In this document: piece after piece, positions 1 through 64,000 of the stretch
Layout: each line of letters begins with the position of its first letter
How positions within the stretch are numbered: the stretch's first letter is position 1
Source of the DNA: Candidatus Latescibacterota bacterium
GTDB lineage: Bacteria > Latescibacterota > UBA2968 > GCA-2709665
Direction: 5' to 3'
Assembly (NCBI GenBank): GCA_965237675.1
Contig: OZ250150.1
Coordinates: 2,496,001 to 2,560,000, forward strand
Length of the DNA stretch: 64,000 bases
Program-made: the position numbers and the translations under genes
The notes under the pieces: model-generated
The model's database searches: none
What the model saw: only the letters and a program-made list of their open reading frames with translations
What the model was told of the DNA's origin: nothing

Positions 1-1195
1 GGTCGAGCACATCGGCATAACGTGCCATTCGAACATTGACGTCCGACCGGGAGACGAACAGGTAGTACGCCAGACGTTCCAGCTTCCAGACAAAATCGGT
101 CACATCTATGACCTTATTTTCAGCGTAATTCTTTAAGCACAGTAACAACGGCGGTACCCAGTCTTTGTTGTCCAGCCGATTTAAGGAGCGAAGCAACGAA
201 GCTGTTTGTGCATCGAACATGTCCTCTAACTTGGCAAGGTTTTCAGCAAGTTGGAATGCATCGGCGAATGGCTCTAGCGTACTGGTGATGAATTCTTCGG
301 GGTCGCCTGCGAAGGGTCGAACGACTTCGGGAAATCCGACGTCAAGGGCCGAACGCGGTTTTTCACGTTCAAAGATCATTCGGATATGGGTGAAAAGATC
401 GCTGAACAGTTCTCTATCGAGTGCAAGTTCAATGTCTTCCCAACGGGTCGACAGTTCAATCTCTCGGTTTTCCCCGGCCCTTTCGAGAAGGTCGGCTTTT
501 AATACGTCTGTAGCTATCAAGTCTAGTCCACGAGTGTTGAGTACCGTGAAAATGCGACGTGCTGCCGAGTCGGTTGGCACTTCGACCACGACGAGGTAGC
601 AGTTATTCAAGATAAAACTCATCAACTTGCCACGCTCGGTATCAGTCATTTTCAACATTAAATCCCGGTAGAGCGTGGCGTTCTCAACTATCCGCGCCTG
701 ACTTCCTTCCAGTCCCTCAAGCCGCGGTAGGCTTGCAGTCTTGTCGCGGTCTTGCACATTAGTCTTGAAGAATGCCTGATCACGCGGGCGTAAAAGTAGC
801 CGCAATCTTTCGGGCAGTCGGAGATCAGTATCGGCAGCCTGTTTTATATATTTTTCTCGACGGATTTTGAGCTCAGGTTCATCGGTTAGGTCACGCAATA
901 CGCTGAACAGAATTGTCAACGTCGTCAATCGTTGTTGACCGTCCACCACCTTCGCGTCAGATTTTTCCGGCTCCTTTACAAGAACAATGCTACCGAGGAA
1001 ATAAAGTCCTCCTGCACGTCCTTCTGGATCCATTGCATCCCGTAAATCGTAGAATAGTTCGCTGGCTTGTTGGATTTCCCATGCATAGGGTCGTTGGTAT
1101 GGAGGCACGGAGAACGCGTACTTGTCGGAGAATACATCTGCGATCTTCTTTTCCCCAGCCTCAATTCGTCTCAATACACCATTTGTACTTGCCAT
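1..1195 (-). CDS. DUF262 (GmrSD/SspE-like ParB-fold) domain protein, 3' end outside the window
   Basis: Absent from the ORF track because it runs off the edge. Manual translation from ATG 1195 (RBS AGGGAGG) gives MASTNGVLRRIEAGEKKIADVFSDKYAFSVPPYQRPYAW...YFLGSIVL...VVDGQQRLTTLTILF, i.e. the DUF262 P-x-YQR-x-Y-x-W and DGQQR motifs. Confidence 0.88.
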   Translation of the reverse strand, partial: MASTNGVLRRIEAGEKKIADVFSDKYAFSVPPYQRPYAWEIQQASELFYDLRDAMDPEGRAGGLYFLGSIVLVKEPEKSDAKVVDGQQRLTTLTILFSVLRDLTDEPELKIRREKYIKQAADTDLRLPERLRLLLRPRDQAFFKTNVQDRDKTASLPRLEGLEGSQARIVENATLYRDLMLKMTDTERGKLMSFILNNCYLVVVEVPTDSAARRIFTVLNTRGLDLIATDVLKADLLERAGENREIELSTRWEDIELALDRELFSDLFTHIRMIFEREKPRSALDVGFPEVVRPFAGDPEEFITSTLEPFADAFQLAENLAKLEDMFDAQTASLLRSLNRLDNKDWVPPLLLCLKNYAENKVIDVTDFVWKLERLAYYLFVSRSDVNVRMARYADVLD

Positions 1196-1309
1196 GTACC
1201 CCTCCCTGTTTTTTCCCCATCGACTTGATCGACTCCTCCATCATACCGCCACTGCCTCCAACGGAGGAAAGAGCCATCGCTTCCCACTTCGCCCACGCGC
1301 CGGACAAGA

Positions 1310-2395
1310 CTACAGTGAGATTACCAGATCCTTGCCAAACTTAACATTGGCGACGTCGCAGGCCAGTTCGGCATATTTCTGAAAAGCTGCCCTGCCGTAA
1401 TGGGTTCCCATCCACCAACCTTGTACCAATTCGACCGAGTTATGTGCTAAGTCCGGTCGCCCCGGATAAAGATCAATGGCAGACCTTGCAATGAATCGCC
1501 TCTTGCTTCCGTGTTTCATTGCGCCAAACCTTTCCAGAAAGTCCGTATCCTGTTGGGCGAACGTCATCAGAATCTCCCTGATGACCTGCCAAGCGAATTT
1601 AGCAGGGTAAAATTCCCCGAGATAAGAGAAGCCCCGTTCTGTAGGTGGTCCCGTCGAGGGCGGTGTCGGTGGCGGATCCGACACAGGGTTCTCAGTTGGC
1701 GGAATGTGATTCCCATCCTCCGAACCGGGCTGTGAATCCGCTTTTGTTTGAATGAATTGCGAGCAAGCGTCCGGCTCGGGCTTATATCCGCAAATGTCCT
1801 CGACCTTGTCAGCAAGCAATTCGACGAGTATTTCGTCCGGCCCCGACAGAAGTTGATGCCACGCCTTCGGAATAGCGGCGGCTATATGTCTACCGCGTGT
1901 GACATCCTTATAATCGTCACGAGCGGTTGACAGAGCCTCGCCGGAAATTACTCGCTGGTATTCCAGATACCGGTGGAGACGTTCAGTTGATTCGGCGGGC
2001 GACCGTTCCAGGAGATCGAGTTTGTACACACGCCGCTCTTGGTACTGTCCTTCTTCTCCCGGTAGATAGAAGCTCCATTCATGACCGTCCGTAAGGACTG
2101 CCATCGGAACTCCTTGATGGAAAGCGTACTCAAACAACTGCCTGTCCCCGGTATTCGTCTGGCCAAGCCTCTTTACCTCTAAGAAAATTTTTGGACGCCC
2201 CGTTGTTTCACGAAGAGCGTAGTCGACCCGTCCGGACTCAACGGAATATTCGGGGGTTACGACGGATGTATCGAATACAGGCCAATCGAGTGCCTGCAAT
2301 ACAGGTAGCACAACCCCCTGAGAAACCGAAGCCTCGCTGGTATATTGCCCCGATTTGAGCGAAGTGCGAATTCGATCAACAGTTTCTCGTATCAT
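1310..2395 (-). CDS. HsdR N-terminal-like PD-(D/E)XK endonuclease with a Pro-rich linker and a SeqA-like C-terminal domain
   Basis: EASVSQGVVLPVLQALDW, PEY...GRVDYAL, LEVKR and LTDGHEW are typical HSDR_N motifs. The linker is PPPTPPSTGPP. The C-terminal RRFIARS...GWWMGTHYG resembles SeqA-type DNA-binding domains (recognised by eye). Confidence 0.7.
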   Translation of the reverse strand: MIRETVDRIRTSLKSGQYTSEASVSQGVVLPVLQALDWPVFDTSVVTPEYSVESGRVDYALRETTGRPKIFLEVKRLGQTNTGDRQLFEYAFHQGVPMAVLTDGHEWSFYLPGEEGQYQERRVYKLDLLERSPAESTERLHRYLEYQRVISGEALSTARDDYKDVTRGRHIAAAIPKAWHQLLSGPDEILVELLADKVEDICGYKPEPDACSQFIQTKADSQPGSEDGNHIPPTENPVSDPPPTPPSTGPPTERGFSYLGEFYPAKFAWQVIREILMTFAQQDTDFLERFGAMKHGSKRRFIARSAIDLYPGRPDLAHNSVELVQGWWMGTHYGRAAFQKYAELACDVANVKFGKDLVISL

Positions 2396-3052
2396 AAATG
2401 TCTCCCCAGATTTCCAGCACGCCCGGCGTTATTCTCGCAGACCTGCAAGTGCCCACGTAAGTTTGCGAACGCGCAAAGCGCATTTGCGCGGGCTAAAGCT
2501 GGCCTGCTTTCTCAACCAATATTTCGCAGATAGCTGACATGGGATGCCCCCCGCTATTATGGGTAAACGGAAACCAATATAGTTCATTGCGGCGACCAAT
2601 ACAAGATTCGTGACCGTCATTTGCCTGCGCTGGATCGGCGTGAGGAACAGGGGGTTATACGCGTAATTTGCCCGAATTTTCGCATCGAGCTTGCGCCGTC
2701 CTCGTTTGGATTCCGGTCCGCTTGGTCCTAGACGGGTCACGCAGCTCAGAGTGGCGTCCACATTGAGCGTCCAGTCTAAGCTTCCTGCCATTTTCCGAGT
2801 ATTCGCCCCGACTATACGGTTGTAAGATGCGCTGGGTTCGCTGAATCGACCATGTGTCGTTTATCGCGATGCAACGAGCTTTGAGACTTACCGGCGTCTC
2901 AAGTTGCGCTTGTCGCAATTTGCGCCTATCCCTATAATACCGAATACGTGGCTTGTTTTCGCGCCATTCGACTGATTCTTGGGTAGGAACTGCATCCGTT
3001 TGGCACCTGAGTAAATGCGCAAACCGTTGCATTAGGTGGGGCAAGAACGCAA

Positions 3053-6000
3053 ATGATTACCTCAATTTACGCGGCTTTACAAGGCTTCGCGGCGTCAGTA
3101 ACAGCCAAAATGACACAGATCACGGCTGGTGAGCCCGAAGAGCAACTTCGCGGTCCGTTTGAGAACTTCATGAAGGATGCCGCTCAGGCACTCGGATGGA
3201 AAATCGTCTGCACAGGGGAAACACCCCTGCCCGATCGCATCGGTAAGCCCGATTACGCCGTTCATCTCAACCAGCTTCTTGCAGGATACGTCGAGCTAAA
3301 GGCTCCGGGAGTCGGCGCAACGCACGATCGCTTCAAAGGTCACAATCGCGACCAATTCAAGAGGTTTTCGGCAATTCCTAATATTCTGTACACTGACGGC
3401 AATGAGTGGGCGCTATATCGGGACGGCAATCTGGTCGGTAGTGTCGTTCGCTTGGCCGGCGATGTCGCCACAGATGGCAGGAAGGCTGCCAAATTGAGCG
3501 ATGTCCACTCTGTTGAACGCGTGTTGCGCGATTTTCTATCGTGGGAACCGTCCATCCCCGTGGACCGAGACGGCAAGATTGACCTTAAGGGTTTCGCTTC
3601 GTTGTTGGCTCCGCTATGCCGGATGTTGCGCGATGACGTGAAGGATGCGCTTGCAAATCCGAATTCGTCCCTCGTCCGAATTGCGGAAGACTGGCGTAAG
3701 CTGCTGTTCCCTGATGCTTCGGACGAACAGTTCGCCGACGCGTACACCCAGACCGTGGCCTTCGCTCTGCTGTTGGGTCGGAGTGAGGGAGCGAATCCTC
3801 TCACGCTCAACTCTGCGCGGGACTCGCTTGCCGATCAACATGTCCTGCTGTCGGAGACACTATACCTGTTGGCTCGCAAAAAACCCGATAAAGAGATTGC
3901 CGCTTCACTCAAATTGCTGTTGCGTGTTATTGGCGTGGTTCCACCCGCCACGTTGTCAGGTGGCGAGGATCCCTGGCTCTATTTCTACGAAGATTTCCTC
4001 GCCGTATACGACCCCGCACTTCGTAAAGACGTGGGAGTCTTTTATACACCGGTGGAGGTAGTTCGAGCGCAGGTCCGGCTGATTGACGAACTGCTCGTCA
4101 GTCGTGTCGGAAAACCTTTCGGTTTCGCTGACCCCGGCGTGGTGACGCTTGATCCCGCCGTTGGAACCGGAACATACCTTCTTGGTGTAATTGAACACAG
4201 TCTTCGGCGCGTAAGGGCGGAACAGGGGCCGGGCGCGGTCGCCAGCCAAGCCACATCGCTAGGTCAGAACCTCTATGGTTTCGAATTGCTAGTTGGTCCC
4301 TACGCAGTGAGCGAACTTCGCGTTAGCCGTGCCCTTTGTAGTTACGGAGCAACGCTGCCCCGCGACGGTACGCATATCTACTTGACCAATACCCTCGAGA
4401 GTCCGAACGAAGAGCCCCCCTGGATGCCTTTTGTCGTAGAAGCCATTGCCGAACAGCATAAAAAGGCACTCGCGATAAAGAAATCGGTCCCGGTTATTGT
4501 CTGCTTGGGGAATCCACCCTATGACCGGCACGATGCAGTTGATACGAAAAGTGAGGACAATCTTTCCCTGTATGGAGGGTGGGTCCGCTTCGGGGACCCG
4601 TTGCCCGGCAATCTAGTTAAGGATAAAAGGGGCAGGGAACGAGAGCTAAAGACTGCCAAGTCCAGGCTCGCGAAAAGACAGGATCTTGCTATTCTTAAGG
4701 ATTTCATCGCTCCCGCACGTTCGTCCGGGCATGGTGTCCGTCTCAAGAACCTCTACAACCTTTACGTCTATTTCTGGCGTTGGGCATTGTGGAAAGTCTT
4801 CGAGCATGACACTGCCAAGGGTCCTGGCATTATAAGTTTCATCAGCGCGTCGAGCTATCTCGACGGAGACGCCTACTGCGGAATGCGCGAACACATGCGT
4901 CGAGTTTGCGACGAGATCTGGATACTCGACTTGGGTGGCGAAGGGCGGGGCACACGGCAGACAGAGAATGTATTTGCAATTCTTACACCGGTGGCCATCG
5001 CCGTAGCATTCCGTTCGAAAAAAGCTGCAACCGACAAGCCAGCGAAAGTGTGTTACGCCCAAGTTGAAGGAACACGTCAGGAGAAGCTCGCTTTGCTCGA
5101 CAAAATTGAGAGCTTTGCACACTCTATGTTGAAATGGCACGATTGTCCGGACGAATGGCAGGCTCCATTTCGGCCCGCTGGAACAGGCGATTACTTCGCA
5201 TGGCCGCCACTAACTGACATGATGCCTTGGCAACAATCCGGCGTCAAGGCGGGGCGAACCTGGGTGATTGCGCCTGAAACGGGAATGCTAGACGCACGCT
5301 GGGCCGCTTTACTTCGGGTCGAAAAGGACGACCGGCATGAGCTTTTTAAAGATTCTTCCACGGGACGAAAGGTTCACGAATCCGCTACTCAATTGCCGCC
5401 CTCCAAGGTCATGCTAGAACCCATTACCGAACTTGCAAGAGAGGAGCCACCTCCCAAGACAGTTCGTTTCGCATATAGGTCATTCGACCGCCAATTTATA
5501 TGTGCAGACGCCCGTTTGTTGGATAGGCCAGGTCCTGTGCTTTGGCGCGTTCACAGTGAGCAACAGGTTTTCTTGACGAGCTTGCTTAACCATCCGATTA
5601 GCGAAGGTCCTGCGGTAACGGCATGCTCGTATATTCCCGATCTTCACCATTTCCGTGGGTCGTTCGGTGCAAAGGAGATCTTCCCGCTCTTTCGTGCGTC
5701 CGATGGTTCGCGTACGAACATTTCACCTGGCCTACTCGAGATTCTGTGCAGATCATATCAGCGTAACGTCACACCAGAAGATTTCATTGCCTATGTCTAC
5801 TGCACGCTGGCGCATCCAAACTTCACGGCGCGGTTCAAAAACGAACTGGCCACCCGCGAACTTCGCGTACCACTCACGAAGGACATAGAACTGTTCGAAA
5901 AAGCCCGTGCGTTAGGTGCTCGGTTGCTCTGGTTTCACACTTACGGTGAACGATTCATCCCTGACGATCAGCCACGTGGTCACGTTCCCCGTGGTGCAGC

Positions 6001-6442
6001 CAAGTGTGCCAAGGGCGTTCCCCGGGACCCGGAGAGTTACCCAGACACGTTTACATACAGCGACGTGACGCAAATTCTCCGCGTCGGCGAGGGTGAGTTT
6101 AAGCCGGTTCCGCCCGAGGTATTCGAGTTTGAGGTTTCGGGCCTCAAGGTCGTACAGTCTTGGCTCAAGTATCGGATGAAGAGAGGAGCGGGTCGGAAAT
6201 CCTCACCCCTGGACGAAATTCGCCCAGAACGGTGGACCAGCCAATTTACCACTGAACTACTCCACTTGCTTTGGGTTCTGGAGGCGACGGTGGAAAATTA
6301 TCCCGATCAGGCGCGGCTACTTGAAGCCATTGTCGAAAGCGACTGCTTCAGTGCCGACGAATTACCTAGCGTTCCAGACGAAATGCGCAAACCGCCAAAG
6401 GCCATTAAGGGCGATCTGTTTTACGGGCAGAGCGGAGATTGA
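3053..6442 (+). CDS. Single-chain restriction-modification enzyme (N6-adenine MTase, Type ISP-like C-terminal specificity domain, no helicase)
   Basis: N-terminal PD...ELK nuclease (KPDYAV...YVELK), GVFYTP, SAM motif DPAVGTG, catalytic GNPPY, and YRSFDRQ and FEVSGLKVVQSWLKYR typical of Type_ISP_C. Confidence 0.88.
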   Translation: MITSIYAALQGFAASVTAKMTQITAGEPEEQLRGPFENFMKDAAQALGWKIVCTGETPLPDRIGKPDYAVHLNQLLAGYVELKAPGVGATHDRFKGHNRDQFKRFSAIPNILYTDGNEWALYRDGNLVGSVVRLAGDVATDGRKAAKLSDVHSVERVLRDFLSWEPSIPVDRDGKIDLKGFASLLAPLCRMLRDDVKDALANPNSSLVRIAEDWRKLLFPDASDEQFADAYTQTVAFALLLGRSEGANPLTLNSARDSLADQHVLLSETLYLLARKKPDKEIAASLKLLLRVIGVVPPATLSGGEDPWLYFYEDFLAVYDPALRKDVGVFYTPVEVVRAQVRLIDELLVSRVGKPFGFADPGVVTLDPAVGTGTYLLGVIEHSLRRVRAEQGPGAVASQATSLGQNLYGFELLVGPYAVSELRVSRALCSYGATLPRDGTHIYLTNTLESPNEEPPWMPFVVEAIAEQHKKALAIKKSVPVIVCLGNPPYDRHDAVDTKSEDNLSLYGGWVRFGDPLPGNLVKDKRGRERELKTAKSRLAKRQDLAILKDFIAPARSSGHGVRLKNLYNLYVYFWRWALWKVFEHDTAKGPGIISFISASSYLDGDAYCGMREHMRRVCDEIWILDLGGEGRGTRQTENVFAILTPVAIAVAFRSKKAATDKPAKVCYAQVEGTRQEKLALLDKIESFAHSMLKWHDCPDEWQAPFRPAGTGDYFAWPPLTDMMPWQQSGVKAGRTWVIAPETGMLDARWAALLRVEKDDRHELFKDSSTGRKVHESATQLPPSKVMLEPITELAREEPPPKTVRFAYRSFDRQFICADARLLDRPGPVLWRVHSEQQVFLTSLLNHPISEGPAVTACSYIPDLHHFRGSFGAKEIFPLFRASDGSRTNISPGLLEILCRSYQRNVTPEDFIAYVYCTLAHPNFTARFKNELATRELRVPLTKDIELFEKARALGARLLWFHTYGERFIPDDQPRGHVPRGAAKCAKGVPRDPESYPDTFTYSDVTQILRVGEGEFKPVPPEVFEFEVSGLKVVQSWLKYRMKRGAGRKSSPLDEIRPERWTSQFTTELLHLLWVLEATVENYPDQARLLEAIVESDCFSADELPSVPDEMRKPPKAIKGDLFYGQSGD

Positions 6443-6585
6443 GGCGGCCACGTGCTTTTTGTTCCGATAACTTGCTAACGATCGAAATCGGCTTGGGAGG
6501 GGTGGTTACAAGCAAGCGATTTTTTTGAATTCTTTTTTTCGATCAGGCCTTATTGACTGCGGATATCAAGAGAGGGTCAAACGAA

Positions 6586-7638
6586 ATGGATGACTCGACC
6601 GAGAAAGACCAGAATAACGGCGAATCTCTGACCGAGCGAGAAATGCGAGGCTTGGAGACGACCTTGAGGAGTTCGAGGGCATTTGAAGCGTTTCAACGCT
6701 GTGCGCGTGAGCTTCAACGTATTTCGCACACCAAGGATTTCGGAAAGAACCAACGACGCTTGTCCGACGTCGAAGCCGAAGCGAAAGTGTGGCTCGATTC
6801 TGTCGGATGTGCCGAAGCAGCCGGAGTTTTAAACCCGAGTTATCGCTTTTTGCTTACGTTGTACCCGATTGAACGTGTTCACGATGAACGTTGGCTCGGC
6901 GGTTTGTACGAATCCGACCTCTGCGACATCAAGGCGGGCATTGAGGCCATACGTGAGCGCGAGGGCCTAGATGATGACGAGTACTGGCCCATCGGGGAGG
7001 GACCGGAGGATTGGGAGGAATTGGAACAGCGATATTCAGGGGTCTTGGATAGGAAGTTTGAAGAGACGCTTCGGGAATTCGGCATTCACGAAATCGCTGA
7101 TCTATACCAAATGGACCGAGAAGCATTCGACGCGCAACGTGAGCAGGGGCGTCGGCTCGCCTTTGAGGAAATTTCCGAGACGGAACAGGTCTATGCCGCC
7201 CAGAAACTGCTTGAAGTAGAGGCCGAAAAATGTGCCAAGGGAGGGGCATATTATGCCGCAAACGTCATGATCGGGTCCGCAATGGAGGCTGCTCTCTTGA
7301 CTGCATGTCTGAAGCACCTTGACGAAGCTCTTTCTGCCAAGGATCGATTGCCGAAATCTGAGCAGCCCGAACGAGAGAATCCGAAGCGCTGGCGATTCGC
7401 GGAACTGGCACGCATAGCAACTGAGGCGGGATGGCTGCCGGATTTTGTAGTAGGGGATCGTAGGGTGTGCTCCCAATCGCTCGTGGAAACGTTGCGATGC
7501 GTGCGAAACTTGGCACATCCTGCTAAACACCTATCTGACCCATTATCCCTTGATGTAGAAAGTGAATATACCAAAGCGCGAGCCGCGTACAATCTACTTG
7601 AGCGGTATTTGGCTGGGCCTGCCAACGAGTCCCCGTAG
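6586..7638 (+). CDS. Hypothetical protein with a C-terminal HEPN/DUF4145-like helical domain
   Basis: Long intact ORF. GAYYAANVMIGSAMEAAL followed by RNLAHP matches the HEPN-like signature. ATG 6586 was chosen over TTG 6553. Confidence 0.55.
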   Translation: MDDSTEKDQNNGESLTEREMRGLETTLRSSRAFEAFQRCARELQRISHTKDFGKNQRRLSDVEAEAKVWLDSVGCAEAAGVLNPSYRFLLTLYPIERVHDERWLGGLYESDLCDIKAGIEAIREREGLDDDEYWPIGEGPEDWEELEQRYSGVLDRKFEETLREFGIHEIADLYQMDREAFDAQREQGRRLAFEEISETEQVYAAQKLLEVEAEKCAKGGAYYAANVMIGSAMEAALLTACLKHLDEALSAKDRLPKSEQPERENPKRWRFAELARIATEAGWLPDFVVGDRRVCSQSLVETLRCVRNLAHPAKHLSDPLSLDVESEYTKARAAYNLLERYLAGPANESP

Positions 7639-7739
7639 CTGCGACGTTTTACGAATCGATTCACAGTAAGATAATTTGGAAAGGGAAGCCCAACGTATCA
7701 ACAAAAGGTGAAATATCTTTCCCTCCGAGTTTGGCTTAG

Positions 7740-7958
7740 AATGGACATGGCGTCGAGGAGCATGAAGTCGAAGACGTATTGAGATCGCCGGGTGAAGACA
7801 GACCCGGACGGGAAGGATGGCGTGTTGCAATCGGACGGACTCGCGGCGGTCGTTATTTCCGCGTGATCTATGTGCCCGATACCGAGCCGGACTATGTTTT
7901 CGCCATCACTGCATACGAGCTGACCGGAAAACCCCTAATCGCATATCGTAGGCGATAA
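7740..7958 (+). pseudogene. 5'-truncated BrnT/RelE-fold toxin
   Basis: The frame reads GHGVEEHEVEDVLRSPGEDRPGREGWRVAIGRTRGGRYFRVIYVPD...VFAITAYELTGKPLIAYRRR*. An in-frame TAG lies at 7737-7739 and there is no start codon before the HGV motif. Confidence 0.65.
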
Positions 7959-7969
7959 AGGAGAGAAAG

Positions 7970-8170
7970 ATGAAGAACGCGACGAGGTTTCCGAAAGGTT
8001 GGGACAAAGAACGTGCCAATCGTCTCCTGCAACATTACGAATCACAGACGGAGGACGAGGCGGTGGCGGAAGATGAGGCCGTCTTGGAGGATAAAACGCA
8101 AACGGTGATGGAAATCCCCAACGCGTTGGTACCCTCAGTCAGAGCGCTATTATCGCAACACGTCGAGTAA
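7970..8170 (+). CDS. Small putative antitoxin (FPxGWD...HYExQTEDEAVAEDEA family)
   Basis: RBS AAGGAG; 11 bp downstream of the toxin remnant; acidic 66 aa protein. Confidence 0.65.
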   Translation: MKNATRFPKGWDKERANRLLQHYESQTEDEAVAEDEAVLEDKTQTVMEIPNALVPSVRALLSQHVE

Positions 8171-8666
8171 ACCGCACGTGTTTCTCCCGATCCCGTAGTA
8201 TCCCACCAATCAATTCCCCGCACCGTCGGAGTATCTTTGCCTGTATTTGATTAGATCCTCGTAAATCACTGCATCCGATGGCACCAGTTGATACGGCTTC
8301 CGCCACCACCAGTCCGAATTACAGATCGCTCATGCGATGCACCGGTGCGTTCGTAAGGTACAGACGACCATTACGGCGGGCAGGGTTCGCAGTCACCCGC
8401 TCGCCACAGAGGGTTGGAGAACAGCGCATCGAACAGATTTCCCTTGACTCGAAGCGGTTCTTGAAGTTCCTTCCTTATCTGGCGAATGAACTCCGTTTGT
8501 GCAGTTTGCGGTTGGCATTGTGCATTGTGATTTCGCGAAATTGAGTCGTCCCGTTCACTCCACTTCCAGGCGCGAGGAAGGAAGAGCAAAGTCGGATGTT
8601 CTTCAGTATTCCGGCGTCTGTACTTCGAGGGCGAGGAAACGGGTTTTTTGTTTACCTCGGGATTTT

Positions 8667-10301
8667 ATGCAGTCCATATCAGAGTTTCTAAGCGGAAAGA
8701 CGCTGTTTGTCACCGGTGCGACGGGGTTTCTGGCGAAGGGATTCGTGGAGAAGATCCTGTTTTCCGCGCCGGAGGTGGCGCGGATCTATCTCCTGATCCG
8801 GCCGCGGTCGCGTTCCAAGGGCCAACGGGTTTCCGAAACGGAACGGCTGGAGTCGGAAGTCCTTCAGTCGCGCGCGTTCGCAAGGTTGAGGACGAGGTGG
8901 GGCGCGGCGTTTCCTTCGGTCATGGCGGACAAGGTCATCGCGGTCGCCGGCGATCTGACCGAAGACGGACTGGGGATTTCCTCCGCGCAGCGCGAGCGTC
9001 TGGTCGAAGAAGCGGATTTCGTTGTCAACTACGCCGGCACCGTGGTTTTCGACGAACCCATCGACAGTGCGCTCGAACAGAATACAATGGGCGCCGCCCG
9101 GGTCGTGGCCTTCGCAAAAACCTGCCGGAAAGCCGCGCTCGTTCACGTGTCAACCGCGTACGTGAGCGGACAGCGGACCGGCCGGATTTCCGAGGCTCCG
9201 TTCCCCACTGACCGAAGCGTGGCGGATCTCATCAACGGAAGCGCGGCCGGGTTCGACCTGCAGGGAGAGATCGATGCCATTCGCGCCTTTGCCGACGAGG
9301 TGCGGGCGTCTTCCCGGCGGCCGGAACTGGAGGCGGCGTTCCTGAAACAACTCAGGCGTCAGGACCGGGGCAAACGCGTGACCGACTACCGGAAAGCGCA
9401 CCAGGTCGAGGCCCTTCGCCAGCGCTGGATCCGGAAGCAGTTGGTGGACGAAGGGATGCGCCGGGCGCGGCGGCTGGGTTGGAACGACAGTTACACGCTC
9501 ACCAAGGCGATGGGTGAGCAGTTGATCGTGAAGTCGCGGGGAGAACTTCCAACGGCCATCGTCCGGCCGGCGATCGTGGAAAGCAGCCTCGAGGATCCTG
9601 AGCCGGGCTGGGTGGAGGATCTGAAAGTGGCCGATCCCCTGATCGTCCACTACGGCAAAGGCCGGCTGTCGAATTTCCCCATCGATCCGGGGATCGTGCT
9701 GGATATTATACCCGTGGACGTGTTGAACAACGCCGTCACGGCGGTTCTTCCGCAGATACGCCGATCTGGGGAGATCAAGGTCTACCAGGTGGCCTCGGGT
9801 TCGCAGAATCCGGTGCGGGCGGGTGAAATTGTCGAACTGGTTTACGGGTACTTCAAAACCTCGCCCATGCAGGACCGGGACGGGCGGCCTATTGAAGTCC
9901 GGCCCTGGCAGTTCATCAGCAGGAGACGATTCTTCTGGATCGTTGTCTGGAAATACAAGCTTCCGCTGAGCCTTTTGAAGGCGGCCGTGGATTATTTGCC
10001 CGCCCGATGGTTTTCCCGTTACCGGCGGCGGGTTTCCGGCATGGAGACCATGCTGGAAAGGCTCGAGTCCCTGGTCGATATATATTGCGGGTACACCCAT
10101 CTCGACTGCGAATTCGAAACGGAGAATACCCGCCGGCTGTTCCAGGCGCTGAATCCAGAGGACCAGAAGGTTTTCAACTTCGACGTGACGCGCATTAACT
10201 GGCGGAAATATATCCAGGAGATTCACATTCCGGGATTAAAACACCACGTATTGAAAGAGGGGGACGGAGCGGTTTCCGTGTTAACCGCCGAAGCCGATTG
10301 A
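8667..10301 (+). CDS. Alcohol-forming fatty acyl-CoA reductase (NAD_binding_4 plus Sterile domain)
   Basis: TGATGFLAK, HVSTAYV, catalytic YTLTK, IVRPAIV, DIIPVD and C-terminal FNFDVTRINW match the FAR/Male-sterility family. Confidence 0.9.
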   Translation: MQSISEFLSGKTLFVTGATGFLAKGFVEKILFSAPEVARIYLLIRPRSRSKGQRVSETERLESEVLQSRAFARLRTRWGAAFPSVMADKVIAVAGDLTEDGLGISSAQRERLVEEADFVVNYAGTVVFDEPIDSALEQNTMGAARVVAFAKTCRKAALVHVSTAYVSGQRTGRISEAPFPTDRSVADLINGSAAGFDLQGEIDAIRAFADEVRASSRRPELEAAFLKQLRRQDRGKRVTDYRKAHQVEALRQRWIRKQLVDEGMRRARRLGWNDSYTLTKAMGEQLIVKSRGELPTAIVRPAIVESSLEDPEPGWVEDLKVADPLIVHYGKGRLSNFPIDPGIVLDIIPVDVLNNAVTAVLPQIRRSGEIKVYQVASGSQNPVRAGEIVELVYGYFKTSPMQDRDGRPIEVRPWQFISRRRFFWIVVWKYKLPLSLLKAAVDYLPARWFSRYRRRVSGMETMLERLESLVDIYCGYTHLDCEFETENTRRLFQALNPEDQKVFNFDVTRINWRKYIQEIHIPGLKHHVLKEGDGAVSVLTAEAD

Positions 10302-10428
10302 CCGGCCTGTGGGCGTTGGAGGTTCAAGGTCGTCAACGGTCGTAGATTCCCGTGATCGGGACGCGTCCGGGGCGTTTCGGAACCGGGGGCGGGCGGGCTT
10401 CCGGCTCTTTTTTTGGGACTGTGGACGT

Positions 10429-12369
10429 ATGGATCGAAATCAATCGGTTCCCGTGCACAAGATGCTGGTGCAGGATCCGGCACGGCTGTGTATCGCATAC
10501 GACCAAGCCGCCGCGGAACTGATCGCGGCCGTGACGCCCGAGGGCTATTTCGAAGGGTGGGCGCCCGAGGATCTGACGTGGCCGGCCGGCGGCCCCGAAG
10601 AGATCGGACTTGAAGGACTGGAAAAGCGGGCGCGGATCGTGAACGCGATTCACCAGGGCGTTCCGGCGCTGCGAGACAGGCGTTTGAAGGAGGCCCACGC
10701 CAATTTCGACGAACTGACACCCGCGTACCACGAAGGCAGCAGAATCTACCTGCGGCTGCAGGATCAGTTCGTGTCCACGGGCGCGGGCACGGCACGGGAT
10801 TTTCTCAAGCGCTACCAATCTCTGTACGTGGAGGCGCTGGCGAAGGGGGACGATTTTTCGCCTGACATGGGCGAGACGTCCCTCGCGGAAGCCCGGATCT
10901 CCCGGGTGCCGTTGTCCCACGCCAGGGCCGTGGCGGAAGCGCTTTCCCGCGTGGCGATGGACGACGATCCTCTTTGGGAGGCCGAATACGTCTGTACGGT
11001 GGATGGAACAACGTGGAAGGGATCCCTTCGGAAACTCCTGGAAGACGTGGCTGCGCGGACGTTGCACTACATTGCCGCCGGAGAGCTTCTCGCCACGCGC
11101 TACAATACGTACAACAACCTGGGATGGTTCGGCAGTTCGGTGTGGAAGGTGGTCGCGGAAGCCGATGTCCTGCTGTGCCGGATGGAAGAAATTGATCCCG
11201 CTCGCTTGGCGGCCCTTAAGGCGGACGTGGCCCTGGGCCAGAGCATGCTGGTGGAGTTTCTGGCGGCCCACCGGGAAGATCCCTCCCGGCTCAGGCCGGA
11301 GAATTACTGGTACGGGCAGCCGTACAGTTATCTGACGCGGGATATGGTCGACCTGAGCGCCCGAATCGTAGATGGCGTGAATACGGTGGTACGAGAACGG
11401 GACGGGTTGACGGATATGGCGCTCCCTCCCCTGCTGGCCGGCACCCGGACCGGTCGGTTTCTGGACTACGCTCACGTGGGAAAAACGGAGGAACTGACGT
11501 CCTTTCGGCGCAAGCTCCGGATGTTGCGGTGGGCAAGGTGCTGCTGGCGGGTGGGGAAACGCAGGCGACGGATCGCGGAGGAGGATCTCGCGCCGTCTCT
11601 CAGGCACCAGCGTGCGTGGGACGTCTGGCTGGCGTGGTCCCGGGATACGATGGATGCGTTCGGCATCCGCCTGGATGTGACCGTGGCCCCCATGTTTCGC
11701 ACGCTCGTTCGGGAAATGGACCTTTCCGGTGGCGGTCAGAAGATTCTGTTCCTGCCCTCGCACCAGAGCATGCTGGAGCATTTCGTGGTGTTTTCGGTGT
11801 TCAACGATCCGGTGTTTCTGGATGCCATGGGATGGGATCGTTCCCGCCCGGTGGTACAGTTGGCCCGCACGGGTCTGGCGAAGTCGACGTCGGTGAAGAT
11901 CGGATCCCGCGAGATCAGTATCTTCGGTATGTCTCCCGACAAGTTCGACCGGATGTTCGAGACCGTCGACGGCTTCATCACTCGAGACAGCGTGGATATC
12001 TCATCCCATACGATTCCGCGCATGCTGCAGGAGATGGAACACCGCCCGGGTCTGATCTATCCGATGGGCACAACGGCTTCCTTCGACGTGCAGTTGTTTC
12101 CGCTGCAACACGCTTTGTTTGCGAAACTGCCCCAGGACGTCGTGATGATTCCCATCGCCTTTCGCGGCAGCCATTCGCTCTGGCCAAAGTGTCCGGCGCG
12201 TAATCTGAATATCAATCCAGGTGTGATCGAGGCGGTGATCTTACCACCTATGCCAGGCGAGACCACGTTGCTGCCTCGCCGCCGGTCCCTGCGAATCCAG
12301 CTGGAGGCCGCCAATCTGCTTCAGGCGGTCCATATATCGAATTTGCTGAATCCGGAACCGTCGCAATGA
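10429..12369 (+). CDS. Uncharacterised N-terminal domain fused to a divergent glycerolipid acyltransferase (LPLAT/PlsC fold)
   Basis: The C-terminal third has LFLPSHQSMLE (HX4E variant of HX4D), LIYPMGT (variant of FPEGT) and MIPIAFRG. Confidence 0.65.
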   Translation: MDRNQSVPVHKMLVQDPARLCIAYDQAAAELIAAVTPEGYFEGWAPEDLTWPAGGPEEIGLEGLEKRARIVNAIHQGVPALRDRRLKEAHANFDELTPAYHEGSRIYLRLQDQFVSTGAGTARDFLKRYQSLYVEALAKGDDFSPDMGETSLAEARISRVPLSHARAVAEALSRVAMDDDPLWEAEYVCTVDGTTWKGSLRKLLEDVAARTLHYIAAGELLATRYNTYNNLGWFGSSVWKVVAEADVLLCRMEEIDPARLAALKADVALGQSMLVEFLAAHREDPSRLRPENYWYGQPYSYLTRDMVDLSARIVDGVNTVVRERDGLTDMALPPLLAGTRTGRFLDYAHVGKTEELTSFRRKLRMLRWARCCWRVGKRRRRIAEEDLAPSLRHQRAWDVWLAWSRDTMDAFGIRLDVTVAPMFRTLVREMDLSGGGQKILFLPSHQSMLEHFVVFSVFNDPVFLDAMGWDRSRPVVQLARTGLAKSTSVKIGSREISIFGMSPDKFDRMFETVDGFITRDSVDISSHTIPRMLQEMEHRPGLIYPMGTTASFDVQLFPLQHALFAKLPQDVVMIPIAFRGSHSLWPKCPARNLNINPGVIEAVILPPMPGETTLLPRRRSLRIQLEAANLLQAVHISNLLNPEPSQ

Positions 12370-12459
12370 GAATCCGCGCCGGGACGTCCGGGGTTATCCC
12401 TAAGGTTTGGTCGGCCGCGTTCGCCGGGCTCGGCCGGTTTCGGTAATCGGGAGTGCGTT

Positions 12460-14307
12460 ATGACTGACTGGGGAATTGCAGCGGTTGCCGTAGCGGTTGT
12501 TCTCGCGGTAGCGCTTCTGGCGAAACGGAGGCGATCCGAAAGCGAACCGGACGCTTTTTTCGATCATTCCGAAGCGGAACGATTCCCCCACAAGTGGGGA
12601 TATACGGATACGAGGTTCGAGTTCGTAGACGACCGGACAGTGAGGGTAACCGGGAGCCGGTACCCGATTTCGGGATACCGGATGCCGTTTCTGGTCGCCT
12701 TTGTGGAGGACGTGCTGGGCATTGCGATCCGAAGGGAAGACTCGTACGAAGAGCGTGAGGATACCGGAACGCCGGAGCCGAACGTGGAAGCAGCTTTCGG
12801 TAACGCGGTGAAAGAACGGTTCAGAGAAGGGCAGGTTTCGTTCGATCCCAAAGCCAGGCTGGTGCACAGCCACGGACAGCTGAGTGTTGAGGAAGTGTAT
12901 CGCGTGATGTATGGAGATTCACTTCCGCGTCTGGTCGATCTGGTGTTCTATCCGGAGGATGAGGCCGACGTCAAGGCCATGATCGAATTGGCCAACGAGC
13001 ACAATGTCTGCCTGGTGCCGTACGGTGGGGGGACCAATGTGAGCGGGGCGCTGGCGTGTCCGCCAGACGAGCGGCGCACGATCGTTTCCGTGGATATGCG
13101 TCGGATGAACCGGGTGCTGTGGATTGACGAGGCGAATCTGCAGGCCTGCGTCGAGGCGGGTATTTCGGGAAAGGAACTCGAGCACGTGCTCGGTGAGCGG
13201 GATTACACGTCGGGGCACGACCCGGATAGCGTGGAACTGTCCACGATGGGCGGGTGGATTTCGACCAATGCCAGCGGGATGAAGAAGAACCGGTATGGCA
13301 ATATAGAAGACATCGTGCTCGAGGCGACGCTGGTGACGCCCACCGGCGAAATCGCGACCCGCCGGGTGACGCCCAGAAACTCGACGGGTGTCCAGCCCAG
13401 GGTGTTTTTGTTCGGCAGCGAGGGCAATTTCGGCATTATCACCTCGGCGGTGATCAAGATTCATCCGATCCCCGAGGCGCGTAAGTACGGGGCGCTTGTT
13501 TTTCCGGCCTTCGAGAAGGGCGTGGAATATTTGAAGGCGCTTCGGCAGACCGGAATGCTGCCGGCGAGCATCCGCCTGGTCAACAACAACGAATTCAGGT
13601 TCGGGCAGGCACTGAAACCGGAGCCGACATTTTTAAAGGGCGTCAAAGACCGGATCCAGAAGTTCGTTCTGATAAAGGTCCTGGGTTTCGATCCGGAGAA
13701 GATGGCGGCATGTACCATCGTGATGGAAGGCACGCACGATGAAGTGCGCCAGCAGGAACGCACGATCTTCAGCCTGGCGAAAAAATACGGCGCCAAGAGC
13801 GCGGGCGCGAGCAACGGCAAGCGGGGATACTCGCTCACGTTCGGGATCGCCTATATTCGAGACTTCCTGAATCAGTACGGCATTCTTGGCGAGACATTTG
13901 AGACGTCTGTCCCATGGGATCGGGTTCATCAGGTGTGCGATGCGGTATCCGGCGAACTGGTTACGCAGGCCGGCAGCTACGGCGTCCCCGGAAATCCCTA
14001 TCTCTCGTACAGGGTGACGCAGACCTATCATACCGGAGTCTGCATCTATTTTACGATGGGCATTTACGGCAAGGGCCTTGATCGGCCCGGCCGGGTGTTC
14101 CACGCGATCGAACACCGGCTGCGTCAGGTGATTCTGGACAACGGAGGCTCCTTGTCGCACCATCACGGCGTTGGCAAGGTGAGGCGGGAATTCCTGCCTC
14201 AGATTCAGACCGATAACAGCATCCAGGTCATGCGCCAGGCGAAGAACGCGATGGATCCGAAGAACATCTTTGGGATACGCAACGGCGTTTTTGGGGGAAC
14301 TGACTGA
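12460..14307 (+). CDS. Alkyl-dihydroxyacetone-phosphate synthase (AGPS-like FAD enzyme) with an N-terminal membrane anchor
   Basis: KWGYTDTRF, PYGGGTNV, GHDPDSVELSTMGGW, ASGMKKNRYGNIED, IAYIRD, ETFETSVPWD, RVTQTY and GSLSHHHGVGK all follow AGPS motifs in order. Confidence 0.9.
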   Translation: MTDWGIAAVAVAVVLAVALLAKRRRSESEPDAFFDHSEAERFPHKWGYTDTRFEFVDDRTVRVTGSRYPISGYRMPFLVAFVEDVLGIAIRREDSYEEREDTGTPEPNVEAAFGNAVKERFREGQVSFDPKARLVHSHGQLSVEEVYRVMYGDSLPRLVDLVFYPEDEADVKAMIELANEHNVCLVPYGGGTNVSGALACPPDERRTIVSVDMRRMNRVLWIDEANLQACVEAGISGKELEHVLGERDYTSGHDPDSVELSTMGGWISTNASGMKKNRYGNIEDIVLEATLVTPTGEIATRRVTPRNSTGVQPRVFLFGSEGNFGIITSAVIKIHPIPEARKYGALVFPAFEKGVEYLKALRQTGMLPASIRLVNNNEFRFGQALKPEPTFLKGVKDRIQKFVLIKVLGFDPEKMAACTIVMEGTHDEVRQQERTIFSLAKKYGAKSAGASNGKRGYSLTFGIAYIRDFLNQYGILGETFETSVPWDRVHQVCDAVSGELVTQAGSYGVPGNPYLSYRVTQTYHTGVCIYFTMGIYGKGLDRPGRVFHAIEHRLRQVILDNGGSLSHHHGVGKVRREFLPQIQTDNSIQVMRQAKNAMDPKNIFGIRNGVFGGTD

Positions 14308-14393
14308 CGGAGAAATTGGGGAAAGGCGACGGATGGGTCGTGCTCCGAGCCCGCAAAGTCTTTCTCTTATCTCTTTTAATATTAATTTTTTAC

Positions 14394-14666
14394 GCCCTTT
14401 TTCTTTCTCGCCAAAGAAAAAGGGCCAAAAAGAACGGCGCCGCTCGGCGCGGGGCCGTTCTTTCCGTGAACCACCTTAGCAGCCCGTTGAAAAAGTCCAT
14501 CCGGGCTGCGTCCGGCCCTCCGTTTCGCTAAACGGTATGTGGCGGTATGGTCTTCTTCCGTCTACCCTCTAGCACGGAAAAACCCCCCACGTGTTTTCGG
14601 TCTTGCCGCCAGGTTCACCTCTACCGACTTTAGCTGACGGCTGTCTACTGACCGCCGATAGCTGAC
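14394..14666. repeat. Intergenic composite repeat: palindrome, dispersed GC-rich repeat, IS-end-like motif and heptad array
   Basis: CCCTTTTTCTTT/AAAGAAAAAGGG hairpin at about 14394-14423; GCAGCCCGTTGAAAAA at about 14479; heptads AGCTGAC GGCTGTC TACTGAC CGCCGAT AGCTGAC at 14632-14666. Confidence 0.55.
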
Positions 14667-14684
14667 TTTAAATGGTTTTTTTTT

Positions 14685-15491
14685 ATGTTCGACGGAAAGA
14701 TCGTTGCGATAACCGGAGCGTCGTCGGGTCTGGGCGCCACGCTGGCGCTGGCGTTCGCGGAATATGGAGCCGATCTGGCACTGTTCGCGCTGGACGAGGG
14801 TGTACAGGACACGGCGGCGCGTTGCCGGGAGCGGGGCGGCCGCGTGATTACGGCCACGGGCGACGTTGGAAAACCCGAGGACTGCGAGGCGTGGATCGGC
14901 GCGGCCGTTGCCGAGTTCGGGGCCGTGGATTATCTGATCGCGTGCGCCGGGATCAGCATGTGGGCCAGGTTCGACGAGGTGGAGGACCTGGGGATTTTCC
15001 GCAGGTTGATGGACACGAACTATCTGGGTATCGTGCATTGCGTGTATTACGCGCTGCCCCATCTGAAAGCGCGCGACGGGATGGTGGTGGCGATATCGTC
15101 CATTCAGGGCAAGATCGGCGTGCCCATGCACACGGGATACGTGGCCTCCAAGCATGCCGTGCAGGGGTTCTTCGAGTCGTTGCGGACGGAGTTGCTCGAC
15201 ACCGGCGTGGACGTGCTTACGGTGCTGCCACACTGGCTGCGCGGGACCAATTTGCGCAAGGCGGCCTTCGGAAAGGACGGCGGCTCCCTGGGCCCGTCCA
15301 GCCGAAAGCACAGCAGGGAGTCGATTTCGCTGGACGACGCCTGCAAAGCCATCATCGAGGCCATGAAAAAGAGGAAGCGGGAACTGATTATTCCGTTCAA
15401 GCTCCGTTTTCTGCCCTGGCTGCACCTGATCCATCCGAAGATCGTCGAATACCTGGTAACGCGAGGCGTGGCGAAACAGGAGAAGGGTTAA
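14685..15491 (+). CDS. Short-chain dehydrogenase/reductase, DHRS7B-like
   Basis: TGASSGLG, catalytic S (ISSIQGK) and YVASK. Confidence 0.9.
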   Translation: MFDGKIVAITGASSGLGATLALAFAEYGADLALFALDEGVQDTAARCRERGGRVITATGDVGKPEDCEAWIGAAVAEFGAVDYLIACAGISMWARFDEVEDLGIFRRLMDTNYLGIVHCVYYALPHLKARDGMVVAISSIQGKIGVPMHTGYVASKHAVQGFFESLRTELLDTGVDVLTVLPHWLRGTNLRKAAFGKDGGSLGPSSRKHSRESISLDDACKAIIEAMKKRKRELIIPFKLRFLPWLHLIHPKIVEYLVTRGVAKQEKG

Positions 15492-15537
15492 TGTCGGGTT
15501 GGGCCGGCGGGTTGCAGTTGGAAGCGCGGGACAGGAT

Positions 15538-16227
15538 TCAGGAAAAGAGTCCATCCACGTCCAGGTGTTGTTCAATCAATTCGGGCATGCATCCAAGGTC
15601 GCCGGCGTCCACGTCCACGCCGGAATCGTAGGGCAGGATGCCGAGGGACGGAATTCCGGAGACGCGGAAGATCACGTCCGGGCTGGTGCGGGCGGCGCGC
15701 GGATCGCCGTCCCGGGTGGTATTGTAGACGACGCCTCTGACCTCCAGGTTGCGCTTTTCAGCGGCTTCGAGCGTCAGCAGGGTGTGATTGATCGTGCCTA
15801 ATTCGGCGCGGGCGACCACCAGCAGGGGCAGGCCCAGCCGGCCCGCGAGGTCCGCGACCATGACATCATCCCGAATCGGAACCAGCAGGCCGCCCACGCC
15901 CTCCACGAGAACGGTTTCGTGAAGGGTTGCCAGGCGACGATAGGCATTGACGATGGGTTCCAGGTGGACGTGGCGACCTTCCAGTTCGGCTGCCACGTTG
16001 GGCGACAGCGGCGCGGCGAGGCGCACGGGGTTGATCAATTCGAGGGAATCGGAGACGCCCGCGGCATTCTTGAGGAATCGCGCGTCGGTTGTGCCGCCGG
16101 ATGAGACCGGCTTGAACACGCCAACGTCAACCCCGCGGCCGCGAAGGACGGCGGCGAGACCGGCGGTCACGGCGGTTTTGCCCGCACCCGTGTCGGTGGC
16201 GGTGACGAAGAATCCCCTGGGTCGCAT
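15538..16227 (-). CDS. bioD: Dethiobiotin synthase
   Basis: TATDTGAGKT, FKPV, LVEGVGGLLVP and LGTINHTLLT. Confidence 0.95.
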   Translation of the reverse strand: MRPRGFFVTATDTGAGKTAVTAGLAAVLRGRGVDVGVFKPVSSGGTTDARFLKNAAGVSDSLELINPVRLAAPLSPNVAAELEGRHVHLEPIVNAYRRLATLHETVLVEGVGGLLVPIRDDVMVADLAGRLGLPLLVVARAELGTINHTLLTLEAAEKRNLEVRGVVYNTTRDGDPRAARTSPDVIFRVSGIPSLGILPYDSGVDVDAGDLGCMPELIEQHLDVDGLFS

Positions 16228-16310
16228 TTTCAATGTGTCTCCGGAAGCGGGGCGAACCCGTGCAGTCGCGCCCGGGGGTCTCTTTCAGGCCGCCGACAGG
16301 CGGCTTCTGA

Positions 16311-17678
16311 TCAGGCGGGGCCGGTTACGGCTCGAATGGATTCGCAGGCGATATCCATCAGTTTTTCGAGATCGCCGCTGGAGATAGCAAGGGGTGGCAT
16401 GAGCACGATGGTATCGCCGAGCGGGCGGATGAGGAGGCCCCGTTTTCGGGCTTCGCCGCAGACACGGACGCCGACCCGGTCCCCCGGAGGATAGGGACGG
16501 CGGCAGGATTTATCGGCAACCAGTTCGATCCCGGCAATAAAGCCGCACTGCCGCACGTCGCCCGCGTGGGCGAGGGGCTCGAAACGGGCGAGTCGGCGCG
16601 CGAGGAGATCGATCTTGGGCCGCAGGGACGCGAGCACGTTCTGGCTTTCAAAGCGCTCGATGGCGGCCAGGGCCGCGGCGCAGCCGAGGGGATTGCCCGT
16701 GTACGTGTGGCCGTGGAAAAACGTCCTGCCTTCGGTGTCGTCGCCCAGAAAGGCATCGAAGATGTCACTGGTGGCCAGTGTGACGGCCACGGGAAGGTAT
16801 CCGCCGGTGATGCCCTTGCCCAGGCAGAGGATGTCCGGCGCCACGTCTTCTTTCTCGCAGGCGAACATGGCCCCGGTGCGGCCGAAACCGGTGGCGATTT
16901 CGTCGGCGATAAGCAGGACGTCGTGCGCCCTGCAGAGGTCGGCGATCCCCTTCAGATAGCCTTCCGGATGAACCAGCATACCACCCGCGCCCTGGATGAG
17001 CGGTTCGACAATGAAGGCGGCGATGCGGTGCGCGTCCCGCCTGAGGATGTCTTCCGCCGCCCGGAGGCAGCCCTGGCTGCAGCCGGCGTCTCTGTTGCAG
17101 AACCCGCATCGGTAGGGGTGAGGCGCGGGCGCGTTCAGCGAAGGGAAGAGGAGGGGGCCGTAGGTCTCGTGGAAGAGATCGATGTTGCCGACGCTCATCG
17201 CGCCGATGGTGTCGCCGTGATAGCTCCGGGCGAGGCTGAGGAAGGTTGTTTTTTCGGGTCGCGGATCCGGCTTCTGTCGCCAGTACTGGAAGGCGATCTT
17301 GAGGGCGATTTCCACGGCGCAGGCGCCGGTGTCCGAGTAGAACACGTGGCTGAGCCCGGCCGGGGTGATTTCCACGAGTTTTTCGGCCAGCCTGATCGCG
17401 GGTATGTTGGAAAGACCGAGGAGCGTGCTGTGGGCGACCTGGTCCAGCTGCCTGCGTATGGCGGCGTCGATTTCCCCGACACGGTGGCCATGGACGTTGC
17501 ACCACATGGACGAATAGCCGTCGAGGTACCGGTTACCGTCGATGTCCTCCAGGTAGACGCCGTCCCCGCGCGCGATGACAATGGGGTCCTCGCGTGCGTA
17601 CGTGCGCATCTGGGTGAACGGGTGCCAGACGATGCGGCGGTCCAGGTCTTTGAGGCGGGCCTTGTCTTCGGGGGACAT
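16311..17678 (-). CDS. bioA: Adenosylmethionine-8-amino-7-oxononanoate aminotransferase
   Basis: WHPFTQM, SYHGDT, DEIATGFGRTG, PLP lysine in LGKGITGG, and HGHTYTGNP; adjacent to bioD. Confidence 0.95.
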   Translation of the reverse strand: MSPEDKARLKDLDRRIVWHPFTQMRTYAREDPIVIARGDGVYLEDIDGNRYLDGYSSMWCNVHGHRVGEIDAAIRRQLDQVAHSTLLGLSNIPAIRLAEKLVEITPAGLSHVFYSDTGACAVEIALKIAFQYWRQKPDPRPEKTTFLSLARSYHGDTIGAMSVGNIDLFHETYGPLLFPSLNAPAPHPYRCGFCNRDAGCSQGCLRAAEDILRRDAHRIAAFIVEPLIQGAGGMLVHPEGYLKGIADLCRAHDVLLIADEIATGFGRTGAMFACEKEDVAPDILCLGKGITGGYLPVAVTLATSDIFDAFLGDDTEGRTFFHGHTYTGNPLGCAAALAAIERFESQNVLASLRPKIDLLARRLARFEPLAHAGDVRQCGFIAGIELVADKSCRRPYPPGDRVGVRVCGEARKRGLLIRPLGDTIVLMPPLAISSGDLEKLMDIACESIRAVTGPA

Positions 17679-17776
17679 GATCGCGTGAACGGGGATTCGG
17701 GGATAGGCAGCCGCGCATTGGCACGGCCTCCAGGGCTGACGCAGCGGCGGATTCCGGGGGAATTGGGCTATTGCCT

Positions 17777-18700
17777 CTACGCGCCGATGCTCTCCAGAGT
17801 TTTTCGTGACATCTTGCAGACCATCGTGTACGCGGGATCGTAGACGTTGCCCACGTCGTATTCCACGGCCTGGCCCATGAGGATGTGAATGGATCGGGCA
17901 TCCAGGCCGTAGTCGTCCCGGAGGAAGCGGATCAGTTCGGTGGTGGCGTGTTGGGTTGCCTGGTCGAGCGGGCGCGCGTTTCCGACGGCCATTACGTGGG
18001 TTTCGTTGATCGCCCGCGGCCAGTGGATGGTTTTGCCCTTGAAGAGGCGCAGGGTGAAGGTGACATCGAAGGAGATTTCGATCCCGGTGCCGACGATTTC
18101 GCCGTCGCCCTGCACGGCGTGGCCGTCGCCGATGTGGAACAGGCCTCCGTCGACGAAAACGGGAAAGTACACGGTAACGCCCTGGACAAATTCCTTATAG
18201 TCCATGTTGCCGCCGTGGGTGTCGGACGTGGCGGTGGAAATGGCCTGGCCTCGCGGCGGTGCCACACCGAAGCAGCCCACCATCGGTCGGAGCGGGATTC
18301 GGAGCCTTCCTATGGGAAGGTCTTCAAATCCGATGGGGGTGGCGGTGTTGTCTTCGAAGTCGATTTCCCACTCGAGGCGGTTCCGGTCGTCGTCGAATTC
18401 GGGCCTGTAACCGAGGTCCAGCACGTTGGCGGCGATAACGCCCGACGTGAAGCCGATTTTCCGATTGGGCGCCAGTTTGTCGAAGGTAACGGCCAGCGTG
18501 TCGCCGGGTTCGGCGCTTTCCACGTAGAAGGGGCCCGTCTGGGGATTGCCGCCGGGAGTGACCGGTTGGCCCGTGGCGTCACTTCCGCCTGCGTCCACGG
18601 TGGTGGTTGTGATGGTGTCGCCGCTGGCGACGTGCAGCACCGGGTCGTGCGCGCCGATGGCCGTGTGGTAGGTTTCCGGGACGAAGCGATGGTGAGCCAT
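17777..18700 (-). CDS. Acetamidase/formamidase family protein
   Basis: NPQTGPFYVESAEPGD, HGGNMD and GDGHAVQGDGE. Confidence 0.9.
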   Translation of the reverse strand: MAHHRFVPETYHTAIGAHDPVLHVASGDTITTTTVDAGGSDATGQPVTPGGNPQTGPFYVESAEPGDTLAVTFDKLAPNRKIGFTSGVIAANVLDLGYRPEFDDDRNRLEWEIDFEDNTATPIGFEDLPIGRLRIPLRPMVGCFGVAPPRGQAISTATSDTHGGNMDYKEFVQGVTVYFPVFVDGGLFHIGDGHAVQGDGEIVGTGIEISFDVTFTLRLFKGKTIHWPRAINETHVMAVGNARPLDQATQHATTELIRFLRDDYGLDARSIHILMGQAVEYDVGNVYDPAYTMVCKMSRKTLESIGA

Positions 18701-18795
18701 GGATACCCCTCTAAAGAAAGTGCGAGTGAGGTGGCGGGGCGATCGGCGGAAAAAGCCGGGACGTTCCGGCGGGACGCCCGGTTTCAGCGAAATCG

Positions 18796-19719
18796 CTAAT
18801 GTTGCACTGCAATCATCCGGAGTTCCGAGGGCGCATTCCATGCGGATGTCCAGGTGAGGCCACGATCCTGGCTACCATAAAGGGTGGCGTCCACGACCGA
18901 CCAGGCGTGGCCGTCGGGGGTGAAGGCAATCTGGAAGGTGTCGATGTTTCCCGTCGTGGTTTCGGGGAATCCGTCTGTGACGTGTGACCAGGCGCGGCCG
19001 GCGTTATCGGTCCGGTAGAGTTGCCCCTGGGCGTCCCCGTGGGGCCCGGTGCTGACCGTGGCAAGAATGCAATCCGGTTCTTCCGGGTGCACGGCAATGG
19101 CCCTGCCGTAGAAATAGGGAAAGCCCTCGGGGCGGTGTTGCCAGGATCTCCCGCGGTCGTGGCTGAGATACACGGCCCGGGCCGTGTTCGCGTAAACCCG
19201 GTCGTCTTCCCGGGGCGAGGTGGCGACCTGATGAACGTCCTGGTGCAGGTCCGGGGTGACGGGTTCCCAGGTTCCGCCCTGGTCCGGAGACCGCATGATG
19301 CTGCCCACGTGAATGTCGGCATAGACCCAGCCGTCTCCCGTGCAGGCCATGCTTCGGACGGCCGCCGGGCCACCCCAGGGGGTGTACCACTCCGGGCGAC
19401 ACTCGAGCCTGTCAAAGGACGCCAGGCGTTCGGCTCTGTCGTCCGTCACGGCGTGGATATGCGGACCTTCCACGCCCACGAGAAAACGCACCGGTTCTTC
19501 TTCCAGGATGAGCAGACACTCGATCGGGTCCTGGATGCCGGTGGTGAGGGTTCGCGAGCCGTTCCGCGTGAGTACGGCGACCTCCCCGTCTTTCAACGCC
19601 GCAAGGCCAATGGTTTGTCCTTGCGCAATCGCCTGGACGTCGCCGTTTTCCAGAACGGGTTGCGGTACGGCGCGATCTCCATTCAGCGAATACACGGTTT
19701 CCCGGGTGGCGATCAGCAT
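18796..19719 (-). CDS. BNR/Asp-box repeat beta-propeller protein
   Basis: Asp-box repeats SPDQGGTW, SHDRGRSW, TDNAGRAW and SQDRGLTW. Confidence 0.8.
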   Translation of the reverse strand: MLIATRETVYSLNGDRAVPQPVLENGDVQAIAQGQTIGLAALKDGEVAVLTRNGSRTLTTGIQDPIECLLILEEEPVRFLVGVEGPHIHAVTDDRAERLASFDRLECRPEWYTPWGGPAAVRSMACTGDGWVYADIHVGSIMRSPDQGGTWEPVTPDLHQDVHQVATSPREDDRVYANTARAVYLSHDRGRSWQHRPEGFPYFYGRAIAVHPEEPDCILATVSTGPHGDAQGQLYRTDNAGRAWSHVTDGFPETTTGNIDTFQIAFTPDGHAWSVVDATLYGSQDRGLTWTSAWNAPSELRMIAVQH

Positions 19720-19801
19720 ATCGACTCCTCTCGCGCAGCGTGTTGTCCGGCCGGATTCGGTCCCCGCCGGAATCCATTGAAGCAATAACGAGGCAGGGGC
19801 C

Positions 19802-20866
19802 TCAAAAGTAGCGGATATCCCGGCCGCCGTCCGGTAACGGCAGGTCGACCGCGCGGTGTTCCGCCGCGGCGCGATTCCACGCCAGGCACAGTTCCAGCAC
19901 GTTTCGTGCGTGCTCGGGCGTTACCTCCAGCGGATGGTCGTCGAGAGCGGTGCGGGCGAAGCGCTCGACGGCGTCGTCGATGGTATCGTTCTGCGCTCGG
20001 TAGAAAACACGGGGAGCGCCGCTGTCGTCTTTGTGCCAGATAATGCCTTCCATGGCATCCAGGTGCGCGCGGGCAATGCCGTTGGCGCCCACAACTTCCA
20101 TTTCCCAGGCCGGTGCACCGCAATTGACGTTGAAGATAATGTCCATCGAGCCCATACGGCCGTCTTCGAAACGGACGGTGCCTTTGCCCGTATCCATCCA
20201 GATGCTGTGCGGCGTGGCCAGGTTGTCGTATTCGGCATAGGCGCGGGCCGCCGGTGAATCGATGAGCCAGAGCAGCATGTCCGCGGCGTAGAAGCCCAGT
20301 GAAAGCCCGATGCCGCCCTGTCCGGGTCCGAATTCGCCGCTGCCGTCAAAGACCGTTCCGGGGCCGAAACAACCGTGTTGAATCCAGGCCCGTGTGGTGA
20401 TGACGCGCCCGACGGCCCCTTCCTGCACCCGTGTTCCCATCGCGCGGATGGCGCCGTCTTCCCGTCCGGGCATCAGGGCTGAGAGCAGGACGTTGTTGCG
20501 ACCGGCCGCGTCGATCATGGCGTCGGCGCCGGCAAGGGTCATACACATCGGTTTGCTGATGAAGACGTGGGCGCCCGCGTCCATCGCGTACACGGCCTGC
20601 TGAGGTTTCAGGTCGTCCTGGCACGTCATAAAAACCAGGTCGAGGGATTCGGCGTGAACCATCTCCGACACCGCGGAATACGCCCGGATGCCGTATTGGG
20701 CGCCAAACGCCTCCCTGGACTTCATCCCGAGCCTGCGCAATGTCTCGTCGTTCTGATCCAGATGCGCGTACGCCGCCAGTTCGATATCGCGGTTCCGTAT
20801 CGCGGATCGTGCAAACGCGTTCGAGTAGAAGGATCCGACGCCGCACACGCCCGCTTTCAGTGACAT
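19802..20866 (-). CDS. Gfo/Idh/MocA family oxidoreductase (SKP variant of the EKP motif)
   Basis: GVCGVGS Rossmann motif and AGAHVFISKPM. Confidence 0.8.
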   Translation of the reverse strand: MSLKAGVCGVGSFYSNAFARSAIRNRDIELAAYAHLDQNDETLRRLGMKSREAFGAQYGIRAYSAVSEMVHAESLDLVFMTCQDDLKPQQAVYAMDAGAHVFISKPMCMTLAGADAMIDAAGRNNVLLSALMPGREDGAIRAMGTRVQEGAVGRVITTRAWIQHGCFGPGTVFDGSGEFGPGQGGIGLSLGFYAADMLLWLIDSPAARAYAEYDNLATPHSIWMDTGKGTVRFEDGRMGSMDIIFNVNCGAPAWEMEVVGANGIARAHLDAMEGIIWHKDDSGAPRVFYRAQNDTIDDAVERFARTALDDHPLEVTPEHARNVLELCLAWNRAAAEHRAVDLPLPDGGRDIRYF

Positions 20867-21143
20867 AGTTTCCGGTTTCCTGTCAATTTCGTCCTGGAGA
20901 TGAATGGCGTCGATTCTCGGGATGGATACCCTGCGAATCCTATCTTGCGCCACGTGCCTGCGCTGGGGCTTACGCGTGGGTATTCATGGCAAAAACCGGG
21001 GCATTGTCAAGCGCAATCGTCGACGGTACAGTCAGGTTATCCGAACAACCGCCCGCCGGCGTTGCCTCGGCGGGCAGCGGATCGCAGGGATGTGGCCGGG
21101 ACTGCAGGGGATTTGCTGGAATCAAATACGAATGGGAGGCGGA

Positions 21144-22586
21144 ATGAGCCCCGGTGAAACCGGAATTCGGTTGGAAATAGGGGATGGGCCCCGGTCTCGG
21201 ACCGTCCATCCGTGGGCGATTCGGGATCTCGATAATCGCCTGTGCGAGATCCAGAAGCTGTTCTCGCGGGAACAGTCGCTCTCGCCGGAAGTCCTCGCGA
21301 CGTACAATCGCGCCTGGACGCGCAGCCATCTGCAGGATGGGGATCTCAGACAGGTGGTCGGCCTCGCGGATCGCGCGCGGGAGGAATTCGCCGCGCTGGT
21401 CACGATCGGCATTGGCGGGTCCGACCTGAGCGCCCGGGTCTTTCACGACGTGCTCAACCCCGCCTATCACAATCTCCTGTCCGCGGATGAACGAGGCGGG
21501 GCGCCGGAAGTCTACTTCGCGGGGGATACGTTCGATCCGCGACGGCTGCGGGCTCTGTTGCACATGCTGACCCGGCGCGGGATAATGGACCGCACCCTGT
21601 TCAACGTGATCAGCAAATCCGGGCGCACGGGCGAGACCATCAGTGCGTTGATGGTCGTACGGGACTGGCTGTCGCGGCACCCGCCACCGGGCGGGAATGA
21701 CTGGTGTAGCTACGTTATAGCTACAACCGGATCGGACGCCCGTAGCGCTTTGTTTGAACTGCACGGGCAACAGCGCTTCTACGGCGACGCGCTGTTGCCC
21801 GTGCCGGAGGGTGTCGGAGGCAGGTTTTCGGCGTTTTCACCGGTGGGGACGTTCTTTCTGGCGATGACAGCCGGAACGGGGACATCCCCGGGAACTCGGG
21901 TACGGGAGTTGATGGACGGGGCACGTTGGGCGGACGCGCACTGGGGCCTGCCCTGGCAGGACGAGCGAAACATCGCCTATCGCCTCGCCCGGTGGCTGCA
22001 TCTCCAGGAGCGGTGCGGTGGGAAGCAGGCGCTGGTCTTCTACAATTACGCGGACAATCACCGCCCGGGAGACTGGTTCCAGCAGCTGTACGACGAGTCG
22101 CTTCAGGAGCGCGGAGGCGGCCTCCACGTCGTTCCTGCAATCGGACCCGCGGGCAACCATTCCGTCCTGAACGGGATTGTTGGCGGTCGTTCGGACCGAG
22201 CCGTTCTGTTCGTGCACTGGCAGAACCTGGGAGCCGAGGTGGGCATTCCCGAAGGAACGGGTATCGGTGGCGAGATGGAGGCGTTCGGCGGGCTCCGGAT
22301 GAGCCAGGCGCAGTCCGCGTCGTACTTCGGCACGGCGCTGGACTTTTCCGCTCGCGGGATTCCGAACGCGACGCTGCACGTGACCCGACGGGACGAGAGG
22401 CACCTGGGCGCTCTGATGCGCGTCCTGATGGATACGGTTGCGGTGAAGGGGCGGCTGCAGGGCCTGCACGTCAACGATGCCGGGGAAGTCGATCCCGCAG
22501 GCGACCTGACGTATTCGCAGGACGGGGTGGAAGGATATAAGCGGCGAACGCGCGAACAGGCGCTTCATGTCAAATCCCAACGCTGA
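21144..22586 (+). CDS. pgi: Glucose-6-phosphate isomerase-like SIS protein (divergent)
   Basis: IGIGGSDL, ISKSGRTGET, VGGRFS, QQLYDESL and QDGVEGYK. Confidence 0.7.
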   Translation: MSPGETGIRLEIGDGPRSRTVHPWAIRDLDNRLCEIQKLFSREQSLSPEVLATYNRAWTRSHLQDGDLRQVVGLADRAREEFAALVTIGIGGSDLSARVFHDVLNPAYHNLLSADERGGAPEVYFAGDTFDPRRLRALLHMLTRRGIMDRTLFNVISKSGRTGETISALMVVRDWLSRHPPPGGNDWCSYVIATTGSDARSALFELHGQQRFYGDALLPVPEGVGGRFSAFSPVGTFFLAMTAGTGTSPGTRVRELMDGARWADAHWGLPWQDERNIAYRLARWLHLQERCGGKQALVFYNYADNHRPGDWFQQLYDESLQERGGGLHVVPAIGPAGNHSVLNGIVGGRSDRAVLFVHWQNLGAEVGIPEGTGIGGEMEAFGGLRMSQAQSASYFGTALDFSARGIPNATLHVTRRDERHLGALMRVLMDTVAVKGRLQGLHVNDAGEVDPAGDLTYSQDGVEGYKRRTREQALHVKSQR

Positions 22587-22604
22587 GCCGGCGGCGCGGA
22601 AAGG

Positions 22605-22645
22605 AAGAAGCCTTGCCGAAATGCCGGGGCCGGGCTTCTTGTTGT
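22605..22645 (+). terminator. Possible terminator hairpin after pgi
   Basis: Inverted repeat AAGAAGCC...GGCTTCTT followed by GTTGT. Confidence 0.35.
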
Positions 22646-22715
22646 GTCGCCCTTTCGATCTGATTATCTTGACGGCACACACGGGGTTTATCAAAAGGAA
22701 AAAAGGAGCGGAACA

Positions 22716-24896
22716 ATGGTGGTTGAGATCGGCGGCTTGAGGGTCGAAGAGATCCTGTACAATCTGGTCAGAGATGAGATTGCGCCGGGTACGGAAGTGG
22801 ATCCCGATACTTTCTGGACGTCGCTGGGAGAGATCGTGCGGGACCTGGGCGCCACGAATCGGGAGTTACTGAAACGGCGGGACGTTCTTCAGGAGAAGAT
22901 GGACGCCTGGTACCGGGCGCGGAAGGGCCGTCCGGCAGACCCGGAAGAGTACCGGGCGTTTTTGACGGAAATCGGCTATCTGGTACCGGAGGGGGACCAT
23001 TTTGAATTGACCACGGCCCATGTGGATCCGGAAATCGCAAGCGTGGCCGGACCTCAACTCGTGGTGCCGGTGGATAACGCCCGGTATGCGCTGAATGCGG
23101 CCAACGCGCGGTGGGGAAGCCTGTACGACGCCCTATATGGGACGGACGTGATTCCCGAGGGTCCCGGCGCCGGGAAGGGCGAAAGCTACAATCCGGCCCG
23201 GGGGGAACGGGTGATTGCCTCGGCCGAGGCGTTTCTGGACAAGGCTGCGGGTCTGGCTTCGGGTCGGTTCTCGGAGGCCACGGGTTTTGACCTGGAGGAC
23301 GTGGACGGTGTCAAGCGACTCGTTGTGACGTTGGGAGGGGGCCGCCAGACTGGCCTGGCGAATCCCGGACAGTTCCGCGGATATCGGCTGGACGACGGCG
23401 AACTGGCAGGTGTGTTGCTTGAGAACAACGGGCTGCATATCGAGATTCAGATCGACCGGAGCCATCCCGTGGGCGCCGCGCATCCGGCTGGTGTCAAGGA
23501 CGTGGTGATGGAGGCTGCGGTGACAACCATCCAGGATTGCGAGGATTCCGTTTCGGCCGTGGACGCGGAGGATAAGGCGCGTGTGTACGGGAATTGGAAC
23601 GGCATCATGCGGGGGACGCTGGAGGCGATCTTCGAGAAGGGCGGACGGGAGATGACGCGGCGGCTGAACCCGGACCGGACGTTCACGTCGCCCGATGGAG
23701 AGACCCTGACCCTGGCCGGACGCAGCCTCCTTCTGGTGCGAAACGTTGGCATTCATATGTACACCGATTCTGTGACCACCAGCGATGGGGAGGAGATTCC
23801 CGAGGGGTTTCTGGACGCGATGGTGACGGCGCTTGCGGCCAAACACGATCTGGGGCGACAGGGCGAATTCGTCAACAGCCGTGCGGCAAGCATCTATATT
23901 GTGAAGCCGAAACTGCACGGCCCGGAGGAGGTGTCGGCAACTGTCGCCCTGTTCCAGCGCGTGGAATCCGCCCTGGGACTCGAGCGAAATACAATCAAGA
24001 TCGGCATCATGGACGAAGAGCGAAGAACCACGGTGAATCTGAAGGCGGCGATCGGAGAGGCAAGAGAGCGGGTGGTGTTTATCAATACCGGCTTTCTCGA
24101 CCGCACCGGGGACGAGATCCATACGGGCATGGAAGCCGGCGCAATGTTTCCCAAGGCGGAAATCAGGGCGCAGCCCTGGCTTGCGGCGTACGAGGATTGG
24201 AACGTGGACGTGGGGGTGGAAACCGGGTTCAGCGGCCGCGGCCAGATCGGGAAGGGGATGTGGACGATGCCGGATGAGATGCGTGACATGGTGGCGACAA
24301 AGATCGGGCATCCGGAAGCGGGGGCGAGTACGGCGTGGGTGCCATCCCCCACGGCGGCGGTTCTGCACGCGATGCACTACCATCGCGTGGACGTGGCGGC
24401 GAGGCAGGCGGAACTGGCCCGGCGGGAGCGGGCGAGTCTGGAGGCGATTCTGACGCCGCCGCTGCTGGACAGGGCGTTGACGGCCGATGAGATTCAGCGC
24501 GAACTGGACAACAACGTCCAGGGGATACTGGGTTACGTGGTGCGGTGGGTCGACCAGGGTGTGGGTTGCTCGAAGGTGCCGGATATCAACGACGTGGGAC
24601 TGATGGAGGACCGGGCGACGCTGCGCATTTCCAGCCAGCATATCGCCAACTGGCTGCATCACGGGATCGTGAGCGAAGCGCAGGTGCGGGCGGCGTTCGA
24701 GAGAATGGCCGGAATGGTGGACGAGCAGAACAGCGGGGATCCGGACTATCGGAACATGGCGCCCGACTTCGAGCGAAGCGTCGCATTTCAGGCCGCGCTG
24801 GACCTGGTTTTCGAAGGCAGGGCGGAGCCGAACGGCTATACCGAACGCGTGTTGCACCTGCGGCGCAGCGAGGTCAAAAAAAGCGGTGAGAGGTAA
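22716..24896 (+). CDS. glcB: Malate synthase G
   Basis: [57 protein letters not shown] and [14 protein letters not shown]; RBS AAGGAG. Confidence 0.97.
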
Positions 24897-25289
24897 GAGG
24901 TGAGAGGAAAGAAGAAAAAAAGCGGTTAGTGATCAGCAACAACAGCTATCAGCGGTCAGCAATCGGCTGAAACCGGTTAGCGTTACGGCCTGGCGATATC
25001 AATTCGCGGATGCCCGGATTTTGTAGGGGCGGTTCGCGAACCGCCCGCCTTGTGGCCCTTCAAGTTTGTCCTCGGGCCCCGCGGCGTATGAGCGGCGCCG
25101 TTCTTCAAAAACCGTTAGAGGCGAGACGTGAGAAGTAAGAGGTCCACACCGCACCCCCAAACCTTATGACATCCTTTTTGTTCCCCAGCCGAATCGTTTC
25201 TCGATTCCCGTAAGCGGGAATCCGAATGTGGGAGTGTCATCCGACATAGTTACCAACCCCTTCTCACGTCTTCCCTCTTGCCTCTCACG
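24885..25289. repeat. Degenerate heptad arrays with a REP palindrome
   Basis: NGTGAGA-type blocks at 24885-24912 and 25113-25140, an inverted block at 25262-25289, an NTCAGCN block at about 24925-24968, and an ATTCCCG/CGGGAAT hairpin at about 25204. Confidence 0.7.
25023..25046 (+). repeat. GTAG-type REP element
   Basis: GTAG followed by the palindrome GGGCGGTTCGCGAACCGCCC. Confidence 0.8.
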
Positions 25290-25305
25290 GCTTAATGTTA
25301 GTCCA

Positions 25306-25333
25306 TTGACTTTTCCTCAACTAATATTAACTT
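25306..25333 (+). promoter_or_regulatory. Putative sigma70 promoter of the Mo-hydroxylase operon
   Basis: TTGACT-16 nt-TAACTT upstream of RBS AAGGAGG. Confidence 0.4.
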
Positions 25334-25394
25334 TGGAACGGGTCGTTTTGACACAGTGTCGCAGTGCGACAATCGAAAATAAGGAGGGCAGGAT

Positions 25395-27581
25395 ATGCAA
25401 GCCCCAGGCGAGTTGAAATCCGTAGGGAAACGCGTGGCCAGGCTGAACGGGCCGGATATCGTGACGGGGCGGATTCAGTATGCCGACGATATCCAGCTTC
25501 CTGGCATGTTATACGGCCGCATCCTGCGCAGCCCGCACGGTCACGCACGCATTCGGAAGATCGATACATCCGGAGCCAGGGCGCTGCCCGGGGTGGTGGA
25601 CGTGGTGTGCGGCCGAGACGTGCCGGAACTATCGATTTTCGAATCTGAAGAAGTCTGCTACCAGGGCCAGAAGGTGGCGGCGGTGGCCGCCGTGGATCCG
25701 GACATCGCCGAGGACGCTATTGCCTTGATCGAGGTGGACTACGAGGTATTGCCCGCCGTGGTGGATCCCGTGGACGCCATGGACCCGGACGCTCCGGAGG
25801 CCGTCCTGGGGGCGCCCACAAAGGATGTGCGAGATTCGGACGGGCGCAGATTGCGGAATGTGACAGCCTGCAATGTGTTGGAAGAGGGGGACGTCGACCG
25901 TGGTTTCGCGGACGCGGACGCGATCGTCGAGGCGGAGTATCAGGTACCCTTTTTCAATCAGACCTACATGGAGCCGAATGCCGCGACGGCGCGCGTGGAA
26001 GCTGACGGACGGCTTACCGTGTGGGCGGCCGGGCAGGGCACCTTCACAAAGAGGGAAGGCCTCGCGGAGGCGTTGAACCTGCCTGAGGGGCGGGTGCGGG
26101 TGATCATGACGGAAACCGGCGGCAGCTTCGGCGGGAAGAATCGGCTGAACATAGAAGCGCACGCGGCCCTGCTGGCCATGCGCACGGGCCGGCCGGTGAA
26201 GGTGACGATCAACCGCGGGGAGGATTTTCGCGACAGCCGGCCGGGGCCCGGATGCTGGGTGCGGTTGAAGACGGGGGCCCGCAAAGATGGGACGCTGACG
26301 GCCGTCGAAGGGCGGATCGTTTGGGACGGCGGGATCCTGGGCAGCGGCGGGGCGCCTAACCGGCTGCTGGGACCCTACAAGATTCCGAATGTCCGGTTGG
26401 AGGGAATGGCCGTGCGCACCAACAAACCGGGGCCGGGGGCGTACCGGGCTCCGGGAGGGCCGCAGACTGCGCTGGCCCGCGAGTCCAACCTGGATACGCT
26501 GGCACATAAGCTGGGGATCGACCCGGTAGAGATCCGGTTGAAGAACGGGTTGGGCAAGGGCGACCAGCCGCTGATACAGCACGACTGGCTGAAAGACACC
26601 GTCCGCAGAGCCGCCGAACGCGCGGGGTGGGGCCGGCGCGAACTGAAACCCAACCAGGGCATGGGAATCGCGGTGGGGGATTGGCACAACGCTTCCGGCC
26701 CGACCAACGCGTTCGTGACAATGGCCGCGGACGGATCCGTGGCCCTGGTGACCGGCCAGGTGGACATTACGGGCCTGCATACGGTGATGGCGCAGGTAGT
26801 GGCCGAGGAACTGGGTGTGCCGGTCGACAAGGTGACGGTAAGGCTGGGCGATACCGATACGGTGCCCTACGCATCCTTGAGCGCGGGAAGCAAGGCGGCC
26901 TATTCGGCGGGCACGGCCGCGCGGGAGGCGGCCCGCGAGGCCAGGGAGCAGTTGTTGCGTTTGGCCGCGGAGAAACTGGAAGCCGCCGTAGACGATCTGG
27001 TCATCGCCGATGAAAGGGTGCAGATCGTCGGTTCGCCGGAACATGCCGTCGGACTCGGCGAGTTGGCCGGCTACGCGATCGAAACCAGTGGCGCCGTAAA
27101 CGGCCGGTGCGTGCTGAGCCACGTTCCCACCTATCCCTCGTATTCGGTGAACGTCGCCACCGTGGAGGTGGATCCGGGCACGGGCCATGTGCGGCTGATC
27201 GATCTGGTGGCCGCTCAGGACGTGGGCAGGGCGCTCAACCCCATGCTGGTGGAGGGCCAGATGCAGGGCGGCGCCGTCCAGTCCATCGGTTTCGGACTGA
27301 TGGAGGGTTACCGGTATGACGAGAAGGGCCGGATGTTGAATCCCAACCTGCTGGATTACGCGATTCCGACGGCGCTGGACGTGCCGAACATCAAAACGGT
27401 GATGGTCGAAGATCCCTGCGAGCATGGGCCCTACGGGGGCAAGGGCGTGGGGGAGCCACCCATCATTCCCGGGGGCGCGGCGGTTGCCAATGCGATTTAC
27501 GATGCGGTTGGCGCCCGGGTCAGGGAACTGCCCATGACCCCGGAGCGGGTGGTGGCGGCACTATCGGCAATGGACAATTGA
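25395..27581 (+). CDS. Xanthine dehydrogenase family molybdopterin-binding (large) subunit
   Basis: ILRSPHGHARI, GGSFGGK, AYRAPG, VEGQMQGG and KGVGEPP. Confidence 0.93.
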   Translation: MQAPGELKSVGKRVARLNGPDIVTGRIQYADDIQLPGMLYGRILRSPHGHARIRKIDTSGARALPGVVDVVCGRDVPELSIFESEEVCYQGQKVAAVAAVDPDIAEDAIALIEVDYEVLPAVVDPVDAMDPDAPEAVLGAPTKDVRDSDGRRLRNVTACNVLEEGDVDRGFADADAIVEAEYQVPFFNQTYMEPNAATARVEADGRLTVWAAGQGTFTKREGLAEALNLPEGRVRVIMTETGGSFGGKNRLNIEAHAALLAMRTGRPVKVTINRGEDFRDSRPGPGCWVRLKTGARKDGTLTAVEGRIVWDGGILGSGGAPNRLLGPYKIPNVRLEGMAVRTNKPGPGAYRAPGGPQTALARESNLDTLAHKLGIDPVEIRLKNGLGKGDQPLIQHDWLKDTVRRAAERAGWGRRELKPNQGMGIAVGDWHNASGPTNAFVTMAADGSVALVTGQVDITGLHTVMAQVVAEELGVPVDKVTVRLGDTDTVPYASLSAGSKAAYSAGTAAREAAREAREQLLRLAAEKLEAAVDDLVIADERVQIVGSPEHAVGLGELAGYAIETSGAVNGRCVLSHVPTYPSYSVNVATVEVDPGTGHVRLIDLVAAQDVGRALNPMLVEGQMQGGAVQSIGFGLMEGYRYDEKGRMLNPNLLDYAIPTALDVPNIKTVMVEDPCEHGPYGGKGVGEPPIIPGGAAVANAIYDAVGARVRELPMTPERVVAALSAMDN

Positions 27582-27602
27582 TTGGCAAGGGAGGCCGCGG
27601 CT

Positions 27603-28499
27603 GTGAACAATTTCGAATATTTCGCGCCTCAGACCGTCCGGGAGGCGGTGGAGGTGCTCCAGGCACATCCGGATGCGAAGTTATTGGCCGGAGGTACCGA
27701 CCTGCTCGTTCAGATGAAGGAACGGGTGCGGACTCCCGGCGCACTTGTGGATATCAGACGGATTCCGGGTGTGAATGAACTTGGTTTTGAGAAGAAAACC
27801 GGTCTCACGGTCGGGGCGGCCGTAACGATGCGGCAGGTGGAACTGCTGCCTGCCGCGCAGGTGCATTACGCGGGTCTTGCCGAGGGCGCCCGGGTGGTGG
27901 GTTCGTTCCAGATCCGAAACCTGGCTACCATTGTGGGCAATATCTGCAACGCGGCGCCTTCAGCGGATACGGCGCCCGGTCTGATCGTCCATCGCGCGAA
28001 AGTCAGCATTGCCGGTCCGAACGGGCAGCGGGAGATGCTTGTGGAGAATTTCATGGTCGGCCCCGGTCGGACCACGCTCAAAACGGGCGACTTCGTGATA
28101 GGTATTCAGGTGCCGGTACCGCCCCCGCGGACCGGGTCGGCCTATGTCCGGCATACGCCCCGGGGCGCGATGGATATCGCGATGGTGGGGGTGGGCGCGG
28201 CCGTCACGCTGGCGCCGCGCACCCGGGTATGTCAGGAAGCCCGCATCGTACTGGGGGCCGTGGCGCCGACGCCCCTTCGCGCGAGGGCCGCCGAGAGGAT
28301 GCTTAAGGGACAGCGCCTGACCGACGGGTTGATCGCGGAGGCTGCAGAGGTGGCAGCGGCCGAGGCAAGGCCGATCAGCGACGTTCGCGGCTCGGCGGAG
28401 TTCAGACGGGAGATGGTGCGGGTGCTGGCCGGGCGGATGGTGGCGGCGGCGTTCGGGAATGCGCAGCACCGGTCGGGATCGAAACGGAGGGCGGCATGA
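27603..28499 (+). CDS. Xanthine dehydrogenase family FAD-binding (medium) subunit
   Basis: LAGGTDL, QIRNLATIVGNICNAAPSAD and PISDVRGS; GTG start after AGGGAGG. Confidence 0.93.
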   Translation: MNNFEYFAPQTVREAVEVLQAHPDAKLLAGGTDLLVQMKERVRTPGALVDIRRIPGVNELGFEKKTGLTVGAAVTMRQVELLPAAQVHYAGLAEGARVVGSFQIRNLATIVGNICNAAPSADTAPGLIVHRAKVSIAGPNGQREMLVENFMVGPGRTTLKTGDFVIGIQVPVPPPRTGSAYVRHTPRGAMDIAMVGVGAAVTLAPRTRVCQEARIVLGAVAPTPLRARAAERMLKGQRLTDGLIAEAAEVAAAEARPISDVRGSAEFRREMVRVLAGRMVAAAFGNAQHRSGSKRRAA

Positions 28500-29014
28500 A
28501 TCACGAGATCGGGTTGAACGTAAACGGAACGTTGTATGAGTTGTCCTTGGAGCCGCGCAAGACGCTGCTGGCCGTGCTTAGGGATCGCCTGGGGTTGATC
28601 GGCACCAAGGAGGGATGTTCGACCGGCGACTGCGGCGCATGTACGGTACTGCTCGACGGTGAGCCGGTGACGTCCTGCCTGGTGCTGGCGGTTGCGGCCG
28701 ATGGACGGGAGATCACAACGGTGGAGGGCATCGCTGACGCGGGCGTCCTGCATCCGGTTCAGGAGGCCATGGTGGGCTTGGGCGGGCTGCAGTGCGGTTT
28801 CTGCACGCCGGGTTTCATCGTCTCGTCCTATGCCCTTCTGCAGAAGAACCCCTCGCCTTCGGAGGAGGAGATCCGGCGGGCGCTGGCCGGCAATCTCTGC
28901 CGGTGCACGGGGTATACGAAAATCGTGGAGGCGGTGCATGAGGCCGCGAAGCGAATGGCTGGAAAAATGGCAGGAAACGGGCTGCCGCATAGATGGACGG
29001 ATTGTCCCAGATGA
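28496..29014 (+). CDS. Xanthine dehydrogenase family (2Fe-2S) small subunit
   Basis: GCSTGDCGAC, QCGFCTPG and GNLCRCTGY. Confidence 0.95.
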   Translation: MNHEIGLNVNGTLYELSLEPRKTLLAVLRDRLGLIGTKEGCSTGDCGACTVLLDGEPVTSCLVLAVAADGREITTVEGIADAGVLHPVQEAMVGLGGLQCGFCTPGFIVSSYALLQKNPSPSEEEIRRALAGNLCRCTGYTKIVEAVHEAAKRMAGKMAGNGLPHRWTDCPR

Positions 29015-29176
29015 GTTCAGTATCGCCGAGCACGCCGTGTCGAATGACGCGGCGTTGTTCGATATCGGAAGTGAAACTGAGAGTGAATCGTTGCGGGGAA
29101 AAGCAACATCACGATTTGCTGAAGAACCTGGATCGGATTCCGTTGGTTGAATCGGAACAGGAAGGCTGCAGGGTCT

Positions 29177-30196
29177 ATGGCGAGGTTCAAGGCGGGCATC
29201 ATCGGATGTGGAGGGCGGGGACGCGCGCATGCGCAGGGTTATGCCGCATCGGCCGACGTGGAGGTCGTGGCGTGCGCGGATCCCGTTGAGGGGGCCGGGC
29301 GGAATCTGGCGGAGCAGTTCGACGTCGGGCGGACATACGCAGACTACCGGGAGATGCTGGCACGCGAAGATCTGGATTTCGTCAGCGTGTGTACCTGGAT
29401 CGGAATGCATCGGGAAATGGTCGTGGCCGCGGCAAAGCGCGGTGTGCAGGCCATCCATGCGGAAAAACCGATGGCCCCGACGTGGGGGGATGCGAAAGCG
29501 CTCTACCGGGCATGTGTGGACCACGACGTCACGATTACGTTCTGCCACCAGCGCCGCTTCGAAGCGCCTTTCATAAAGGCTAAAGCCCTTGTGGACGAAG
29601 GGGCGATCGGGAAGCTTGTACGGGTGGAGGGGGCGTGTCCAAATCTGCTGGACTGGGGCACGCACTGGTTCGACATGTTTTTCTTTTACAATAACGACGA
29701 ACCCGCGGAGTGGGTGCTCGGGCAGATCGACGCGTCGGAAAAACGGGAAATATTCGGCGTGGAAGTGGAGGCAGGCGGGGTGTCCTGGATTCGCTGGCGG
29801 AACGGATTGGAGGGATTACTGACAACCGGCGACGCCGAGCTTCAGGGCGTGTCGAACCGGCTGAACGGTACGGAGGGGATGATCGAAATGGGGGGCGGGC
29901 GTGACAAACCCCCGATCCGGATCATGCGCTCCGGCTCGGGCTGGGAGGATCCGGATCTGGGAGGCCCCCAGGTGAATCCAACCGTGCTCTCGGTCCTGGA
30001 TCTGGTGGATTGCGTCAAGACGGGGCGCGAACCGGTGTTGAGCGGCCGAAATGCCTTACAGGCGACGGAACTGATCTTTGCAACCTACGAATCCAGCCGC
30101 CGCCGCGGGAGGGTGGACCTGCCGCTCGACGTGGAAGATTCGGCCCTGTTGACAATGCTGGAAGACGGGACGATCGGGACGGAGAGAAGCAAGTGA
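29177..30196 (+). CDS. Gfo/Idh/MocA family oxidoreductase
   Basis: GIIGCGG, HAEKPM and DWGTHWFD. Confidence 0.9.
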   Translation: MARFKAGIIGCGGRGRAHAQGYAASADVEVVACADPVEGAGRNLAEQFDVGRTYADYREMLAREDLDFVSVCTWIGMHREMVVAAAKRGVQAIHAEKPMAPTWGDAKALYRACVDHDVTITFCHQRRFEAPFIKAKALVDEGAIGKLVRVEGACPNLLDWGTHWFDMFFFYNNDEPAEWVLGQIDASEKREIFGVEVEAGGVSWIRWRNGLEGLLTTGDAELQGVSNRLNGTEGMIEMGGGRDKPPIRIMRSGSGWEDPDLGGPQVNPTVLSVLDLVDCVKTGREPVLSGRNALQATELIFATYESSRRRGRVDLPLDVEDSALLTMLEDGTIGTERSK

Positions 30197-30267
30197 CTTG
30201 ACGCGAATTCGGTCGGTTGGCGGGTCCTGATGATATGCAACCGACGCCACCAGACTGGAAGGCAACC

Positions 30268-30555
30268 ATGCTACCGGAGAACCGGATTCCGACGCATCCA
30301 GGGGAGGTCCTCCTGGAAGAATTCCTGAAACCCATGGGTATGACCCAGGTGGCGTTCGCCAGGCACATCGAAGTACCGCTTCAGAGAGTTAACGAGATCG
30401 TGAACGGAAAGCGCGGGGTAACCCCCGAGACTGCGTGGCTGTTTTCCCAAGCGCTGGGCACAGCGCCGGAGTTATGGTTAAACCTCCAGCGAAATCATGA
30501 CTTGGCCAAGAACCGACCCGACAAGGAAATCCGAAAGCTTCGAGCGGTGGGATAG
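30268..30555 (+). CDS. higA: HigA-family addiction-module antitoxin (orphan)
   Basis: HPGEVLLEEFLKPMG, RVNEIVNGKRGVTPETA and WLNLQ. Confidence 0.9.
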   Translation: MLPENRIPTHPGEVLLEEFLKPMGMTQVAFARHIEVPLQRVNEIVNGKRGVTPETAWLFSQALGTAPELWLNLQRNHDLAKNRPDKEIRKLRAVG

Positions 30556-30579
30556 ACCCGGGTCAACAAGGAGGATCCT

Positions 30580-31209
30580 GTGAGTTTTCAGGTGTATGAT
30601 TATCGGACGGATGTGTGCAACATGCTCGTCACGCCCCAGATCCGGTCGCGTTTCGTGCGGATGGAGCCGGGCGAATCCGCGTCGTTGCACAGCCACGACC
30701 TGGGCCATGAGATCTTTCTCGTGCTGGCCGGCCGCGCGGAATTCAGGATCGACGGCGGAATTCGGGAGGTGGGCCCCGGGCAGTTGTGCGTGGCCCTTGC
30801 GGATGAGATCCACTCGGTGCGGACCGTGGGGGATGAGCCGATGACGATGTACCTGTCGGTCACGCCGCACATCCAGCCCACGCATACCGGGAGGACTACG
30901 GACGGCGTGCGGATGCCGACCCGCTTCGCGCCTTCAGGTTCGTACGACGTGGAGCCGGACGACGCGGTGCCGATGGGGGAAGTGGTCAATCGCAGTCTGG
31001 AAGCGGCTCGGGCCCTGGCGAAAGATGCGGCGGCCCTTGCGCAGGTGCAGGAGGAGACGGCGGGTCGCCTTCACGGAGACAGGAAGGAGGCCGTCGAAGC
31101 CCGCGAGGCGGTATGGGAGGCGCTGTACAGGGTGTTCAGACAGGCGTACGATCTGGCGGATGGATGGAACGCGCTGGCGGATCGGGTCGAACGGATGCAG
31201 GGCGGTTAG
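30580..31209 (+). CDS. Cupin domain protein with a helical C-terminal extension
   Basis: HSHDLGHEIFLVLAG and DEIHSV cupin motifs; RBS AAGGAGG. Confidence 0.8.
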   Translation: MSFQVYDYRTDVCNMLVTPQIRSRFVRMEPGESASLHSHDLGHEIFLVLAGRAEFRIDGGIREVGPGQLCVALADEIHSVRTVGDEPMTMYLSVTPHIQPTHTGRTTDGVRMPTRFAPSGSYDVEPDDAVPMGEVVNRSLEAARALAKDAAALAQVQEETAGRLHGDRKEAVEAREAVWEALYRVFRQAYDLADGWNALADRVERMQGG

Positions 31210-31281
31210 GCACCGGTGAATTGGATCCGGCGCGATCTTTTTCGAGCTCCCGATCCGGAACACATAGACAGGGGAAATTCG

Positions 31282-32373
31282 ATGGCTCCCGTCAAGCTGG
31301 GCGTGGTGGGTTGCGGCGCAATCGCGCAGGTGCAGCATCTGCCGAATCTGGCGGGGTTGAGACAGGAGTTTGAGGTCACGACCGTATGCGATCTGTCGCC
31401 CGGATTGGCTGACTGGGCCGCGAAGACATTCCATGTGCCCGCGGCGGTGACGGATTTTCGCAGGCTTGTCAGGTCGGACGACGTGGAGGCGGTGCTCCTG
31501 TGCCATTCAGACCCGAAGACCGAAGCGGCCGTGGCGGCGCTGGAGGCGGGGAAACATGTGCTCATTGAAAAGCCCGTCTGCTTTTCGCTCCGGGAGGCGG
31601 ATGCGATCGCTCGGGCGGCCGATGGGGCCTGCGTTGTGGCGCAGGCGGGGTACATGAAGGTGTACGATCCGGCGTTCGAGACCGCGAAAGCCGAGGTGGA
31701 CGGGATGGCGGATATTCGATTCGTTCAGGTGAATCATCTGCACCCGGACAACCGGCTCCATCTGCGCCAGTACAGGCTTAAGCGGTTTGACGATTTGCCG
31801 GCGGCACAGGTCGCGAAGACGCAGGCAGACAGACAGGCGGCGGTACTTGAGGCGATCGGTGAGGCGTCCGAAGACGCGCTTCGCGCTTTTTTCACGCTTT
31901 CGGGAAGCATGATTCATGATTTGTACTGTCTTCGTGTGATGTTGGGGATGCCGGAGTCGGTGATCAGCACGGAGGTGTGGAACGAAGGGCGGGCGATTTC
32001 AACAGTACTGTCGTACTGCAACGGCGCGCGTTGCGTCGCATCCTGGGTCGACCTTCCTGAGCTCTGGGACTTTAAGGAGACGCTGGAAGTGTACGGCGGA
32101 AACCGGCGCGTGCTGGTTTCCTATCCGACGGGTTTCGCCAGGGGGATTCTGTCCACGGTTGTTGTGTATGAGACGAACGTCCGGGGCGGGACGTCCTCCC
32201 GGCGGCCGGCGGTGGCGTGGGAAAGCCCCTTTGTGCGCGAACTGCGCCATTTCCATTCATGTATAATCGGACAGGACGCCTGCCGGACGCCCGTGACCGA
32301 GGCGCGGGAGGATATCAGGTTGATTATAGATATTACACGGTCATATATGGAGCGCAGGCCGATATCCACATAG
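31282..32373 (+). CDS. Gfo/Idh/MocA family oxidoreductase
   Basis: GVVGCGAIA, AGKHVLIEKP and MIHDL. Confidence 0.9.
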   Translation: MAPVKLGVVGCGAIAQVQHLPNLAGLRQEFEVTTVCDLSPGLADWAAKTFHVPAAVTDFRRLVRSDDVEAVLLCHSDPKTEAAVAALEAGKHVLIEKPVCFSLREADAIARAADGACVVAQAGYMKVYDPAFETAKAEVDGMADIRFVQVNHLHPDNRLHLRQYRLKRFDDLPAAQVAKTQADRQAAVLEAIGEASEDALRAFFTLSGSMIHDLYCLRVMLGMPESVISTEVWNEGRAISTVLSYCNGARCVASWVDLPELWDFKETLEVYGGNRRVLVSYPTGFARGILSTVVVYETNVRGGTSSRRPAVAWESPFVRELRHFHSCIIGQDACRTPVTEAREDIRLIIDITRSYMERRPIST

Positions 32374-32504
32374 TGGCGAGACACGCAGCAATGAGACAAG
32401 GGCCCGGGAAGATCGAAGCGGGCCCTTTCGTTATGTCCACTCAGGGAAGCAGGCGAAGCCGATTCTTTTGATGATCCGAATGCCTGCACATAAAGTTGCT
32501 GCAA

Positions 32505-33473
32505 TTACCAACCATCCGAAACCGGATAGAGGGTCAACCTGCCTTTCCTCCCCGCGCCTTCATCGGCAACGATCAGCGTGCCGTCCGCAGCGAAGGTAAT
32601 TCCTTCAACCTGACGATGCCACCGCGCGGGAAACTTCCTGACTGCAACGACCTGTCCAGCCGGCGTAATTTCGGCGATCGCCCCCTGACGGCCAGCTACG
32701 ACGAAATAATTCCCGGAAATCGGATGCCTCTCGATTCCCGAGGGATGGAATTTTCGTCCGCCGATGTGTCGAGAGAGTTCAACGACCGGTATTACGATGC
32801 GTACATCTTCATTGAGCTGTTTTTTGTCAATTGACCAATGGTACACTGCCAACTGTCCCTCCATGTCCAGGCTGCGAGCGTCCTTGCACATCAGTAAGAG
32901 TCCCCGCAGCCTCTGGATATATGTCAAGCCCTCTATTTCGCAATCTCTGCCGACACCCGTCGTATAGACATTGAAAAGAACGGACTCGCCGGAAGCTCCC
33001 TCACGAAACTCGAATAGCCGCCCCGAACTCGTGACCAGGAAGATCTTGTCGTCGGTTGCGGCAATGCCCTCAAAGTCGCCGGCAACCGGGAAATTCATAT
33101 CCGCCAATTGGAATGACTTTACGATTGACCCTTGCAGATAATCGATCTCGAAAATGATCGCTCTCTCATCGTTGTGCGCCAGGAGCCGGTCGTCTCCGGT
33201 CATTGCCAGGCCGGAGACCTCCTCGAGTTCCCTGGGGAGCTTCCAATGCGTTGCTGTCTCGGGGTCCAGGGTATAGCTTTCGAGAGATATCTTCCTTTTG
33301 GATGCCGTCATCGTGTCCGCGGAAGGGAGGACATCTGAAGTTTCCGGATTTGCGTTTAAGGGATCTCCAGTGAATTCCGCGGTTGCGGCCTCTCCGAATC
33401 CCGTCGACAGCAGAATGAGTAGAATGGCGAGACCAGGGTAGTCCAGCGCGGATTTGTCTTTGAACTTCTTCAT
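32505..33473 (-). CDS. SdiA-regulated-family beta-propeller, exported
   Basis: Hydrophobic N-terminus; repeated EVSGL, DFEGIA, EIEGL and QVEGITF...ADEG blades. Confidence 0.7.
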   Translation of the reverse strand: MKKFKDKSALDYPGLAILLILLSTGFGEAATAEFTGDPLNANPETSDVLPSADTMTASKRKISLESYTLDPETATHWKLPRELEEVSGLAMTGDDRLLAHNDERAIIFEIDYLQGSIVKSFQLADMNFPVAGDFEGIAATDDKIFLVTSSGRLFEFREGASGESVLFNVYTTGVGRDCEIEGLTYIQRLRGLLLMCKDARSLDMEGQLAVYHWSIDKKQLNEDVRIVIPVVELSRHIGGRKFHPSGIERHPISGNYFVVAGRQGAIAEITPAGQVVAVRKFPARWHRQVEGITFAADGTLIVADEGAGRKGRLTLYPVSDGW

Positions 33474-33554
33474 TTTCAATTATACCGTTATCAATTCTCT
33501 TCAGTTCGTGCCTGCCTGATTTTCCCTGTTGACTGGAGGCTTTTAGATTACCGG

Positions 33555-34493
33555 TTACAAACTCTGATCTGTCTCAACTCCCGTCAGTTCTACACCTTTA
33601 ATACGCTTTTTTCCTCTCTTCTCTATATCCCGGACAAGAGAGGTCAGATCGACGGATTGTTTCGAAGTAACATCATACACAACGACGACCGATCCATCAT
33701 CATTCTCGATCACTTCTGCTACGTTCCACTTTATGCTTCCGGAGTTGAGCGTCGGGCCTGTTGCTTTTTGTGCTGCATTGACGTTCGTTGCATGCACGGC
33801 AATCCGGGAATCATGGGAATTCCCGTTGGCATTATCCTCTAATTCGGAGGTCCGGACCGATTTCTTCGGCGAGACAATTTTCCAGCCGGAAACTACAGGA
33901 GGTTGTGCTCCATAATTGGTTTTCCACACGCCCAGTGTTATGGTTACGAAAGCCAACGATGCGAGGTAGGCCACTGTCGTAAGCTGGGTACCGGCCGCCA
34001 GCCCGATCCCGATGACCATAAACATGTACACGGCATCCATCGTCCCTCTGAGCGAGATCCGAAAGCTGACGGCGGCCACGATGCCCGCCAGGCTGAACGC
34101 AAGGGCAAGACTGCCTTTAACCAGAAAGACAACCAGCGCTATGGCGACAGGCATCACGAGCAGAGTGTGCAAAAAGGATTGGCTGTATTTCTTGGGCGAA
34201 TGCGTCCAGGCATATACCCAGGTAATTGGGAGGGTAACCCCGAAGGCCAGTACCAGTGCGACCACAACCGGAATCGTATGTGCCGGATCGAGAAGGCGGT
34301 TTATCCCTTCCTTGATGTTTCCCAGTGGAACCGCAGCGTCGACGCCCGAGCCGAGCGATTTTCCCACGAATATGCGTTCACGCTCCTTGGCGACGTAATG
34401 GAGAATTTCGGGAAAAACATGAAAGACCGTATTGAGAATCACAAGCCAGGTGATATAATAAATGAGCAGACGTACGATGATGTTGTTAGACAC
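33555..34493 (-). CDS. DUF4956 membrane protein
   Basis: Multiple TM segments; SLALAFSLAGIVAAVSFR and IGIGLAAG match DUF4956; GTG start after AAGGAGG. Confidence 0.75.
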   Translation of the reverse strand: MSNNIIVRLLIYYITWLVILNTVFHVFPEILHYVAKERERIFVGKSLGSGVDAAVPLGNIKEGINRLLDPAHTIPVVVALVLAFGVTLPITWVYAWTHSPKKYSQSFLHTLLVMPVAIALVVFLVKGSLALAFSLAGIVAAVSFRISLRGTMDAVYMFMVIGIGLAAGTQLTTVAYLASLAFVTITLGVWKTNYGAQPPVVSGWKIVSPKKSVRTSELEDNANGNSHDSRIAVHATNVNAAQKATGPTLNSGSIKWNVAEVIENDDGSVVVVYDVTSKQSVDLTSLVRDIEKRGKKRIKGVELTGVETDQSL

Positions 34494-34655
34494 AGCATCC
34501 TCCTTCTAGTCCTGTATCCCACACAGGCGTTTGCGTATTCGTTCGAGATTCCAGTGGATCGATCTTGCGGTTGCGGTCCGGACGAGTGGCCTGGTCTCCT
34601 CGTAGTCGTTGTCGGTATAGGATCGGATTCTGTCCACGAGTTCCAGGACGGATCA

Positions 34656-37376
34656 TTAGAACAGGAAACCTCCACGCAGATAAACCCCCGTCAAGTCATC
34701 CCCTTTTACCAATGCCGCGCTCAAGGTGTGCCTGCGCTTTAAGAACGACAGCCAGAATCCACCCCCGATGCTGGTGTGCCATTTGCCGGCATTTGCGGGA
34801 TCTCCGTCATAAAATACCCGGCCGGCATCGGCCGTACCGAACAGACCCAACTCTCCCGCCACCAGGAGCCTGACTCTGGCCAGAACCAGCCGCAATTCGG
34901 AATTTCCATACAGCGAAGTATCTCCAGCGAACCGGTTTTTCCGGAAACCGCGTAAGTTGCCTCTGGAAATGCCGGTGCCAAGAGCGCCGGGTCCGCCCAG
35001 AAAGGCGCTTTCGTAGAAGGGAAAAGACCCCCATACCTTCTTGCCGCCCACTCGAAGTGCAAGGGTCGGGTTCGTCGGCATGCGCGCAGTCAGGTAAGTA
35101 CTTGCTTCCAGGTCTATGTTTCCAAAGGTCGAGTCCACAGTCCGGATTCCCGGGTAGACGGCTCCGGCAACCCTGAGCCAGATACCCTGAGTGGAATACA
35201 GCGGGTTGTCACGCATATCGCAGCTGATTTCTGCCTGTGCGCCTACCTGTGTGACGGAACCCGTACCGTACAGAGGTTGATCGAGCGAACCGATAAATTT
35301 CCCCTTATTGGCGTCGAGCGGTACATTTGAATACTTTATGATCGGCCCAAAGTCAATGTTTAATTTCGAGCGAAGCGACTCGATACCAACTCTGGGCACA
35401 TCTTCTTCATGATCTCTTGCTCGGTACCCGAGGGCCGGTGCGAAAACGAAGAGTCCTTGCTCCAGCTTATAGAAGGAAGTCGGTTGCGACATCTCCGTAT
35501 TGTTCCCGAATCCGTTGAACCGCAACAACTGGATTCCGGAGTACTCGACGTGGACCCTCGCATCGAAGGAGCGCACCGGCTGGCGAAAGTGTCCGGTGTA
35601 GGAAACAAATGGCTTGACGCTCTCGGGACGATCAAGTGCTGCAAGCCCCACGGTAAAATTGTGTTGTGAAGAGAAGGGGTCTTTCCGATAACCGTAATAC
35701 TGCCTGATGTGCTGTACTCCCGCGTACACGTGGAGGTCCGGATTAATCAATAAGATCGGTAGATTTGCAGTCCGCCTGCCCCAATCCAATGCGTACCTGG
35801 CATTCGGCGTATGCGATCCGGCAGGCCGCTGGTAAGAACGCTCGTCGATCCCCGCTCCGCCGCCCGTGACGAACCGGTTCATTCCACGTGAATCATAGAA
35901 ACGGGTCTTTGAGGCGCCTGCGTGGGACGAGTTCGCGAGCGTGTCGTCTCCACCTCCGCCATCGATGCGAACGACAATCCGCCCGCTGTTTCCTGATATT
36001 TCCGCACGGTCATCTCCCCCCCGGAGGTGAATGCGGACTTCCCGGGTTTCTTTGGGATTGAACGTCCTTTGGAACCAGGGCGCCTTCCTTTCACCACGAG
36101 CGCCTTCCATCAGACCGATACGGACTCCGAGATCACCGTTCGGCAGGTGCTCGCACTGGACGTACTCGTCCTGGTCCGTTGCCAGGATTTCGGCCTCCCG
36201 GTATATAAGATTATAGTACCTGGTGGCAAATTCAGGCAAAGCGTTCCGCCTCGATTTGAGGGCTTCGGCCAGAGTCTTCCCAACCATCTTGAAATACGGT
36301 GGTGGCAATTTTCTTACGGCGTCCTCGATAACCTTTTTGGGCAGACTCGCGCAAAAGGCCGTTACTACCGAATCCCACGCAGCCTTGTCGAGCTCGGCCA
36401 GGAATTCGCGGTCTATTTCCCAACCAGTCGTCGTGAGGCCGATTAGACTGGGATACGTCCTCTGGAACTGTATTTGTATGGGGAATTGTCGCCGCGCTAT
36501 CGTCATGGCAAGTCCTTCGAAAAGGATAAATGCCTGGTCGCGATCCTCGGGTATCGGGCGCCAGGTATGACAATCGCCGTCAGGAAACCGCGCCCATCTC
36601 CACTGCCCGTAATGGCGGTCCTTGTCGTTGATGAGAAAATCCATCAGTCTCGCATTCAGAAAGGCACGGGCATCCACGCGGTTGCATGGGCTTTTTTCCA
36701 GGTGTTTCCTCAGCTTCTCCGTTCCACTGACCTTCCGGGAACCGGCAAAGCCGGGCGTATCGTCCGGCCCTTCGGAAGGATGTTCCTGCAGCATGCCAAT
36801 CAGTCCGGCAAACGCTCCCCTGTACTCCTTAAGCCTGGGATCGTCCGGAATAACGACGAGCGTATGCCTGGAATGGAGGATACCTGCGGCCTTCATCAGC
36901 GGATCGACCACGAGCGCCCCCGTTGGCAGCATCGCGCAGATCAGATCCTGAAGGACGTCGCCCACGAACGTATCCGCGATTCCGTCGGGGACCCTCCTGG
37001 TGGCATCCTTATCCAGCGAACGCACTGTATACCTACGGCCGTCTTTCCCTGTAAAGTGAAGAGAGATAGATTGTCCGAAGCCGCCGGTGCGAAGAGGCGT
37101 CAAGCCACCACCTACGCTGTCGAGATCCAGGACTGCAACCTCGATTGGCGTTGTCCAGAGGTCCCGGTAATTGCTGCCGTAGAGCCAGCGGTTGAATCCG
37201 CCGGCTCTGAACCTTTCCCCGGGAATCACCATATGAGTCCGGGCGCCCTTCGGAGGAATGGATCGCTGAATCATGGACCCGGGAGCCGGTGAACTCCTTT
37301 GAGGTGTGGATTCCGTGGGAACAGAAAAAGCGAGCACTATCAGGAGCAGAACCGGGTTCCATCTGGAAAACATCAT
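34656..37376 (-). CDS. Omp85/BamA-like barrel protein with an N-terminal kinase-like domain
   Basis: Signal peptide; GGFGQS...RSLDKD and DFLINDKDRHYGQW; barrel motif LRGF and a terminal Phe (GGFLF). Confidence 0.7.
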   Translation of the reverse strand: MMFSRWNPVLLLIVLAFSVPTESTPQRSSPAPGSMIQRSIPPKGARTHMVIPGERFRAGGFNRWLYGSNYRDLWTTPIEVAVLDLDSVGGGLTPLRTGGFGQSISLHFTGKDGRRYTVRSLDKDATRRVPDGIADTFVGDVLQDLICAMLPTGALVVDPLMKAAGILHSRHTLVVIPDDPRLKEYRGAFAGLIGMLQEHPSEGPDDTPGFAGSRKVSGTEKLRKHLEKSPCNRVDARAFLNARLMDFLINDKDRHYGQWRWARFPDGDCHTWRPIPEDRDQAFILFEGLAMTIARRQFPIQIQFQRTYPSLIGLTTTGWEIDREFLAELDKAAWDSVVTAFCASLPKKVIEDAVRKLPPPYFKMVGKTLAEALKSRRNALPEFATRYYNLIYREAEILATDQDEYVQCEHLPNGDLGVRIGLMEGARGERKAPWFQRTFNPKETREVRIHLRGGDDRAEISGNSGRIVVRIDGGGGDDTLANSSHAGASKTRFYDSRGMNRFVTGGGAGIDERSYQRPAGSHTPNARYALDWGRRTANLPILLINPDLHVYAGVQHIRQYYGYRKDPFSSQHNFTVGLAALDRPESVKPFVSYTGHFRQPVRSFDARVHVEYSGIQLLRFNGFGNNTEMSQPTSFYKLEQGLFVFAPALGYRARDHEEDVPRVGIESLRSKLNIDFGPIIKYSNVPLDANKGKFIGSLDQPLYGTGSVTQVGAQAEISCDMRDNPLYSTQGIWLRVAGAVYPGIRTVDSTFGNIDLEASTYLTARMPTNPTLALRVGGKKVWGSFPFYESAFLGGPGALGTGISRGNLRGFRKNRFAGDTSLYGNSELRLVLARVRLLVAGELGLFGTADAGRVFYDGDPANAGKWHTSIGGGFWLSFLKRRHTLSAALVKGDDLTGVYLRGGFLF

Positions 37377-37485
37377 TCTTGACCTTTTCGCTTCGGGTTC
37401 GGGAAATCTGGAAAACCTGAAGTCGGACAGGCGAATTCACTTCTGCAACACTTCAACACGCGACTATCAGAAATTACCGTGCATA

Positions 37486-39735
37486 TCAAAACCCAAATCC
37501 GATTGCTGCATTAATCTTGATATCCTTTTTTTCATTGCTTACAATATCAACGCGAATGGGACCCAAAAGCGACGTGTAGACATAGCCCCCAATTCCAAGA
37601 CCGTGGATAGGGGTATAATCCTGCGTCGGGTTTGAACTCATATCATATAGTCCGCCCTGATAGAAAATTCCGATACCACTGCGTGGCACCGACTCCCAGA
37701 ATTTAACCTGTCTCCATATGGATATGCCGACCGATGCGAACCTGGCAACCCGCAGTTCATCCCGTTTGAGACCCACCACCGGCAATGCCGCGCTACTGAA
37801 GTGTCCCGCACCGCCCAGCGGGAAGAATTCGAATACCGGCGCAGGCTGTGTCACATAGCCTCCATGGGACCAGAGGCCCACACTCCATCGCGATCGGGGA
37901 CTGGCGAAGAACGCGAGTTGGGTTTGAACTTGCTTATGTGAAAACGTCCGATGAATCCATTTTGCCCGTGTGTGAAAATAGATGCCTCGCGTTGGCACCA
38001 TCGAGTCGTCTCGCGTGTCAATACCTGCGGATAACCAAAAGCCGGGTAGGTATTCGGACGCATCGCCAATTGAACTGGCAGCATAGCGGATACGTGCGTG
38101 CTCCACCTGGTACCCAACCTGGAAACCGCCCCAACTGTTGAACAGTGCCTGCAATCCAAGTCGCGAGCGAAAACGCCTTTCTTCGTACCCGCCCTGGCGT
38201 TGCCGATTTCGAAAATACAAACGCTCCTGATCCCAAACCTGAACCTCCCCCAGCAGACCAAATCGCCGGGAGGACCGGAAAATCATGACCAGTTCAGCGA
38301 AATTCAGATTGCCCACCATGCCGCGCAAATAAAGCTCCGATATGCGGCCAAGGGTATTCTGATGCGCGATCTCGCCCAGTACCGAAACCCGGTAATCGTT
38401 GTTGTAATGAATCCCCACTTTCAACTCGCTGGGGGGGTTTTCGAGCACGCGAAAAACCAATTCGGTCTGGCCTTCATGAAAGACAACATGGAAATCCACC
38501 GTTTGAAACAAGCCGGTCGCATGCAACCGGCCGCACTCGCGTTCCAGTTCCTGAAACGATATAGGCTTATTGACGAACTTTTCCAGGCGCAACCTGAACA
38601 AGGCCTTTGAATAACGCTTTACACCCTCTATCCGAGCCCGGTCGATTACGACATCCGGCGGTATATCCGCCCATGTACTGACATCAAACTCGACTGGCAA
38701 CCGGGATGTTCTCGGTTTTCCGACGCGTTTTGGTACTCCAAGCTTCTGCAATGCGGTCCAGATCGCGTCCAATTCCTTTTCGGTTGCGCTTTCACCAATC
38801 GGAATCAGCGTATACGACCGATTGAAATCGCCTCCATCGAATTTATCCAGGTCGGGCAAAATCAACACATGGGAGCGTTTTCGGTTTGCGATTTTTCTTT
38901 CTTCTATTCGAAAACTGACGGCCTGATCGATGACGTCGATAATATCCTGAATTTCGTCTTTCAGAGTACGCAGGGGCGTGGCGCAATCCACGGCAATGAC
39001 AAAATCGGCGCCGGCGTCCAGTGCGACGTCCACCGGCAGATTATTGACGATGCCGCCGTCTACGAGATGGGTATCTTCCGTACTCAGCGGTGCAAATACC
39101 CCTGGAACTGAAATACTCGCTCTGATCGCCGCACCGAGAGAGCCATTATCGAGCACGACCTGTTCTCCGGATAGTATATCTGTTGCAATTGCGCGAAAGG
39201 GCGTTGGAAGCCGATCAAAATCGTTTCGCGCCCGAAAAGTTGCGCCGAGGGTCAATCGATTCAAAAATTGATGAATCTTTTGCCCGGCAAAAATTCCATA
39301 GGGCAATTTCAGTTTCAGTTCTTCAAGGTGCAATGCAAGCATCTGACGGTCGGCCATCGGTTTGCGATTCATGTTCGACAGACGGCGGTCGGGGCTGTTG
39401 CTGGTAATCTCCCACCAGTCTGTCTCCAGAATAACGCGTTCGAGATCGTCAACGGAATATCCCGCGGCGTACAGTCCCCCCACCAGTGCGCCGTAACTCA
39501 CCCCCACAATCATGTCTATAGGTACGCCTTCGCGCTCGAGTACGCGCAACACGCCGATATGCGCCCCTCCGCGTGCGCCGCCCCCGCTCAGCACGACCGC
39601 GACACGGGGCCTCTGATTCGCAGACGAAGGTAGCGTGCTGAACGCGGCAAAACCGAAACACAATAATAACACGCTCCGGACGAATGGGCGCTGAACCCTC
39701 ACGCGTTTTTTCAGGTGGCATTTTTCGCCCGTCAT
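37486..39735 (-). CDS. Patatin-POTRA-Omp85 barrel phospholipase (PlpD-like, type Vd)
   Basis: LSGGGARGGAHIG, GVSYG nucleophile, VDGG, a POTRA-like segment and terminal IGFGF. Confidence 0.88.
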   Translation of the reverse strand: MTGEKCHLKKRVRVQRPFVRSVLLLCFGFAAFSTLPSSANQRPRVAVVLSGGGARGGAHIGVLRVLEREGVPIDMIVGVSYGALVGGLYAAGYSVDDLERVILETDWWEITSNSPDRRLSNMNRKPMADRQMLALHLEELKLKLPYGIFAGQKIHQFLNRLTLGATFRARNDFDRLPTPFRAIATDILSGEQVVLDNGSLGAAIRASISVPGVFAPLSTEDTHLVDGGIVNNLPVDVALDAGADFVIAVDCATPLRTLKDEIQDIIDVIDQAVSFRIEERKIANRKRSHVLILPDLDKFDGGDFNRSYTLIPIGESATEKELDAIWTALQKLGVPKRVGKPRTSRLPVEFDVSTWADIPPDVVIDRARIEGVKRYSKALFRLRLEKFVNKPISFQELERECGRLHATGLFQTVDFHVVFHEGQTELVFRVLENPPSELKVGIHYNNDYRVSVLGEIAHQNTLGRISELYLRGMVGNLNFAELVMIFRSSRRFGLLGEVQVWDQERLYFRNRQRQGGYEERRFRSRLGLQALFNSWGGFQVGYQVEHARIRYAASSIGDASEYLPGFWLSAGIDTRDDSMVPTRGIYFHTRAKWIHRTFSHKQVQTQLAFFASPRSRWSVGLWSHGGYVTQPAPVFEFFPLGGAGHFSSAALPVVGLKRDELRVARFASVGISIWRQVKFWESVPRSGIGIFYQGGLYDMSSNPTQDYTPIHGLGIGGYVYTSLLGPIRVDIVSNEKKDIKINAAIGFGF

Positions 39736-39875
39736 CTGGTTCCCTGAATGAGATGGATTCGACCGCCTTTGAGGTCGCACTTCGGAAAAACAACCTGAAT
39801 GATTCAGCGCGCCGGGGTCTGAGGACCGTTCGTTTCAAGGTAATGTGGAATGATGAGCCCGGAATCTCCAATACG

Positions 39876-42122
39876 TCAAAACGCAAATCCGATTGACGTA
39901 TAAACCTCGATATCCTTTCTTTGCGTGCTCACAATATCAATGCGAATGGGGCCAAAAATCTTCGTGTTGATATAACCCCCGATACCAAAACCATGAATGT
40001 TGGTATATGGCTGATCCGTATAGGCAGGAAAATAGTACCGCCCGCCCTGATAGAAAACGCCAATAGCGCTGCGCTGTATGGATTCCCAGAATCTCAGGTG
40101 GCTCCAAATAGAAATGCGCGCCGATACGAACCTGAAAGCTGAAAGTTCGTCTCGCCGGAGACCGACAACGCGCAATGCTGCGCTGCTCAAGTGTCCTGCA
40201 CCACCCAGCAGGAAGTTTTCATCAATCGGTGCGGGCTGTGTCACGTAGCCTCCGTGAGACCAGAAGCCCACACTCAGCTGCGGATGGGGGCTGGCGAAGT
40301 ACGCGAGCCGTGTCTGCACCTGCTTGTGTGAAAATGTCCGATGGACCCATTTTGCCTGCGTTTTAAAATAGAAGCCTTGTCTTGGCACAAACACATCGTC
40401 GCGCGTGTCGATACCTGCAGATAGCCAAAGGGCGGGTAGATAGTCGGACTCATATTCCTGGCGCTCATCGCGAATGAGCATATGCTCAAGTTGATACCCC
40501 AGGTTGATACCTCCCCAGCTATGGGACAGAATCTGCATGCCCAATCGCCCGCGAAGACGCCTCTCGTAATACGTTTGCTGGGGTTCTCCTTCATAATATG
40601 CCACCCGTTCTTGTTTCCAGCCGTGAATCTCCCCGAGAAGACTCAGCCCCTTGAATGAGCGAAAAACCAAATCCAATTCACCAAACTTCATGGTAGAGCC
40701 CAATAAACCGCGCAAATAAAACTCTACTACACGGCCATAGACATTTTGGTGTGCAAGCTCGGCCAGTGCCGAAACCCCAAAATCGTTGTCGTAACGAAGT
40801 CCCATTTTCAATTCACTTGGGGGGTTTTCAAGCACCTGAAAAACCACTTCGGTATAGTCTTCATGATAGATAACCTGGTAATCGACCGTTTGAAATAATC
40901 CCGTCGCATATAACCGGCCGGATTCACCTTCCAGTTCTCGAAACGACGTTGGCTTATTAATGAACTTTTCCAACCTTGCAATGGAAATGCCCCTTGTGTA
41001 GCGCTCCAAACCCTCAATCCGCACCTGGTCGATGACAATATCCGATGGTATATCGGCCCAGGTTCTAAAGTCGAAATCATCCGGCAATATCGACGTTCTT
41101 GACTTTCCAGCGCGTTTTGAAATGCCGAGCTCTTGCAGCGCTTTCCGGATCGCATCCAGATGTTTTTCGGCTTCTTCCTCGCCAATCGGGATCACAGTAT
41201 GGGACCGATCGAAATTGCCGCTGTCAAATCCTTTTAAATCGGGCACCATCAACACATGGGCAAGTTTTCGATTTACCATTTTCTTTTCTTCGATTCGAAA
41301 ACTGACAGCCTGATCGATGACGTCGATAAAATTCTCGAATTCGTGCATTTGAGTGCGCAAAGGGGTGGCACAATCCACGGCAATAACCAGATCAGCGCCG
41401 GCGTCCAATGCGACGTCTACAGGCAGATTGTTGACAATGCCGCCATCCACAAGAAGGGTTTGTCCTGTACTCACAGGCACAAATACCCCGGGGATAGAAA
41501 TACTCGCTCTGATTGCCGCGCCGAGCGAGCCGTCTTTTAGAACGACCTGTTCGCCAGCTACAATATCTGTTGCAATTGCGCGAAAAGGCGTTGGAAGGCG
41601 ATCGAAATCGTTTCGCGCCCGGTAGGTTGCGCCTATTGTCAATTGATAGAGAAAATGCTGGATTTTTTTGCCGGCAAAAATCCCATAGGGCAATTTCAGA
41701 TCCAATTTATCGACGCGCAATGCAAGCATCTGGCGATCAACTATCGGTTTGCGATGCAAATTCAACAGACGGCGGTCAGGGCTGTTGCTGGTCATTTCCC
41801 ACCAATCTGTTTCTACAACAATGCGTTCGAGATCATCAACAGAATATCCGGCAGCATACAATCCTCCCACCAAAGCGCCATAACTCGCGCCCACGATCAA
41901 ATCGATGGGTATGCCTTCGCGCTCGAGTACGCGCAACACGCCGATATGCGCCCCTCCGCGTGCGCCGCCCCCACTCAGCACGACCGCGACACGGGGCCTC
42001 TGATTCGCAGACGAAGGTAGCGTGCTGAACAGGGCAAAACCGAAACACAATAATAACACGCTCCGGACGAATGGACGCTGAACGGTTCCGCATTCTGTCG
42101 CGTGTATTTTCTCGCCCATCAT
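39876..42122 (-). CDS. Patatin-POTRA-Omp85 barrel phospholipase (PlpD-like), tandem paralogue
   Basis: LSGGGARGGAHIG, GASYG, VDGG and terminal IGFAF; colinear with the neighbouring gene. Confidence 0.88.
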   Translation of the reverse strand: MMGEKIHATECGTVQRPFVRSVLLLCFGFALFSTLPSSANQRPRVAVVLSGGGARGGAHIGVLRVLEREGIPIDLIVGASYGALVGGLYAAGYSVDDLERIVVETDWWEMTSNSPDRRLLNLHRKPIVDRQMLALRVDKLDLKLPYGIFAGKKIQHFLYQLTIGATYRARNDFDRLPTPFRAIATDIVAGEQVVLKDGSLGAAIRASISIPGVFVPVSTGQTLLVDGGIVNNLPVDVALDAGADLVIAVDCATPLRTQMHEFENFIDVIDQAVSFRIEEKKMVNRKLAHVLMVPDLKGFDSGNFDRSHTVIPIGEEEAEKHLDAIRKALQELGISKRAGKSRTSILPDDFDFRTWADIPSDIVIDQVRIEGLERYTRGISIARLEKFINKPTSFRELEGESGRLYATGLFQTVDYQVIYHEDYTEVVFQVLENPPSELKMGLRYDNDFGVSALAELAHQNVYGRVVEFYLRGLLGSTMKFGELDLVFRSFKGLSLLGEIHGWKQERVAYYEGEPQQTYYERRLRGRLGMQILSHSWGGINLGYQLEHMLIRDERQEYESDYLPALWLSAGIDTRDDVFVPRQGFYFKTQAKWVHRTFSHKQVQTRLAYFASPHPQLSVGFWSHGGYVTQPAPIDENFLLGGAGHLSSAALRVVGLRRDELSAFRFVSARISIWSHLRFWESIQRSAIGVFYQGGRYYFPAYTDQPYTNIHGFGIGGYINTKIFGPIRIDIVSTQRKDIEVYTSIGFAF

Positions 42123-42405
42123 CTGGTTTCCTGCATGAGATGGATTCGACCGCTTTTTGGGTCACACATCGCAATACCGATCTGTATGATCCAGCGCGCC
42201 GTGATGAGGCGCGGAACTACAGAGGGTGGGCGTCCCACCGGACAACTGCCGAAGACGCTGGGGATGCGCCTGTCTTCGTTGAAATTGAAGAGGCTCCGAT
42301 GTAAATTGGAAACGTCACCCGACTGGTGTCCCGTCCCGGAAATAGGTCACCATTCATCCGCCTGTCTGCGTGCGTGAGACAGCACGCACAGGCAGGCCGA
42401 TTCAT

Positions 42406-42478
42406 CCCGACTCGCTACGTTCCCTTCGCTCACCGACCTTGCGCAGGTCAGACTCGCTCAGGCGCCTTGCGAGTCGGG
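42406..42478. repeat. Nested inverted repeat
   Basis: Outer stem CCCGACTCGC/GCGAGTCGGG, inner stem GACCT/AGGTC, and two TCGCTC boxes. Confidence 0.6.
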
Positions 42479-43217
42479 CAACTCGACGGCCGAATTAAGG
42501 CAATCTATTTCCGGGACAGAACACTAAAGGAAACTGTATCCGCAACCATGGGAGCCTGCGTTGGGAAGGTATCATCGAATTTCCCTGACGTCAAGTTGAA
42601 TGGGGATGGCGATTCAACCACTGAAACGGTCCTTGAGAAAGAGGTAAGAGACATTGGCGCTCCTGTGCACAAGGGTATTGCCACGTTCTGCTATGCGCTC
42701 TACATTGCTCTCCTATCCTTAAAGGGGAATTGTCTTGATGTAGACACAGAGGACTGGCGGAATTCGGGTGGCTTCCAACCATTCCCCTTGTCTGGAAAGC
42801 CGCCTGATCACGCACCTTGACGAACGAAAGCGCCAGGTAAACATCAGGCGGGGTGAACCGTGTCTTCATCTGCCACCCCGCCACGTTTCAGGCGCCCAAA
42901 AGCTGTCGCGTAAACGATAAACGAAGTCCGATATAATTAGCAGCAATAGAATCATGTGAAAACGTCTATGATGTCAAGGTTGAAAGCTTGTCGAATGGTA
43001 CAAAATTTGCCCTGGACTCCACTTTCTTGCGATTTTTAGACGCATCGTTTCAATATCCCGCTTTTTCCGGGGAACTGGTCAGGATCGTGTGGCGTGGATC
43101 GACTCCAGGTGGGAACCCGACCCGGGTGTAGTCGGCGGAATGGACAGTCGCCTCTGGAGTTCATTCAAACGGGCTGGACTTTCGCCGGATTCCAGAATTT
43201 TTGTCAGGAGGTAAGAT

Positions 43218-46200
43218 ATGTTAAATCTGGCATTGTACAGAAATGGCAGCCGGCCGTACGTGAGCAGCATTTCGTACAACCACCACGCGTCCAGGATCAA
43301 CGATGGAATCAGGCCGGACGAGCAGGCCTCCACGAGCGATACGGCCTGGGCCTCGGCTTCGGAACGATTGCCGCAGTGGGCGGCGGTTGTGTTTCCGAGC
43401 CTCGCCCGGGTTGACCGGTTGGTGATTTACTGGGGGAAGGGACGTTTGCCCGAGTCCTCCCGCAAGGTCGAAATTCAGGGCCGGGTTGGAGGTGCGTGGG
43501 TTGCCATCGCGGCGCGGGACATCCCGGAGCCCGAGCGGAAGACGGTGTTTGTTTTCAATCCCGTGCAGGTCGAGGCGGTACGGATATGGCAGGACGTGGA
43601 CTGTGGCGCGGAAGCGGCGCCGGGACGGATGCACGTGGCTCAGTTCGAGGTCTACGGTGCCTTCGTGGAAGGTCCAGCGGTGGATTGTCTGAAGATCCGG
43701 GATGCGCTCCGGGAGGAATGGGAGGACAATTTTCGAGCGGCAAGACGGGAGATCACGCGGGAGGTGTTGGACCGCATCGATCGGTCGCCCGGGGAACGTC
43801 CGTCGGTCGGGCCGGTGGGAGCGGACGAAATCGCGCGGGCGCGGCGGAACCGGGCTGCGACGGTGTGGGGCAGGAAGCAGGCGGAGAAGATCCTGAAAGA
43901 CGCGTCGTGGTGGTTGGACAAGGGCGATGAGTTTATCTACGGGATGATACCCACGCGGAATCCGCGAGCGATTTCGCCGAGTTACGAGCGGGGTTGTCCG
44001 ATCCACGGCGGAGGTCGCAAATGCATGCGGACGAATACGGCGCTGGAGTACCGGTGGCAGTGCGTAAACGGTGGGGAGTGGTGGTACAATGGAGCGGTCG
44101 TGGAGAATCCGTCCACGGGAGAGCCTGTGGAGGTGTGGGACGACGACGATGGATGGACCGCACCGGAGGGTTTCGCCCACCCGGGTACGATCTACCATTT
44201 CAATTCGGCGTGGCGCTACTATGTTCTTTCCAGGCTGTTTTTCCATCCGTACGAGTTGACGATTGCGTCTGAAGATGCGTATACGGGGGATACGGCCATC
44301 GTGCAGTTGTCCCATGCCTACGCGATAACGGGCGACGAGCGGTATGCCCATATCGTCGGAGTCATGCTCAACAGGCTGGCGGAAGTCTACCGTTTCTACA
44401 ATGGAACGGTGGACGAGCAGCGGCCGTTGACGCGAGGGTATCTGGTTCAGGTGAGTTGGGAGGAGAATCCGATTTACGACTGCATGGCGGCTTACGACCT
44501 GGTGATGGATTCGATGTTGAAAGACGAAGCGCTCCTCGCATTTTTCAGGTCCAGGGGCAACTGTGACTACAACCGGGACGGTCGAGTGGATTTTGAGGAC
44601 ATTCGGTACAATATCCGGCACAATCTGTTTGGCTACATGTATGAGTGGCTGCACCGGGCAATGGCGATTCAGAAAGGGGACTATATCATCCGGGAGGGAA
44701 TGGTGCTCTGGGCGCTGGGCGCCGTGCTTGGAAACGAGGAACTGGTCGAAGAGGCCACCGACGGACGTTACGGGCTGGCCGTGAATATGTCCAACAACAC
44801 GTTCCGGGACGGAAAGTGGTGGTACGATTCCCCCGGCTATGCCGTGGGAGCGGTGACGCAGGTAATTCTGGATCGCCTGTTTTCGATGAAGGGCACGGAA
44901 CGGATCGAGGATCACGGGCTGCGGATCAGAGAATCTATCGAGTTCGCCCGAAACATCGTATGCGACGGCCGGATTCCGGCAATTGGCGATACGGGCGGCG
45001 CGGATTCGAGGATGAAGGTGCTGAATCCGTTCGCGAACTGCGAAATCGACGAACTGGCCTACATACATACCGGGGATGGGGCCTATCGAAATCGGCTGCT
45101 TTCGCTTTCAGAAGGGAACGTGGACCGGATCAGGGAGCGGTACGCCGATGCCAACCTGCTGTTTCATGCCGATCCGATCCGAGGGAAGTCCCGGCCTTTT
45201 GTGCCGCGAACGACGGTTTTTCATGATTCAGGGATTGCGATCCTGAGGACGGGAGCGAACATCGCGTCGCGGAAGCACCTGGTGTTGAATTACGGAAAGG
45301 GCAACGGCGGCCACGGTCACCGGGACAAGCTGGGGATCAACCTCATCACGTACGGTTATGATCTGGCGTGTGATCTGGGTTATCCGACCACGTTTACACA
45401 CAAGAAAGTGGACGGTTGGGAGAAGCACACCGCCAGCCACGCGACCGTTTGCATCGACGGGCAGGCTCAGGAGATTGCCACGGGCAGCCTGCGGTTCTAC
45501 GGGCGGACGCCAGGAATGCAGGCCATCTGCGCATCCGGAGAAACGGCGTATCCGGGATGCGCGGAGGTGTACGAACGGACCCTTGTGATGGTGGATGCGC
45601 CAGGCTCCGACGCGTATGTCGTCGACCTGTTCCGCGTGAGCGGTGGAACGACACACGACTATATGTTCCGGAGCCTGAGCGGGGATGACGGCGAGGACTT
45701 CAGGATGGAATTTCCCGAGGCCGCGGAGCCGTTGCGCCAGGTGCGGGGGACCGCCGCGGGGGAGGATGTCGCATTTGGCACCGCGCCAGGATTGGGATTT
45801 ATCAGGGATGTCGGCCGGACGGTCTGTGATGGGTTGTGGTCCGCCACGTGGCGGGTCGGCGATGAGGAGAATACGGGCATACGGCTGACGATGCTGGGGG
45901 ATCGCAATCGGGAGATTATCAACGGGAAGGGCGAGGGATACGGATTTTTCGGGCAGAGCCCGTGGGATGCGTGCGTGGCCGTCCGGCATGCGAGCGATGG
46001 CGGCGAAACGATTTTCGCGGGCGTACTGGAGCCGTTTCAGGGCGACACCTTCGTCAAGTCGGTGGAAGCATTGAGCGTCGCCGGCGGCATCGGCGCGAAG
46101 GTATGCCTCGATGGAAGAACCGACTACGTGTTTCGCCGATTGCAGAACGGTTCGGTTTGTACAGCGGTGATCGACGGGGACCACGTGGCGTTCGACGCGG

Positions 46201-46859
46201 AGGTGGCGAGGATTACCGTGTATGAGTCGGGCGGGTGTGATTTGCAGATCGTACAGGGGGTCCGGTTGCGATTTGGAGACGAGGTCCTCGAGGGCGCTGC
46301 GTTACCGGCCGGCCGGGTGGATGCCGTCGATCCGGAAGACCGGTCAGTCGATGTGACCATGGATTCCGGAGACGGGATTGTGGAAGGGGATGTTATCGTT
46401 TTCAGGAATCCAGCCTATATCTGCAATTCAAGTTACGAGGTGATCCACGCTGAAGCGATGGATGGAAACCGGCACAGGGTCCGGTTGAACATGTCGCTGA
46501 ATCTGTCGGAGGGCACCGTGCGATCCGTAGACCGGGAGACAGGGTTGTTCGCGACCGACACCTGTATGACCAAGCTGGAAGTCTGTCCCGGACTGTTCGA
46601 CGGAAAGGCGATCCACTCGGCCGGTGAAGCCGTTGGTCCAATCGAGGCGGCCGGTCCCGACATTCCGGGGCCGGAAGAACGGCCGTTTGCGAGCGGGAAG
46701 GGCAGCGGCGATCCGGCGGCCGGTACGTTGAACTATTTCCGGTTCCACGATCACCCCTCGGGATCCGGCGTAAATGTGGGGGACCGGTTCATGGTGTGCG
46801 ACCTGAATGCGGGCGATCGGTTCGAGGTGATGCGATCGGCTCACAGAGCAGTGCGGTAG
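43218..46859 (+). CDS. Heparinase II/III-like polysaccharide lyase with an N-terminal discoidin/F5-8C-like domain
   Basis: N-terminal NLAL...INDG...W...LPQW discoidin pattern; GHGHRDKLG, DLGY and TASHATVCIDG typical of Hepar_II_III; RBS AGGAGG. Confidence 0.75.
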   Translation: MLNLALYRNGSRPYVSSISYNHHASRINDGIRPDEQASTSDTAWASASERLPQWAAVVFPSLARVDRLVIYWGKGRLPESSRKVEIQGRVGGAWVAIAARDIPEPERKTVFVFNPVQVEAVRIWQDVDCGAEAAPGRMHVAQFEVYGAFVEGPAVDCLKIRDALREEWEDNFRAARREITREVLDRIDRSPGERPSVGPVGADEIARARRNRAATVWGRKQAEKILKDASWWLDKGDEFIYGMIPTRNPRAISPSYERGCPIHGGGRKCMRTNTALEYRWQCVNGGEWWYNGAVVENPSTGEPVEVWDDDDGWTAPEGFAHPGTIYHFNSAWRYYVLSRLFFHPYELTIASEDAYTGDTAIVQLSHAYAITGDERYAHIVGVMLNRLAEVYRFYNGTVDEQRPLTRGYLVQVSWEENPIYDCMAAYDLVMDSMLKDEALLAFFRSRGNCDYNRDGRVDFEDIRYNIRHNLFGYMYEWLHRAMAIQKGDYIIREGMVLWALGAVLGNEELVEEATDGRYGLAVNMSNNTFRDGKWWYDSPGYAVGAVTQVILDRLFSMKGTERIEDHGLRIRESIEFARNIVCDGRIPAIGDTGGADSRMKVLNPFANCEIDELAYIHTGDGAYRNRLLSLSEGNVDRIRERYADANLLFHADPIRGKSRPFVPRTTVFHDSGIAILRTGANIASRKHLVLNYGKGNGGHGHRDKLGINLITYGYDLACDLGYPTTFTHKKVDGWEKHTASHATVCIDGQAQEIATGSLRFYGRTPGMQAICASGETAYPGCAEVYERTLVMVDAPGSDAYVVDLFRVSGGTTHDYMFRSLSGDDGEDFRMEFPEAAEPLRQVRGTAAGEDVAFGTAPGLGFIRDVGRTVCDGLWSATWRVGDEENTGIRLTMLGDRNREIINGKGEGYGFFGQSPWDACVAVRHASDGGETIFAGVLEPFQGDTFVKSVEALSVAGGIGAKVCLDGRTDYVFRRLQNGSVCTAVIDGDHVAFDAEVARITVYESGGCDLQIVQGVRLRFGDEVLEGAALPAGRVDAVDPEDRSVDVTMDSGDGIVEGDVIVFRNPAYICNSSYEVIHAEAMDGNRHRVRLNMSLNLSEGTVRSVDRETGLFATDTCMTKLEVCPGLFDGKAIHSAGEAVGPIEAAGPDIPGPEERPFASGKGSGDPAAGTLNYFRFHDHPSGSGVNVGDRFMVCDLNAGDRFEVMRSAHRAVR

Positions 46860-47106
46860 TGCTGCCTGCGGCTCACATTCGTGGGATGGTGGATCGCGGA
46901 ACTGCACAAAAAATGGCCATTACCAGAGGCCCCGAGGTAGTGGTATCTGCGGGCTGACAATCGATTGAACGATTCTCAGGTGCCGCTAAAGGTTGGCTAC
47001 TTCTGGTGCCTGGGCAATGGCTTGCGGGACAAGATAGACCGGCATGAACGGGATGTCAATGAGAAAACGCCCATCCATCCGATACCCCTTGTGGTCCCGT
47101 TTTCTC

Positions 47107-47430
47107 CTATGCCAACTTCCCATGGACCGCAATCCAGATGCAGGGTGGATCCGCGCTTGTGTGTTCCACGCGGTGTCTCTTATGGGCCGGAATGAGAAGA
47201 TGGTCGCCCGCGCGCAGTTCCAGGGTCCGGCCGTCTTCAAAGGCCAGGACGGCGTCGCCCTGGAGAAGGACGACCTATTCGTCCCGTTCCTGCTCGTACC
47301 ATCCCCCGGGCGGGGTGGCCTGGCCGGTGGAGACGATGCGTTCGATGAGCACACCGCGATCGGGAATAAGGCGGGTGAACTGCTCTTCATTCCCGACACG
47401 GGTCGGTAGATCGTAGATATTGGCGGTCAT
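47107..47430 (-). pseudogene. Cupin domain protein interrupted by an in-frame TAG
   Basis: Manual translation gives MTANIYDLP...IERIVSTGQATPPGGWYEQERDE*VVLLQGDA...IPAHKRHRVEHTS...WIAVH. The TAG at 47275-47277 sits where Trp is expected. Confidence 0.8.
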
Positions 47431-48067
47431 GAGTGAGCGGTTGAGCGGACTGGATGTGGTTGCTCAGTTTTCGAGTCGCGCCTTCCGGATCGGGCTGGCA
47501 GCAGACGGCTGAAATAACGGCGATGCCATGGGCCCCCGATGCGACCACGCCGGCCGCATTTTCCGCGCTGATTCCACCGATGGCAATCACGGGCGCCCGG
47601 ACGGCGCGGGCAAAATCGGCCAACTCTTGCAGTCCCTGCGCTTCGCCCGCGTCGCTCTTCGAGCCGGTTGGAAAGATGGGCCCGAATCCCACGTAATCCG
47701 CGCCGTCCGCGATGCCACGCCGGGCTTCGTCGAGGTTCCCGGCGGACACGCCGATGATCCGCTCTGCGGCTAATAGATTTCTGGCAAGCGCAACCGGGAA
47801 GTCGTCCTGGCCGAGGTGTACGCCGTGGGCGTCGGCTGCGAGGGCGACGTCGATTCTATCGTTGACAATGAGCGGGACCCCCGACCGGGCGCAGATGTCC
47901 CGCATGGCGCGAGCGGTTTCGATCATGTCGCGCGTGTGGCCGGTTTTCTGGCGGTATTGCACGGTGTCCGCGCCGCCCGCGACGGCCATCCGGGCCAGAT
48001 CGGCATGGGTGTAGCGGGTTTGCAGAACGGTGTCCGTGAGAACATGAAGGGCGCCGATTTTCTTCAT
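47387..48067 (-). CDS. thiE: Thiamine-phosphate synthase
   Basis: VQYRQK, IVNDRIDVA, GVHLGQDD, GPIFPTGSK and AIGGI. Confidence 0.95.
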   Translation of the reverse strand: MKKIGALHVLTDTVLQTRYTHADLARMAVAGGADTVQYRQKTGHTRDMIETARAMRDICARSGVPLIVNDRIDVALAADAHGVHLGQDDFPVALARNLLAAERIIGVSAGNLDEARRGIADGADYVGFGPIFPTGSKSDAGEAQGLQELADFARAVRAPVIAIGGISAENAAGVVASGAHGIAVISAVCCQPDPEGATRKLSNHIQSAQPLTHDRQYLRSTDPCRE

Positions 48068-48861
48068 TTATCGCCGTCGAGGAAGAAGAAGTGGTGCGTT
48101 GGACCGCGCCCGCGGCCGATGGAGAGGCCGTGGCGAATGGCTTCGGTGATGTACGTTTTCGCGTTTTCGACGGCCGATATGAGGCGCTGGCCTCTGGCGA
48201 GGTTCGCTGCGATGGCGGCCGATAGGGTACAACCCGTACCGTGCGTGTTTCGGGCTGGCAATCGTTCGCCGGAAAAGACAGTTTCTTCGGACCCGTCGAA
48301 GAACACGTCCACCGCGGAATGGGGATCGAACAGATGGCCGCCCTTGACCAGCACGGCCCCGGGGCCCGCATCGAAGATGATACGCGCGGCCGTCTTCGCG
48401 TGGTCCAGGTTTTCGACGGGTATGCCTGCCAGTATCTGAGCCTCCCGCAGGTTGGGCGTGACAAGTGCGGCCAGGGGCAGGAGGCGTTTCTTGACGCTCG
48501 CAACGGCTTCCGGTTCAAGCAGGTCGAAGCCGCTCGTGGAGATCATTACCGGATCGACAACGAGATTGGACACCTGCCGTTCCGCGAGTTTTTCAGCGAC
48601 GACGTTGACCACTTGACCGGACGAGAGCATGCCGGTCTTCACCGCTGAAACGTCGAAGTCGTCGAAAACAGTGTCGATCTGGGTTGCGATAAGGTCCACG
48701 GGCAATTCGAACGACCTTCTGATCTCCCTCGTGTTCTGGGCGGTAATCGCGGTGATGACCGATAGGCCGTAAACGCCATTGGCGTGAAAGGATTTGAGGT
48801 CGGCCTGGATGCCGGCCCCCCCGCCGGAGTCGGAACCGGCAATGGAAAGGACCTGTTTCAT
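48064..48861 (-). CDS. thiD: Hydroxymethylpyrimidine/phosphomethylpyrimidine kinase
   Basis: IAGSDSGGGAGIQADLK, TPNLREA and HGTGCTLS. Confidence 0.95.
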   Translation of the reverse strand: MKQVLSIAGSDSGGGAGIQADLKSFHANGVYGLSVITAITAQNTREIRRSFELPVDLIATQIDTVFDDFDVSAVKTGMLSSGQVVNVVAEKLAERQVSNLVVDPVMISTSGFDLLEPEAVASVKKRLLPLAALVTPNLREAQILAGIPVENLDHAKTAARIIFDAGPGAVLVKGGHLFDPHSAVDVFFDGSEETVFSGERLPARNTHGTGCTLSAAIAANLARGQRLISAVENAKTYITEAIRHGLSIGRGRGPTHHFFFLDGDK

Positions 48862-49523
48862 GGCGGCGGAGGACAAACGGGTTCGGGTGTCGAAGACCAG
48901 GCCTTGAGATAGGCCCTGACGGCGGAAGGGACGTTTCCGGCTGCGAGGATACCCGACATGACGGCCACGCCCGCGGCGCCCTCGCCTTTGCATGCGGCAA
49001 CCCGTTCGGGCGTGATGCCGCCCAGAGCGTAGACGGGACGGGATGACCATCCCGCCGCGAAGCGAAGGGCCCGGGGCCCCGTGCCGGGCCCGTATCCGGG
49101 TTTCGAGCCCGGACTGTGGATCGGGCTGAAGGTGAGAAAATCCGCGCCGTCTGCCTCCCCGCATTCCATTCTGTTGTGTGTCGAACGCCCGATGAGCAGG
49201 TGGTTTCCGAATTGTTGTCGAATGCTCGATGGGGCGGGTCCTGATGCGGGAAGGTGGACGCCCGCCGCGCCGATATCGCGTGCAAGCCCCGCATGGGTGT
49301 TGACGAGCAGGCGCGCGTCGTAATTCTCGACACGGCGCTGGAGACGTGCCGCAAGTCGACGGAGCGTTCCGACTTCGAGACGTTTTTCCCTCAACTGGAC
49401 GAGGCGGACGCCTGCGTCCAGCGCTTCCGCGAGTACGTCTTCCAGGAGACGGGGCGCACACGTTGCACGGTCTGCGATCAGATAAAGTGGCGGCAACCTC
49501 ATCGCACGTGCGGTCTCATTCAT
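48858..49523 (-). CDS. ThiE/TenI family protein (probably TenI-like thiazole tautomerase)
   Basis: [24 protein letters not shown] and YALGGIT; lacks the ND and GQDD motifs of ThiE. Confidence 0.75.
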
Positions 49524-50295
49524 GGCTGACCGCGCCCTCCGTGGGCGTGGAAGCCGTGGCGTAGAGTCTTTGCGGGATGCGCCCCGCCTCGTACGCGAGA
49601 CGGCCTGCGCGGACAGCCTGACCCATGGCTTCGGCCATTCGTACGGGGTGGCGGGCGCCGGCCACGGCCGTATTCAGCATCACGCCGTCGCAGCCGAGTT
49701 CCATCGCCTCCGCCGCGTCGGAGGCGGTGCCCACACCGGCGTCGACGATAACGGGGAGATCGACCGTGTCCAGGATAATGCGGAGGTTGTAGGGGTTTCG
49801 TATGCCCATTCCCGAGCCGATGGGGGCGCCAAGCGGCATGACCGCGGCGCAGCCGGCGTCCTCCAGTTTCTTGCAGGTGACGGGGTCGTCGTTGCAGTAG
49901 GGCAACACCGTAAAGCCGTCTCGAATCAGTTCCTGCGCCGCCTCCAACAGCCCCGCCACGTCCGGGAAGAGGGTGTTCTCGTCGCCGATAACTTCCAGCT
50001 TGATCAGGTCGGTTGCCAGGGCTTCGCGCGCGAGCCTGGCCGTGAGCACGGCGTCCCGGGCGGTGAAACATCCCGCGGTGTTGGGCAGCAGCGTATATCT
50101 TTTTCGGTCGATCAGATCGATCAGGCTTTCGCCGGAGGGATCCTCCAGGTTGATCCGCCGGATGCCAACGGTCACGATGTTCGCGCCGCTGGCGTGGATG
50201 GCGTCCAGCATGATCTGCATGTTGGGATAACGGGCCGTCCCGATGATGAGACGGGAAGCGTACGTCGCGCCTGCAATGGTCAGACCATCAGACAT
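49516..50295 (-). CDS. thiG: Thiazole synthase
   Basis: [25 protein letters not shown] and VDAGVG. Confidence 0.97.
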
Positions 50296-50426
50296 ATTAC
50301 CCCCCTCTGACAAACCGTTCGGACATACGTGCCGCCTGAACCGGATGCCCTTTCGACCTGGTCGACAACGGAATGACGTCGCGCACCGCGCCCTGCGCTC
50401 GCGGCGCGGGCGGCCGGGACAGAACG

Positions 50427-50633
50427 CTATCCGCCCTGTACCGCGGCGATGACGTCCACCCTGTCCCCGTTCTCCAGGCGGGTTGACGACCACGCCGCCC
50501 TGGATACGATTTCGGCGTTGACGGCAACGGCGATGCCCTTGCGGCCCGGGTCGTGTGAAAGGTCAATCAGCAGATCCCGGACGAAGATGCCGTTTCTGAC
50601 CGTTCTTTCTTCTCCGTTCACAATGATCTGCAT
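50427..50633 (-). CDS. thiS: Sulfur carrier protein ThiS
   Basis: IVNGE, AVAVN and C-terminal GG. Confidence 0.95.
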
Positions 50634-50644
50634 CGGATTCCGTT

Positions 50645-51781
50645 TCAGGAGAAAAACCGGTCGATGCCGAACGGTCGGATATCGTCCGGTGTGTTGCCGG
50701 TCAGCACGAGTTCGGCCACCGCATAGGCGGTGACCGGCGCCAGCAGGACGCCCTTGCGGTAGTGGCCCGTGGCCACAATGAGGCCGTCCACGGGGGTTGT
50801 TCCCAGAATGGGCGCGTCGTCCCGGCTGCCCGGGCGAAGGCCGGCGACGGTTTCGATAATTGGCAGGTCGTAGATTCCCGGAACGACCTCCCAGGCGGCG
50901 CGCAGAAGTTCGAAGATGCCGCCCGCCGTCAAGCTCTGATCATAACCCATTTCTTCGGACGTGGCCCCCAAAACCAGACGCCCGCCCACTTTCGGACACA
51001 GGTAGGCGACCGCCGATGAGGCGGTCCGGTTGTACCAGACGATGGTTTTCAGGGTGCAGTCGTCGGTCATTTGCAGTCGGAGGATCTGGCCCCGCACGGG
51101 GCGAACCGGGGGTTTGGCGGCGTCGGGCAGGCCCGGAATGAGAGGGGACCAGCAGCCGGCTGCGAGGATGACGGTCGCAGCGGAGTACGGTTCATCTCCG
51201 GCGCTTATCCCATGGACCCGGTTCTGAACAATGTCGATGGTTTCGACCGGCGTGCATTCTCTGAGGGATCCGCCGGCCTTGAGAAATGCCCGCCGCAGGG
51301 CTTTGACCAGCAGGCGATTGTCCACCTGATGGTCACCCGGGCACCAGACCGCGGCGCCGATCTGAGGCGAGAGATGAGGCTCCCGTGCGCGCGCCTGGGC
51401 TCCGTTCAACCACTCGACGGGCAGGCCCAGGTCCCGCTGATAGTCATAGCGGAACCGTAGGTATTCGATATCGTCGCGGGTGATGCCGACCAGAAGGACG
51501 CCGTCGGGTCGATAGGCGACAGATAAACCGCTGTCGGATTCGAGTTCCGCGACAAAATCCGGGAAACGCCGCAGACTTTTCAGGCCGAGTTGGAGGAGCG
51601 CTTCTTCTTCGTGACGCACCTCCGCCAGGGGCGTGAGCATACCGGCTGAGGCCCGACTTGCCGCCTGGCCTGCGCGGTCTTTATCGAAAATCAGGACGTC
51701 CCGGCCCGCCCTGGCCAGTTGCCAGCCGATGCCGAGCCCGATGATGCCCGCGCCAATGATAATGATCCGGTCTGATGGCAC
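50645..51781 (-). CDS. thiO: Glycine oxidase
   Basis: IGAGIIG, ASAGML, PVRGQ, AGLRP and GHYRKGVLLAP; GTG start. Confidence 0.92.
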   Translation of the reverse strand: MPSDRIIIIGAGIIGLGIGWQLARAGRDVLIFDKDRAGQAASRASAGMLTPLAEVRHEEEALLQLGLKSLRRFPDFVAELESDSGLSVAYRPDGVLLVGITRDDIEYLRFRYDYQRDLGLPVEWLNGAQARAREPHLSPQIGAAVWCPGDHQVDNRLLVKALRRAFLKAGGSLRECTPVETIDIVQNRVHGISAGDEPYSAATVILAAGCWSPLIPGLPDAAKPPVRPVRGQILRLQMTDDCTLKTIVWYNRTASSAVAYLCPKVGGRLVLGATSEEMGYDQSLTAGGIFELLRAAWEVVPGIYDLPIIETVAGLRPGSRDDAPILGTTPVDGLIVATGHYRKGVLLAPVTAYAVAELVLTGNTPDDIRPFGIDRFFS

Positions 51782-51794
51782 CTGATGAAATCCC

Positions 51795-51835
51795 AAAAAA
51801 GCCGCCGCCCTCGATCTGGTCGAAAAGCGGCTGGG
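51795..51835 (-). terminator. Riboswitch expression-platform terminator
   Basis: On the minus strand, AGCCGC...GCGGCT followed by a T-run, between the aptamer and thiO. Confidence 0.6.
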
Positions 51836-51844
51836 GTGCGGTTC

Positions 51845-51926
51845 TTCGACTCCCTGCGCCGGCATAATCCGGATCAGGTTCAAAGGGTATGTTCTCAGCT
51901 CAGCGGGCGAGCACCCCTGCGTTGTT
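51845..51926 (-). ncRNA. TPP riboswitch
   Basis: The minus strand reads AGGGGTGC...CTGAGA..ATACCCTTTGAACCTGATCCGGATTATGCCGGCGCAGGGA, the THI-box consensus, upstream of the thi genes. Confidence 0.97.
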
Positions 51927-51934
51927 ATGGGACA

Positions 51935-51963
51935 AAGATAGGAGTTCGGCCGCCCTCCGTCAA
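51935..51963 (-). promoter_or_regulatory. sigma70 promoter of the thi operon
   Basis: TTGACG-17 nt-TATCTT immediately upstream of the riboswitch. Confidence 0.7.
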
Positions 51964-52005
51964 GCGATTCCGCTTGACATCGACGGTTGATTGATTATTA
52001 AAGGC

Positions 52006-52399
52006 GGTGAGAAGAAAGAGGAAAGACGGGAGACGAGAGAAGAGCGAATCCTTTTGTGTCATTTTTCAAATTTAACGTCTTACACTTACGCCTTTGGGAT
52101 GTATTGAATGTTTGGGCTGACCGCTTTTCTCACTTCGGCTGGCAAGCAAGGAGGAAGAGGTGAGAAGGGTTGGTGACCTTGTCCAATGATTCCCCCGTAT
52201 CAGGATCCTCGCTAACAGGAAGGCAAAAGGACTCCCATCGCGAGGGCAAGATGGGGATGTGGGCGACCACAAGGGTCGCCCCTACAAATGGAACATGGAC
52301 ATGGACATTGATAGAATGATATCTCCGCCGTTGAAGCTGACCGCTGTGGATGTGGTTGGGATGGGTGGCATTCTTCCTTCTCGCTTCTAACGTCTTACG
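52006..52399. repeat. Degenerate heptad arrays in inverted pairs
   Basis: Forward GGTGAGA AGAAAGA GGAAAGA CGGGAGA CGAGAGA at 52006-52040 with reverse at 52071-52090; forward at about 52152-52165 with reverse TCTTCCT TCTCGCT TCTAACG TCTTACG at 52372-52399. Confidence 0.7.
52261..52285 (-). repeat. GTAG-type REP element
   Basis: The minus strand reads GTAGGGGCGACCCTTGTGGTCGCCC. Confidence 0.8.
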
Positions 52400-52417
52400 C
52401 TTTATAGGGAGGACTTT

Positions 52418-53614
52418 GTGTCGGATTTCAAACTGAAGGTTCAGGCCGGACCCCACCGGCGTGTCGGATGTCCGGTATCCGTGTTCGTGGAACGATCCGG
52501 GAAAATGCAGCATATCTTCGATCTTCTGGATCGACTGAGGCACCGGGAACGGAATGGAACACTGGTTGGCCCGGATGGGAATACGCCCTGCCAGGTGTGT
52601 CCCGAGGAGGACGGCGTGCGGGTCAGCTGGATCGTGGAAGATCTGCCAGCGGGTGAGACGGCGGGCTATGAACTGGATTTCGGTGGGCAGACGACATCCG
52701 AAGGCGGGGTCGAGTTGTCGGAAGCAGACGACAGGATACAGGTTCAGATTGACGGCGCCTATTTTACGAGCTATTGCTTCGGAAATGACCTGGTGAGACC
52801 GCACCTTTACCCGGTCATCGGACCGTACGGCGATGGAATCACGCGCAGGTTGATCAAGCCAGGGGAGGGCGACCATCACCACCACCGCTCCATCTGGATC
52901 TCGCACGGACACGTGAATGGATGGAATAACTGGGGGGAGGGCGAGGGGCACGCGTGGACGAGGCACCAGCGATTCGAGGGCCTGGAAAGCGGTCCGGTCT
53001 ATGGCCGGATCGTGTCGATCAGCAACTGGGAGGGCGCCGAGGCCTGGCGCGGGGAGCACGGATCGAACGTGATCTGCGAGGAACGCGCGGAGTGGACGTT
53101 CTACCGCACGGGTCCGGATGTACGCATCTTTGACCTGCGCGTCACGCTGACGGCCCCGGGAATCGACGTTCTTTTCGGCGACACGAAAGAAGGCGGCATG
53201 GCTTCCATTCGCCTTGTCGAGTCGATGGAAGTGCGGGCCGGCGAGGGCGGAAAAATCAAAAACGCAATCGGGGGCGTCAACGAGGAGGAGACCTGGGGCA
53301 AACGAGCGGCCTGGTGCCACTATTCCGGACCGGTGAACGGCAACCCTGTGGGTGTGGCCATTATGGACCATCCCGACAGTTTTCGGCATCCCACCTACTG
53401 GCACGTCCGCAACTACGGCCTGATGACGGCCAACCCCTTCGGTCACTCGCATTTTCACAGCGATCCGAAACGGCGTGGGAACCACGTGCTTTCGCCCGGC
53501 GAGTCCCTGACGGGCCTATACAGGTTTTACGTACACAGGGGAGATGCGGCGGAGGGACAGGTCTCGGAACGCTACCATGATTTCGCGCATCCGCCGGTTG
53601 TGGAGGTCGAGTAG
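52418..53614 (+). CDS. DUF6807/'PmoA-family' carbohydrate-associated protein
   Basis: RPHLYPV, DHHHHRSIW, TKEGG, DHPDSFRHPTYWHVRNYGLMTANPF. Confidence 0.75.
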   Translation: MSDFKLKVQAGPHRRVGCPVSVFVERSGKMQHIFDLLDRLRHRERNGTLVGPDGNTPCQVCPEEDGVRVSWIVEDLPAGETAGYELDFGGQTTSEGGVELSEADDRIQVQIDGAYFTSYCFGNDLVRPHLYPVIGPYGDGITRRLIKPGEGDHHHHRSIWISHGHVNGWNNWGEGEGHAWTRHQRFEGLESGPVYGRIVSISNWEGAEAWRGEHGSNVICEERAEWTFYRTGPDVRIFDLRVTLTAPGIDVLFGDTKEGGMASIRLVESMEVRAGEGGKIKNAIGGVNEEETWGKRAAWCHYSGPVNGNPVGVAIMDHPDSFRHPTYWHVRNYGLMTANPFGHSHFHSDPKRRGNHVLSPGESLTGLYRFYVHRGDAAEGQVSERYHDFAHPPVVEVE

Positions 53615-53660
53615 GACGTATACGCAGCGCGCCGTCTCTCGTTAGGATGGGAATGGCCGG

Positions 53661-55100
53661 ATGGCCGAAATCCTTGAGCGACCACATCTCGTCTTCATCA
53701 CCACGGACCAGCACCGGGGCGACTGCACCGGTATCGACGGGCATCCGATTCTGGAAACACCGCATCTCGACCAGCTTGCGAACGAGGGGGTCTATTTCAC
53801 CAGAGCGTATTCGCCCTGTCCGGTTTGCGTGCCCGCGCGCATGGTCATGATGACGGGTCAGTCGCCGTATAACACCGGTTTCTTCACCAATTCGAACCGC
53901 ACGCTGGAGCGGCCCGAGACCCTGCCCGGAATCCTGGGCGGGATGGGATATCAGACACAGCTGATCGGCAAGGCGCACTTCAGCCCGCAACGCGCGCGCC
54001 TGGGATTCGACAATACCATTATTAACGAGTCCGGCCGGTACCGGGAGGGCGACGATTATCACCGGTGGTTGAGCAAGACGCCATACGCGGGGTTGGAGCG
54101 GGCCACGAGCATCGGAAACAACGATGTATTCTCCCGAAGGTCGGTCGTACCCGAGACGCATCACGTGAATACCTGGACGGCAAACGAGTGCATCGAGTTT
54201 CTGGACAGGAGGGATCCCACCTGTCCGTTTTTTCTTTGGATGTCTTTCAGCCGGCCACATTCGCAATACGATCCGCCAGCGCCGTACGACGCCTGGTACG
54301 ATCCGGAAGATGTGCCGCCGCCCATACCGACCCCCGGCGACGACTTTCTTCCCCCGGAATTGAGGGAGGCGCCCGTGCGCTACGACTGGGATCGCATGTC
54401 GCCTGCGCGGATCGCCCGGGCGCGGCAGCATTACTTCGGGCAGATTACCCATATCGACCATCAGATCGGGCGGTTCTTTGCCGCGCTCCGCTGGAAGGGG
54501 TTGTGGGACAATACACTGGTGATCTTTACCTCGGACCACGGAGATATGATGGGAGATTACGGTCTCTTCTTCAAATCCCATTTCTTTGAGGGTTCCGGTC
54601 GCGTGCCGATGATCTTACGTCCGCCGGGAGGTTGGGAGGGGGCGATCCCGGCCCAGCGGTACGAGAAGCCGGTGTCGCTGGTGGATATGCTGCCCACGCT
54701 GGTGTCGGCGGCAGGGGGCCGTGTCCCGGATCGCGCGGACGGAGTGTCGCTGCTGCCCGCGCTGCGAGGCAGAGATCCGGTTGGAGATCGGATATTTCAC
54801 GGAGAAATCGGTGGGGAGAAGCGGCGCCACCACTGCCTGACGGACGGGCGGTACAAGTACATGTGGTTCCGGCTCGGCGGCCGGGAGTATCTGTTCGACC
54901 TCAAGGAAGATCCGAACGAGGTAAATAACCTGGCCGCAGATGAAGCCCGTGTGATCGAATGGAGAAACCGGTTGATTAAACTCCTCGAACTGCGCGGCGA
55001 TCAGGCAGTACGCAATGGCGCGTTACTTCCCACCACGTATGAGCCCACGCCTGAGGCGGAATTACGGGCCATAGATCCCTTCGGCAGAAGACCGCATTAG
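53661..55100 (+). CDS. Cys-type (formylglycine) sulfatase
   Basis: TDQHRGD, CVPAR (CxPxR), GKAH, SDHGD and LFDLKEDPNE. Confidence 0.93.
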   Translation: MAEILERPHLVFITTDQHRGDCTGIDGHPILETPHLDQLANEGVYFTRAYSPCPVCVPARMVMMTGQSPYNTGFFTNSNRTLERPETLPGILGGMGYQTQLIGKAHFSPQRARLGFDNTIINESGRYREGDDYHRWLSKTPYAGLERATSIGNNDVFSRRSVVPETHHVNTWTANECIEFLDRRDPTCPFFLWMSFSRPHSQYDPPAPYDAWYDPEDVPPPIPTPGDDFLPPELREAPVRYDWDRMSPARIARARQHYFGQITHIDHQIGRFFAALRWKGLWDNTLVIFTSDHGDMMGDYGLFFKSHFFEGSGRVPMILRPPGGWEGAIPAQRYEKPVSLVDMLPTLVSAAGGRVPDRADGVSLLPALRGRDPVGDRIFHGEIGGEKRRHHCLTDGRYKYMWFRLGGREYLFDLKEDPNEVNNLAADEARVIEWRNRLIKLLELRGDQAVRNGALLPTTYEPTPEAELRAIDPFGRRPH

Positions 55101-55292
55101 TCCGGGAAACGACAGGATAGGACACGTGTTGGATGTGCCGCCGTGCAGGATGCGGAGGCCGACTGGAAAGACGTTCCGTCATTGAGAATGTCTCTTCGAT
55201 GTTGCACAAGCAATGTATATCGCAACCTGCTTTCCCGCCACGTGCATCCGCGTGCGGGTTTCATAAGGGCACAAAACGGGGATCCGATTTTT

Positions 55293-55775
55293 GTGGCTGA
55301 ATCTCTTGAAGAGCGATTGGGTCGAATGCTGGTCGAGCGGAGTTGGACCCTTTCGGTGGCCGAGACCACGACGGGTGGGTTGATCTGCGCCAGGATCGTG
55401 GGTACACCGGGCAGTTCGGCTTACTTCGAACGCGGCGTGGTGGCTTACAGTACGAAGGCCAAAATCCAGGCGCTGGAGATATCCGAATCCCTGCTGGAGA
55501 GCTGTGGGACCGTCAGTGAGGAGGTGGCCGTGGCCATGGCCGAAGCTGTGGCCAGGGCGGGCCATACAACGCTGGGCCTGGCCGAAACGGGCCTTGCCGG
55601 TCCGATTCGGGGGCGCTCCGCCAAGCCCCTCGGGACGGCATATATTGCGCTTTGTACGCCGGAAGGCACGCGATGCGAACGCTTTGCGTTCGAAGGCGAC
55701 CGGCGTGGGATTCGCGAACGGATTGCCGAGCAGGCGCTGGCGATGGCGGTTGCCTATGCGAAAGATGCCGCTTGA
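55293..55775 (+). CDS. CinA C-terminal domain / NMN deamidase PncC-like
   Basis: VAETTTGGLI, PGSSAYF, VSEEVAVAMA and TGLAGP; the usual ESC motif reads ETT. Confidence 0.85.
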   Translation: MAESLEERLGRMLVERSWTLSVAETTTGGLICARIVGTPGSSAYFERGVVAYSTKAKIQALEISESLLESCGTVSEEVAVAMAEAVARAGHTTLGLAETGLAGPIRGRSAKPLGTAYIALCTPEGTRCERFAFEGDRRGIRERIAEQALAMAVAYAKDAA

Positions 55776-55800
55776 CACCGGTTGGTTATTATCATACATT
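55772..55800 (+). promoter_or_regulatory. sigma70 promoter of infA
   Basis: TTGACA-17 nt-TACATT. Confidence 0.7.
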
Positions 55801-55848
55801 CAAACTTCGATCTGAAGAAGGTCCCCTTAATCAGAAGTTGGAGGTGGC

Positions 55849-56133
55849 ATGGCAAAAGAGGAGAAGGTTTCCCTCGAAGGAACCGTCGCGGACACGCTTC
55901 CCGACGGACAGTATATGGTGGAAGTGGAGGGGGGGCATCAGATTCTGGGTTACACGTCCGGCAAGATGCGCCGGTTCAACATCCGGGTTCTGGTGGGCGA
56001 CCGAGTGACGATCGAGACCTCGCCTTACGATTTGAATCGTGGGCGCATCGTGTGGCTGCACCGGTTGCCCCCACCCGAAAATGGTGGCGCGCGGCGCAAG
56101 TCGGGTGGTAACCGACCCAGGCGCCGGCGTTAA
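55849..56133 (+). CDS. infA: Translation initiation factor IF-1 with a basic C-terminal tail
   Basis: MAKEE, SGKMRR and GDRV...SPYDLNRGRI; RBS GGAGG. Confidence 0.93.
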   Translation: MAKEEKVSLEGTVADTLPDGQYMVEVEGGHQILGYTSGKMRRFNIRVLVGDRVTIETSPYDLNRGRIVWLHRLPPPENGGARRKSGGNRPRRRR

Positions 56134-56250
56134 CCCGGTGGTCGCCTTCGCCCGCATTTCGGCGGAGTTCCGATCTATACGTGCCTCTGTCCCAATAGCG
56201 ATGTAACAGCGGCTGCATGAGTTGTATATTGTTACTACCCTGAACTTGCT

Positions 56251-56288
56251 CGGGCCGATTCTTAATATTGATCGGCCCATGTTTTTTG
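56251..56288 (+). terminator. Putative intrinsic terminator after infA
   Basis: GGGCCGAT...ATCGGCCC followed by ATGTTTTTT. Confidence 0.5.
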
Positions 56289-56480
56289 GTACCTCGGATT
56301 CCTTCCTTCTCACCCGTCCTTACGATGTGGCCGCACAACCTCGCGTCGTCGCCGCCGGTATCGGCGAAGTCCCCGATAGTCGGCCGCTGAATTCCTGCCG
56401 CATCGAGCCCGGCACCCGCTCCAACCCGGGTCGTCACGTCTCCGAATGGATAGAGCGGGTTCACCGTCGGGGGGTAACGG

Positions 56481-56969
56481 ATGGCAAAGACCGCCGCGGA
56501 TAGCAAGGCGAAGTTTCAGCCGTACCACGACGAGTTCGATTCGCTCAGGAAGGGACTGAAGAAAATGGCCTGGGCAAAGGACTGGAATTTCAAAGCGGAG
56601 ATGTTCGGAGAGCCCAGGATCCGGGGCGCGTCCATTCGAATGTGGAAGAAGCGCTGGCCTGAAGAGATCCACTTCGAGAGCTGGGTCGGGAATGCCGATA
56701 TTGAACGCGGCAGCGCGACGCTCGCATTTCATCTCGAGACACCGCTGGGCGACTTCGGCGTCCGGCGCAACGAATTCAACCGGCTGCTGATTGAGCGCGG
56801 GGCAGAGATGATGGGCGATTGGAAGGGATTTACCCTGTCGCCCAGGTCGTTCCAGACCATCAAACGCCATGTCCGTTTTGAACAGGGTAAAATCGCGGAA
56901 GCGCTAACACCCGAGTTCAGCCGGCTACAGCGTCTGGGCGAGCCCATTGACCAGGCTCTGAACCTGTGA
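56481..56969 (+). CDS. Hypothetical protein
   Basis: 162 aa ORF with genome-typical codon usage and a G-rich RBS; no motif recognised. Confidence 0.7.
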   Translation: MAKTAADSKAKFQPYHDEFDSLRKGLKKMAWAKDWNFKAEMFGEPRIRGASIRMWKKRWPEEIHFESWVGNADIERGSATLAFHLETPLGDFGVRRNEFNRLLIERGAEMMGDWKGFTLSPRSFQTIKRHVRFEQGKIAEALTPEFSRLQRLGEPIDQALNL

Positions 56970-57102
56970 ATAGCGAGCGAGGCCAGCGGCCCTCGGTTCA
57001 TTGATGCCCGGCCACGCCGATCCGCGATCAATTTGCGAGAAGAGATGCGCGCCGCCGGATGAAGGCGACCGGTTCCCGACGTTCAAAGAAAAGGAGTTGA
57101 AG

Positions 57103-58698
57103 ATGCGGAATTTCCTTCTGTTCGCCTTATCGACCGGCTCGATGCTTGCGCTGGTGACAATGGCTGCCCGGAAATCGGGCAGTCCAGCGGCGCAGGGGAG
57201 CCAGACCTCTGAGACGGGCGGAATCACCACGACCGCGCCGGCGATGATGACGGGCCGGAACGGATGGCGCGTGGAGCCGTTGTTTACGGTGGGGGAAGAG
57301 GTCGACGGGTACCGTCCGCCAGGCATTCTGGATGGGATCGGCGCCATGGAAATCCGGCCGGGCGTGGTCCGCATCCTGGTCAACCATGAATTGGATGCTG
57401 AGGACGGGTACGCGTACAGCCTCGGTAACCGTACGGAACTGACCGGCGCGCGGGTGAGCTATTTCGATCTGGATGCCAACACCAGGAAACTCCTGGATGC
57501 GGGTCTGGCCTACGACAGGGCGGTGGACAAAGCCGGCCGCGAGGTCACGGACCCGTCGCAGATCCACGAGGGGAACATTGAGGGTAGCGAGAAGGACGGT
57601 TTCGATCGCTTCTGTTCCAGCAACCTTTTCACCGCGGGAGAGTATGGCCTTGCGGACGACGTTTATTTCTGTGGCGAAGAGGTCACCGACGGGCTGGCGC
57701 ATGCGCTGGATATCCGCCGCCGCGCCATTTACGCATTGCCGTGGCTGGGGCGCGGCACGTGGGAGAACGTGACCCTGTTGGACACGGGCGACAGCGACAA
57801 AGTGGCCGTTCTGCTGGGAGACGACCGGCGGGGCGCGCCGCTGTACCTCTACGTGGGACGGAAAGGGACGGGCGGCTTCCTCGAGCGCAACGGCCTGACA
57901 GGCGGCGATATGTTCGTCTGGGTCGCGAACAACGGCGACAGGACACCGGAGGATTGGAACGGGACGAAAACGAGCCGCGCCGGGAGGTTGGTCAGGATCA
58001 ATATTCATTCACCGGATCGGGCGGGCAGGGCCGGGTACGACGAACTGGGCTTTGCGACACAGGCGAAACAGGATGAATTGGTCGGCGCGGTGGGCGGGTT
58101 CCGCTTCTCGCGCCCGGAGGACGTGGCGACGAACCCGGAGCGCGGTACGCAGGCCGTGATGGCCTCGACGGGGCACGGAAGTGCATACCCCTCGGACGAC
58201 TGGGGAGCGACCTATGTCATCGACGCGGACATCGGCGCGATGACCGCGTCGATCCGAATCCTCTACGATGGCGACGATGCCGGCGACGGGCAATTCACGC
58301 ATCCGGACATGGGCCTGCGCAACCCGGACAACCTGGACTGGGCGGACAACGGGATGATCTACGTTCAGGAGGACCGGTCCACCCGGAAGGCGACCTTCGG
58401 CAAAAAAAGCGGCATCGAGGCGTCCGTATGGGAAGTGAACCCCGCCACCGGAAAGCTGACACGGATTGCCGTGATCGACCGCTCCGCGCTGCCTCCCGGA
58501 CAGACGGATTCGGACCCCACCGACCTCGGCGACTGGGAATCGTCGGGCGTTCTGGACGTGACCAGCCTTTTCACCACCGCACCCGGCGAGGTGCTCCTGT
58601 TTGGCAACGTCCAGGCCCACAGCGTCCGGGATGGAGACATAAATAAACACGACCTCGTCCAGGGCGGACAGATCGTGTTCTTCTCGAAGACGCGGTGA
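57103..58698 (+). CDS. PhoX/DUF839-like alkaline phosphatase, exported
   Basis: RBS AAGGAG; LDGIGA, LVNHE, RFCS, WEN, RPED, NPDN, VQED, WESSG and VQAH. Confidence 0.8.
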   Translation: MRNFLLFALSTGSMLALVTMAARKSGSPAAQGSQTSETGGITTTAPAMMTGRNGWRVEPLFTVGEEVDGYRPPGILDGIGAMEIRPGVVRILVNHELDAEDGYAYSLGNRTELTGARVSYFDLDANTRKLLDAGLAYDRAVDKAGREVTDPSQIHEGNIEGSEKDGFDRFCSSNLFTAGEYGLADDVYFCGEEVTDGLAHALDIRRRAIYALPWLGRGTWENVTLLDTGDSDKVAVLLGDDRRGAPLYLYVGRKGTGGFLERNGLTGGDMFVWVANNGDRTPEDWNGTKTSRAGRLVRINIHSPDRAGRAGYDELGFATQAKQDELVGAVGGFRFSRPEDVATNPERGTQAVMASTGHGSAYPSDDWGATYVIDADIGAMTASIRILYDGDDAGDGQFTHPDMGLRNPDNLDWADNGMIYVQEDRSTRKATFGKKSGIEASVWEVNPATGKLTRIAVIDRSALPPGQTDSDPTDLGDWESSGVLDVTSLFTTAPGEVLLFGNVQAHSVRDGDINKHDLVQGGQIVFFSKTR

Positions 58699-58784
58699 GC
58701 ATCGTGTAGGAAGTGATCAGTATTAATTGGTGGTCGGCGGCATCTGCCCCGCGACCATAGCTCTGAGTCACTCCCCAACGTCTT

Positions 58785-58809
58785 GTAGGGGCGTCCCTTG
58801 TGGGCGCCC
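58785..58809 (+). repeat. GTAG-type REP element
   Basis: GTAGGGGCGTCCCTTGTGGGCGCCC. Confidence 0.8.
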
Positions 58810-59164
58810 TGCCTCAGATCGGGCTTCCGTAGCGTTCTGCGTCGTGGCGGCATTGGTTTTCAAAATGGGGACGCTGGTATCTTGCTCGCACAGGCTGGCA
58901 TCAGATTTTCAAGGAAGCAATGTTAGTCGTAGCAAGGCAACGCTATGTCAACAACGAGAAAGAAGGGGAAGCACAAGAGAGGCCGTCCAGATGTCAAACC
59001 GTCGTCTGAAGCAGTCGACGAACTACCGGAAAACGTAAAGCGGGCGCCATTGAGCCCACGGCAAAGAGTACCGGGCGAGTGGAAGTATCTCGATCGGAGC
59101 CGGTGAGGGGTAACTGATCCTTGCGTTATTTGGACTCACACTACTACCGTGAGCAGGTATAGAT

Positions 59165-62100
59165 ATGTCAGGCCGTTTATTTACGGATTATTTCCTCACG
59201 GATGGCATCAAGGACACCGACGAATGGAAATCCTCGGTTGAGGATGTGGAGGCGTTTACCACATTTAGAGACAGCTTAGGCCAGCGTTACGCGGCCCTCT
59301 GTCGTTCCGGGGATCCAAACGAGGCGGTAACCGAGCAGGAGCTGATCCGACCGGTTCTGGAGTTGCTGGGGTGGACGCACTATCTGCCCCAGCAGGGCAC
59401 GGCTCGCAACGAGGATATTCCCGACCATCTGCTTTTCGCCGATGCCGACTCCAAGCAGCGCGCCTCCGCGGAACGCAACGCGGTTGACCGCTTCCGGAAC
59501 GCTGCCGTAGTGCAGGAGAGCAAGCGCTTCGGGCTGTCCCTGGACGACCGTAACAAGGACGATAGATCCCAGTCGAGGACGCCGCATGGCCAGATTCGCA
59601 GGTACCTCTCGACGGCCGATATCGAGTCGGAGGGCCGAATTCGCTGGGGAATGCTGACTAATGGCAGAGTTTGGCGTCTCTACGATCAACGTGCCCGGCC
59701 CCGAGCGACCGGTTACTTTGAAGCCGATCTCGAAGATCATCTAAAGCCTGAACGAGAAGACCACTTACGGGTTTTTTATCTCTTGTTTCTCCGTGAGTCA
59801 TTTGTACTTCATAAGGGTGCCACGGCGACGTTTCTTGAATCGGCGCTTGACGAAGGGCGTCGCTACGAGGAAGAGGTCGCGCAGGACATTTCCGGGGTTG
59901 TATTCGATCGTGTGTTTCCCGATCTGGTTGAGGCGCTGGCCAAAAAGTCTGGCGAAACTCTCCCAGAATGCCGGGAGGCAGCGCTGATTCTTCTCTATCG
60001 CTTGTTCTTCGTGCTCTACGCGGAGGACAGGGGCCTTCTGCCCGTCCACGATTCGCGTTACGACGACTATGGCCTGCGTAAGCGGGTGCGCGACGATATC
60101 GCTGGCAGGATGGCTGATGAAGACACCTTCTCCTCCATTGTTACCAACTACTACGGTCGGCTTGTCGATCTCTTTCAAGTGATCGATAAAGGCGATCCGT
60201 CTATCGGACTTCCGGCCTACAATGGGGGACTGTTTGCGCCAGAAGCCGCTCCAATACTAGAACGGATCCGACTAGCGGACGCGGACATCGCTCCTATCGT
60301 CTATGACCTCAGTCACACGGGTAATCGGCGGGACGAGCGCCGATTTGTCAATTACCGTGATATGTCCGTGCAGCAACTCGGCTCAATCTACGAGCGGCTC
60401 CTAGAACACCAGCCTGTATGGGACGACAACGGCAAGATCGTGACCCGACCCAATCCATATGCGCGCAAGGACAGCGGCAGGTTTTATACGCCGCAGGAAC
60501 TGGTGGATCTAATCGTGGACCGCACTCTAAAACCGCTGGCTGAGGAGCGACTCAAAGCCTTCGAAGACAAGGCCGCCGCGCTCAAGAGCGACCCCAGGCC
60601 AAAGTTCGAACGACGGGCTGAACTTGAGCGGCTCGATCCGGCCGAAGCGGTGCTTGAATTAAAGGTCCTGGACCCGGCCATGGGAAGCGGCCATTTCCTG
60701 GTTACCGCATTGGACTTCCTGTCCGACTGCATCGCTGAATTGATCGAATACGTCCCTGTTGTACCCGAGTGGCTGAATGGCGCCTATGAGTCACCCCTGG
60801 TCAAACGCGTGGAGTCGATTCGCGGCGAAATCATACGTCGAGCTGAAGAATTGAGATGGGTGTTGGACGAGGAGCAACTTAATGACCAGTCCATCATTCG
60901 GCGAATGGTGCTAAAACGGTGCATCTACGGGGTGGACAAGAATCCCTTGACCGTGGAGTTGGCAAAAGTGTCGCTTTGGCTGCACAGCTTTACAGTGGGA
61001 GCACCTTTGTCCTTCCTCGACCATCATCTTCGCTGTGGCGACTCATTGCTCGGCCTGAAGGTGTTCCAAGGACGTAAGGATCTGGAAACATTGGGTGGGG
61101 GCCTTTTTGCCGGTTCCGCCATCGCGGGAGCCGAGACCGCTACGACTGGAATGCGGCGCATCGAAAGGATGTCCGACGCGGACGTGGCCGAAGTGCGGGA
61201 GTCAGCGACGTTGTTCCACGTGGTGGAGGGTACAACCGCGGACCTACGCGGTTTGCTCGACTTCCTTTGCGCCCACCGATGGTTGACCGGAGGAATGAAG
61301 AAGAAGGAAAGGAATGCTTTCGTGGCGCCGTTGGTGATGACTCTCGGCGTGTATCAAAAGAACGCGTACAAGCTGCTAGCCCGTGGGCCGAAATATGCGG
61401 TGGACGGTTCCCCCAAGCCCGGCGATGCCGACTGGACGGCGTTTCGCGAGCAGTGGCGGGATGCACGAGCCGTCGCCGATCAGGAAGGCTTCCTCCACTG
61501 GGAGTTAGCCTTTCCGGGGGTTTGGCACGATTGGCAAAAAACCCGCCCGCAAGGCGGTTTCGACGCCGTGATCGGCAATCCGCCGTGGGACCGCATCAAG
61601 CTGCAGGAGGTGGAGTGGTTTGCAACGCGCGACCCCGAACTCGCTCACGCGCCGACGGCAGCCGCCCGGCGGACGGGCATCCAGCGATTGCGGGACCATG
61701 GATCGCTATTTACGGCCGAGTTCGACGCCGCCAGGACGCGGTCGGAAAGCCTTGCCCGGATGGTTCGATCCTATGGCGATTACCCGTTACTGGGCGGCGG
61801 CGACGTCAATCTGTATTCGGTTTTCGTCGAACGGGCTATGAGCCTTATCAAGCCTGACGGTATAATCGGCCTGCTGACGCCGTCAGGCATTTATGGCGAC
61901 AAGACTGCAGCCCGCTTTTTCAAGTCGGTGTCCACGAGCGGACGGGTAGGTGGCCTGTTTGATTTTGAGAACAAGAAAATTTTCTTCAAGGACGTTCACG
62001 CTTCGTTTAAGTTCTGCGCACTCATTCTTGGCGGACAGGAACGGAAGTTCGACCAGGCCGATTGCGCCTTTTTCCTGCACGACACGGAAACGATCCAGGA

Positions 62101-63196
62101 TGAGGACCGCTGCTTTCCATTGACGCCCGCGGACTTCGCCCGAGTGAACCCGAATACGGGCACTGCTCCCGTGTTCCGCAGCCGAAGAGACGCCGAGATC
62201 ACCCGCCGCATCTACAAGCGGCACCCAGTGCTGGTGGACCGCTCCATGGGTGACGAGTCACGCGCTTGGCCGGTTAAGTACGTTCGCATGTTTGACATGA
62301 CTAACGACTCGCACTTGTTCAACACCGGTGAGCAGCTCAAAGCCGACGGCTTTTACCCTGTGCAGGGCAATCGTTGGATGAAGGGTAAGGAGTTGTATTT
62401 GCCCTTGTACCAGGGCCGAATGATCCATCAGTTTGACCATCGGGCTAACTCTGTTCGAATCAACCCAGAAAGTACACACAACCCCTATCTCAGTGAGGAA
62501 GTGACCGAAGCAGAGCACGCAGATCCAAAATTCTCTCCACAAGCCCAGTATTGGGTGCCGGCCTCTATAGTGGAAAAGACTCTGTCCCAGAATCAAGGGA
62601 ACGGGTTGGGATTCAGGGATATCGCCCGTTCCACTGATGTGAGAACCGTAATTGCTACCGTTGTACCGTGGGCTGGTTATGGCAATAAGGTTCCGCTACT
62701 CATCAGCGAGGATGCTGTGTGTGCCACATGTCTTGTGGCGAACCTTAATGCTTTTTCCTTGGACTTCGTCGCACGGCAAAAGATCCAAGGTACGAGCTTA
62801 AATCTCTACATCCTTGAGCAACTCCCCGTCATCGCGTCTGCAGCCTACGACCGCAATTTCGGTTCTATCACTGCCCGTGACCTCGCCCAGGATCACGTCC
62901 TTCGCCTTACCTACACAGCCCACGACATGGCACCCTTCGCCCGTGACCTCGGCTATGAAGTTCCGCCTTTTGTCTGGAATGAAGAGGAACGCCGTCACCT
63001 TCGCGCACGGCTCGACGCGCTCTACTTCCACCTATACGGGCTGTCGCGCGACGACGCTGGGTACATACTTGACACCTTTCCAATTGTTCGCCGAGAAGAC
63101 AATAAAGCCTTCGGCCGCTACCGCACCCGCGAGATGATTTTAGCCTACATGAACGCCCTCGATGCCGGAGATACGGAGACGGTGATGGATGTCTAA
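59165..63196 (+). CDS. Type IIG (Eco57I-like) restriction-modification enzyme
   Basis: IPDHLLF...QESK nuclease, LTNGRVWRLY, RKDSGRFYTP, DPAMGSGHFL and GFDAVIGNPPW. Confidence 0.9.
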   Translation: MSGRLFTDYFLTDGIKDTDEWKSSVEDVEAFTTFRDSLGQRYAALCRSGDPNEAVTEQELIRPVLELLGWTHYLPQQGTARNEDIPDHLLFADADSKQRASAERNAVDRFRNAAVVQESKRFGLSLDDRNKDDRSQSRTPHGQIRRYLSTADIESEGRIRWGMLTNGRVWRLYDQRARPRATGYFEADLEDHLKPEREDHLRVFYLLFLRESFVLHKGATATFLESALDEGRRYEEEVAQDISGVVFDRVFPDLVEALAKKSGETLPECREAALILLYRLFFVLYAEDRGLLPVHDSRYDDYGLRKRVRDDIAGRMADEDTFSSIVTNYYGRLVDLFQVIDKGDPSIGLPAYNGGLFAPEAAPILERIRLADADIAPIVYDLSHTGNRRDERRFVNYRDMSVQQLGSIYERLLEHQPVWDDNGKIVTRPNPYARKDSGRFYTPQELVDLIVDRTLKPLAEERLKAFEDKAAALKSDPRPKFERRAELERLDPAEAVLELKVLDPAMGSGHFLVTALDFLSDCIAELIEYVPVVPEWLNGAYESPLVKRVESIRGEIIRRAEELRWVLDEEQLNDQSIIRRMVLKRCIYGVDKNPLTVELAKVSLWLHSFTVGAPLSFLDHHLRCGDSLLGLKVFQGRKDLETLGGGLFAGSAIAGAETATTGMRRIERMSDADVAEVRESATLFHVVEGTTADLRGLLDFLCAHRWLTGGMKKKERNAFVAPLVMTLGVYQKNAYKLLARGPKYAVDGSPKPGDADWTAFREQWRDARAVADQEGFLHWELAFPGVWHDWQKTRPQGGFDAVIGNPPWDRIKLQEVEWFATRDPELAHAPTAAARRTGIQRLRDHGSLFTAEFDAARTRSESLARMVRSYGDYPLLGGGDVNLYSVFVERAMSLIKPDGIIGLLTPSGIYGDKTAARFFKSVSTSGRVGGLFDFENKKIFFKDVHASFKFCALILGGQERKFDQADCAFFLHDTETIQDEDRCFPLTPADFARVNPNTGTAPVFRSRRDAEITRRIYKRHPVLVDRSMGDESRAWPVKYVRMFDMTNDSHLFNTGEQLKADGFYPVQGNRWMKGKELYLPLYQGRMIHQFDHRANSVRINPESTHNPYLSEEVTEAEHADPKFSPQAQYWVPASIVEKTLSQNQGNGLGFRDIARSTDVRTVIATVVPWAGYGNKVPLLISEDAVCATCLVANLNAFSLDFVARQKIQGTSLNLYILEQLPVIASAAYDRNFGSITARDLAQDHVLRLTYTAHDMAPFARDLGYEVPPFVWNEEERRHLRARLDALYFHLYGLSRDDAGYILDTFPIVRREDNKAFGRYRTREMILAYMNALDAGDTETVMDV

Positions 63197-63286
63197 GCGA
63201 TATATGCCGCCATCGTTTGCAGGCAAGGATAACTTTCAATTTGCAAAGAAGTTAGATATAGTATAGGTTGGTCAGGGGGGAATATC

Positions 63287-63484
63287 ATGGACGAAAAAAG
63301 TGAGACAGAACCCGTCCCGGATGACTACCTGAAGATGTTGAAAAAGGTCAAAGAGCAATATCAGCAATACGTGGAAGTCAGCGAGCTGTATGAGTTGCCG
63401 GTCCAACCGGAGGAAGAACCGGTACAATATCAGCCTCCCAGCCCTGAATATCCTCTCACGACGAATAAAATATGCATCGGCTAA
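63287..63484 (+). CDS. Small acidic hypothetical protein
   Basis: GGGGG RBS; 65 aa helical then Pro-rich ORF directly behind the R-M gene. Confidence 0.55.
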   Translation: MDEKSETEPVPDDYLKMLKKVKEQYQQYVEVSELYELPVQPEEEPVQYQPPSPEYPLTTNKICIG

Positions 63485-64000
63485 CCGGATCGAACATGCC
63501 TTCATCCAGCAATTTTGCATAGACGTGACGAGGTGCAGCATCCGCAAATCGTTCGCTGTTGAGGACGTCCAGGATCTGTGTGCGTTCCTGCTTCTCCAAT
63601 GCACGTGACGGCGTCGGTCGCTGCTTGGACAGGTTTTGTTCCGGTTTTTGCCGTGTCTCTCGGTGGCGGTAAACACTGGATCGAGGCACGCCCAACACCT
63701 GACAGGCACGGTCGACGTCTATGGCCAAAACCCCAGCTGTCTGTCTCATTTGCCGTCGGCCTTCTCGGTCACATCGTTGCCCAGCCCAAGCAACACCGAA
63801 AGTTTTTTTTGGACGTCGATGATGACTTCGGCCTGCTCCAGCTTTTTGGCAAGCCGCTCATTCTCAACGCGCAACCGGGCAAGCTCTTTTTCTGACGGAT
63901 CCGCCCCAGGACGGCCACGCTTCTTCGTTCCCAATTCCCCGGCTTCCCGCTGCCGTCGCCATTGGGTCAGACTGGAAGAATACAACCCTTCCCTGCGCAA
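63456..64000 (-). mobile_element. IS3-family transposase remnant (orfA 3' part plus truncated orfB)
   Basis: orfA has RREGLYSS...WRRQ and IIDVQKK; an A8 slippery run lies at 63803-63810; orfB has RACQVLGVPRSSVY and ERFADAAP..VYAKLLDEG, then stops before the DDE core. Confidence 0.88.

What the first reader, a model, noticed from the sequence alone, without database searches (positions are those of the whole stretch)
8667..15491. Four-gene bacterial cluster reproducing the eukaryotic peroxisomal ether-lipid pathway (FAR, acyltransferase, AGPS, alkyl-DHAP reductase)
Seen: four consecutive plus-strand genes encoding an alcohol-forming fatty acyl-CoA reductase, an LPLAT-fold acyltransferase, an AGPS with the full motif series including HHHGVGK, and an SDR. 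A convergent bioD closes the cluster. Established: animals make alkyl-glycerolipids using FAR1 (fatty alcohol), GNPAT (acyl-DHAP), AGPS (acyl-to-alkyl exchange) and an acyl/alkyl-DHAP reductase (DHRS7B/PexRAP). Characterised bacterial routes are PlsAR/Ger reductases and myxobacterial ElbD, and myxobacteria also have AGPS homologues. Inference: this is a compact, complete DHAP-based route to 1-O-alkyl-glycerol-3-phosphate in which GNPAT is replaced by an unusual acyltransferase. Nothing in the window points to a myxobacterial host, but taxonomy cannot be fixed from it. No CarF/TMEM189 desaturase is present here, so plasmanyl rather than plasmalogen lipids are predicted.
Basis: partly seen in the sequence, partly recalled or inferred. 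Interest (0 to 1): 0.9.

Follow-up and report, generated by a model that had tools for sequence, protein, structure and literature searches.

The report
Bacterial DHAP ether-lipid operon, new acyltransferase
An uncultured Latescibacterota bacterium carries a four-gene operon for making ether lipids by the animal-type dihydroxyacetone-phosphate route, started by a previously undescribed acyltransferase family, in a lineage that has lost the usual bacterial entry steps to phospholipid synthesis.

Summary
Window 8667-15491 has four same-strand genes. They are a fatty acyl reductase (FAR), a 646-aa acyltransferase (AT) of an undescribed family, a true alkyl-DHAP synthase (AGPS) and a classical SDR. 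A convergent bioD closes the cluster.

The host is a Latescibacterota bacterium, not a myxobacterium. All four genes lie in this order in 12 of 40 AGPS-centred loci and 35 of 80 AT-centred loci. Every one of the 120 genomes with the SDR orthologue also has AGPS.

The DHAP route to 1-O-alkyl-glycerol-3-phosphate is the best reading. The idea is not new. Myxococcus xanthus has an AGPS / FAR-GNPAT / reductase operon, and surveys already list agps in Latescibacterota bins.

Two things look new.
- **The AT family:** the C-terminal domain has a PlsC-like fold, the N-terminal 355 residues match nothing, and a profile search found no relatives outside the family.
- **Loss of the usual pathway:** the host class (132 genomes) lacks PlsY (0), GpsA (0), PlsX (1) and, where counted, PlsB. 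Other classes of the phylum keep them.

So the AT is probably the lineage's only sn-1 acyltransferase, and acylation of DHAP its main entry to glycerolipids. Nothing has been tested biochemically.

The parts
8667..10301 (+). FAR: alcohol-forming fatty acyl-CoA/ACP reductase, 544 aa (the ORF is open from 8499)
   Evidence: Pfam NAD_binding_4 7.3e-63 plus Sterile 1.8e-16. It is 43-52% identical to the N-terminal reductase part of ElbD-like 1400-1480-aa fusion proteins. GATGFLAKG and YTLTK motifs are read directly from the translation. Homologues occur in 131 of 168 genomes of the phylum.
10429..12369 (+). AT: 646-aa acyltransferase of an undescribed family. Residues 1-355 form a helical domain of unknown fold. 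Residues 356-646 form a PlsC-like LPLAT domain with LPSHQSMLEH (H-x4-E).
   Evidence: No Pfam or NCBIfam hit for this protein itself. Of 26 family members, 11 hit PF01553, best 8.9e-8. AlphaFold2 model: pLDDT 86, pTM 0.90. Foldseek top hit is PlsC 5kym, E 4e-4, TMt 0.61. VIA-align gives Z 14.9, rmsd 3.6 A, 233 residues aligned, model 356-646. H445 and H451 are invariant and position 450 is D or E in every row. A profile search of 1.84 billion representatives gave 66 hits, none longer than 665 aa, all attributed to the family or its fragments on the basis of length alone (not scanned).
12460..14307 (+). AGPS: alkyl-dihydroxyacetonephosphate synthase, 615 aa, with a hydrophobic N-terminal segment
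   Evidence: PDB 4bby E 2.5e-152, 2uuu 3e-87. R372, Y530 and H567-569 are invariant in 22 sequences. They align with guinea-pig R419, Y578 and H615-617. Single copy in the genome.
14685..15491 (+). Classical SDR, 268 aa: proposed acyl/alkyl-DHAP reductase
   Evidence: adh_short 2.2e-43. NCBIfam PRK06181 286.7 bits, above its cut-off of 215. It lies within 2.5 kb downstream of AGPS in 33 of 40 loci. The orthologue occurs in 120 of 168 genomes, all of them AGPS-positive.
10383..10404 (+). Terminator-like hairpin followed by a T run, between FAR and AT
   Evidence: The scan as a whole is not above chance (6 sites found, 8.8 expected). It argues for the AT start at 10429.
15538..16233 (-). bioD (dethiobiotin synthase), convergent; marks the boundary and is not part of the system
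   Evidence: TIGR00347 5.9e-49. The adjacency is kept only in the host's family.

Best explanation
The four genes encode a DHAP-based route to 1-O-alkyl-sn-glycerol-3-phosphate. FAR reduces acyl-CoA or acyl-ACP to a fatty alcohol. The AT puts an acyl chain on dihydroxyacetone phosphate. AGPS swaps that acyl chain for the alcohol, forming the ether bond. The SDR then reduces the keto group. The single PlsC-like enzyme elsewhere in the genome would acylate sn-2. With no PEDS1/CarF found, the products would be plasmanyl (alkyl) lipids rather than plasmalogens. In this lineage the route is probably not a side branch. The class has lost GpsA, PlsX, PlsY and PlsB, so the AT is the only candidate sn-1 acyltransferase. 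Acyl-DHAP, reduced directly or after AGPS, would then be the de novo entry to all glycerolipids. Shown here: gene identities, the fold, conserved AGPS catalytic residues, synteny, co-occurrence and the gene losses. Inferred: the AT's acceptor (DHAP, perhaps also G3P), the SDR's substrate, and the final lipids.
For: AGPS is bona fide, with catalytic residues invariant in 22 of 22 sequences. The AT has an LPLAT fold and an H-x4-D/E motif in all 26 aligned sequences, with both His invariant. Co-occurrence across 168 genomes of the phylum: AGPS 125, AT 132, FAR 131, SDR 120. Of the 125 AGPS genomes, 123 hold the AT; the two exceptions are 75% and 78% complete. All 120 SDR genomes hold AGPS. A second, divergent AGPS lineage (46-48% identical) in G038 and G151 is followed directly by a different SDR that is only 24% identical to ours. 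That is an independent AGPS-SDR pairing. In G034 (another class) all four genes lie adjacent and in order on one contig, and likewise on a closed 3.15-Mb chromosome labelled Trueperaceae. Only 2 of the 26 genomes searched around the latter (itself and 25 relatives) hold the AT. In the tree both AGPS copies nest inside the host class's clade. Both genomes keep PlsY, so there the AT is needed only for the ether route. Gene losses in the host class (families f1-f4 plus G000, 132 genomes): PlsY 0, GpsA C-domain 0, PlsX 1. In the other 36 genomes of the phylum the counts are 29, 29 and 33. G000 has a single PF01553 hit, a 272-aa PlsC-like frame, so it has no PlsB. All but one of the 15 genomes of its genus, and all 21 of genus g11, also have exactly one. 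PlsY and GpsA from four other Latescibacterota find nothing in G000 at E 1e-3, while their flanking genes map to one block where the two neighbours lie 10 bp apart.
Against: There is no enzymology, lipid data or RNA data. Nine AT-bearing genomes lack AGPS. The five of them that I tested also lack the SDR, and three of the four tested lack the alternative SDR too. Yet they also lack PlsY and GpsA. So the AT may accept G3P, or another reductase exists. G000 has a true glycerol kinase (672.6 bits, cut-off 590), so G3P can arise from glycerol. The AT domain is closer in fold to the sn-2 acyltransferase PlsC (Z 14.9) than to GPATs (Z 7.9-8.4). In this genus the motif Asp is Glu, and the usual EGTR arginine reads GTT. 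A 377-bp gap precedes the SDR and a hairpin follows FAR, so a single transcript is not shown. In family f4 the genes are dispersed: of 40 AGPS-centred loci, 21 keep only AGPS-SDR. The gene losses are shared by descent, so they amount to about two independent events (the class, and G008).
Confidence: 0.62

Rival explanations
1. The AT is a new glycerol-3-phosphate acyltransferase that simply replaced PlsX/PlsY. It does not act on DHAP. Acyl-DHAP for AGPS would then come from side activity or from an unknown enzyme, and the AT's place in the operon would reflect general lipid-gene clustering.
For: The AT occurs without AGPS in 9 genomes, and without the SDR in the 5 of them tested, all lacking PlsY. 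G000 has glycerol kinase. The AT and PlsY are close to mutually exclusive within the phylum.
Against: GpsA is missing in 0 of 132 class genomes, so no de novo G3P source is seen. The AT travels with FAR, AGPS and SDR into genomes that keep PlsY (G034 and the Trueperaceae-labelled chromosome), where a second GPAT would be redundant. G000 has no other candidate DHAP acyltransferase.
Confidence: 0.15
2. The AT is an sn-2 (AGPAT-type) acyltransferase specialised for 1-alkyl-glycerol-3-phosphate, the last step of the module rather than the first.
For: The best structural match is PlsC (Z 14.9, 233 of 241 residues). The acyltransferase domain of ElbD-type proteins is annotated as AGPAT in the literature (bioRxiv 10.1101/2025.10.10.681575, section 3).
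Against: It would leave the class with no sn-1 acyltransferase at all. The genome already has a PlsC-like enzyme. AGPS would have no source of substrate.
Confidence: 0.08
3. FAR and AT form an ElbD-like, AGPS-independent ether-lipid (or wax-ester) module. AGPS-SDR is a separate module that merely sits beside it in this order.
For: FAR-AT pairs occur without AGPS nearby in 8 of 80 AT-centred loci. AGPS is absent genome-wide at E 1e-60 in G008, G037 and G039 and at E 1e-30 in the Eisenbacteria-labelled genome G170. FAR is 43-52% identical to the reductase part of ElbD-like fusions. In family f4 the FAR homologue lies inside such fusions.
Against: AGPS needs both a fatty alcohol and acyl-DHAP, and G000 has only this FAR and this AT. 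In G038 a different AGPS lineage was recruited at the same position downstream of FAR-AT. The exhaustive profile search shows no sequence relation between the AT and ElbD acyltransferase domains.
Confidence: 0.1

Closest known systems
[quoted passage not shown]
   Same: A bacterial operon combining AGPS with FAR, an acyltransferase and a reductase. Deleting MXAN_1676 blocks ether lipid made by this route (bioRxiv 10.1101/2025.10.10.681575, section 3 read).
   Different: Here FAR and AT are separate genes and the order is FAR-AT-AGPS-SDR. The AT has no detectable sequence relation to any other acyltransferase. The reductase is a classical SDR, not an epimerase-family protein. No CarF was found. 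I could not fetch the myxobacterial proteins, so no direct alignment was made.
Animal peroxisomal ether-lipid pathway: FAR1, GNPAT, AGPS, DHRS7B/PexRAP
   Same: The same four chemical steps. AGPS is clearly homologous (511.8 bits to guinea-pig AGPS). FAR has the same two Pfam domains.
   Different: GNPAT is replaced by a different LPLAT family. Orthology of the SDR to DHRS7B was not tested. There is no organelle, and no PEDS1 was found.
Acyl-DHAP pathway to phosphatidic acid in yeast and trypanosomatids (dual G3P/DHAP acyltransferases plus the Ayr1-type reductase); recalled, not from a call
   Same: Acylation of DHAP followed by reduction gives lysophosphatidic acid without free G3P. This is what the loss of GpsA and PlsXY implies here.
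   Different: In those organisms it runs alongside the G3P route. Here it would be the only de novo route, and in a bacterium.
ElbD multidomain ether-lipid enzyme (elbB-elbE cluster, M. xanthus)
   Same: The FAR here is 43-52% identical to the reductase part of ElbD-like proteins. Family f4 of the same class carries such fusions.
   Different: G000 has no AMP-binding / carrier-protein / acyltransferase fusion. ElbD works without an AGPS.
PlsC (1-acyl-G3P acyltransferase, Thermotoga maritima, PDB 5kym)
   Same: Closest solved fold for AT residues 356-646, including the N-terminal two-helix element (Z 14.9).
   Different: About 10% sequence identity. The AT has an extra 355-residue conserved helical domain. 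The block III arginine is absent.

Membership tests
AGPS (alkylglycerone-phosphate synthase, EC 2.5.1.26) | FAD_binding_4 plus FAD-oxidase_C core with the AGPS-specific N-terminal extension | tested here: met
   Pfam hits. The alignment to 4bby starts at query residue 44 and chain residue 94, well before the FAD domain.
AGPS (alkylglycerone-phosphate synthase, EC 2.5.1.26) | Groups with AGPS rather than with D-lactate or glycolate oxidases | tested here: met
   511.8 and 296.8 bits to the two solved AGPS, against 90.4 bits or less to any other FAD oxidase. TIGR00387 glcD scores 160.5 bits, far below its cut-off of 567.9.
AGPS (alkylglycerone-phosphate synthase, EC 2.5.1.26) | Catalytic Arg419, Tyr578 and His615-617 loop (guinea-pig numbering; their roles are recalled from the structural literature) | tested here: met
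   R372, Y530 and H567-569 are invariant in 22 of 22 sequences and align to those positions. In one search the 4bca chain shows F where 4bby has that Tyr, at the position aligned with Y530.
AGPS (alkylglycerone-phosphate synthase, EC 2.5.1.26) | Acyl-to-alkyl exchange activity on acyl-DHAP | not testable with these tools
   Needs an enzyme assay.
Alcohol-forming fatty acyl reductase (FAR) | NAD_binding_4 Rossmann domain plus C-terminal Sterile domain | tested here: met
   7.3e-63 and 1.8e-16, both above the Pfam cut-offs.
Alcohol-forming fatty acyl reductase (FAR) | Four-electron reduction to the alcohol rather than to the aldehyde | not testable with these tools
   Inferred from the domain pair only.
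GNPAT / GPAT family (DHAP or G3P sn-1 acyltransferases, PF01553) | Significant match to PF01553 or to GNPAT/GPAT sequences | tested here: not met
   The window protein has no Pfam hit at E 1 or below and no PDB sequence hit. The family profile finds no non-family protein among 1.84 billion. Only 11 of 26 relatives touch PF01553.
GNPAT / GPAT family (DHAP or G3P sn-1 acyltransferases, PF01553) | H-x4-D catalytic motif | tested here: inconclusive
   H445 is invariant. Position 450 is Asp in most relatives and Glu here (HQSMLE).
LPLAT structural superfamily | PlsC/GPAT alpha-beta fold | tested here: met
   Foldseek: apart from three Wzc rows of probability 0.07 or less, ranks 1-16 are LPLAT enzymes (PlsC, GPATs, LpxM, PatA, GPAT1), with PlsC at probability 1.00. 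Z 14.9 to PlsC. In the ESM Atlas, 20 of 30 nearest clusters carry PF01553.
DHRS7B/PexRAP or Ayr1-type acyl/alkyl-DHAP reductase | Classical SDR with TGxxxGxG and YxxxK | tested here: met
   adh_short 2.2e-43. ITGASSGLG and YVASK are read.
DHRS7B/PexRAP or Ayr1-type acyl/alkyl-DHAP reductase | Orthology to DHRS7B or Ayr1 | not tested
   No reference sequence could be fetched. The best solved relatives are clavaldehyde dehydrogenase and 11-beta-HSD1, at E about 2e-23.
Myxobacterial AGPS operon (MXAN_1674-1676 type) | FAR and acyltransferase fused in one protein | tested here: not met
   Separate genes 127 bp apart. No family member is longer than 665 aa.
ElbD system | AMP-binding, carrier-protein, reductase and acyltransferase domains in one protein | tested here: not met
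   An ElbD-like query matches only the FAR plus unlinked AMP-binding genes in G000.

The most novel reading that the evidence does not exclude
A whole class of Latescibacterota (132 species-level genomes) has abandoned the near-universal bacterial entry to phospholipids (GpsA, then PlsX/PlsY or PlsB). It builds every glycerolipid through a eukaryote-style acyl-DHAP pathway begun by a new acyltransferase family. AGPS makes sn-1 alkyl ethers a major, perhaps dominant, membrane component. These uncultured bacteria would then be a significant unrecognised source of monoalkyl glycerol ethers in sediments, deep lakes and sponges.
Probability: 0.4. Interest if true: 0.85.

Novelty: new variant of a known kind. 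Interest (0 to 1): 0.72.

Why it matters
Bacterial ether lipids are widely used as environmental and geological markers, but their producers and pathways are poorly constrained. This cluster gives a complete, testable gene set for the aerobic DHAP route outside Myxococcota. It names a candidate bacterial alkyl-DHAP reductase, supported by two independent AGPS-SDR pairings. It also defines a new acyltransferase family that standard annotation misses.

The loss of GpsA, PlsX, PlsY and PlsB across a class would be a rare exception to the textbook start of bacterial phospholipid synthesis. It can be tested by complementing E. coli gpsA and plsB mutants.

The finding also bears on the proposal that eukaryotes obtained this pathway from Myxococcota. 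Another phylum carries an AGPS that scores 512-536 bits against the animal enzyme.

Tried and rejected
- **Sequence routes to name the AT failed.** Pfam and NCBIfam gave nothing for the window protein. PDB searches by sequence and by profile gave only chance hits at E 0.24 or above.
- **Fused forms of the AT.** The profile search of 1.84 billion representatives found none longer than 665 aa. Open frames of 1042-1139 aa seen around some f4 copies therefore look like upstream read-through, but I did not inspect them.
- **N-terminal domain of the AT.** The second look at Foldseek's matches gave only generic helical-bundle matches at Z 6.2 or below. I did not fold that domain alone, so a known fold is not excluded.
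- **PEDS1/CarF (PF10520).** No hit in G000 or in 0 of 168 genomes, but nothing rang in the control genomes either, so absence is not shown.
- **Expression.** No RNA holder was listed among 21 runs, and read laying was not used.
- **AGPS phylogeny against eukaryotes and Myxococcota.** I could not build it because no such sequences could be fetched. My one genome-contig scan went to the AT. Lists from the search for homologous proteins are filled by close relatives. I left the third such search unused.
- **Complex prediction (AT with AGPS or FAR).** Not run. The pairs exceed 1000 residues, and cutting the compact two-domain AT would expose its domain interface.
- **AT neighbourhood in family f4 (L136).** The neighbours are unrelated genes. 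The flanks of the second AGPS copy in G094 are also unrelated.
- **Literature searches** found no description of this AT family, of the four-gene arrangement, or of PlsY/GpsA loss in Latescibacterota. Supplementary tables of PMC11868695 and of bioRxiv 10.64898/2026.06.23.733905 were not seen and may list these genes.
Full report
**1. What is there**

Window 8667-15491 holds four consecutive + strand genes, closed by a convergent bioD at 15538-16233.

- **Gene 1 (544 aa from the Met at 8667)** has the NAD_binding_4 and Sterile domains of alcohol-forming fatty acyl reductases (7.3e-63 and 1.8e-16).
- **Gene 3 (615 aa)** is a true AGPS. It matches guinea-pig AGPS at E 2.5e-152 (511.8 bits, residues 44-608 against 94-656) and Dictyostelium AGPS at 3e-87. 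Every other FAD oxidase scores 90 bits or less. R372, Y530 and H567-569 are invariant in 22 related sequences. They align with R419, Y578 and H615-617 of the solved enzyme. The catalytic roles of those residues are recalled from the structural literature.
- **Gene 4 (268 aa)** is a classical SDR (adh_short 2.2e-43; PRK06181 286.7 bits, above its cut-off).
- **Gene 2** has no Pfam, NCBIfam or PDB sequence match.

**2. Gene 2 is an acyltransferase of an undescribed family**

Its relatives are proteins of about 646 aa that align from the Met at 10429. The consensus motif LFLPTHQSLLDH is an H-x4-D box. The window protein and its close kin read H-x4-E. Of 26 family members, 11 touch PF01553, best E 8.9e-8.

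An AlphaFold2 model (pLDDT 86, pTM 0.90) shows two parts.
- **Residues 356-646:** these match PlsC. Foldseek gives E 4e-4, probability 1.00, TMt 0.61. VIA-align gives Z 14.9, rmsd 3.6 A, with 233 of 241 residues aligned. GPATs and human GPAT1 score Z 7.9-8.4.
- **Residues 1-355:** a conserved helical domain with only generic matches.

A profile of the family was run against 1.84 billion representative proteins. It found 66 hits. Seven are 607-665 aa long. The rest are shorter, which I took to be fragments without scanning them. None is longer, and I did not scan the hits against Pfam to exclude other acyltransferase families. The ESM Atlas places the protein nearest PF01553 clusters (20 of 30 hits, score 0.92).

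By sequence, however, the protein is not a GNPAT.

**3. Host and distribution**

Record titles of near relatives name Candidatus Latescibacterota. Among them is a same-genus closed chromosome of 5,844,228 bp that equals handle G056.

Counts across the 168 species genomes of the phylum:

| Gene | Genomes with it |
|---|---|
| AGPS | 125 |
| AT | 132 |
| FAR homologue | 131 |
| SDR orthologue (E 1e-50 or below) | 120 |

- 123 genomes hold both AGPS and AT.
- Two genomes hold AGPS but not the AT; they are 75% and 78% complete.
- Nine genomes hold the AT but not AGPS.
- All 120 SDR genomes hold AGPS.
- Of the five AGPS genomes without the SDR, two carry the divergent AGPS described in section 5. 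In one the SDR is cut by a contig end. Two are fragmented.

**4. Synteny**

I fetched plus or minus 10 kb around AGPS in 40 of the 125 genomes, chosen to span genera.

| AGPS-centred loci (40) | Count |
|---|---|
| FAR-AT-AGPS-SDR | 12 |
| FAR-AT-AGPS | 1 |
| AGPS-SDR only | 21 |
| AGPS alone | 6 |

The tool kept 80 of 127 AT-centred loci.

| AT-centred loci (80) | Count |
|---|---|
| All four genes | 35 |
| FAR-AT-AGPS | 4 |
| FAR-AT only | 8 |
| AT alone | 33 |

Some arrays are cut by contig ends.

The full array is typical of the host's order (families f1 and f2). In family f4 the genes are dispersed. There the FAR homologue mostly lies inside open frames of 1400-1480 aa of the ElbD type. 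G000 itself has no such fusion.

**5. Independent support for the functional links**

- **A second AGPS-SDR pairing.** A divergent AGPS lineage, 46% identical to ours, occurs in G038 and G151. In both it is followed directly by another classical SDR. That SDR is 24% identical to ours, and the two copies are 50% identical to each other. In G038 this pair sits downstream of FAR-AT.
- **The module occurs whole outside the class.** All four genes lie in order in G034, which belongs to another class. They also lie in order on a closed 3.15-Mb chromosome labelled Trueperaceae. Only 2 of the 26 genomes searched around that chromosome (itself and 25 relatives) hold the AT.
- **Direction of transfer.** In the AGPS tree both outside copies nest inside the host class's clade (support 98/95).
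- **PlsY is retained in those recipients**. There the AT's only evident job is the ether route, which favours DHAP as its acceptor.

**6.

G000 is 99.93% complete and in three contigs. It has no PlsY (PF02660), no PlsX (PF02504) and only one PF01553 hit. That hit is a 272-aa PlsC-like frame, so there is no PlsB.

| Gene | Host class (f1-f4 plus G000, 132 genomes) | Other 36 genomes of the phylum |
|---|---|---|
| PlsY | 0 | 29 |
| GpsA C-domain (PF07479) | 0 | 29 |
| PlsX | 1 | 33 |

Outside the class, plsY and gpsA are neighbours. As an independent check, I took every ORF from the plsY-gpsA loci of four other Latescibacterota and searched G000 with them. PlsY and GpsA found nothing at E 1e-3. 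Their flanking genes mapped to a single block. In that block the two genes that flank plsY-gpsA in G007 lie 10 bp apart. This is a clean deletion.

The AT has the mirror-image distribution: 130 of 132 genomes in the class and 2 of 36 outside. G008 belongs to another class and is 99% complete. It shows the same pattern: FAR-AT present, PlsX, PlsY and GpsA absent.

The simplest reading is that the AT is the lineage's only sn-1 acyltransferase. With no GpsA, the backbone would enter as DHAP and be reduced after acylation.

**7. Caveats**

- The losses are shared by descent, so they count as about two independent events.
- G000 has a true glycerol kinase (672.6 bits), so G3P from glycerol is possible.
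- Of the nine AT genomes without AGPS, the five tested lack the SDR. Three of the four tested lack the alternative SDR too. Either the AT also takes G3P or another reductase exists. I have no explanation for this.
- The AT fold is nearer PlsC than GPATs.
- The motif Asp is Glu in this genus, and the EGTR arginine is absent.
- Co-transcription is not shown. A terminator-like hairpin follows FAR and a 377-bp gap precedes the SDR. No RNA run was listed.

**8. Prior knowledge**

- **bioRxiv 10.1101/2025.10.10.681575 (sections 3 and 11 read).** It describes the M. xanthus operon of AGPS (MXAN_1676, about 42% identical to the human enzyme), a fused FAR-GNPAT protein (MXAN_1675) and an epimerase-family protein (MXAN_1674). 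It argues that eukaryotes obtained FARAT and PEDS1 from Myxococcota, and it notes that AGPS carried too little signal.
- **PMC11868695 (passages read).** It reports Agps homologues in 67 of 92 and ElbD homologues in 50 of 92 Latescibacterota bins from the Black Sea.
- **bioRxiv 10.64898/2026.06.23.733905 (passages read).** It reports agps and 'standalone elbD' hits in sponge Latescibacterota bins. It calls the phylum one not yet associated with ether-lipid capacity.

None of the text I saw describes the four-gene array, this AT family, the AGPS-SDR coupling or the loss of GpsA and PlsXY. Their supplements were not available to me. That Latescibacterota has no cultured member with a measured lipidome is recalled, not checked.

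**9. Verdict**

As an ether-lipid operon it is a new variant of a known kind. The new acyltransferase family, and the apparent replacement of the canonical bacterial pathway by an acyl-DHAP route, are the parts worth an experiment.

Noticed in passing
G000 C1:3975366-3981552 (outside the window): A conserved gene block that holds plsY-gpsA in other Latescibacterota. In G000 the two flanking genes lie 10 bp apart (3978849 and 3978839). This is a clean deletion of both genes.
   Followed up: yes
L054:7902-10483 (G038) and G151:C4:36332-38832: A second, divergent AGPS lineage (46-48% identical to the window's). It is followed directly by a different classical SDR that is 24% identical to the window's SDR.
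   Followed up: yes
window 12460-12540: The AGPS begins with a hydrophobic stretch (about residues 4-21) followed by KRRR. It looks like a membrane anchor. No tool was run on it.
   Followed up: no
window 37486-42122 (- strand): Two tandem patatin-like phospholipase genes (1.5e-34 and 9.4e-33). The second is fused to an Omp85-type domain. They lie beside a 906-aa protein with no Pfam hit (34656-37376), in a stretch of lower G+C (0.51-0.55 against 0.59-0.65 elsewhere).
   Followed up: partly
window 3053-6442 and 59165-63196: A Type ISP restriction-modification enzyme (Type_ISP_C 9.5e-74) and an Eco57I-type methylase/restriction protein (1e-19). Both sit in lower-G+C stretches at the two ends of the window.
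   Followed up: partly
family f4 genomes, e.g. G101:C1:1198444-1202478: ElbD-like open frames of 1400-1480 aa (reductase, AMP-binding, carrier and PF01553 domains). They coexist with the stand-alone AT and the AGPS-SDR pair, so these genomes hold two candidate ether-lipid routes.
   Followed up: partly
G168:C1:1753164-1754916 (2.0-Mb chromosome labelled Gammaproteobacteria): The AGPS is read in two overlapping pieces, which suggests a frameshift or an assembly error. FAR-AT lie elsewhere in this genome, and no PlsY was found.
   Followed up: no
G145:C8:68072-69016: The only PlsX hit among the 132 class genomes. The assembly has 10 contigs and 7% contamination, so the hit may be foreign.
   Followed up: no
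G031 (family f13): No PlsY, GpsA, PlsX or AT. It does have an ElbD-like 1449-aa frame with a PF01553 domain, which is another possible non-canonical start to lipid synthesis.
   Followed up: no

Follow-up and report, generated by a model that had tools for sequence, protein, structure and literature searches.

A divergent PlsC-fold protein with a helical N-terminal domain, encoded in an ether-lipid operon of Latescibacterota, is a candidate DHAP acyltransferase

INTRODUCTION

Bacteria normally make G3P from DHAP with GpsA, which thereby supplies their routes to LPA, and AGPS requires acyl-DHAP. GNPAT keeps the canonical acyltransferase blocks I and III, the canonical block III motif being F-P-E-G-T-R, with a Glu and an Arg.

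According to the accessible part of the review literature, there are two bacterial routes to LPA, PlsB and PlsX/PlsY; PlsY is embedded in the membrane as an integral protein and takes acyl-phosphate as its donor (PMC13691511). In Myxococcus xanthus, a FAR-GNPAT fusion named FARAT (MXAN_1675) is encoded in an operon with AGPS (MXAN_1676), and long GNPAT extensions in protists are read as degenerate FAR domains (10.1101/2025.10.10.681575); the same work defines GNPAT by PANTHER family PTHR12563, and its accessible text mentions Latescibacteria 0 times. Agps homologues are reported for 67 of 92 Black Sea Latescibacterota MAGs (PMC11868695, accessible part), and a 2026 preprint states, in the portion available, that Latescibacterota had not previously been linked to ether-lipid capacity (10.64898/2026.06.23.733905). 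Our literature search returned, within the accessible text of its sources, no description of the gene family presented here and none of a bacterium without PlsB, PlsX/PlsY, and GpsA; supplementary tables (PMC11868695 Table S8; 10.64898/2026.06.23.733905 table 2) may list these genes or those next to them. In the sampled genomes of one bacterial class we see none of the enzymes of these routes and, instead, a conserved unannotated acyltransferase family.

RESULTS

A four-gene ether-lipid operon

The window, i.e., the whole 64,000-nucleotide stretch of Latescibacterota DNA that was analyzed, contains an operon with the order FAR, X, AGPS, SDR:

8667..10301, + strand: FAR, fatty acyl-CoA reductase, first gene (NAD_binding_4, 9.4e-63; Sterile, 2e-16)
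10429..12369, + strand: X, predicted two-domain acyltransferase, 646 aa (translation; 67 full-length homologues; AF2 model with pLDDT 87.1 and pTM 0.90)
12460..14307, + strand: AGPS, alkyl-DHAP synthase, third gene (PDB 4bby_A, E 2.5e-152, residues 44-608; FAD_binding_4, FAD-oxidase_C)
14685..15491, + strand: SDR, short-chain dehydrogenase, fourth gene, 3' of AGPS (adh_short, 2.2e-43)

X is a real gene, running from ATG 10429 to the TGA that ends at 12369. Its longest open frame begins at GTG 10309, and we prefer the ATG because it is the point from which 646-aa relatives align over their full length, at 100% coverage. The longest frame of FAR begins at GTG 8499, with Met57 at 8667 as the likely start, since distant relatives align from residue 54-57 and the neighbour cluster has a median length of 544 aa. 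Given the full-length homologues listed above, and a relative of X encoded in 129 of 135 pattern-matched genome stretches, neither the frame nor its motifs are a product of chance. The slot between FAR and AGPS that the sequence-only reading had assigned to X is confirmed by domain and PDB matches on both sides. AGPS is hydrophobic at residues 5-21, and SDR is a candidate acyl/alkyl-DHAP reductase. The PF10520 (CarF/PEDS1) profile found no match in the window's genome, but the control likewise matched no genome, so that this blank carries no information.

Across 80 related loci, FAR lies upstream of X in 47 and SDR comes directly after AGPS in 35. In family f3 X is unlinked: 33 of the 80 loci lack a FAR within 6 kb, and AGPS is seen at none of these. 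The earlier reading had named homologues not linked to AGPS as part of what would refute it, and such a lack of linkage is only half seen, with AGPS downstream in 40 of 80 loci and X and AGPS occurring together in 107 of 115 X-bearing genomes. The distribution of SDR (105 of the 151 sampled genomes) tracks that of AGPS.

The proximity of FAR would also fit another role for X, namely, a wax-ester-type alcohol acyltransferase esterifying the fatty alcohol made by FAR. FAR-X without AGPS is seen at four loci for which 2 kb or more of the downstream DNA is available, and also in G008, a 99% complete genome in which AGPS was found nowhere. We consider this very unlikely, as it leaves the loss of PlsX, PlsY, and GpsA (see below) unexplained and the AGPS of families f1 and f2 without acyl-DHAP substrate, and as X also occurs in G141, where no FAR homologue was found, and in the 33 loci without FAR nearby.

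None of the 80 loci has an open frame joining X to FAR or AGPS. P0122, a protein of 1250 aa with AGPS Pfam domains, was considered as an X-AGPS fusion and rejected; it leaves the X family after the block III region, continues into an Arg/Pro/Ala/Gly-rich stretch and then AGPS, and is interpreted as a gene call affected by a frameshift. For genomes G058, G073, and G076, open frames of 1265-1269 aa are reported; locus L039, at the same place as G073, has a TGA between X and AGPS.

The C-terminal part of X has a PlsC-type fold

Window X matches nothing in Pfam, NCBIfam, or the PDB sequences, and its failure to reach any Pfam or NCBIfam threshold counts against our favored reading (see Discussion). 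The predicted structure, in which the following features are placed, tells more:

11494..11664, + strand: basic two-helix motif, residues 356-412 (15 K+R, 6 D+E; model residues 356..646 align to 5kym_A 1..247)
11665..12366, + strand: alpha/beta acyltransferase core, residues 413-646 (Z 18.3 with T. maritima PlsC; Foldseek 5kym_A)
11761..11781, + strand: block I, HQSMLEH (H445, E450, H451), putative catalytic His, with Glu replacing Asp
11860..11874, + strand: probable block II equivalent, LARTG, with invariant R480, assigned by its position in the fold
12058..12075, + strand: block III, YPMGTT, residues 544-549, with Met where canonical enzymes have Glu
12148..12168, + strand: block IV, IPIAFRG, residues 574-580, followed by invariant R579, G580, H582, W585, P586, C588, and P589

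In the model, residues 356-646 belong to the PlsC/GPAT (LPLAT, AGPAT) acyltransferase fold superfamily. They superpose on T. maritima PlsC (5kym_A) with an rmsd of 3.5 A over 232 of 241 residues, the next structural matches being human GPAT1 (8e4y, Z 12.7), 8ia1_A (11.2), 1iuq (10.8), and 1k30 (10.4), with plastid GPATs at Z 10.4-11.2; Foldseek with the X model likewise returns 5kym_A (E 1.9e-4, probability 1.00). The strand-motif register of the model is canonical, with strand 438-443 before H445, strand 476-480 ending in R480, strand 541-543 preceding P545, and strand 571-579 bearing IPIAFRG. At the sequence level, a weak hhalign match (E 0.13) between the X family profile and the genome's own PlsC, restricted to blocks III-IV, pairs YPMGT with SPEGT and MIPIAFRG with VVPVYISG. 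PF01553 matches 9 of 27 relatives at E <= 0.1 (best E 8.9e-8), one relative reaching 21.4 bits against a gathering cut-off of 23 bits; window X itself does not match this profile even at E <= 10, either whole or as its C-terminal 229 aa, and the X family profile returned no acyltransferase from the PDB sequences. Taken together, the superposition, the strand register, the weak hhalign match, and the PF01553 matches in relatives identify HQSMLE and YPMGT as blocks I and III. Both motifs are present as first quoted (HQSMLE at 445-450, followed by H451; YPMGT at 544-548).

H445, H451, R480, and T548 are invariant across 27 sequences, and conservation within X is highest in the core (mean majority fraction 0.67). 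The acidic position of block I is Asp in 63 and Glu in 16 of 80 relatives, with one sequence lacking a pattern match. The 16 HX4E relatives form one derived clade, so the idea that an altered catalytic motif characterizes the family does not hold; the Glu is a change within one subclade, and 63 of 80 keep the canonical HX4D. The third position of block III is M in 41 relatives, E in 17, A in 16, V in 2, T in 2, and Q in 1. With such variation, the proposal that loss of this Glu shifts specificity toward DHAP is not supported. The canonical Glu and Arg of block III are both absent from window X (YPMGTT), and the 17 relatives with Glu (YGEGTT) have no Arg after it; the missing GTR-type Arg again counts against our favored reading.

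The failed Pfam thresholds and the Glu-for-Asp and Met-for-Glu replacements of window X would suit a protein without catalytic activity that scaffolds or regulates the enzymes of ether-lipid synthesis. We regard this as highly improbable, since the catalytic His is invariant, the acidic residue is Asp or Glu in 79 of 80 relatives, and the core is conserved above all other parts. Moreover, LpxM, an active relative, uses HX4E with a catalytically required Glu (PMC6286764, accessible part; title of PDB 5knk). X is best described as a probably active, very divergent PlsC/GPAT-fold acyltransferase with a family-specific helical domain of ~355 aa fused in front. No transmembrane segment is predicted in X, and a hydrophobicity scan of residues 356-412 found no 19-mer above KD 1.25; the basic two-helix motif may bind the membrane.

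The N-terminal domain of X

In front of the two-helix motif, the models predict a domain of its own:

10429..11493, + strand: N-domain, residues 1-355, a bundle of long helices plus a single beta-hairpin (186-199), from predicted models
11098..11139, + strand: motif RYNTYNNLGWFGSS, residues 224-237 (N226, N230, W233, and G235 invariant in alignment A1)
11305..11346, + strand: motif YWYGQPYSYLTRDM, residues 293-306 (W294, Y295, Y299, Y301, L302, T303, R304, and D305 invariant in A1)

Both motifs had been quoted from the sequence and are found at these places, and 37 of the 355 columns of the domain are invariant in 27 sequences. Structure prediction and Foldseek, which had been suggested for the two halves, recover a PlsC-type fold for the C-terminal half and nothing specific for the N-terminal one. 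A fold search over 48,161 chains gave best Z scores of 9.6, 9.3, and 8.3, all for de novo designed helical bundles and below the noise level for helical proteins in this search (~Z 13). Foldseek gave nothing at E <= 0.001 (best E 0.076, TM 0.27, SmhA), and a search of the ESM Atlas with residues 1-350 gave no usable match. Such blank searches do not prove a new fold. The unexplained region is shorter than first read, ~355 rather than ~400 aa, because helices 358-384 and 389-410 already belong to the counterpart of the two-helix motif with which PlsC begins.

A degenerate FAR domain was also considered and rejected, as the model is all-helical apart from the one hairpin, with no Rossmann-type match and no NAD_binding_4 match; FAR is a separate upstream gene. 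The suggestion that the domain scaffolds FAR and AGPS is not supported, its invariant motifs being kept both in the clade where X lies apart from the two genes and in genomes with no AGPS detected.

Known first-step enzymes are almost always missing where X is present

The window's genome is 99.93% complete and carries AGPS. Its only genes with an acyltransferase fold are X and one 261-aa PlsC, the latter being the sole PF01553 match. Profile HMMs for PlsY, PlsX, PlsB (TIGR03703), and GpsA found nothing in this genome, while in 14 control genomes they were positive in 8, 9, 2, and 10, respectively. A tblastn search with PlsY, PlsX, and GpsA of a sister family gave a best E of 0.35, and the flanking gene of the same sister-family locus, used as positive control, matched at 4.7e-75. 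Glycerol kinase is present (672 bits, above the cut-off), which leaves these cells a way to obtain G3P.

All phyletic counts refer to one set of 151 genomes of the phylum. X is found in 115 of them, its family being almost confined to one Latescibacterota class. PlsY and GpsA are each found in 29 genomes, with X in only one of the 29 in either case, and each is absent from 114 of the 115 X-bearing genomes, making X and PlsY almost mutually exclusive. PlsX is found in 35 genomes, three of which have X (two of the three over the cut-off). In families f1-f4, PlsY and GpsA each occur in 0 of 114 genomes and X in 112 of 114, and sister families of the phylum retain PlsY, GpsA, and PlsX. Five more genomes with X, taken from other loci, likewise gave no GpsA (0 of 5), which brings the X-bearing genomes without a detected GpsA to 119 of the 120 tested. 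Related genomes are not independent, and the pattern amounts in essence to a single event at the level of the class and a few more. Furthermore, absence of PlsX, PlsY, and GpsA does not alone demand X, as G020 (96% complete) is without all four.

Eight of the 115 X-bearing genomes have no detected AGPS or SDR, including four of five in genus g20 and G008. There X would act without the operon SDR, and G3P or some other acceptor would be easier to reconcile with this. One reading is that X is a G3P acyltransferase only, replacing PlsB/PlsY, with acyl-DHAP coming from another enzyme or a side activity. In its favor, X is kept in genomes with neither AGPS nor the operon SDR detected (g20, g25, and G008), the complementarity with PlsX/PlsY needs just a GPAT, and glycerol kinase is at hand. 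We nevertheless hold it to be unlikely, because of the near-complete absence of GpsA, because most genomes of f1 and f2 have a single PF01553 match and no other acyltransferase to make acyl-DHAP for their conserved AGPS, and because PlsY-keeping genomes (G025 and G157) still have X inside a FAR-X-AGPS-SDR cluster. Genomes of f3 also carry a FAR-plus-acyltransferase ORF of 1400-1480 aa, which could supply acyl-DHAP in place of X.

The closest structure to X is an LPA acyltransferase, one relative (P0036) is named "1-acyl-sn-glycerol-3-phosphate acyltransferase" in one source, and an alkyl-LPA acyltransferase would be plausible in an ether operon. X might then be an sn-2 acyltransferase for 1-O-alkyl-G3P or other lysolipids, with the small PlsC-like protein taking the first step. 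Against this, which we judge decidedly unlikely, a similar fold need not mean the same acceptor, and what is missing where X is present is PlsX/PlsY rather than PlsC. A PlsC of 223-286 aa occurs in single copy in X-bearing and PlsY-bearing families alike and is the likelier conserved sn-2 enzyme.

DISCUSSION

Our favored reading, to which we give somewhat better than even chances, is that X is the first-step sn-1 acyltransferase, acylating DHAP and feeding AGPS, whose product SDR reduces. The proposal of a non-orthologous DHAP acyltransferase, first made from the sequence alone, thus gains support from X being the sole non-PlsC gene with an acyltransferase fold, from the absence of PlsB, PlsX, PlsY, and GpsA, and from the SDR that follows AGPS. 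That the acceptor would be DHAP rather than G3P alone is suggested by the need of AGPS for acyl-DHAP, by GpsA not being found, by X lying in the ether cluster of genomes that keep PlsY, and by the co-occurrence of X and AGPS; a dual DHAP/G3P acceptor fits the data equally well.

In this Latescibacterota class, X would be the enzyme that first acylates the glycerolipid backbone, at sn-1, transferring an acyl group from its presumed donor to DHAP, with whatever contribution the N-domain may make. AGPS would then swap the acyl group of acyl-DHAP for a fatty alcohol provided by FAR, SDR would convert alkyl-DHAP, and probably also acyl-DHAP, to the sn-glycerol-3-phosphate form, and the single ordinary PlsC would perform the sn-2 acylation. 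The X route would replace GpsA and PlsX/PlsY. More tentatively, and at less than even odds, we suggest that the class has discarded GpsA, PlsX/PlsY, and PlsB altogether and makes all its glycerolipids via a eukaryote-like acyl-DHAP path, with X first, AGPS converting much of the acyl-DHAP to alkyl-DHAP, and one SDR reducing both, which would give these widespread, uncultured bacteria membranes largely of 1-O-alkyl ether lipids without a GNPAT homologue.

If X is a DHAP acyltransferase, it fills the missing step of the AGPS-type ether-lipid pathway in bacteria without GNPAT or FARAT, and Latescibacterota become likely producers of environmental alkylglycerol ether lipids. It would also mean that a DHAP route arose with an acyltransferase unlike the one common to eukaryotes and myxobacteria.

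Comparison with known systems

T. maritima PlsC (5KYM) resembles X over its whole chain, including the two-helix motif, the His-x4-acidic motif after a strand, and the order of blocks II-IV. X differs in its 11% identity, with no sequence-level match to any PDB chain, in its extra 355-aa helical domain, in the absence of Glu from block III of the window protein, and in genomic evidence that points to the first acylation and not the second. LpxM/LpxL, the lipid A secondary acyltransferases, have the superfamily and HX4E in common with window X (PMC6286764, accessible part) but act on a different substrate class and show weak structural likeness (5knk, Z 6.0). PlsX/PlsY and PlsB share with X the proposed role, i.e., the first backbone acylation, with unrelated sequences; unlike the membrane-integral PlsY, X has no predicted transmembrane segment.

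GNPAT, as proposed here for X, transfers an acyl group to DHAP and feeds AGPS, and the mammalian protein (~680 aa) is of similar overall length (10.1101/2025.10.10.681575, accessible part). Human GPAT1 shares the superfamily fold with X, although X is closer to PlsC. Relative to GNPAT/GPAT1, X showed no sequence homology in searches of the PDB sequences (neither phmmer with X nor the family profile returned 8e4y at E <= 10), its catalytic domain is C-terminal, and its helical domain matches no solved structure. The FARAT operon, as far as its published description is accessible, comes nearest in gene content, with FAR, acyltransferase, AGPS, and an NAD-dependent reductase-like gene (10.1101/2025.10.10.681575), whereas in the X operon FAR is a separate gene and the N-domain of X is all-helical rather than a Rossmann FAR domain.

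Gene neighborhood of protein X

The open reading frame of protein X, the 646-aa protein under study, runs from ATG 10429 to TGA 12369 on the plus strand; the longest possible frame opens at GTG 10309, and 646-aa relatives align from ATG 10429 with 100% coverage. The strings quoted in the sequence-only reading are all found in the translation (HQSMLE at residues 445-450, YPMGT at 544-548, RYNTYNNLGWFGSS at 224-237 and YWYGQPYSYLTRDM at 293-306), and its placement of the gene between a fatty acyl-CoA reductase (FAR) and an alkyl-DHAP synthase (AGPS) is confirmed by Pfam for FAR and by a PDB match for AGPS. A short-chain dehydrogenase (SDR), which that reading had not mentioned, lies directly 3' of AGPS here and in relatives. 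Given these neighbors, the unit therefore comprises FAR, X, AGPS and SDR, with biotin-type genes further downstream on the opposite strand.

Genes around protein X (window coordinates)
Stop at 10301, plus strand: FAR, 5' of X (NAD_binding_4, 9.4e-63; Sterile, 2e-16)
3' of X, plus strand: AGPS (E = 2.5e-152 against mammalian AGPS 4bby)
14685-15491, plus strand: SDR, 268 aa, 3' of AGPS (adh_short, 2.2e-43)
15538-16233, minus strand: dethiobiotin-synthase-like gene, ordinary-looking (AAA_26, 1.7e-54)
16311-17678, minus strand: class III aminotransferase, ordinary-looking (5.5e-102)
22644-24896, plus strand: malate synthase G-like gene, ordinary-looking

Between the FAR stop and the X start lies a terminator-like hairpin (10383-10413, plus strand; 8 pairs, 6 of them G-C, then a T run); such sites are not commoner than in shuffled sequence (6 observed versus a mean of 8.0 expected). 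AGPS residues 5-21 (12472-12522) form a hydrophobic stretch followed by KRRR, and this N-terminus looks like a membrane anchor, judging from its sequence. Elsewhere in the window, a Type ISP restriction-modification-like enzyme (3053-6442, plus strand; Type_ISP_C, 9.5e-74; N6_Mtase, 1.2e-5) is followed 3' by a 361-aa ORF (6553-7638, plus strand) with no Pfam match; because G+C is lower there (0.51-0.54 versus 0.59-0.65 further on), this stretch may be an island. A second low-G+C stretch (0.51-0.55), with negative GC skew, spans 32001-42000.

Fold of the two halves

AlphaFold, run on the family alignment, gives a confident model of X (pLDDT 87.1, pTM 0.90), and the proposed division into an acyltransferase half and a separate N-terminal domain holds up: the C-terminal half has a PlsC fold, and the N-terminal domain (residues 1-355) has no specific match. 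Residues 356-646 superpose on the whole Thermotoga maritima PlsC chain (Z 18.3, rmsd 3.5 Å, 232/241 residues; Foldseek E = 1.9e-4), followed by human GPAT1 (Z 12.7) and plastid GPATs (Z 10.4-11.2). In the model, the four motif blocks occupy the positions expected from the fold.

Motif blocks of X (model and alignment)
Block I: strand 438-443, then H445-x4-E450
Second block: strand 476-480, with invariant R480 at its end
Block III: strand 541-543, then P-M-G-T-T
Fourth block: strand 571-579, bearing IPIAFRG

A weak hhalign comparison with the genome's own PlsC (E = 0.13) pairs YPMGT with SPEGT and MIPIAFRG with VVPVYISG. Helices 358-384 and 389-410, which are very basic (15 K+R in 57 residues), are the counterpart of the two-helix motif that starts PlsC, and X contains no transmembrane-like segment (maximum KD 1.25).

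The N-terminal domain is modeled as a bundle of very long helices plus one hairpin, also when folded alone (pLDDT 87.7). A structural search of 48,161 chains peaked at Z 9.6 for designed bundles and yielded no specific match, Foldseek gave no match at E ≤ 0.001, and nothing was found in the ESM Atlas. This bundle architecture and lack of a specific fold match rule out a FAR domain, and the suggestion that the domain scaffolds FAR and AGPS is unsupported. It is nevertheless under strong constraint, since 37/355 of its columns are invariant (versus 28/234 in the catalytic core).

A narrow family

Whole or as halves, X matches nothing in Pfam or NCBIfam even at E ≤ 10, and PDB sequences searched with X alone or with a 27-sequence profile gave no acyltransferase match. 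We found 67 homologues at E ≤ 2.9e-146 (identity 38-90%, 465-674 aa), nearly all unnamed or "hypothetical protein." An exhaustive phmmer search of 1.84 billion representatives yielded only 51 proteins (7 end-to-end, of 607-665 aa, and 44 pieces of ≤370 aa), with no ordinary PlsC among them; the family is therefore narrow and isolated. By sequence, its tie to known acyltransferases is visible only via relatives: of 27, nine reach PF01553 at E ≤ 0.1 (best 8.9e-8), and one relative scores 21.4 bits (cut-off 23). Of the 135 stretches in the genome collection that matched a pattern, 129 encode a relative; 80 related loci, most labeled Latescibacterota, were kept for comparison.

One relative, P0122 (1250 aa, one contig), appears to be an X-AGPS fusion; the family frame is left after block III, and a frameshifted gene call is most likely. 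At locus L039 (4348-9777), FAR (4348..5979), X (5980..7929) and AGPS (7930..9777) share one reading frame with single stop codons between them; open frames of 1265-1269 aa were reported for three genomes of its genus, although a TGA is present in L039 itself.

The sequence-only reading had noted two altered motifs and suggested that loss of the block III Glu may shift acceptor specificity; the family does not bear this mechanism out. Block I reads HX4D in 63 of the 80 loci and HX4E in 16 (one without a pattern match). A maximum-likelihood tree (79 rows) groups HX4E sequences, the window's among them, into a single 15-member clade (SH-aLRT 99) nested among HX4D, so the exchange of Asp for Glu is conservative and derived and happened once. 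The available text of PMC6286764 describes a catalytic Glu in the same HX4E motif in LpxM, which the title of PDB 5knk likewise supports. The third position of block III varies (M 41, E 17, A 16, V 2, T 2, Q 1, none 1) and, not being conserved, cannot be the family's specificity switch.

First-step enzymes in the genome and the phylum

In the window's genome (99.93% complete with 8% contamination; 5.6 Mb in 3 contigs), PF01553 picks out just one gene, which encodes a 261-aa PlsC with HVSYTD and SPEGTR. PlsY, PlsX, PlsB and GpsA were not found in it, with controls positive in 8, 9, 2 and 10 of 14 reference genomes, respectively; tblastn with PlsY, PlsX and GpsA from one sister-family genome reached only E = 0.35 at best, while the positive control, a gene flanking plsX in the same sister-family genome, matched at 4.7e-75.

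Across a 151-genome sample of the phylum, we observe X in 115 genomes, AGPS in 108, SDR in 105, PlsX in 35, and PlsY and GpsA in 29 each. X and AGPS co-occur in 107 (X only 8, AGPS only 1, neither 35), with SDR tracking AGPS. X and PlsY are found together in one genome, G025 (X only 114, PlsY only 28, neither 8), and the four numbers for GpsA are identical. Families f1-f4 have X in 112/114 genomes and PlsY and GpsA in 0/114, PlsX also being reported as not found there. Most genomes of families without X have PlsY and GpsA, and sister families keep the pair together (e.g., G029 contig C499: gpsA 1981-2406, plsY 2982-3524). Of five additional genomes with X, which were reached via loci, none has GpsA (0/5) and two have PlsY (2/5). 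In the two X-bearing genomes with full-length PlsY matches, G025 and G157, X lies inside FAR-X-AGPS-SDR.

Linkage to FAR and AGPS

FAR lies directly upstream of X in 47/80 loci and AGPS downstream in 40/80; three further loci end too early to decide on AGPS, and in four FAR is present but at least 2 kb of downstream sequence shows no AGPS. In the other 33, FAR is missing within 6 kb and AGPS is not seen either (two end too early downstream). The tree of X matches this split, with 46 rows all having FAR and 33 having neither gene. The unlinked clade includes three complete genomes that encode AGPS at another place, adjoined by SDR in the one examined for this (G001); in all three, FAR homology lies within an open frame of 1424-1450 aa, which in G001 (= G139; C1:2394760-2398764) also bears a PF01553 domain. 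Similar frames of 1400-1480 aa in f3 genomes, which join a part homologous to the window's FAR (40% identity) to PF01553, resemble ElbD/FARAT and belong to the clade with neither FAR nor AGPS next to X.

Proposed function

AGPS needs acyl-DHAP and a fatty alcohol. FAR would supply the alcohol and X the acyl-DHAP; families f1 and f2, where genomes have mostly one PF01553 gene, offer no other candidate source of acyl-DHAP. Known eukaryotic acyl/alkyl-DHAP reductases are SDRs, DHRS7B reportedly among them, and the SDR of the unit is a candidate for this step. With no GpsA, PlsX/PlsY or PlsB, 1-acyl-G3P would have no visible source other than X plus SDR. X may thus catalyze the first acylation for the entire lipid pathway, with DHAP, or both DHAP and G3P, as acceptor. 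We predict with good confidence that X has glycerolipid acyltransferase activity; that it performs the first acylation is probable, and that its acceptor is DHAP is close to an even call. As a candidate role, the DHAP acyltransferase idea is supported by context and considerably strengthened.

Several observations count against this route. Eight of the 115 X-bearing genomes showed no AGPS, and looser searches in G106, G108, G114, G141 and G008 (E ≤ 1e-20) and in G004 (= G132; E ≤ 1e-30) turned up nothing beyond generic FAD oxidases. In six of these eight (genera g20 and g25, and 99%-complete G008) SDR is missing as well, so that X would work there without the proposed reductase. The window's genome encodes glycerol kinase, and the ElbD/FARAT-like protein of f3 could be the acyl-DHAP maker there in place of X. 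G020 (family f14, 96% complete) lacks X, PlsX, PlsY and GpsA. Alongside a small PlsC it has PF01553 in an open frame of 1449 aa, and it may represent a further lineage whose lipid synthesis starts unconventionally. Furthermore, few independent events underlie the phyletic pattern of X.

Comparison with known systems

X forms a new family inside a known superfamily, and its pathway-level implication is unusual for bacteria. Our literature search returned no description of this family or of a bacterium without all known first-step enzymes. Homologues of agps and elbD are described in Latescibacterota MAGs (10.64898/2026.06.23.733905, PMC11868695), and the available text of these two papers, supplements aside, does not mention the X gene. 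The likeness to GNPAT lies in the proposed working, DHAP acylation; X itself does not appear to be a GNPAT: neither X nor its family profile retrieved the human GPAT1 entry 8e4y from PDB sequences at E ≤ 10, the catalytic domain is C-terminal and nearest to PlsC, and the helical N-terminal domain has no counterpart in the structures searched. In Myxococcus, as the available text of 10.1101/2025.10.10.681575 reports, a FAR-GNPAT fusion is in an operon with AGPS, whereas in the window FAR is separate and the acyltransferase appears to come from a different family.
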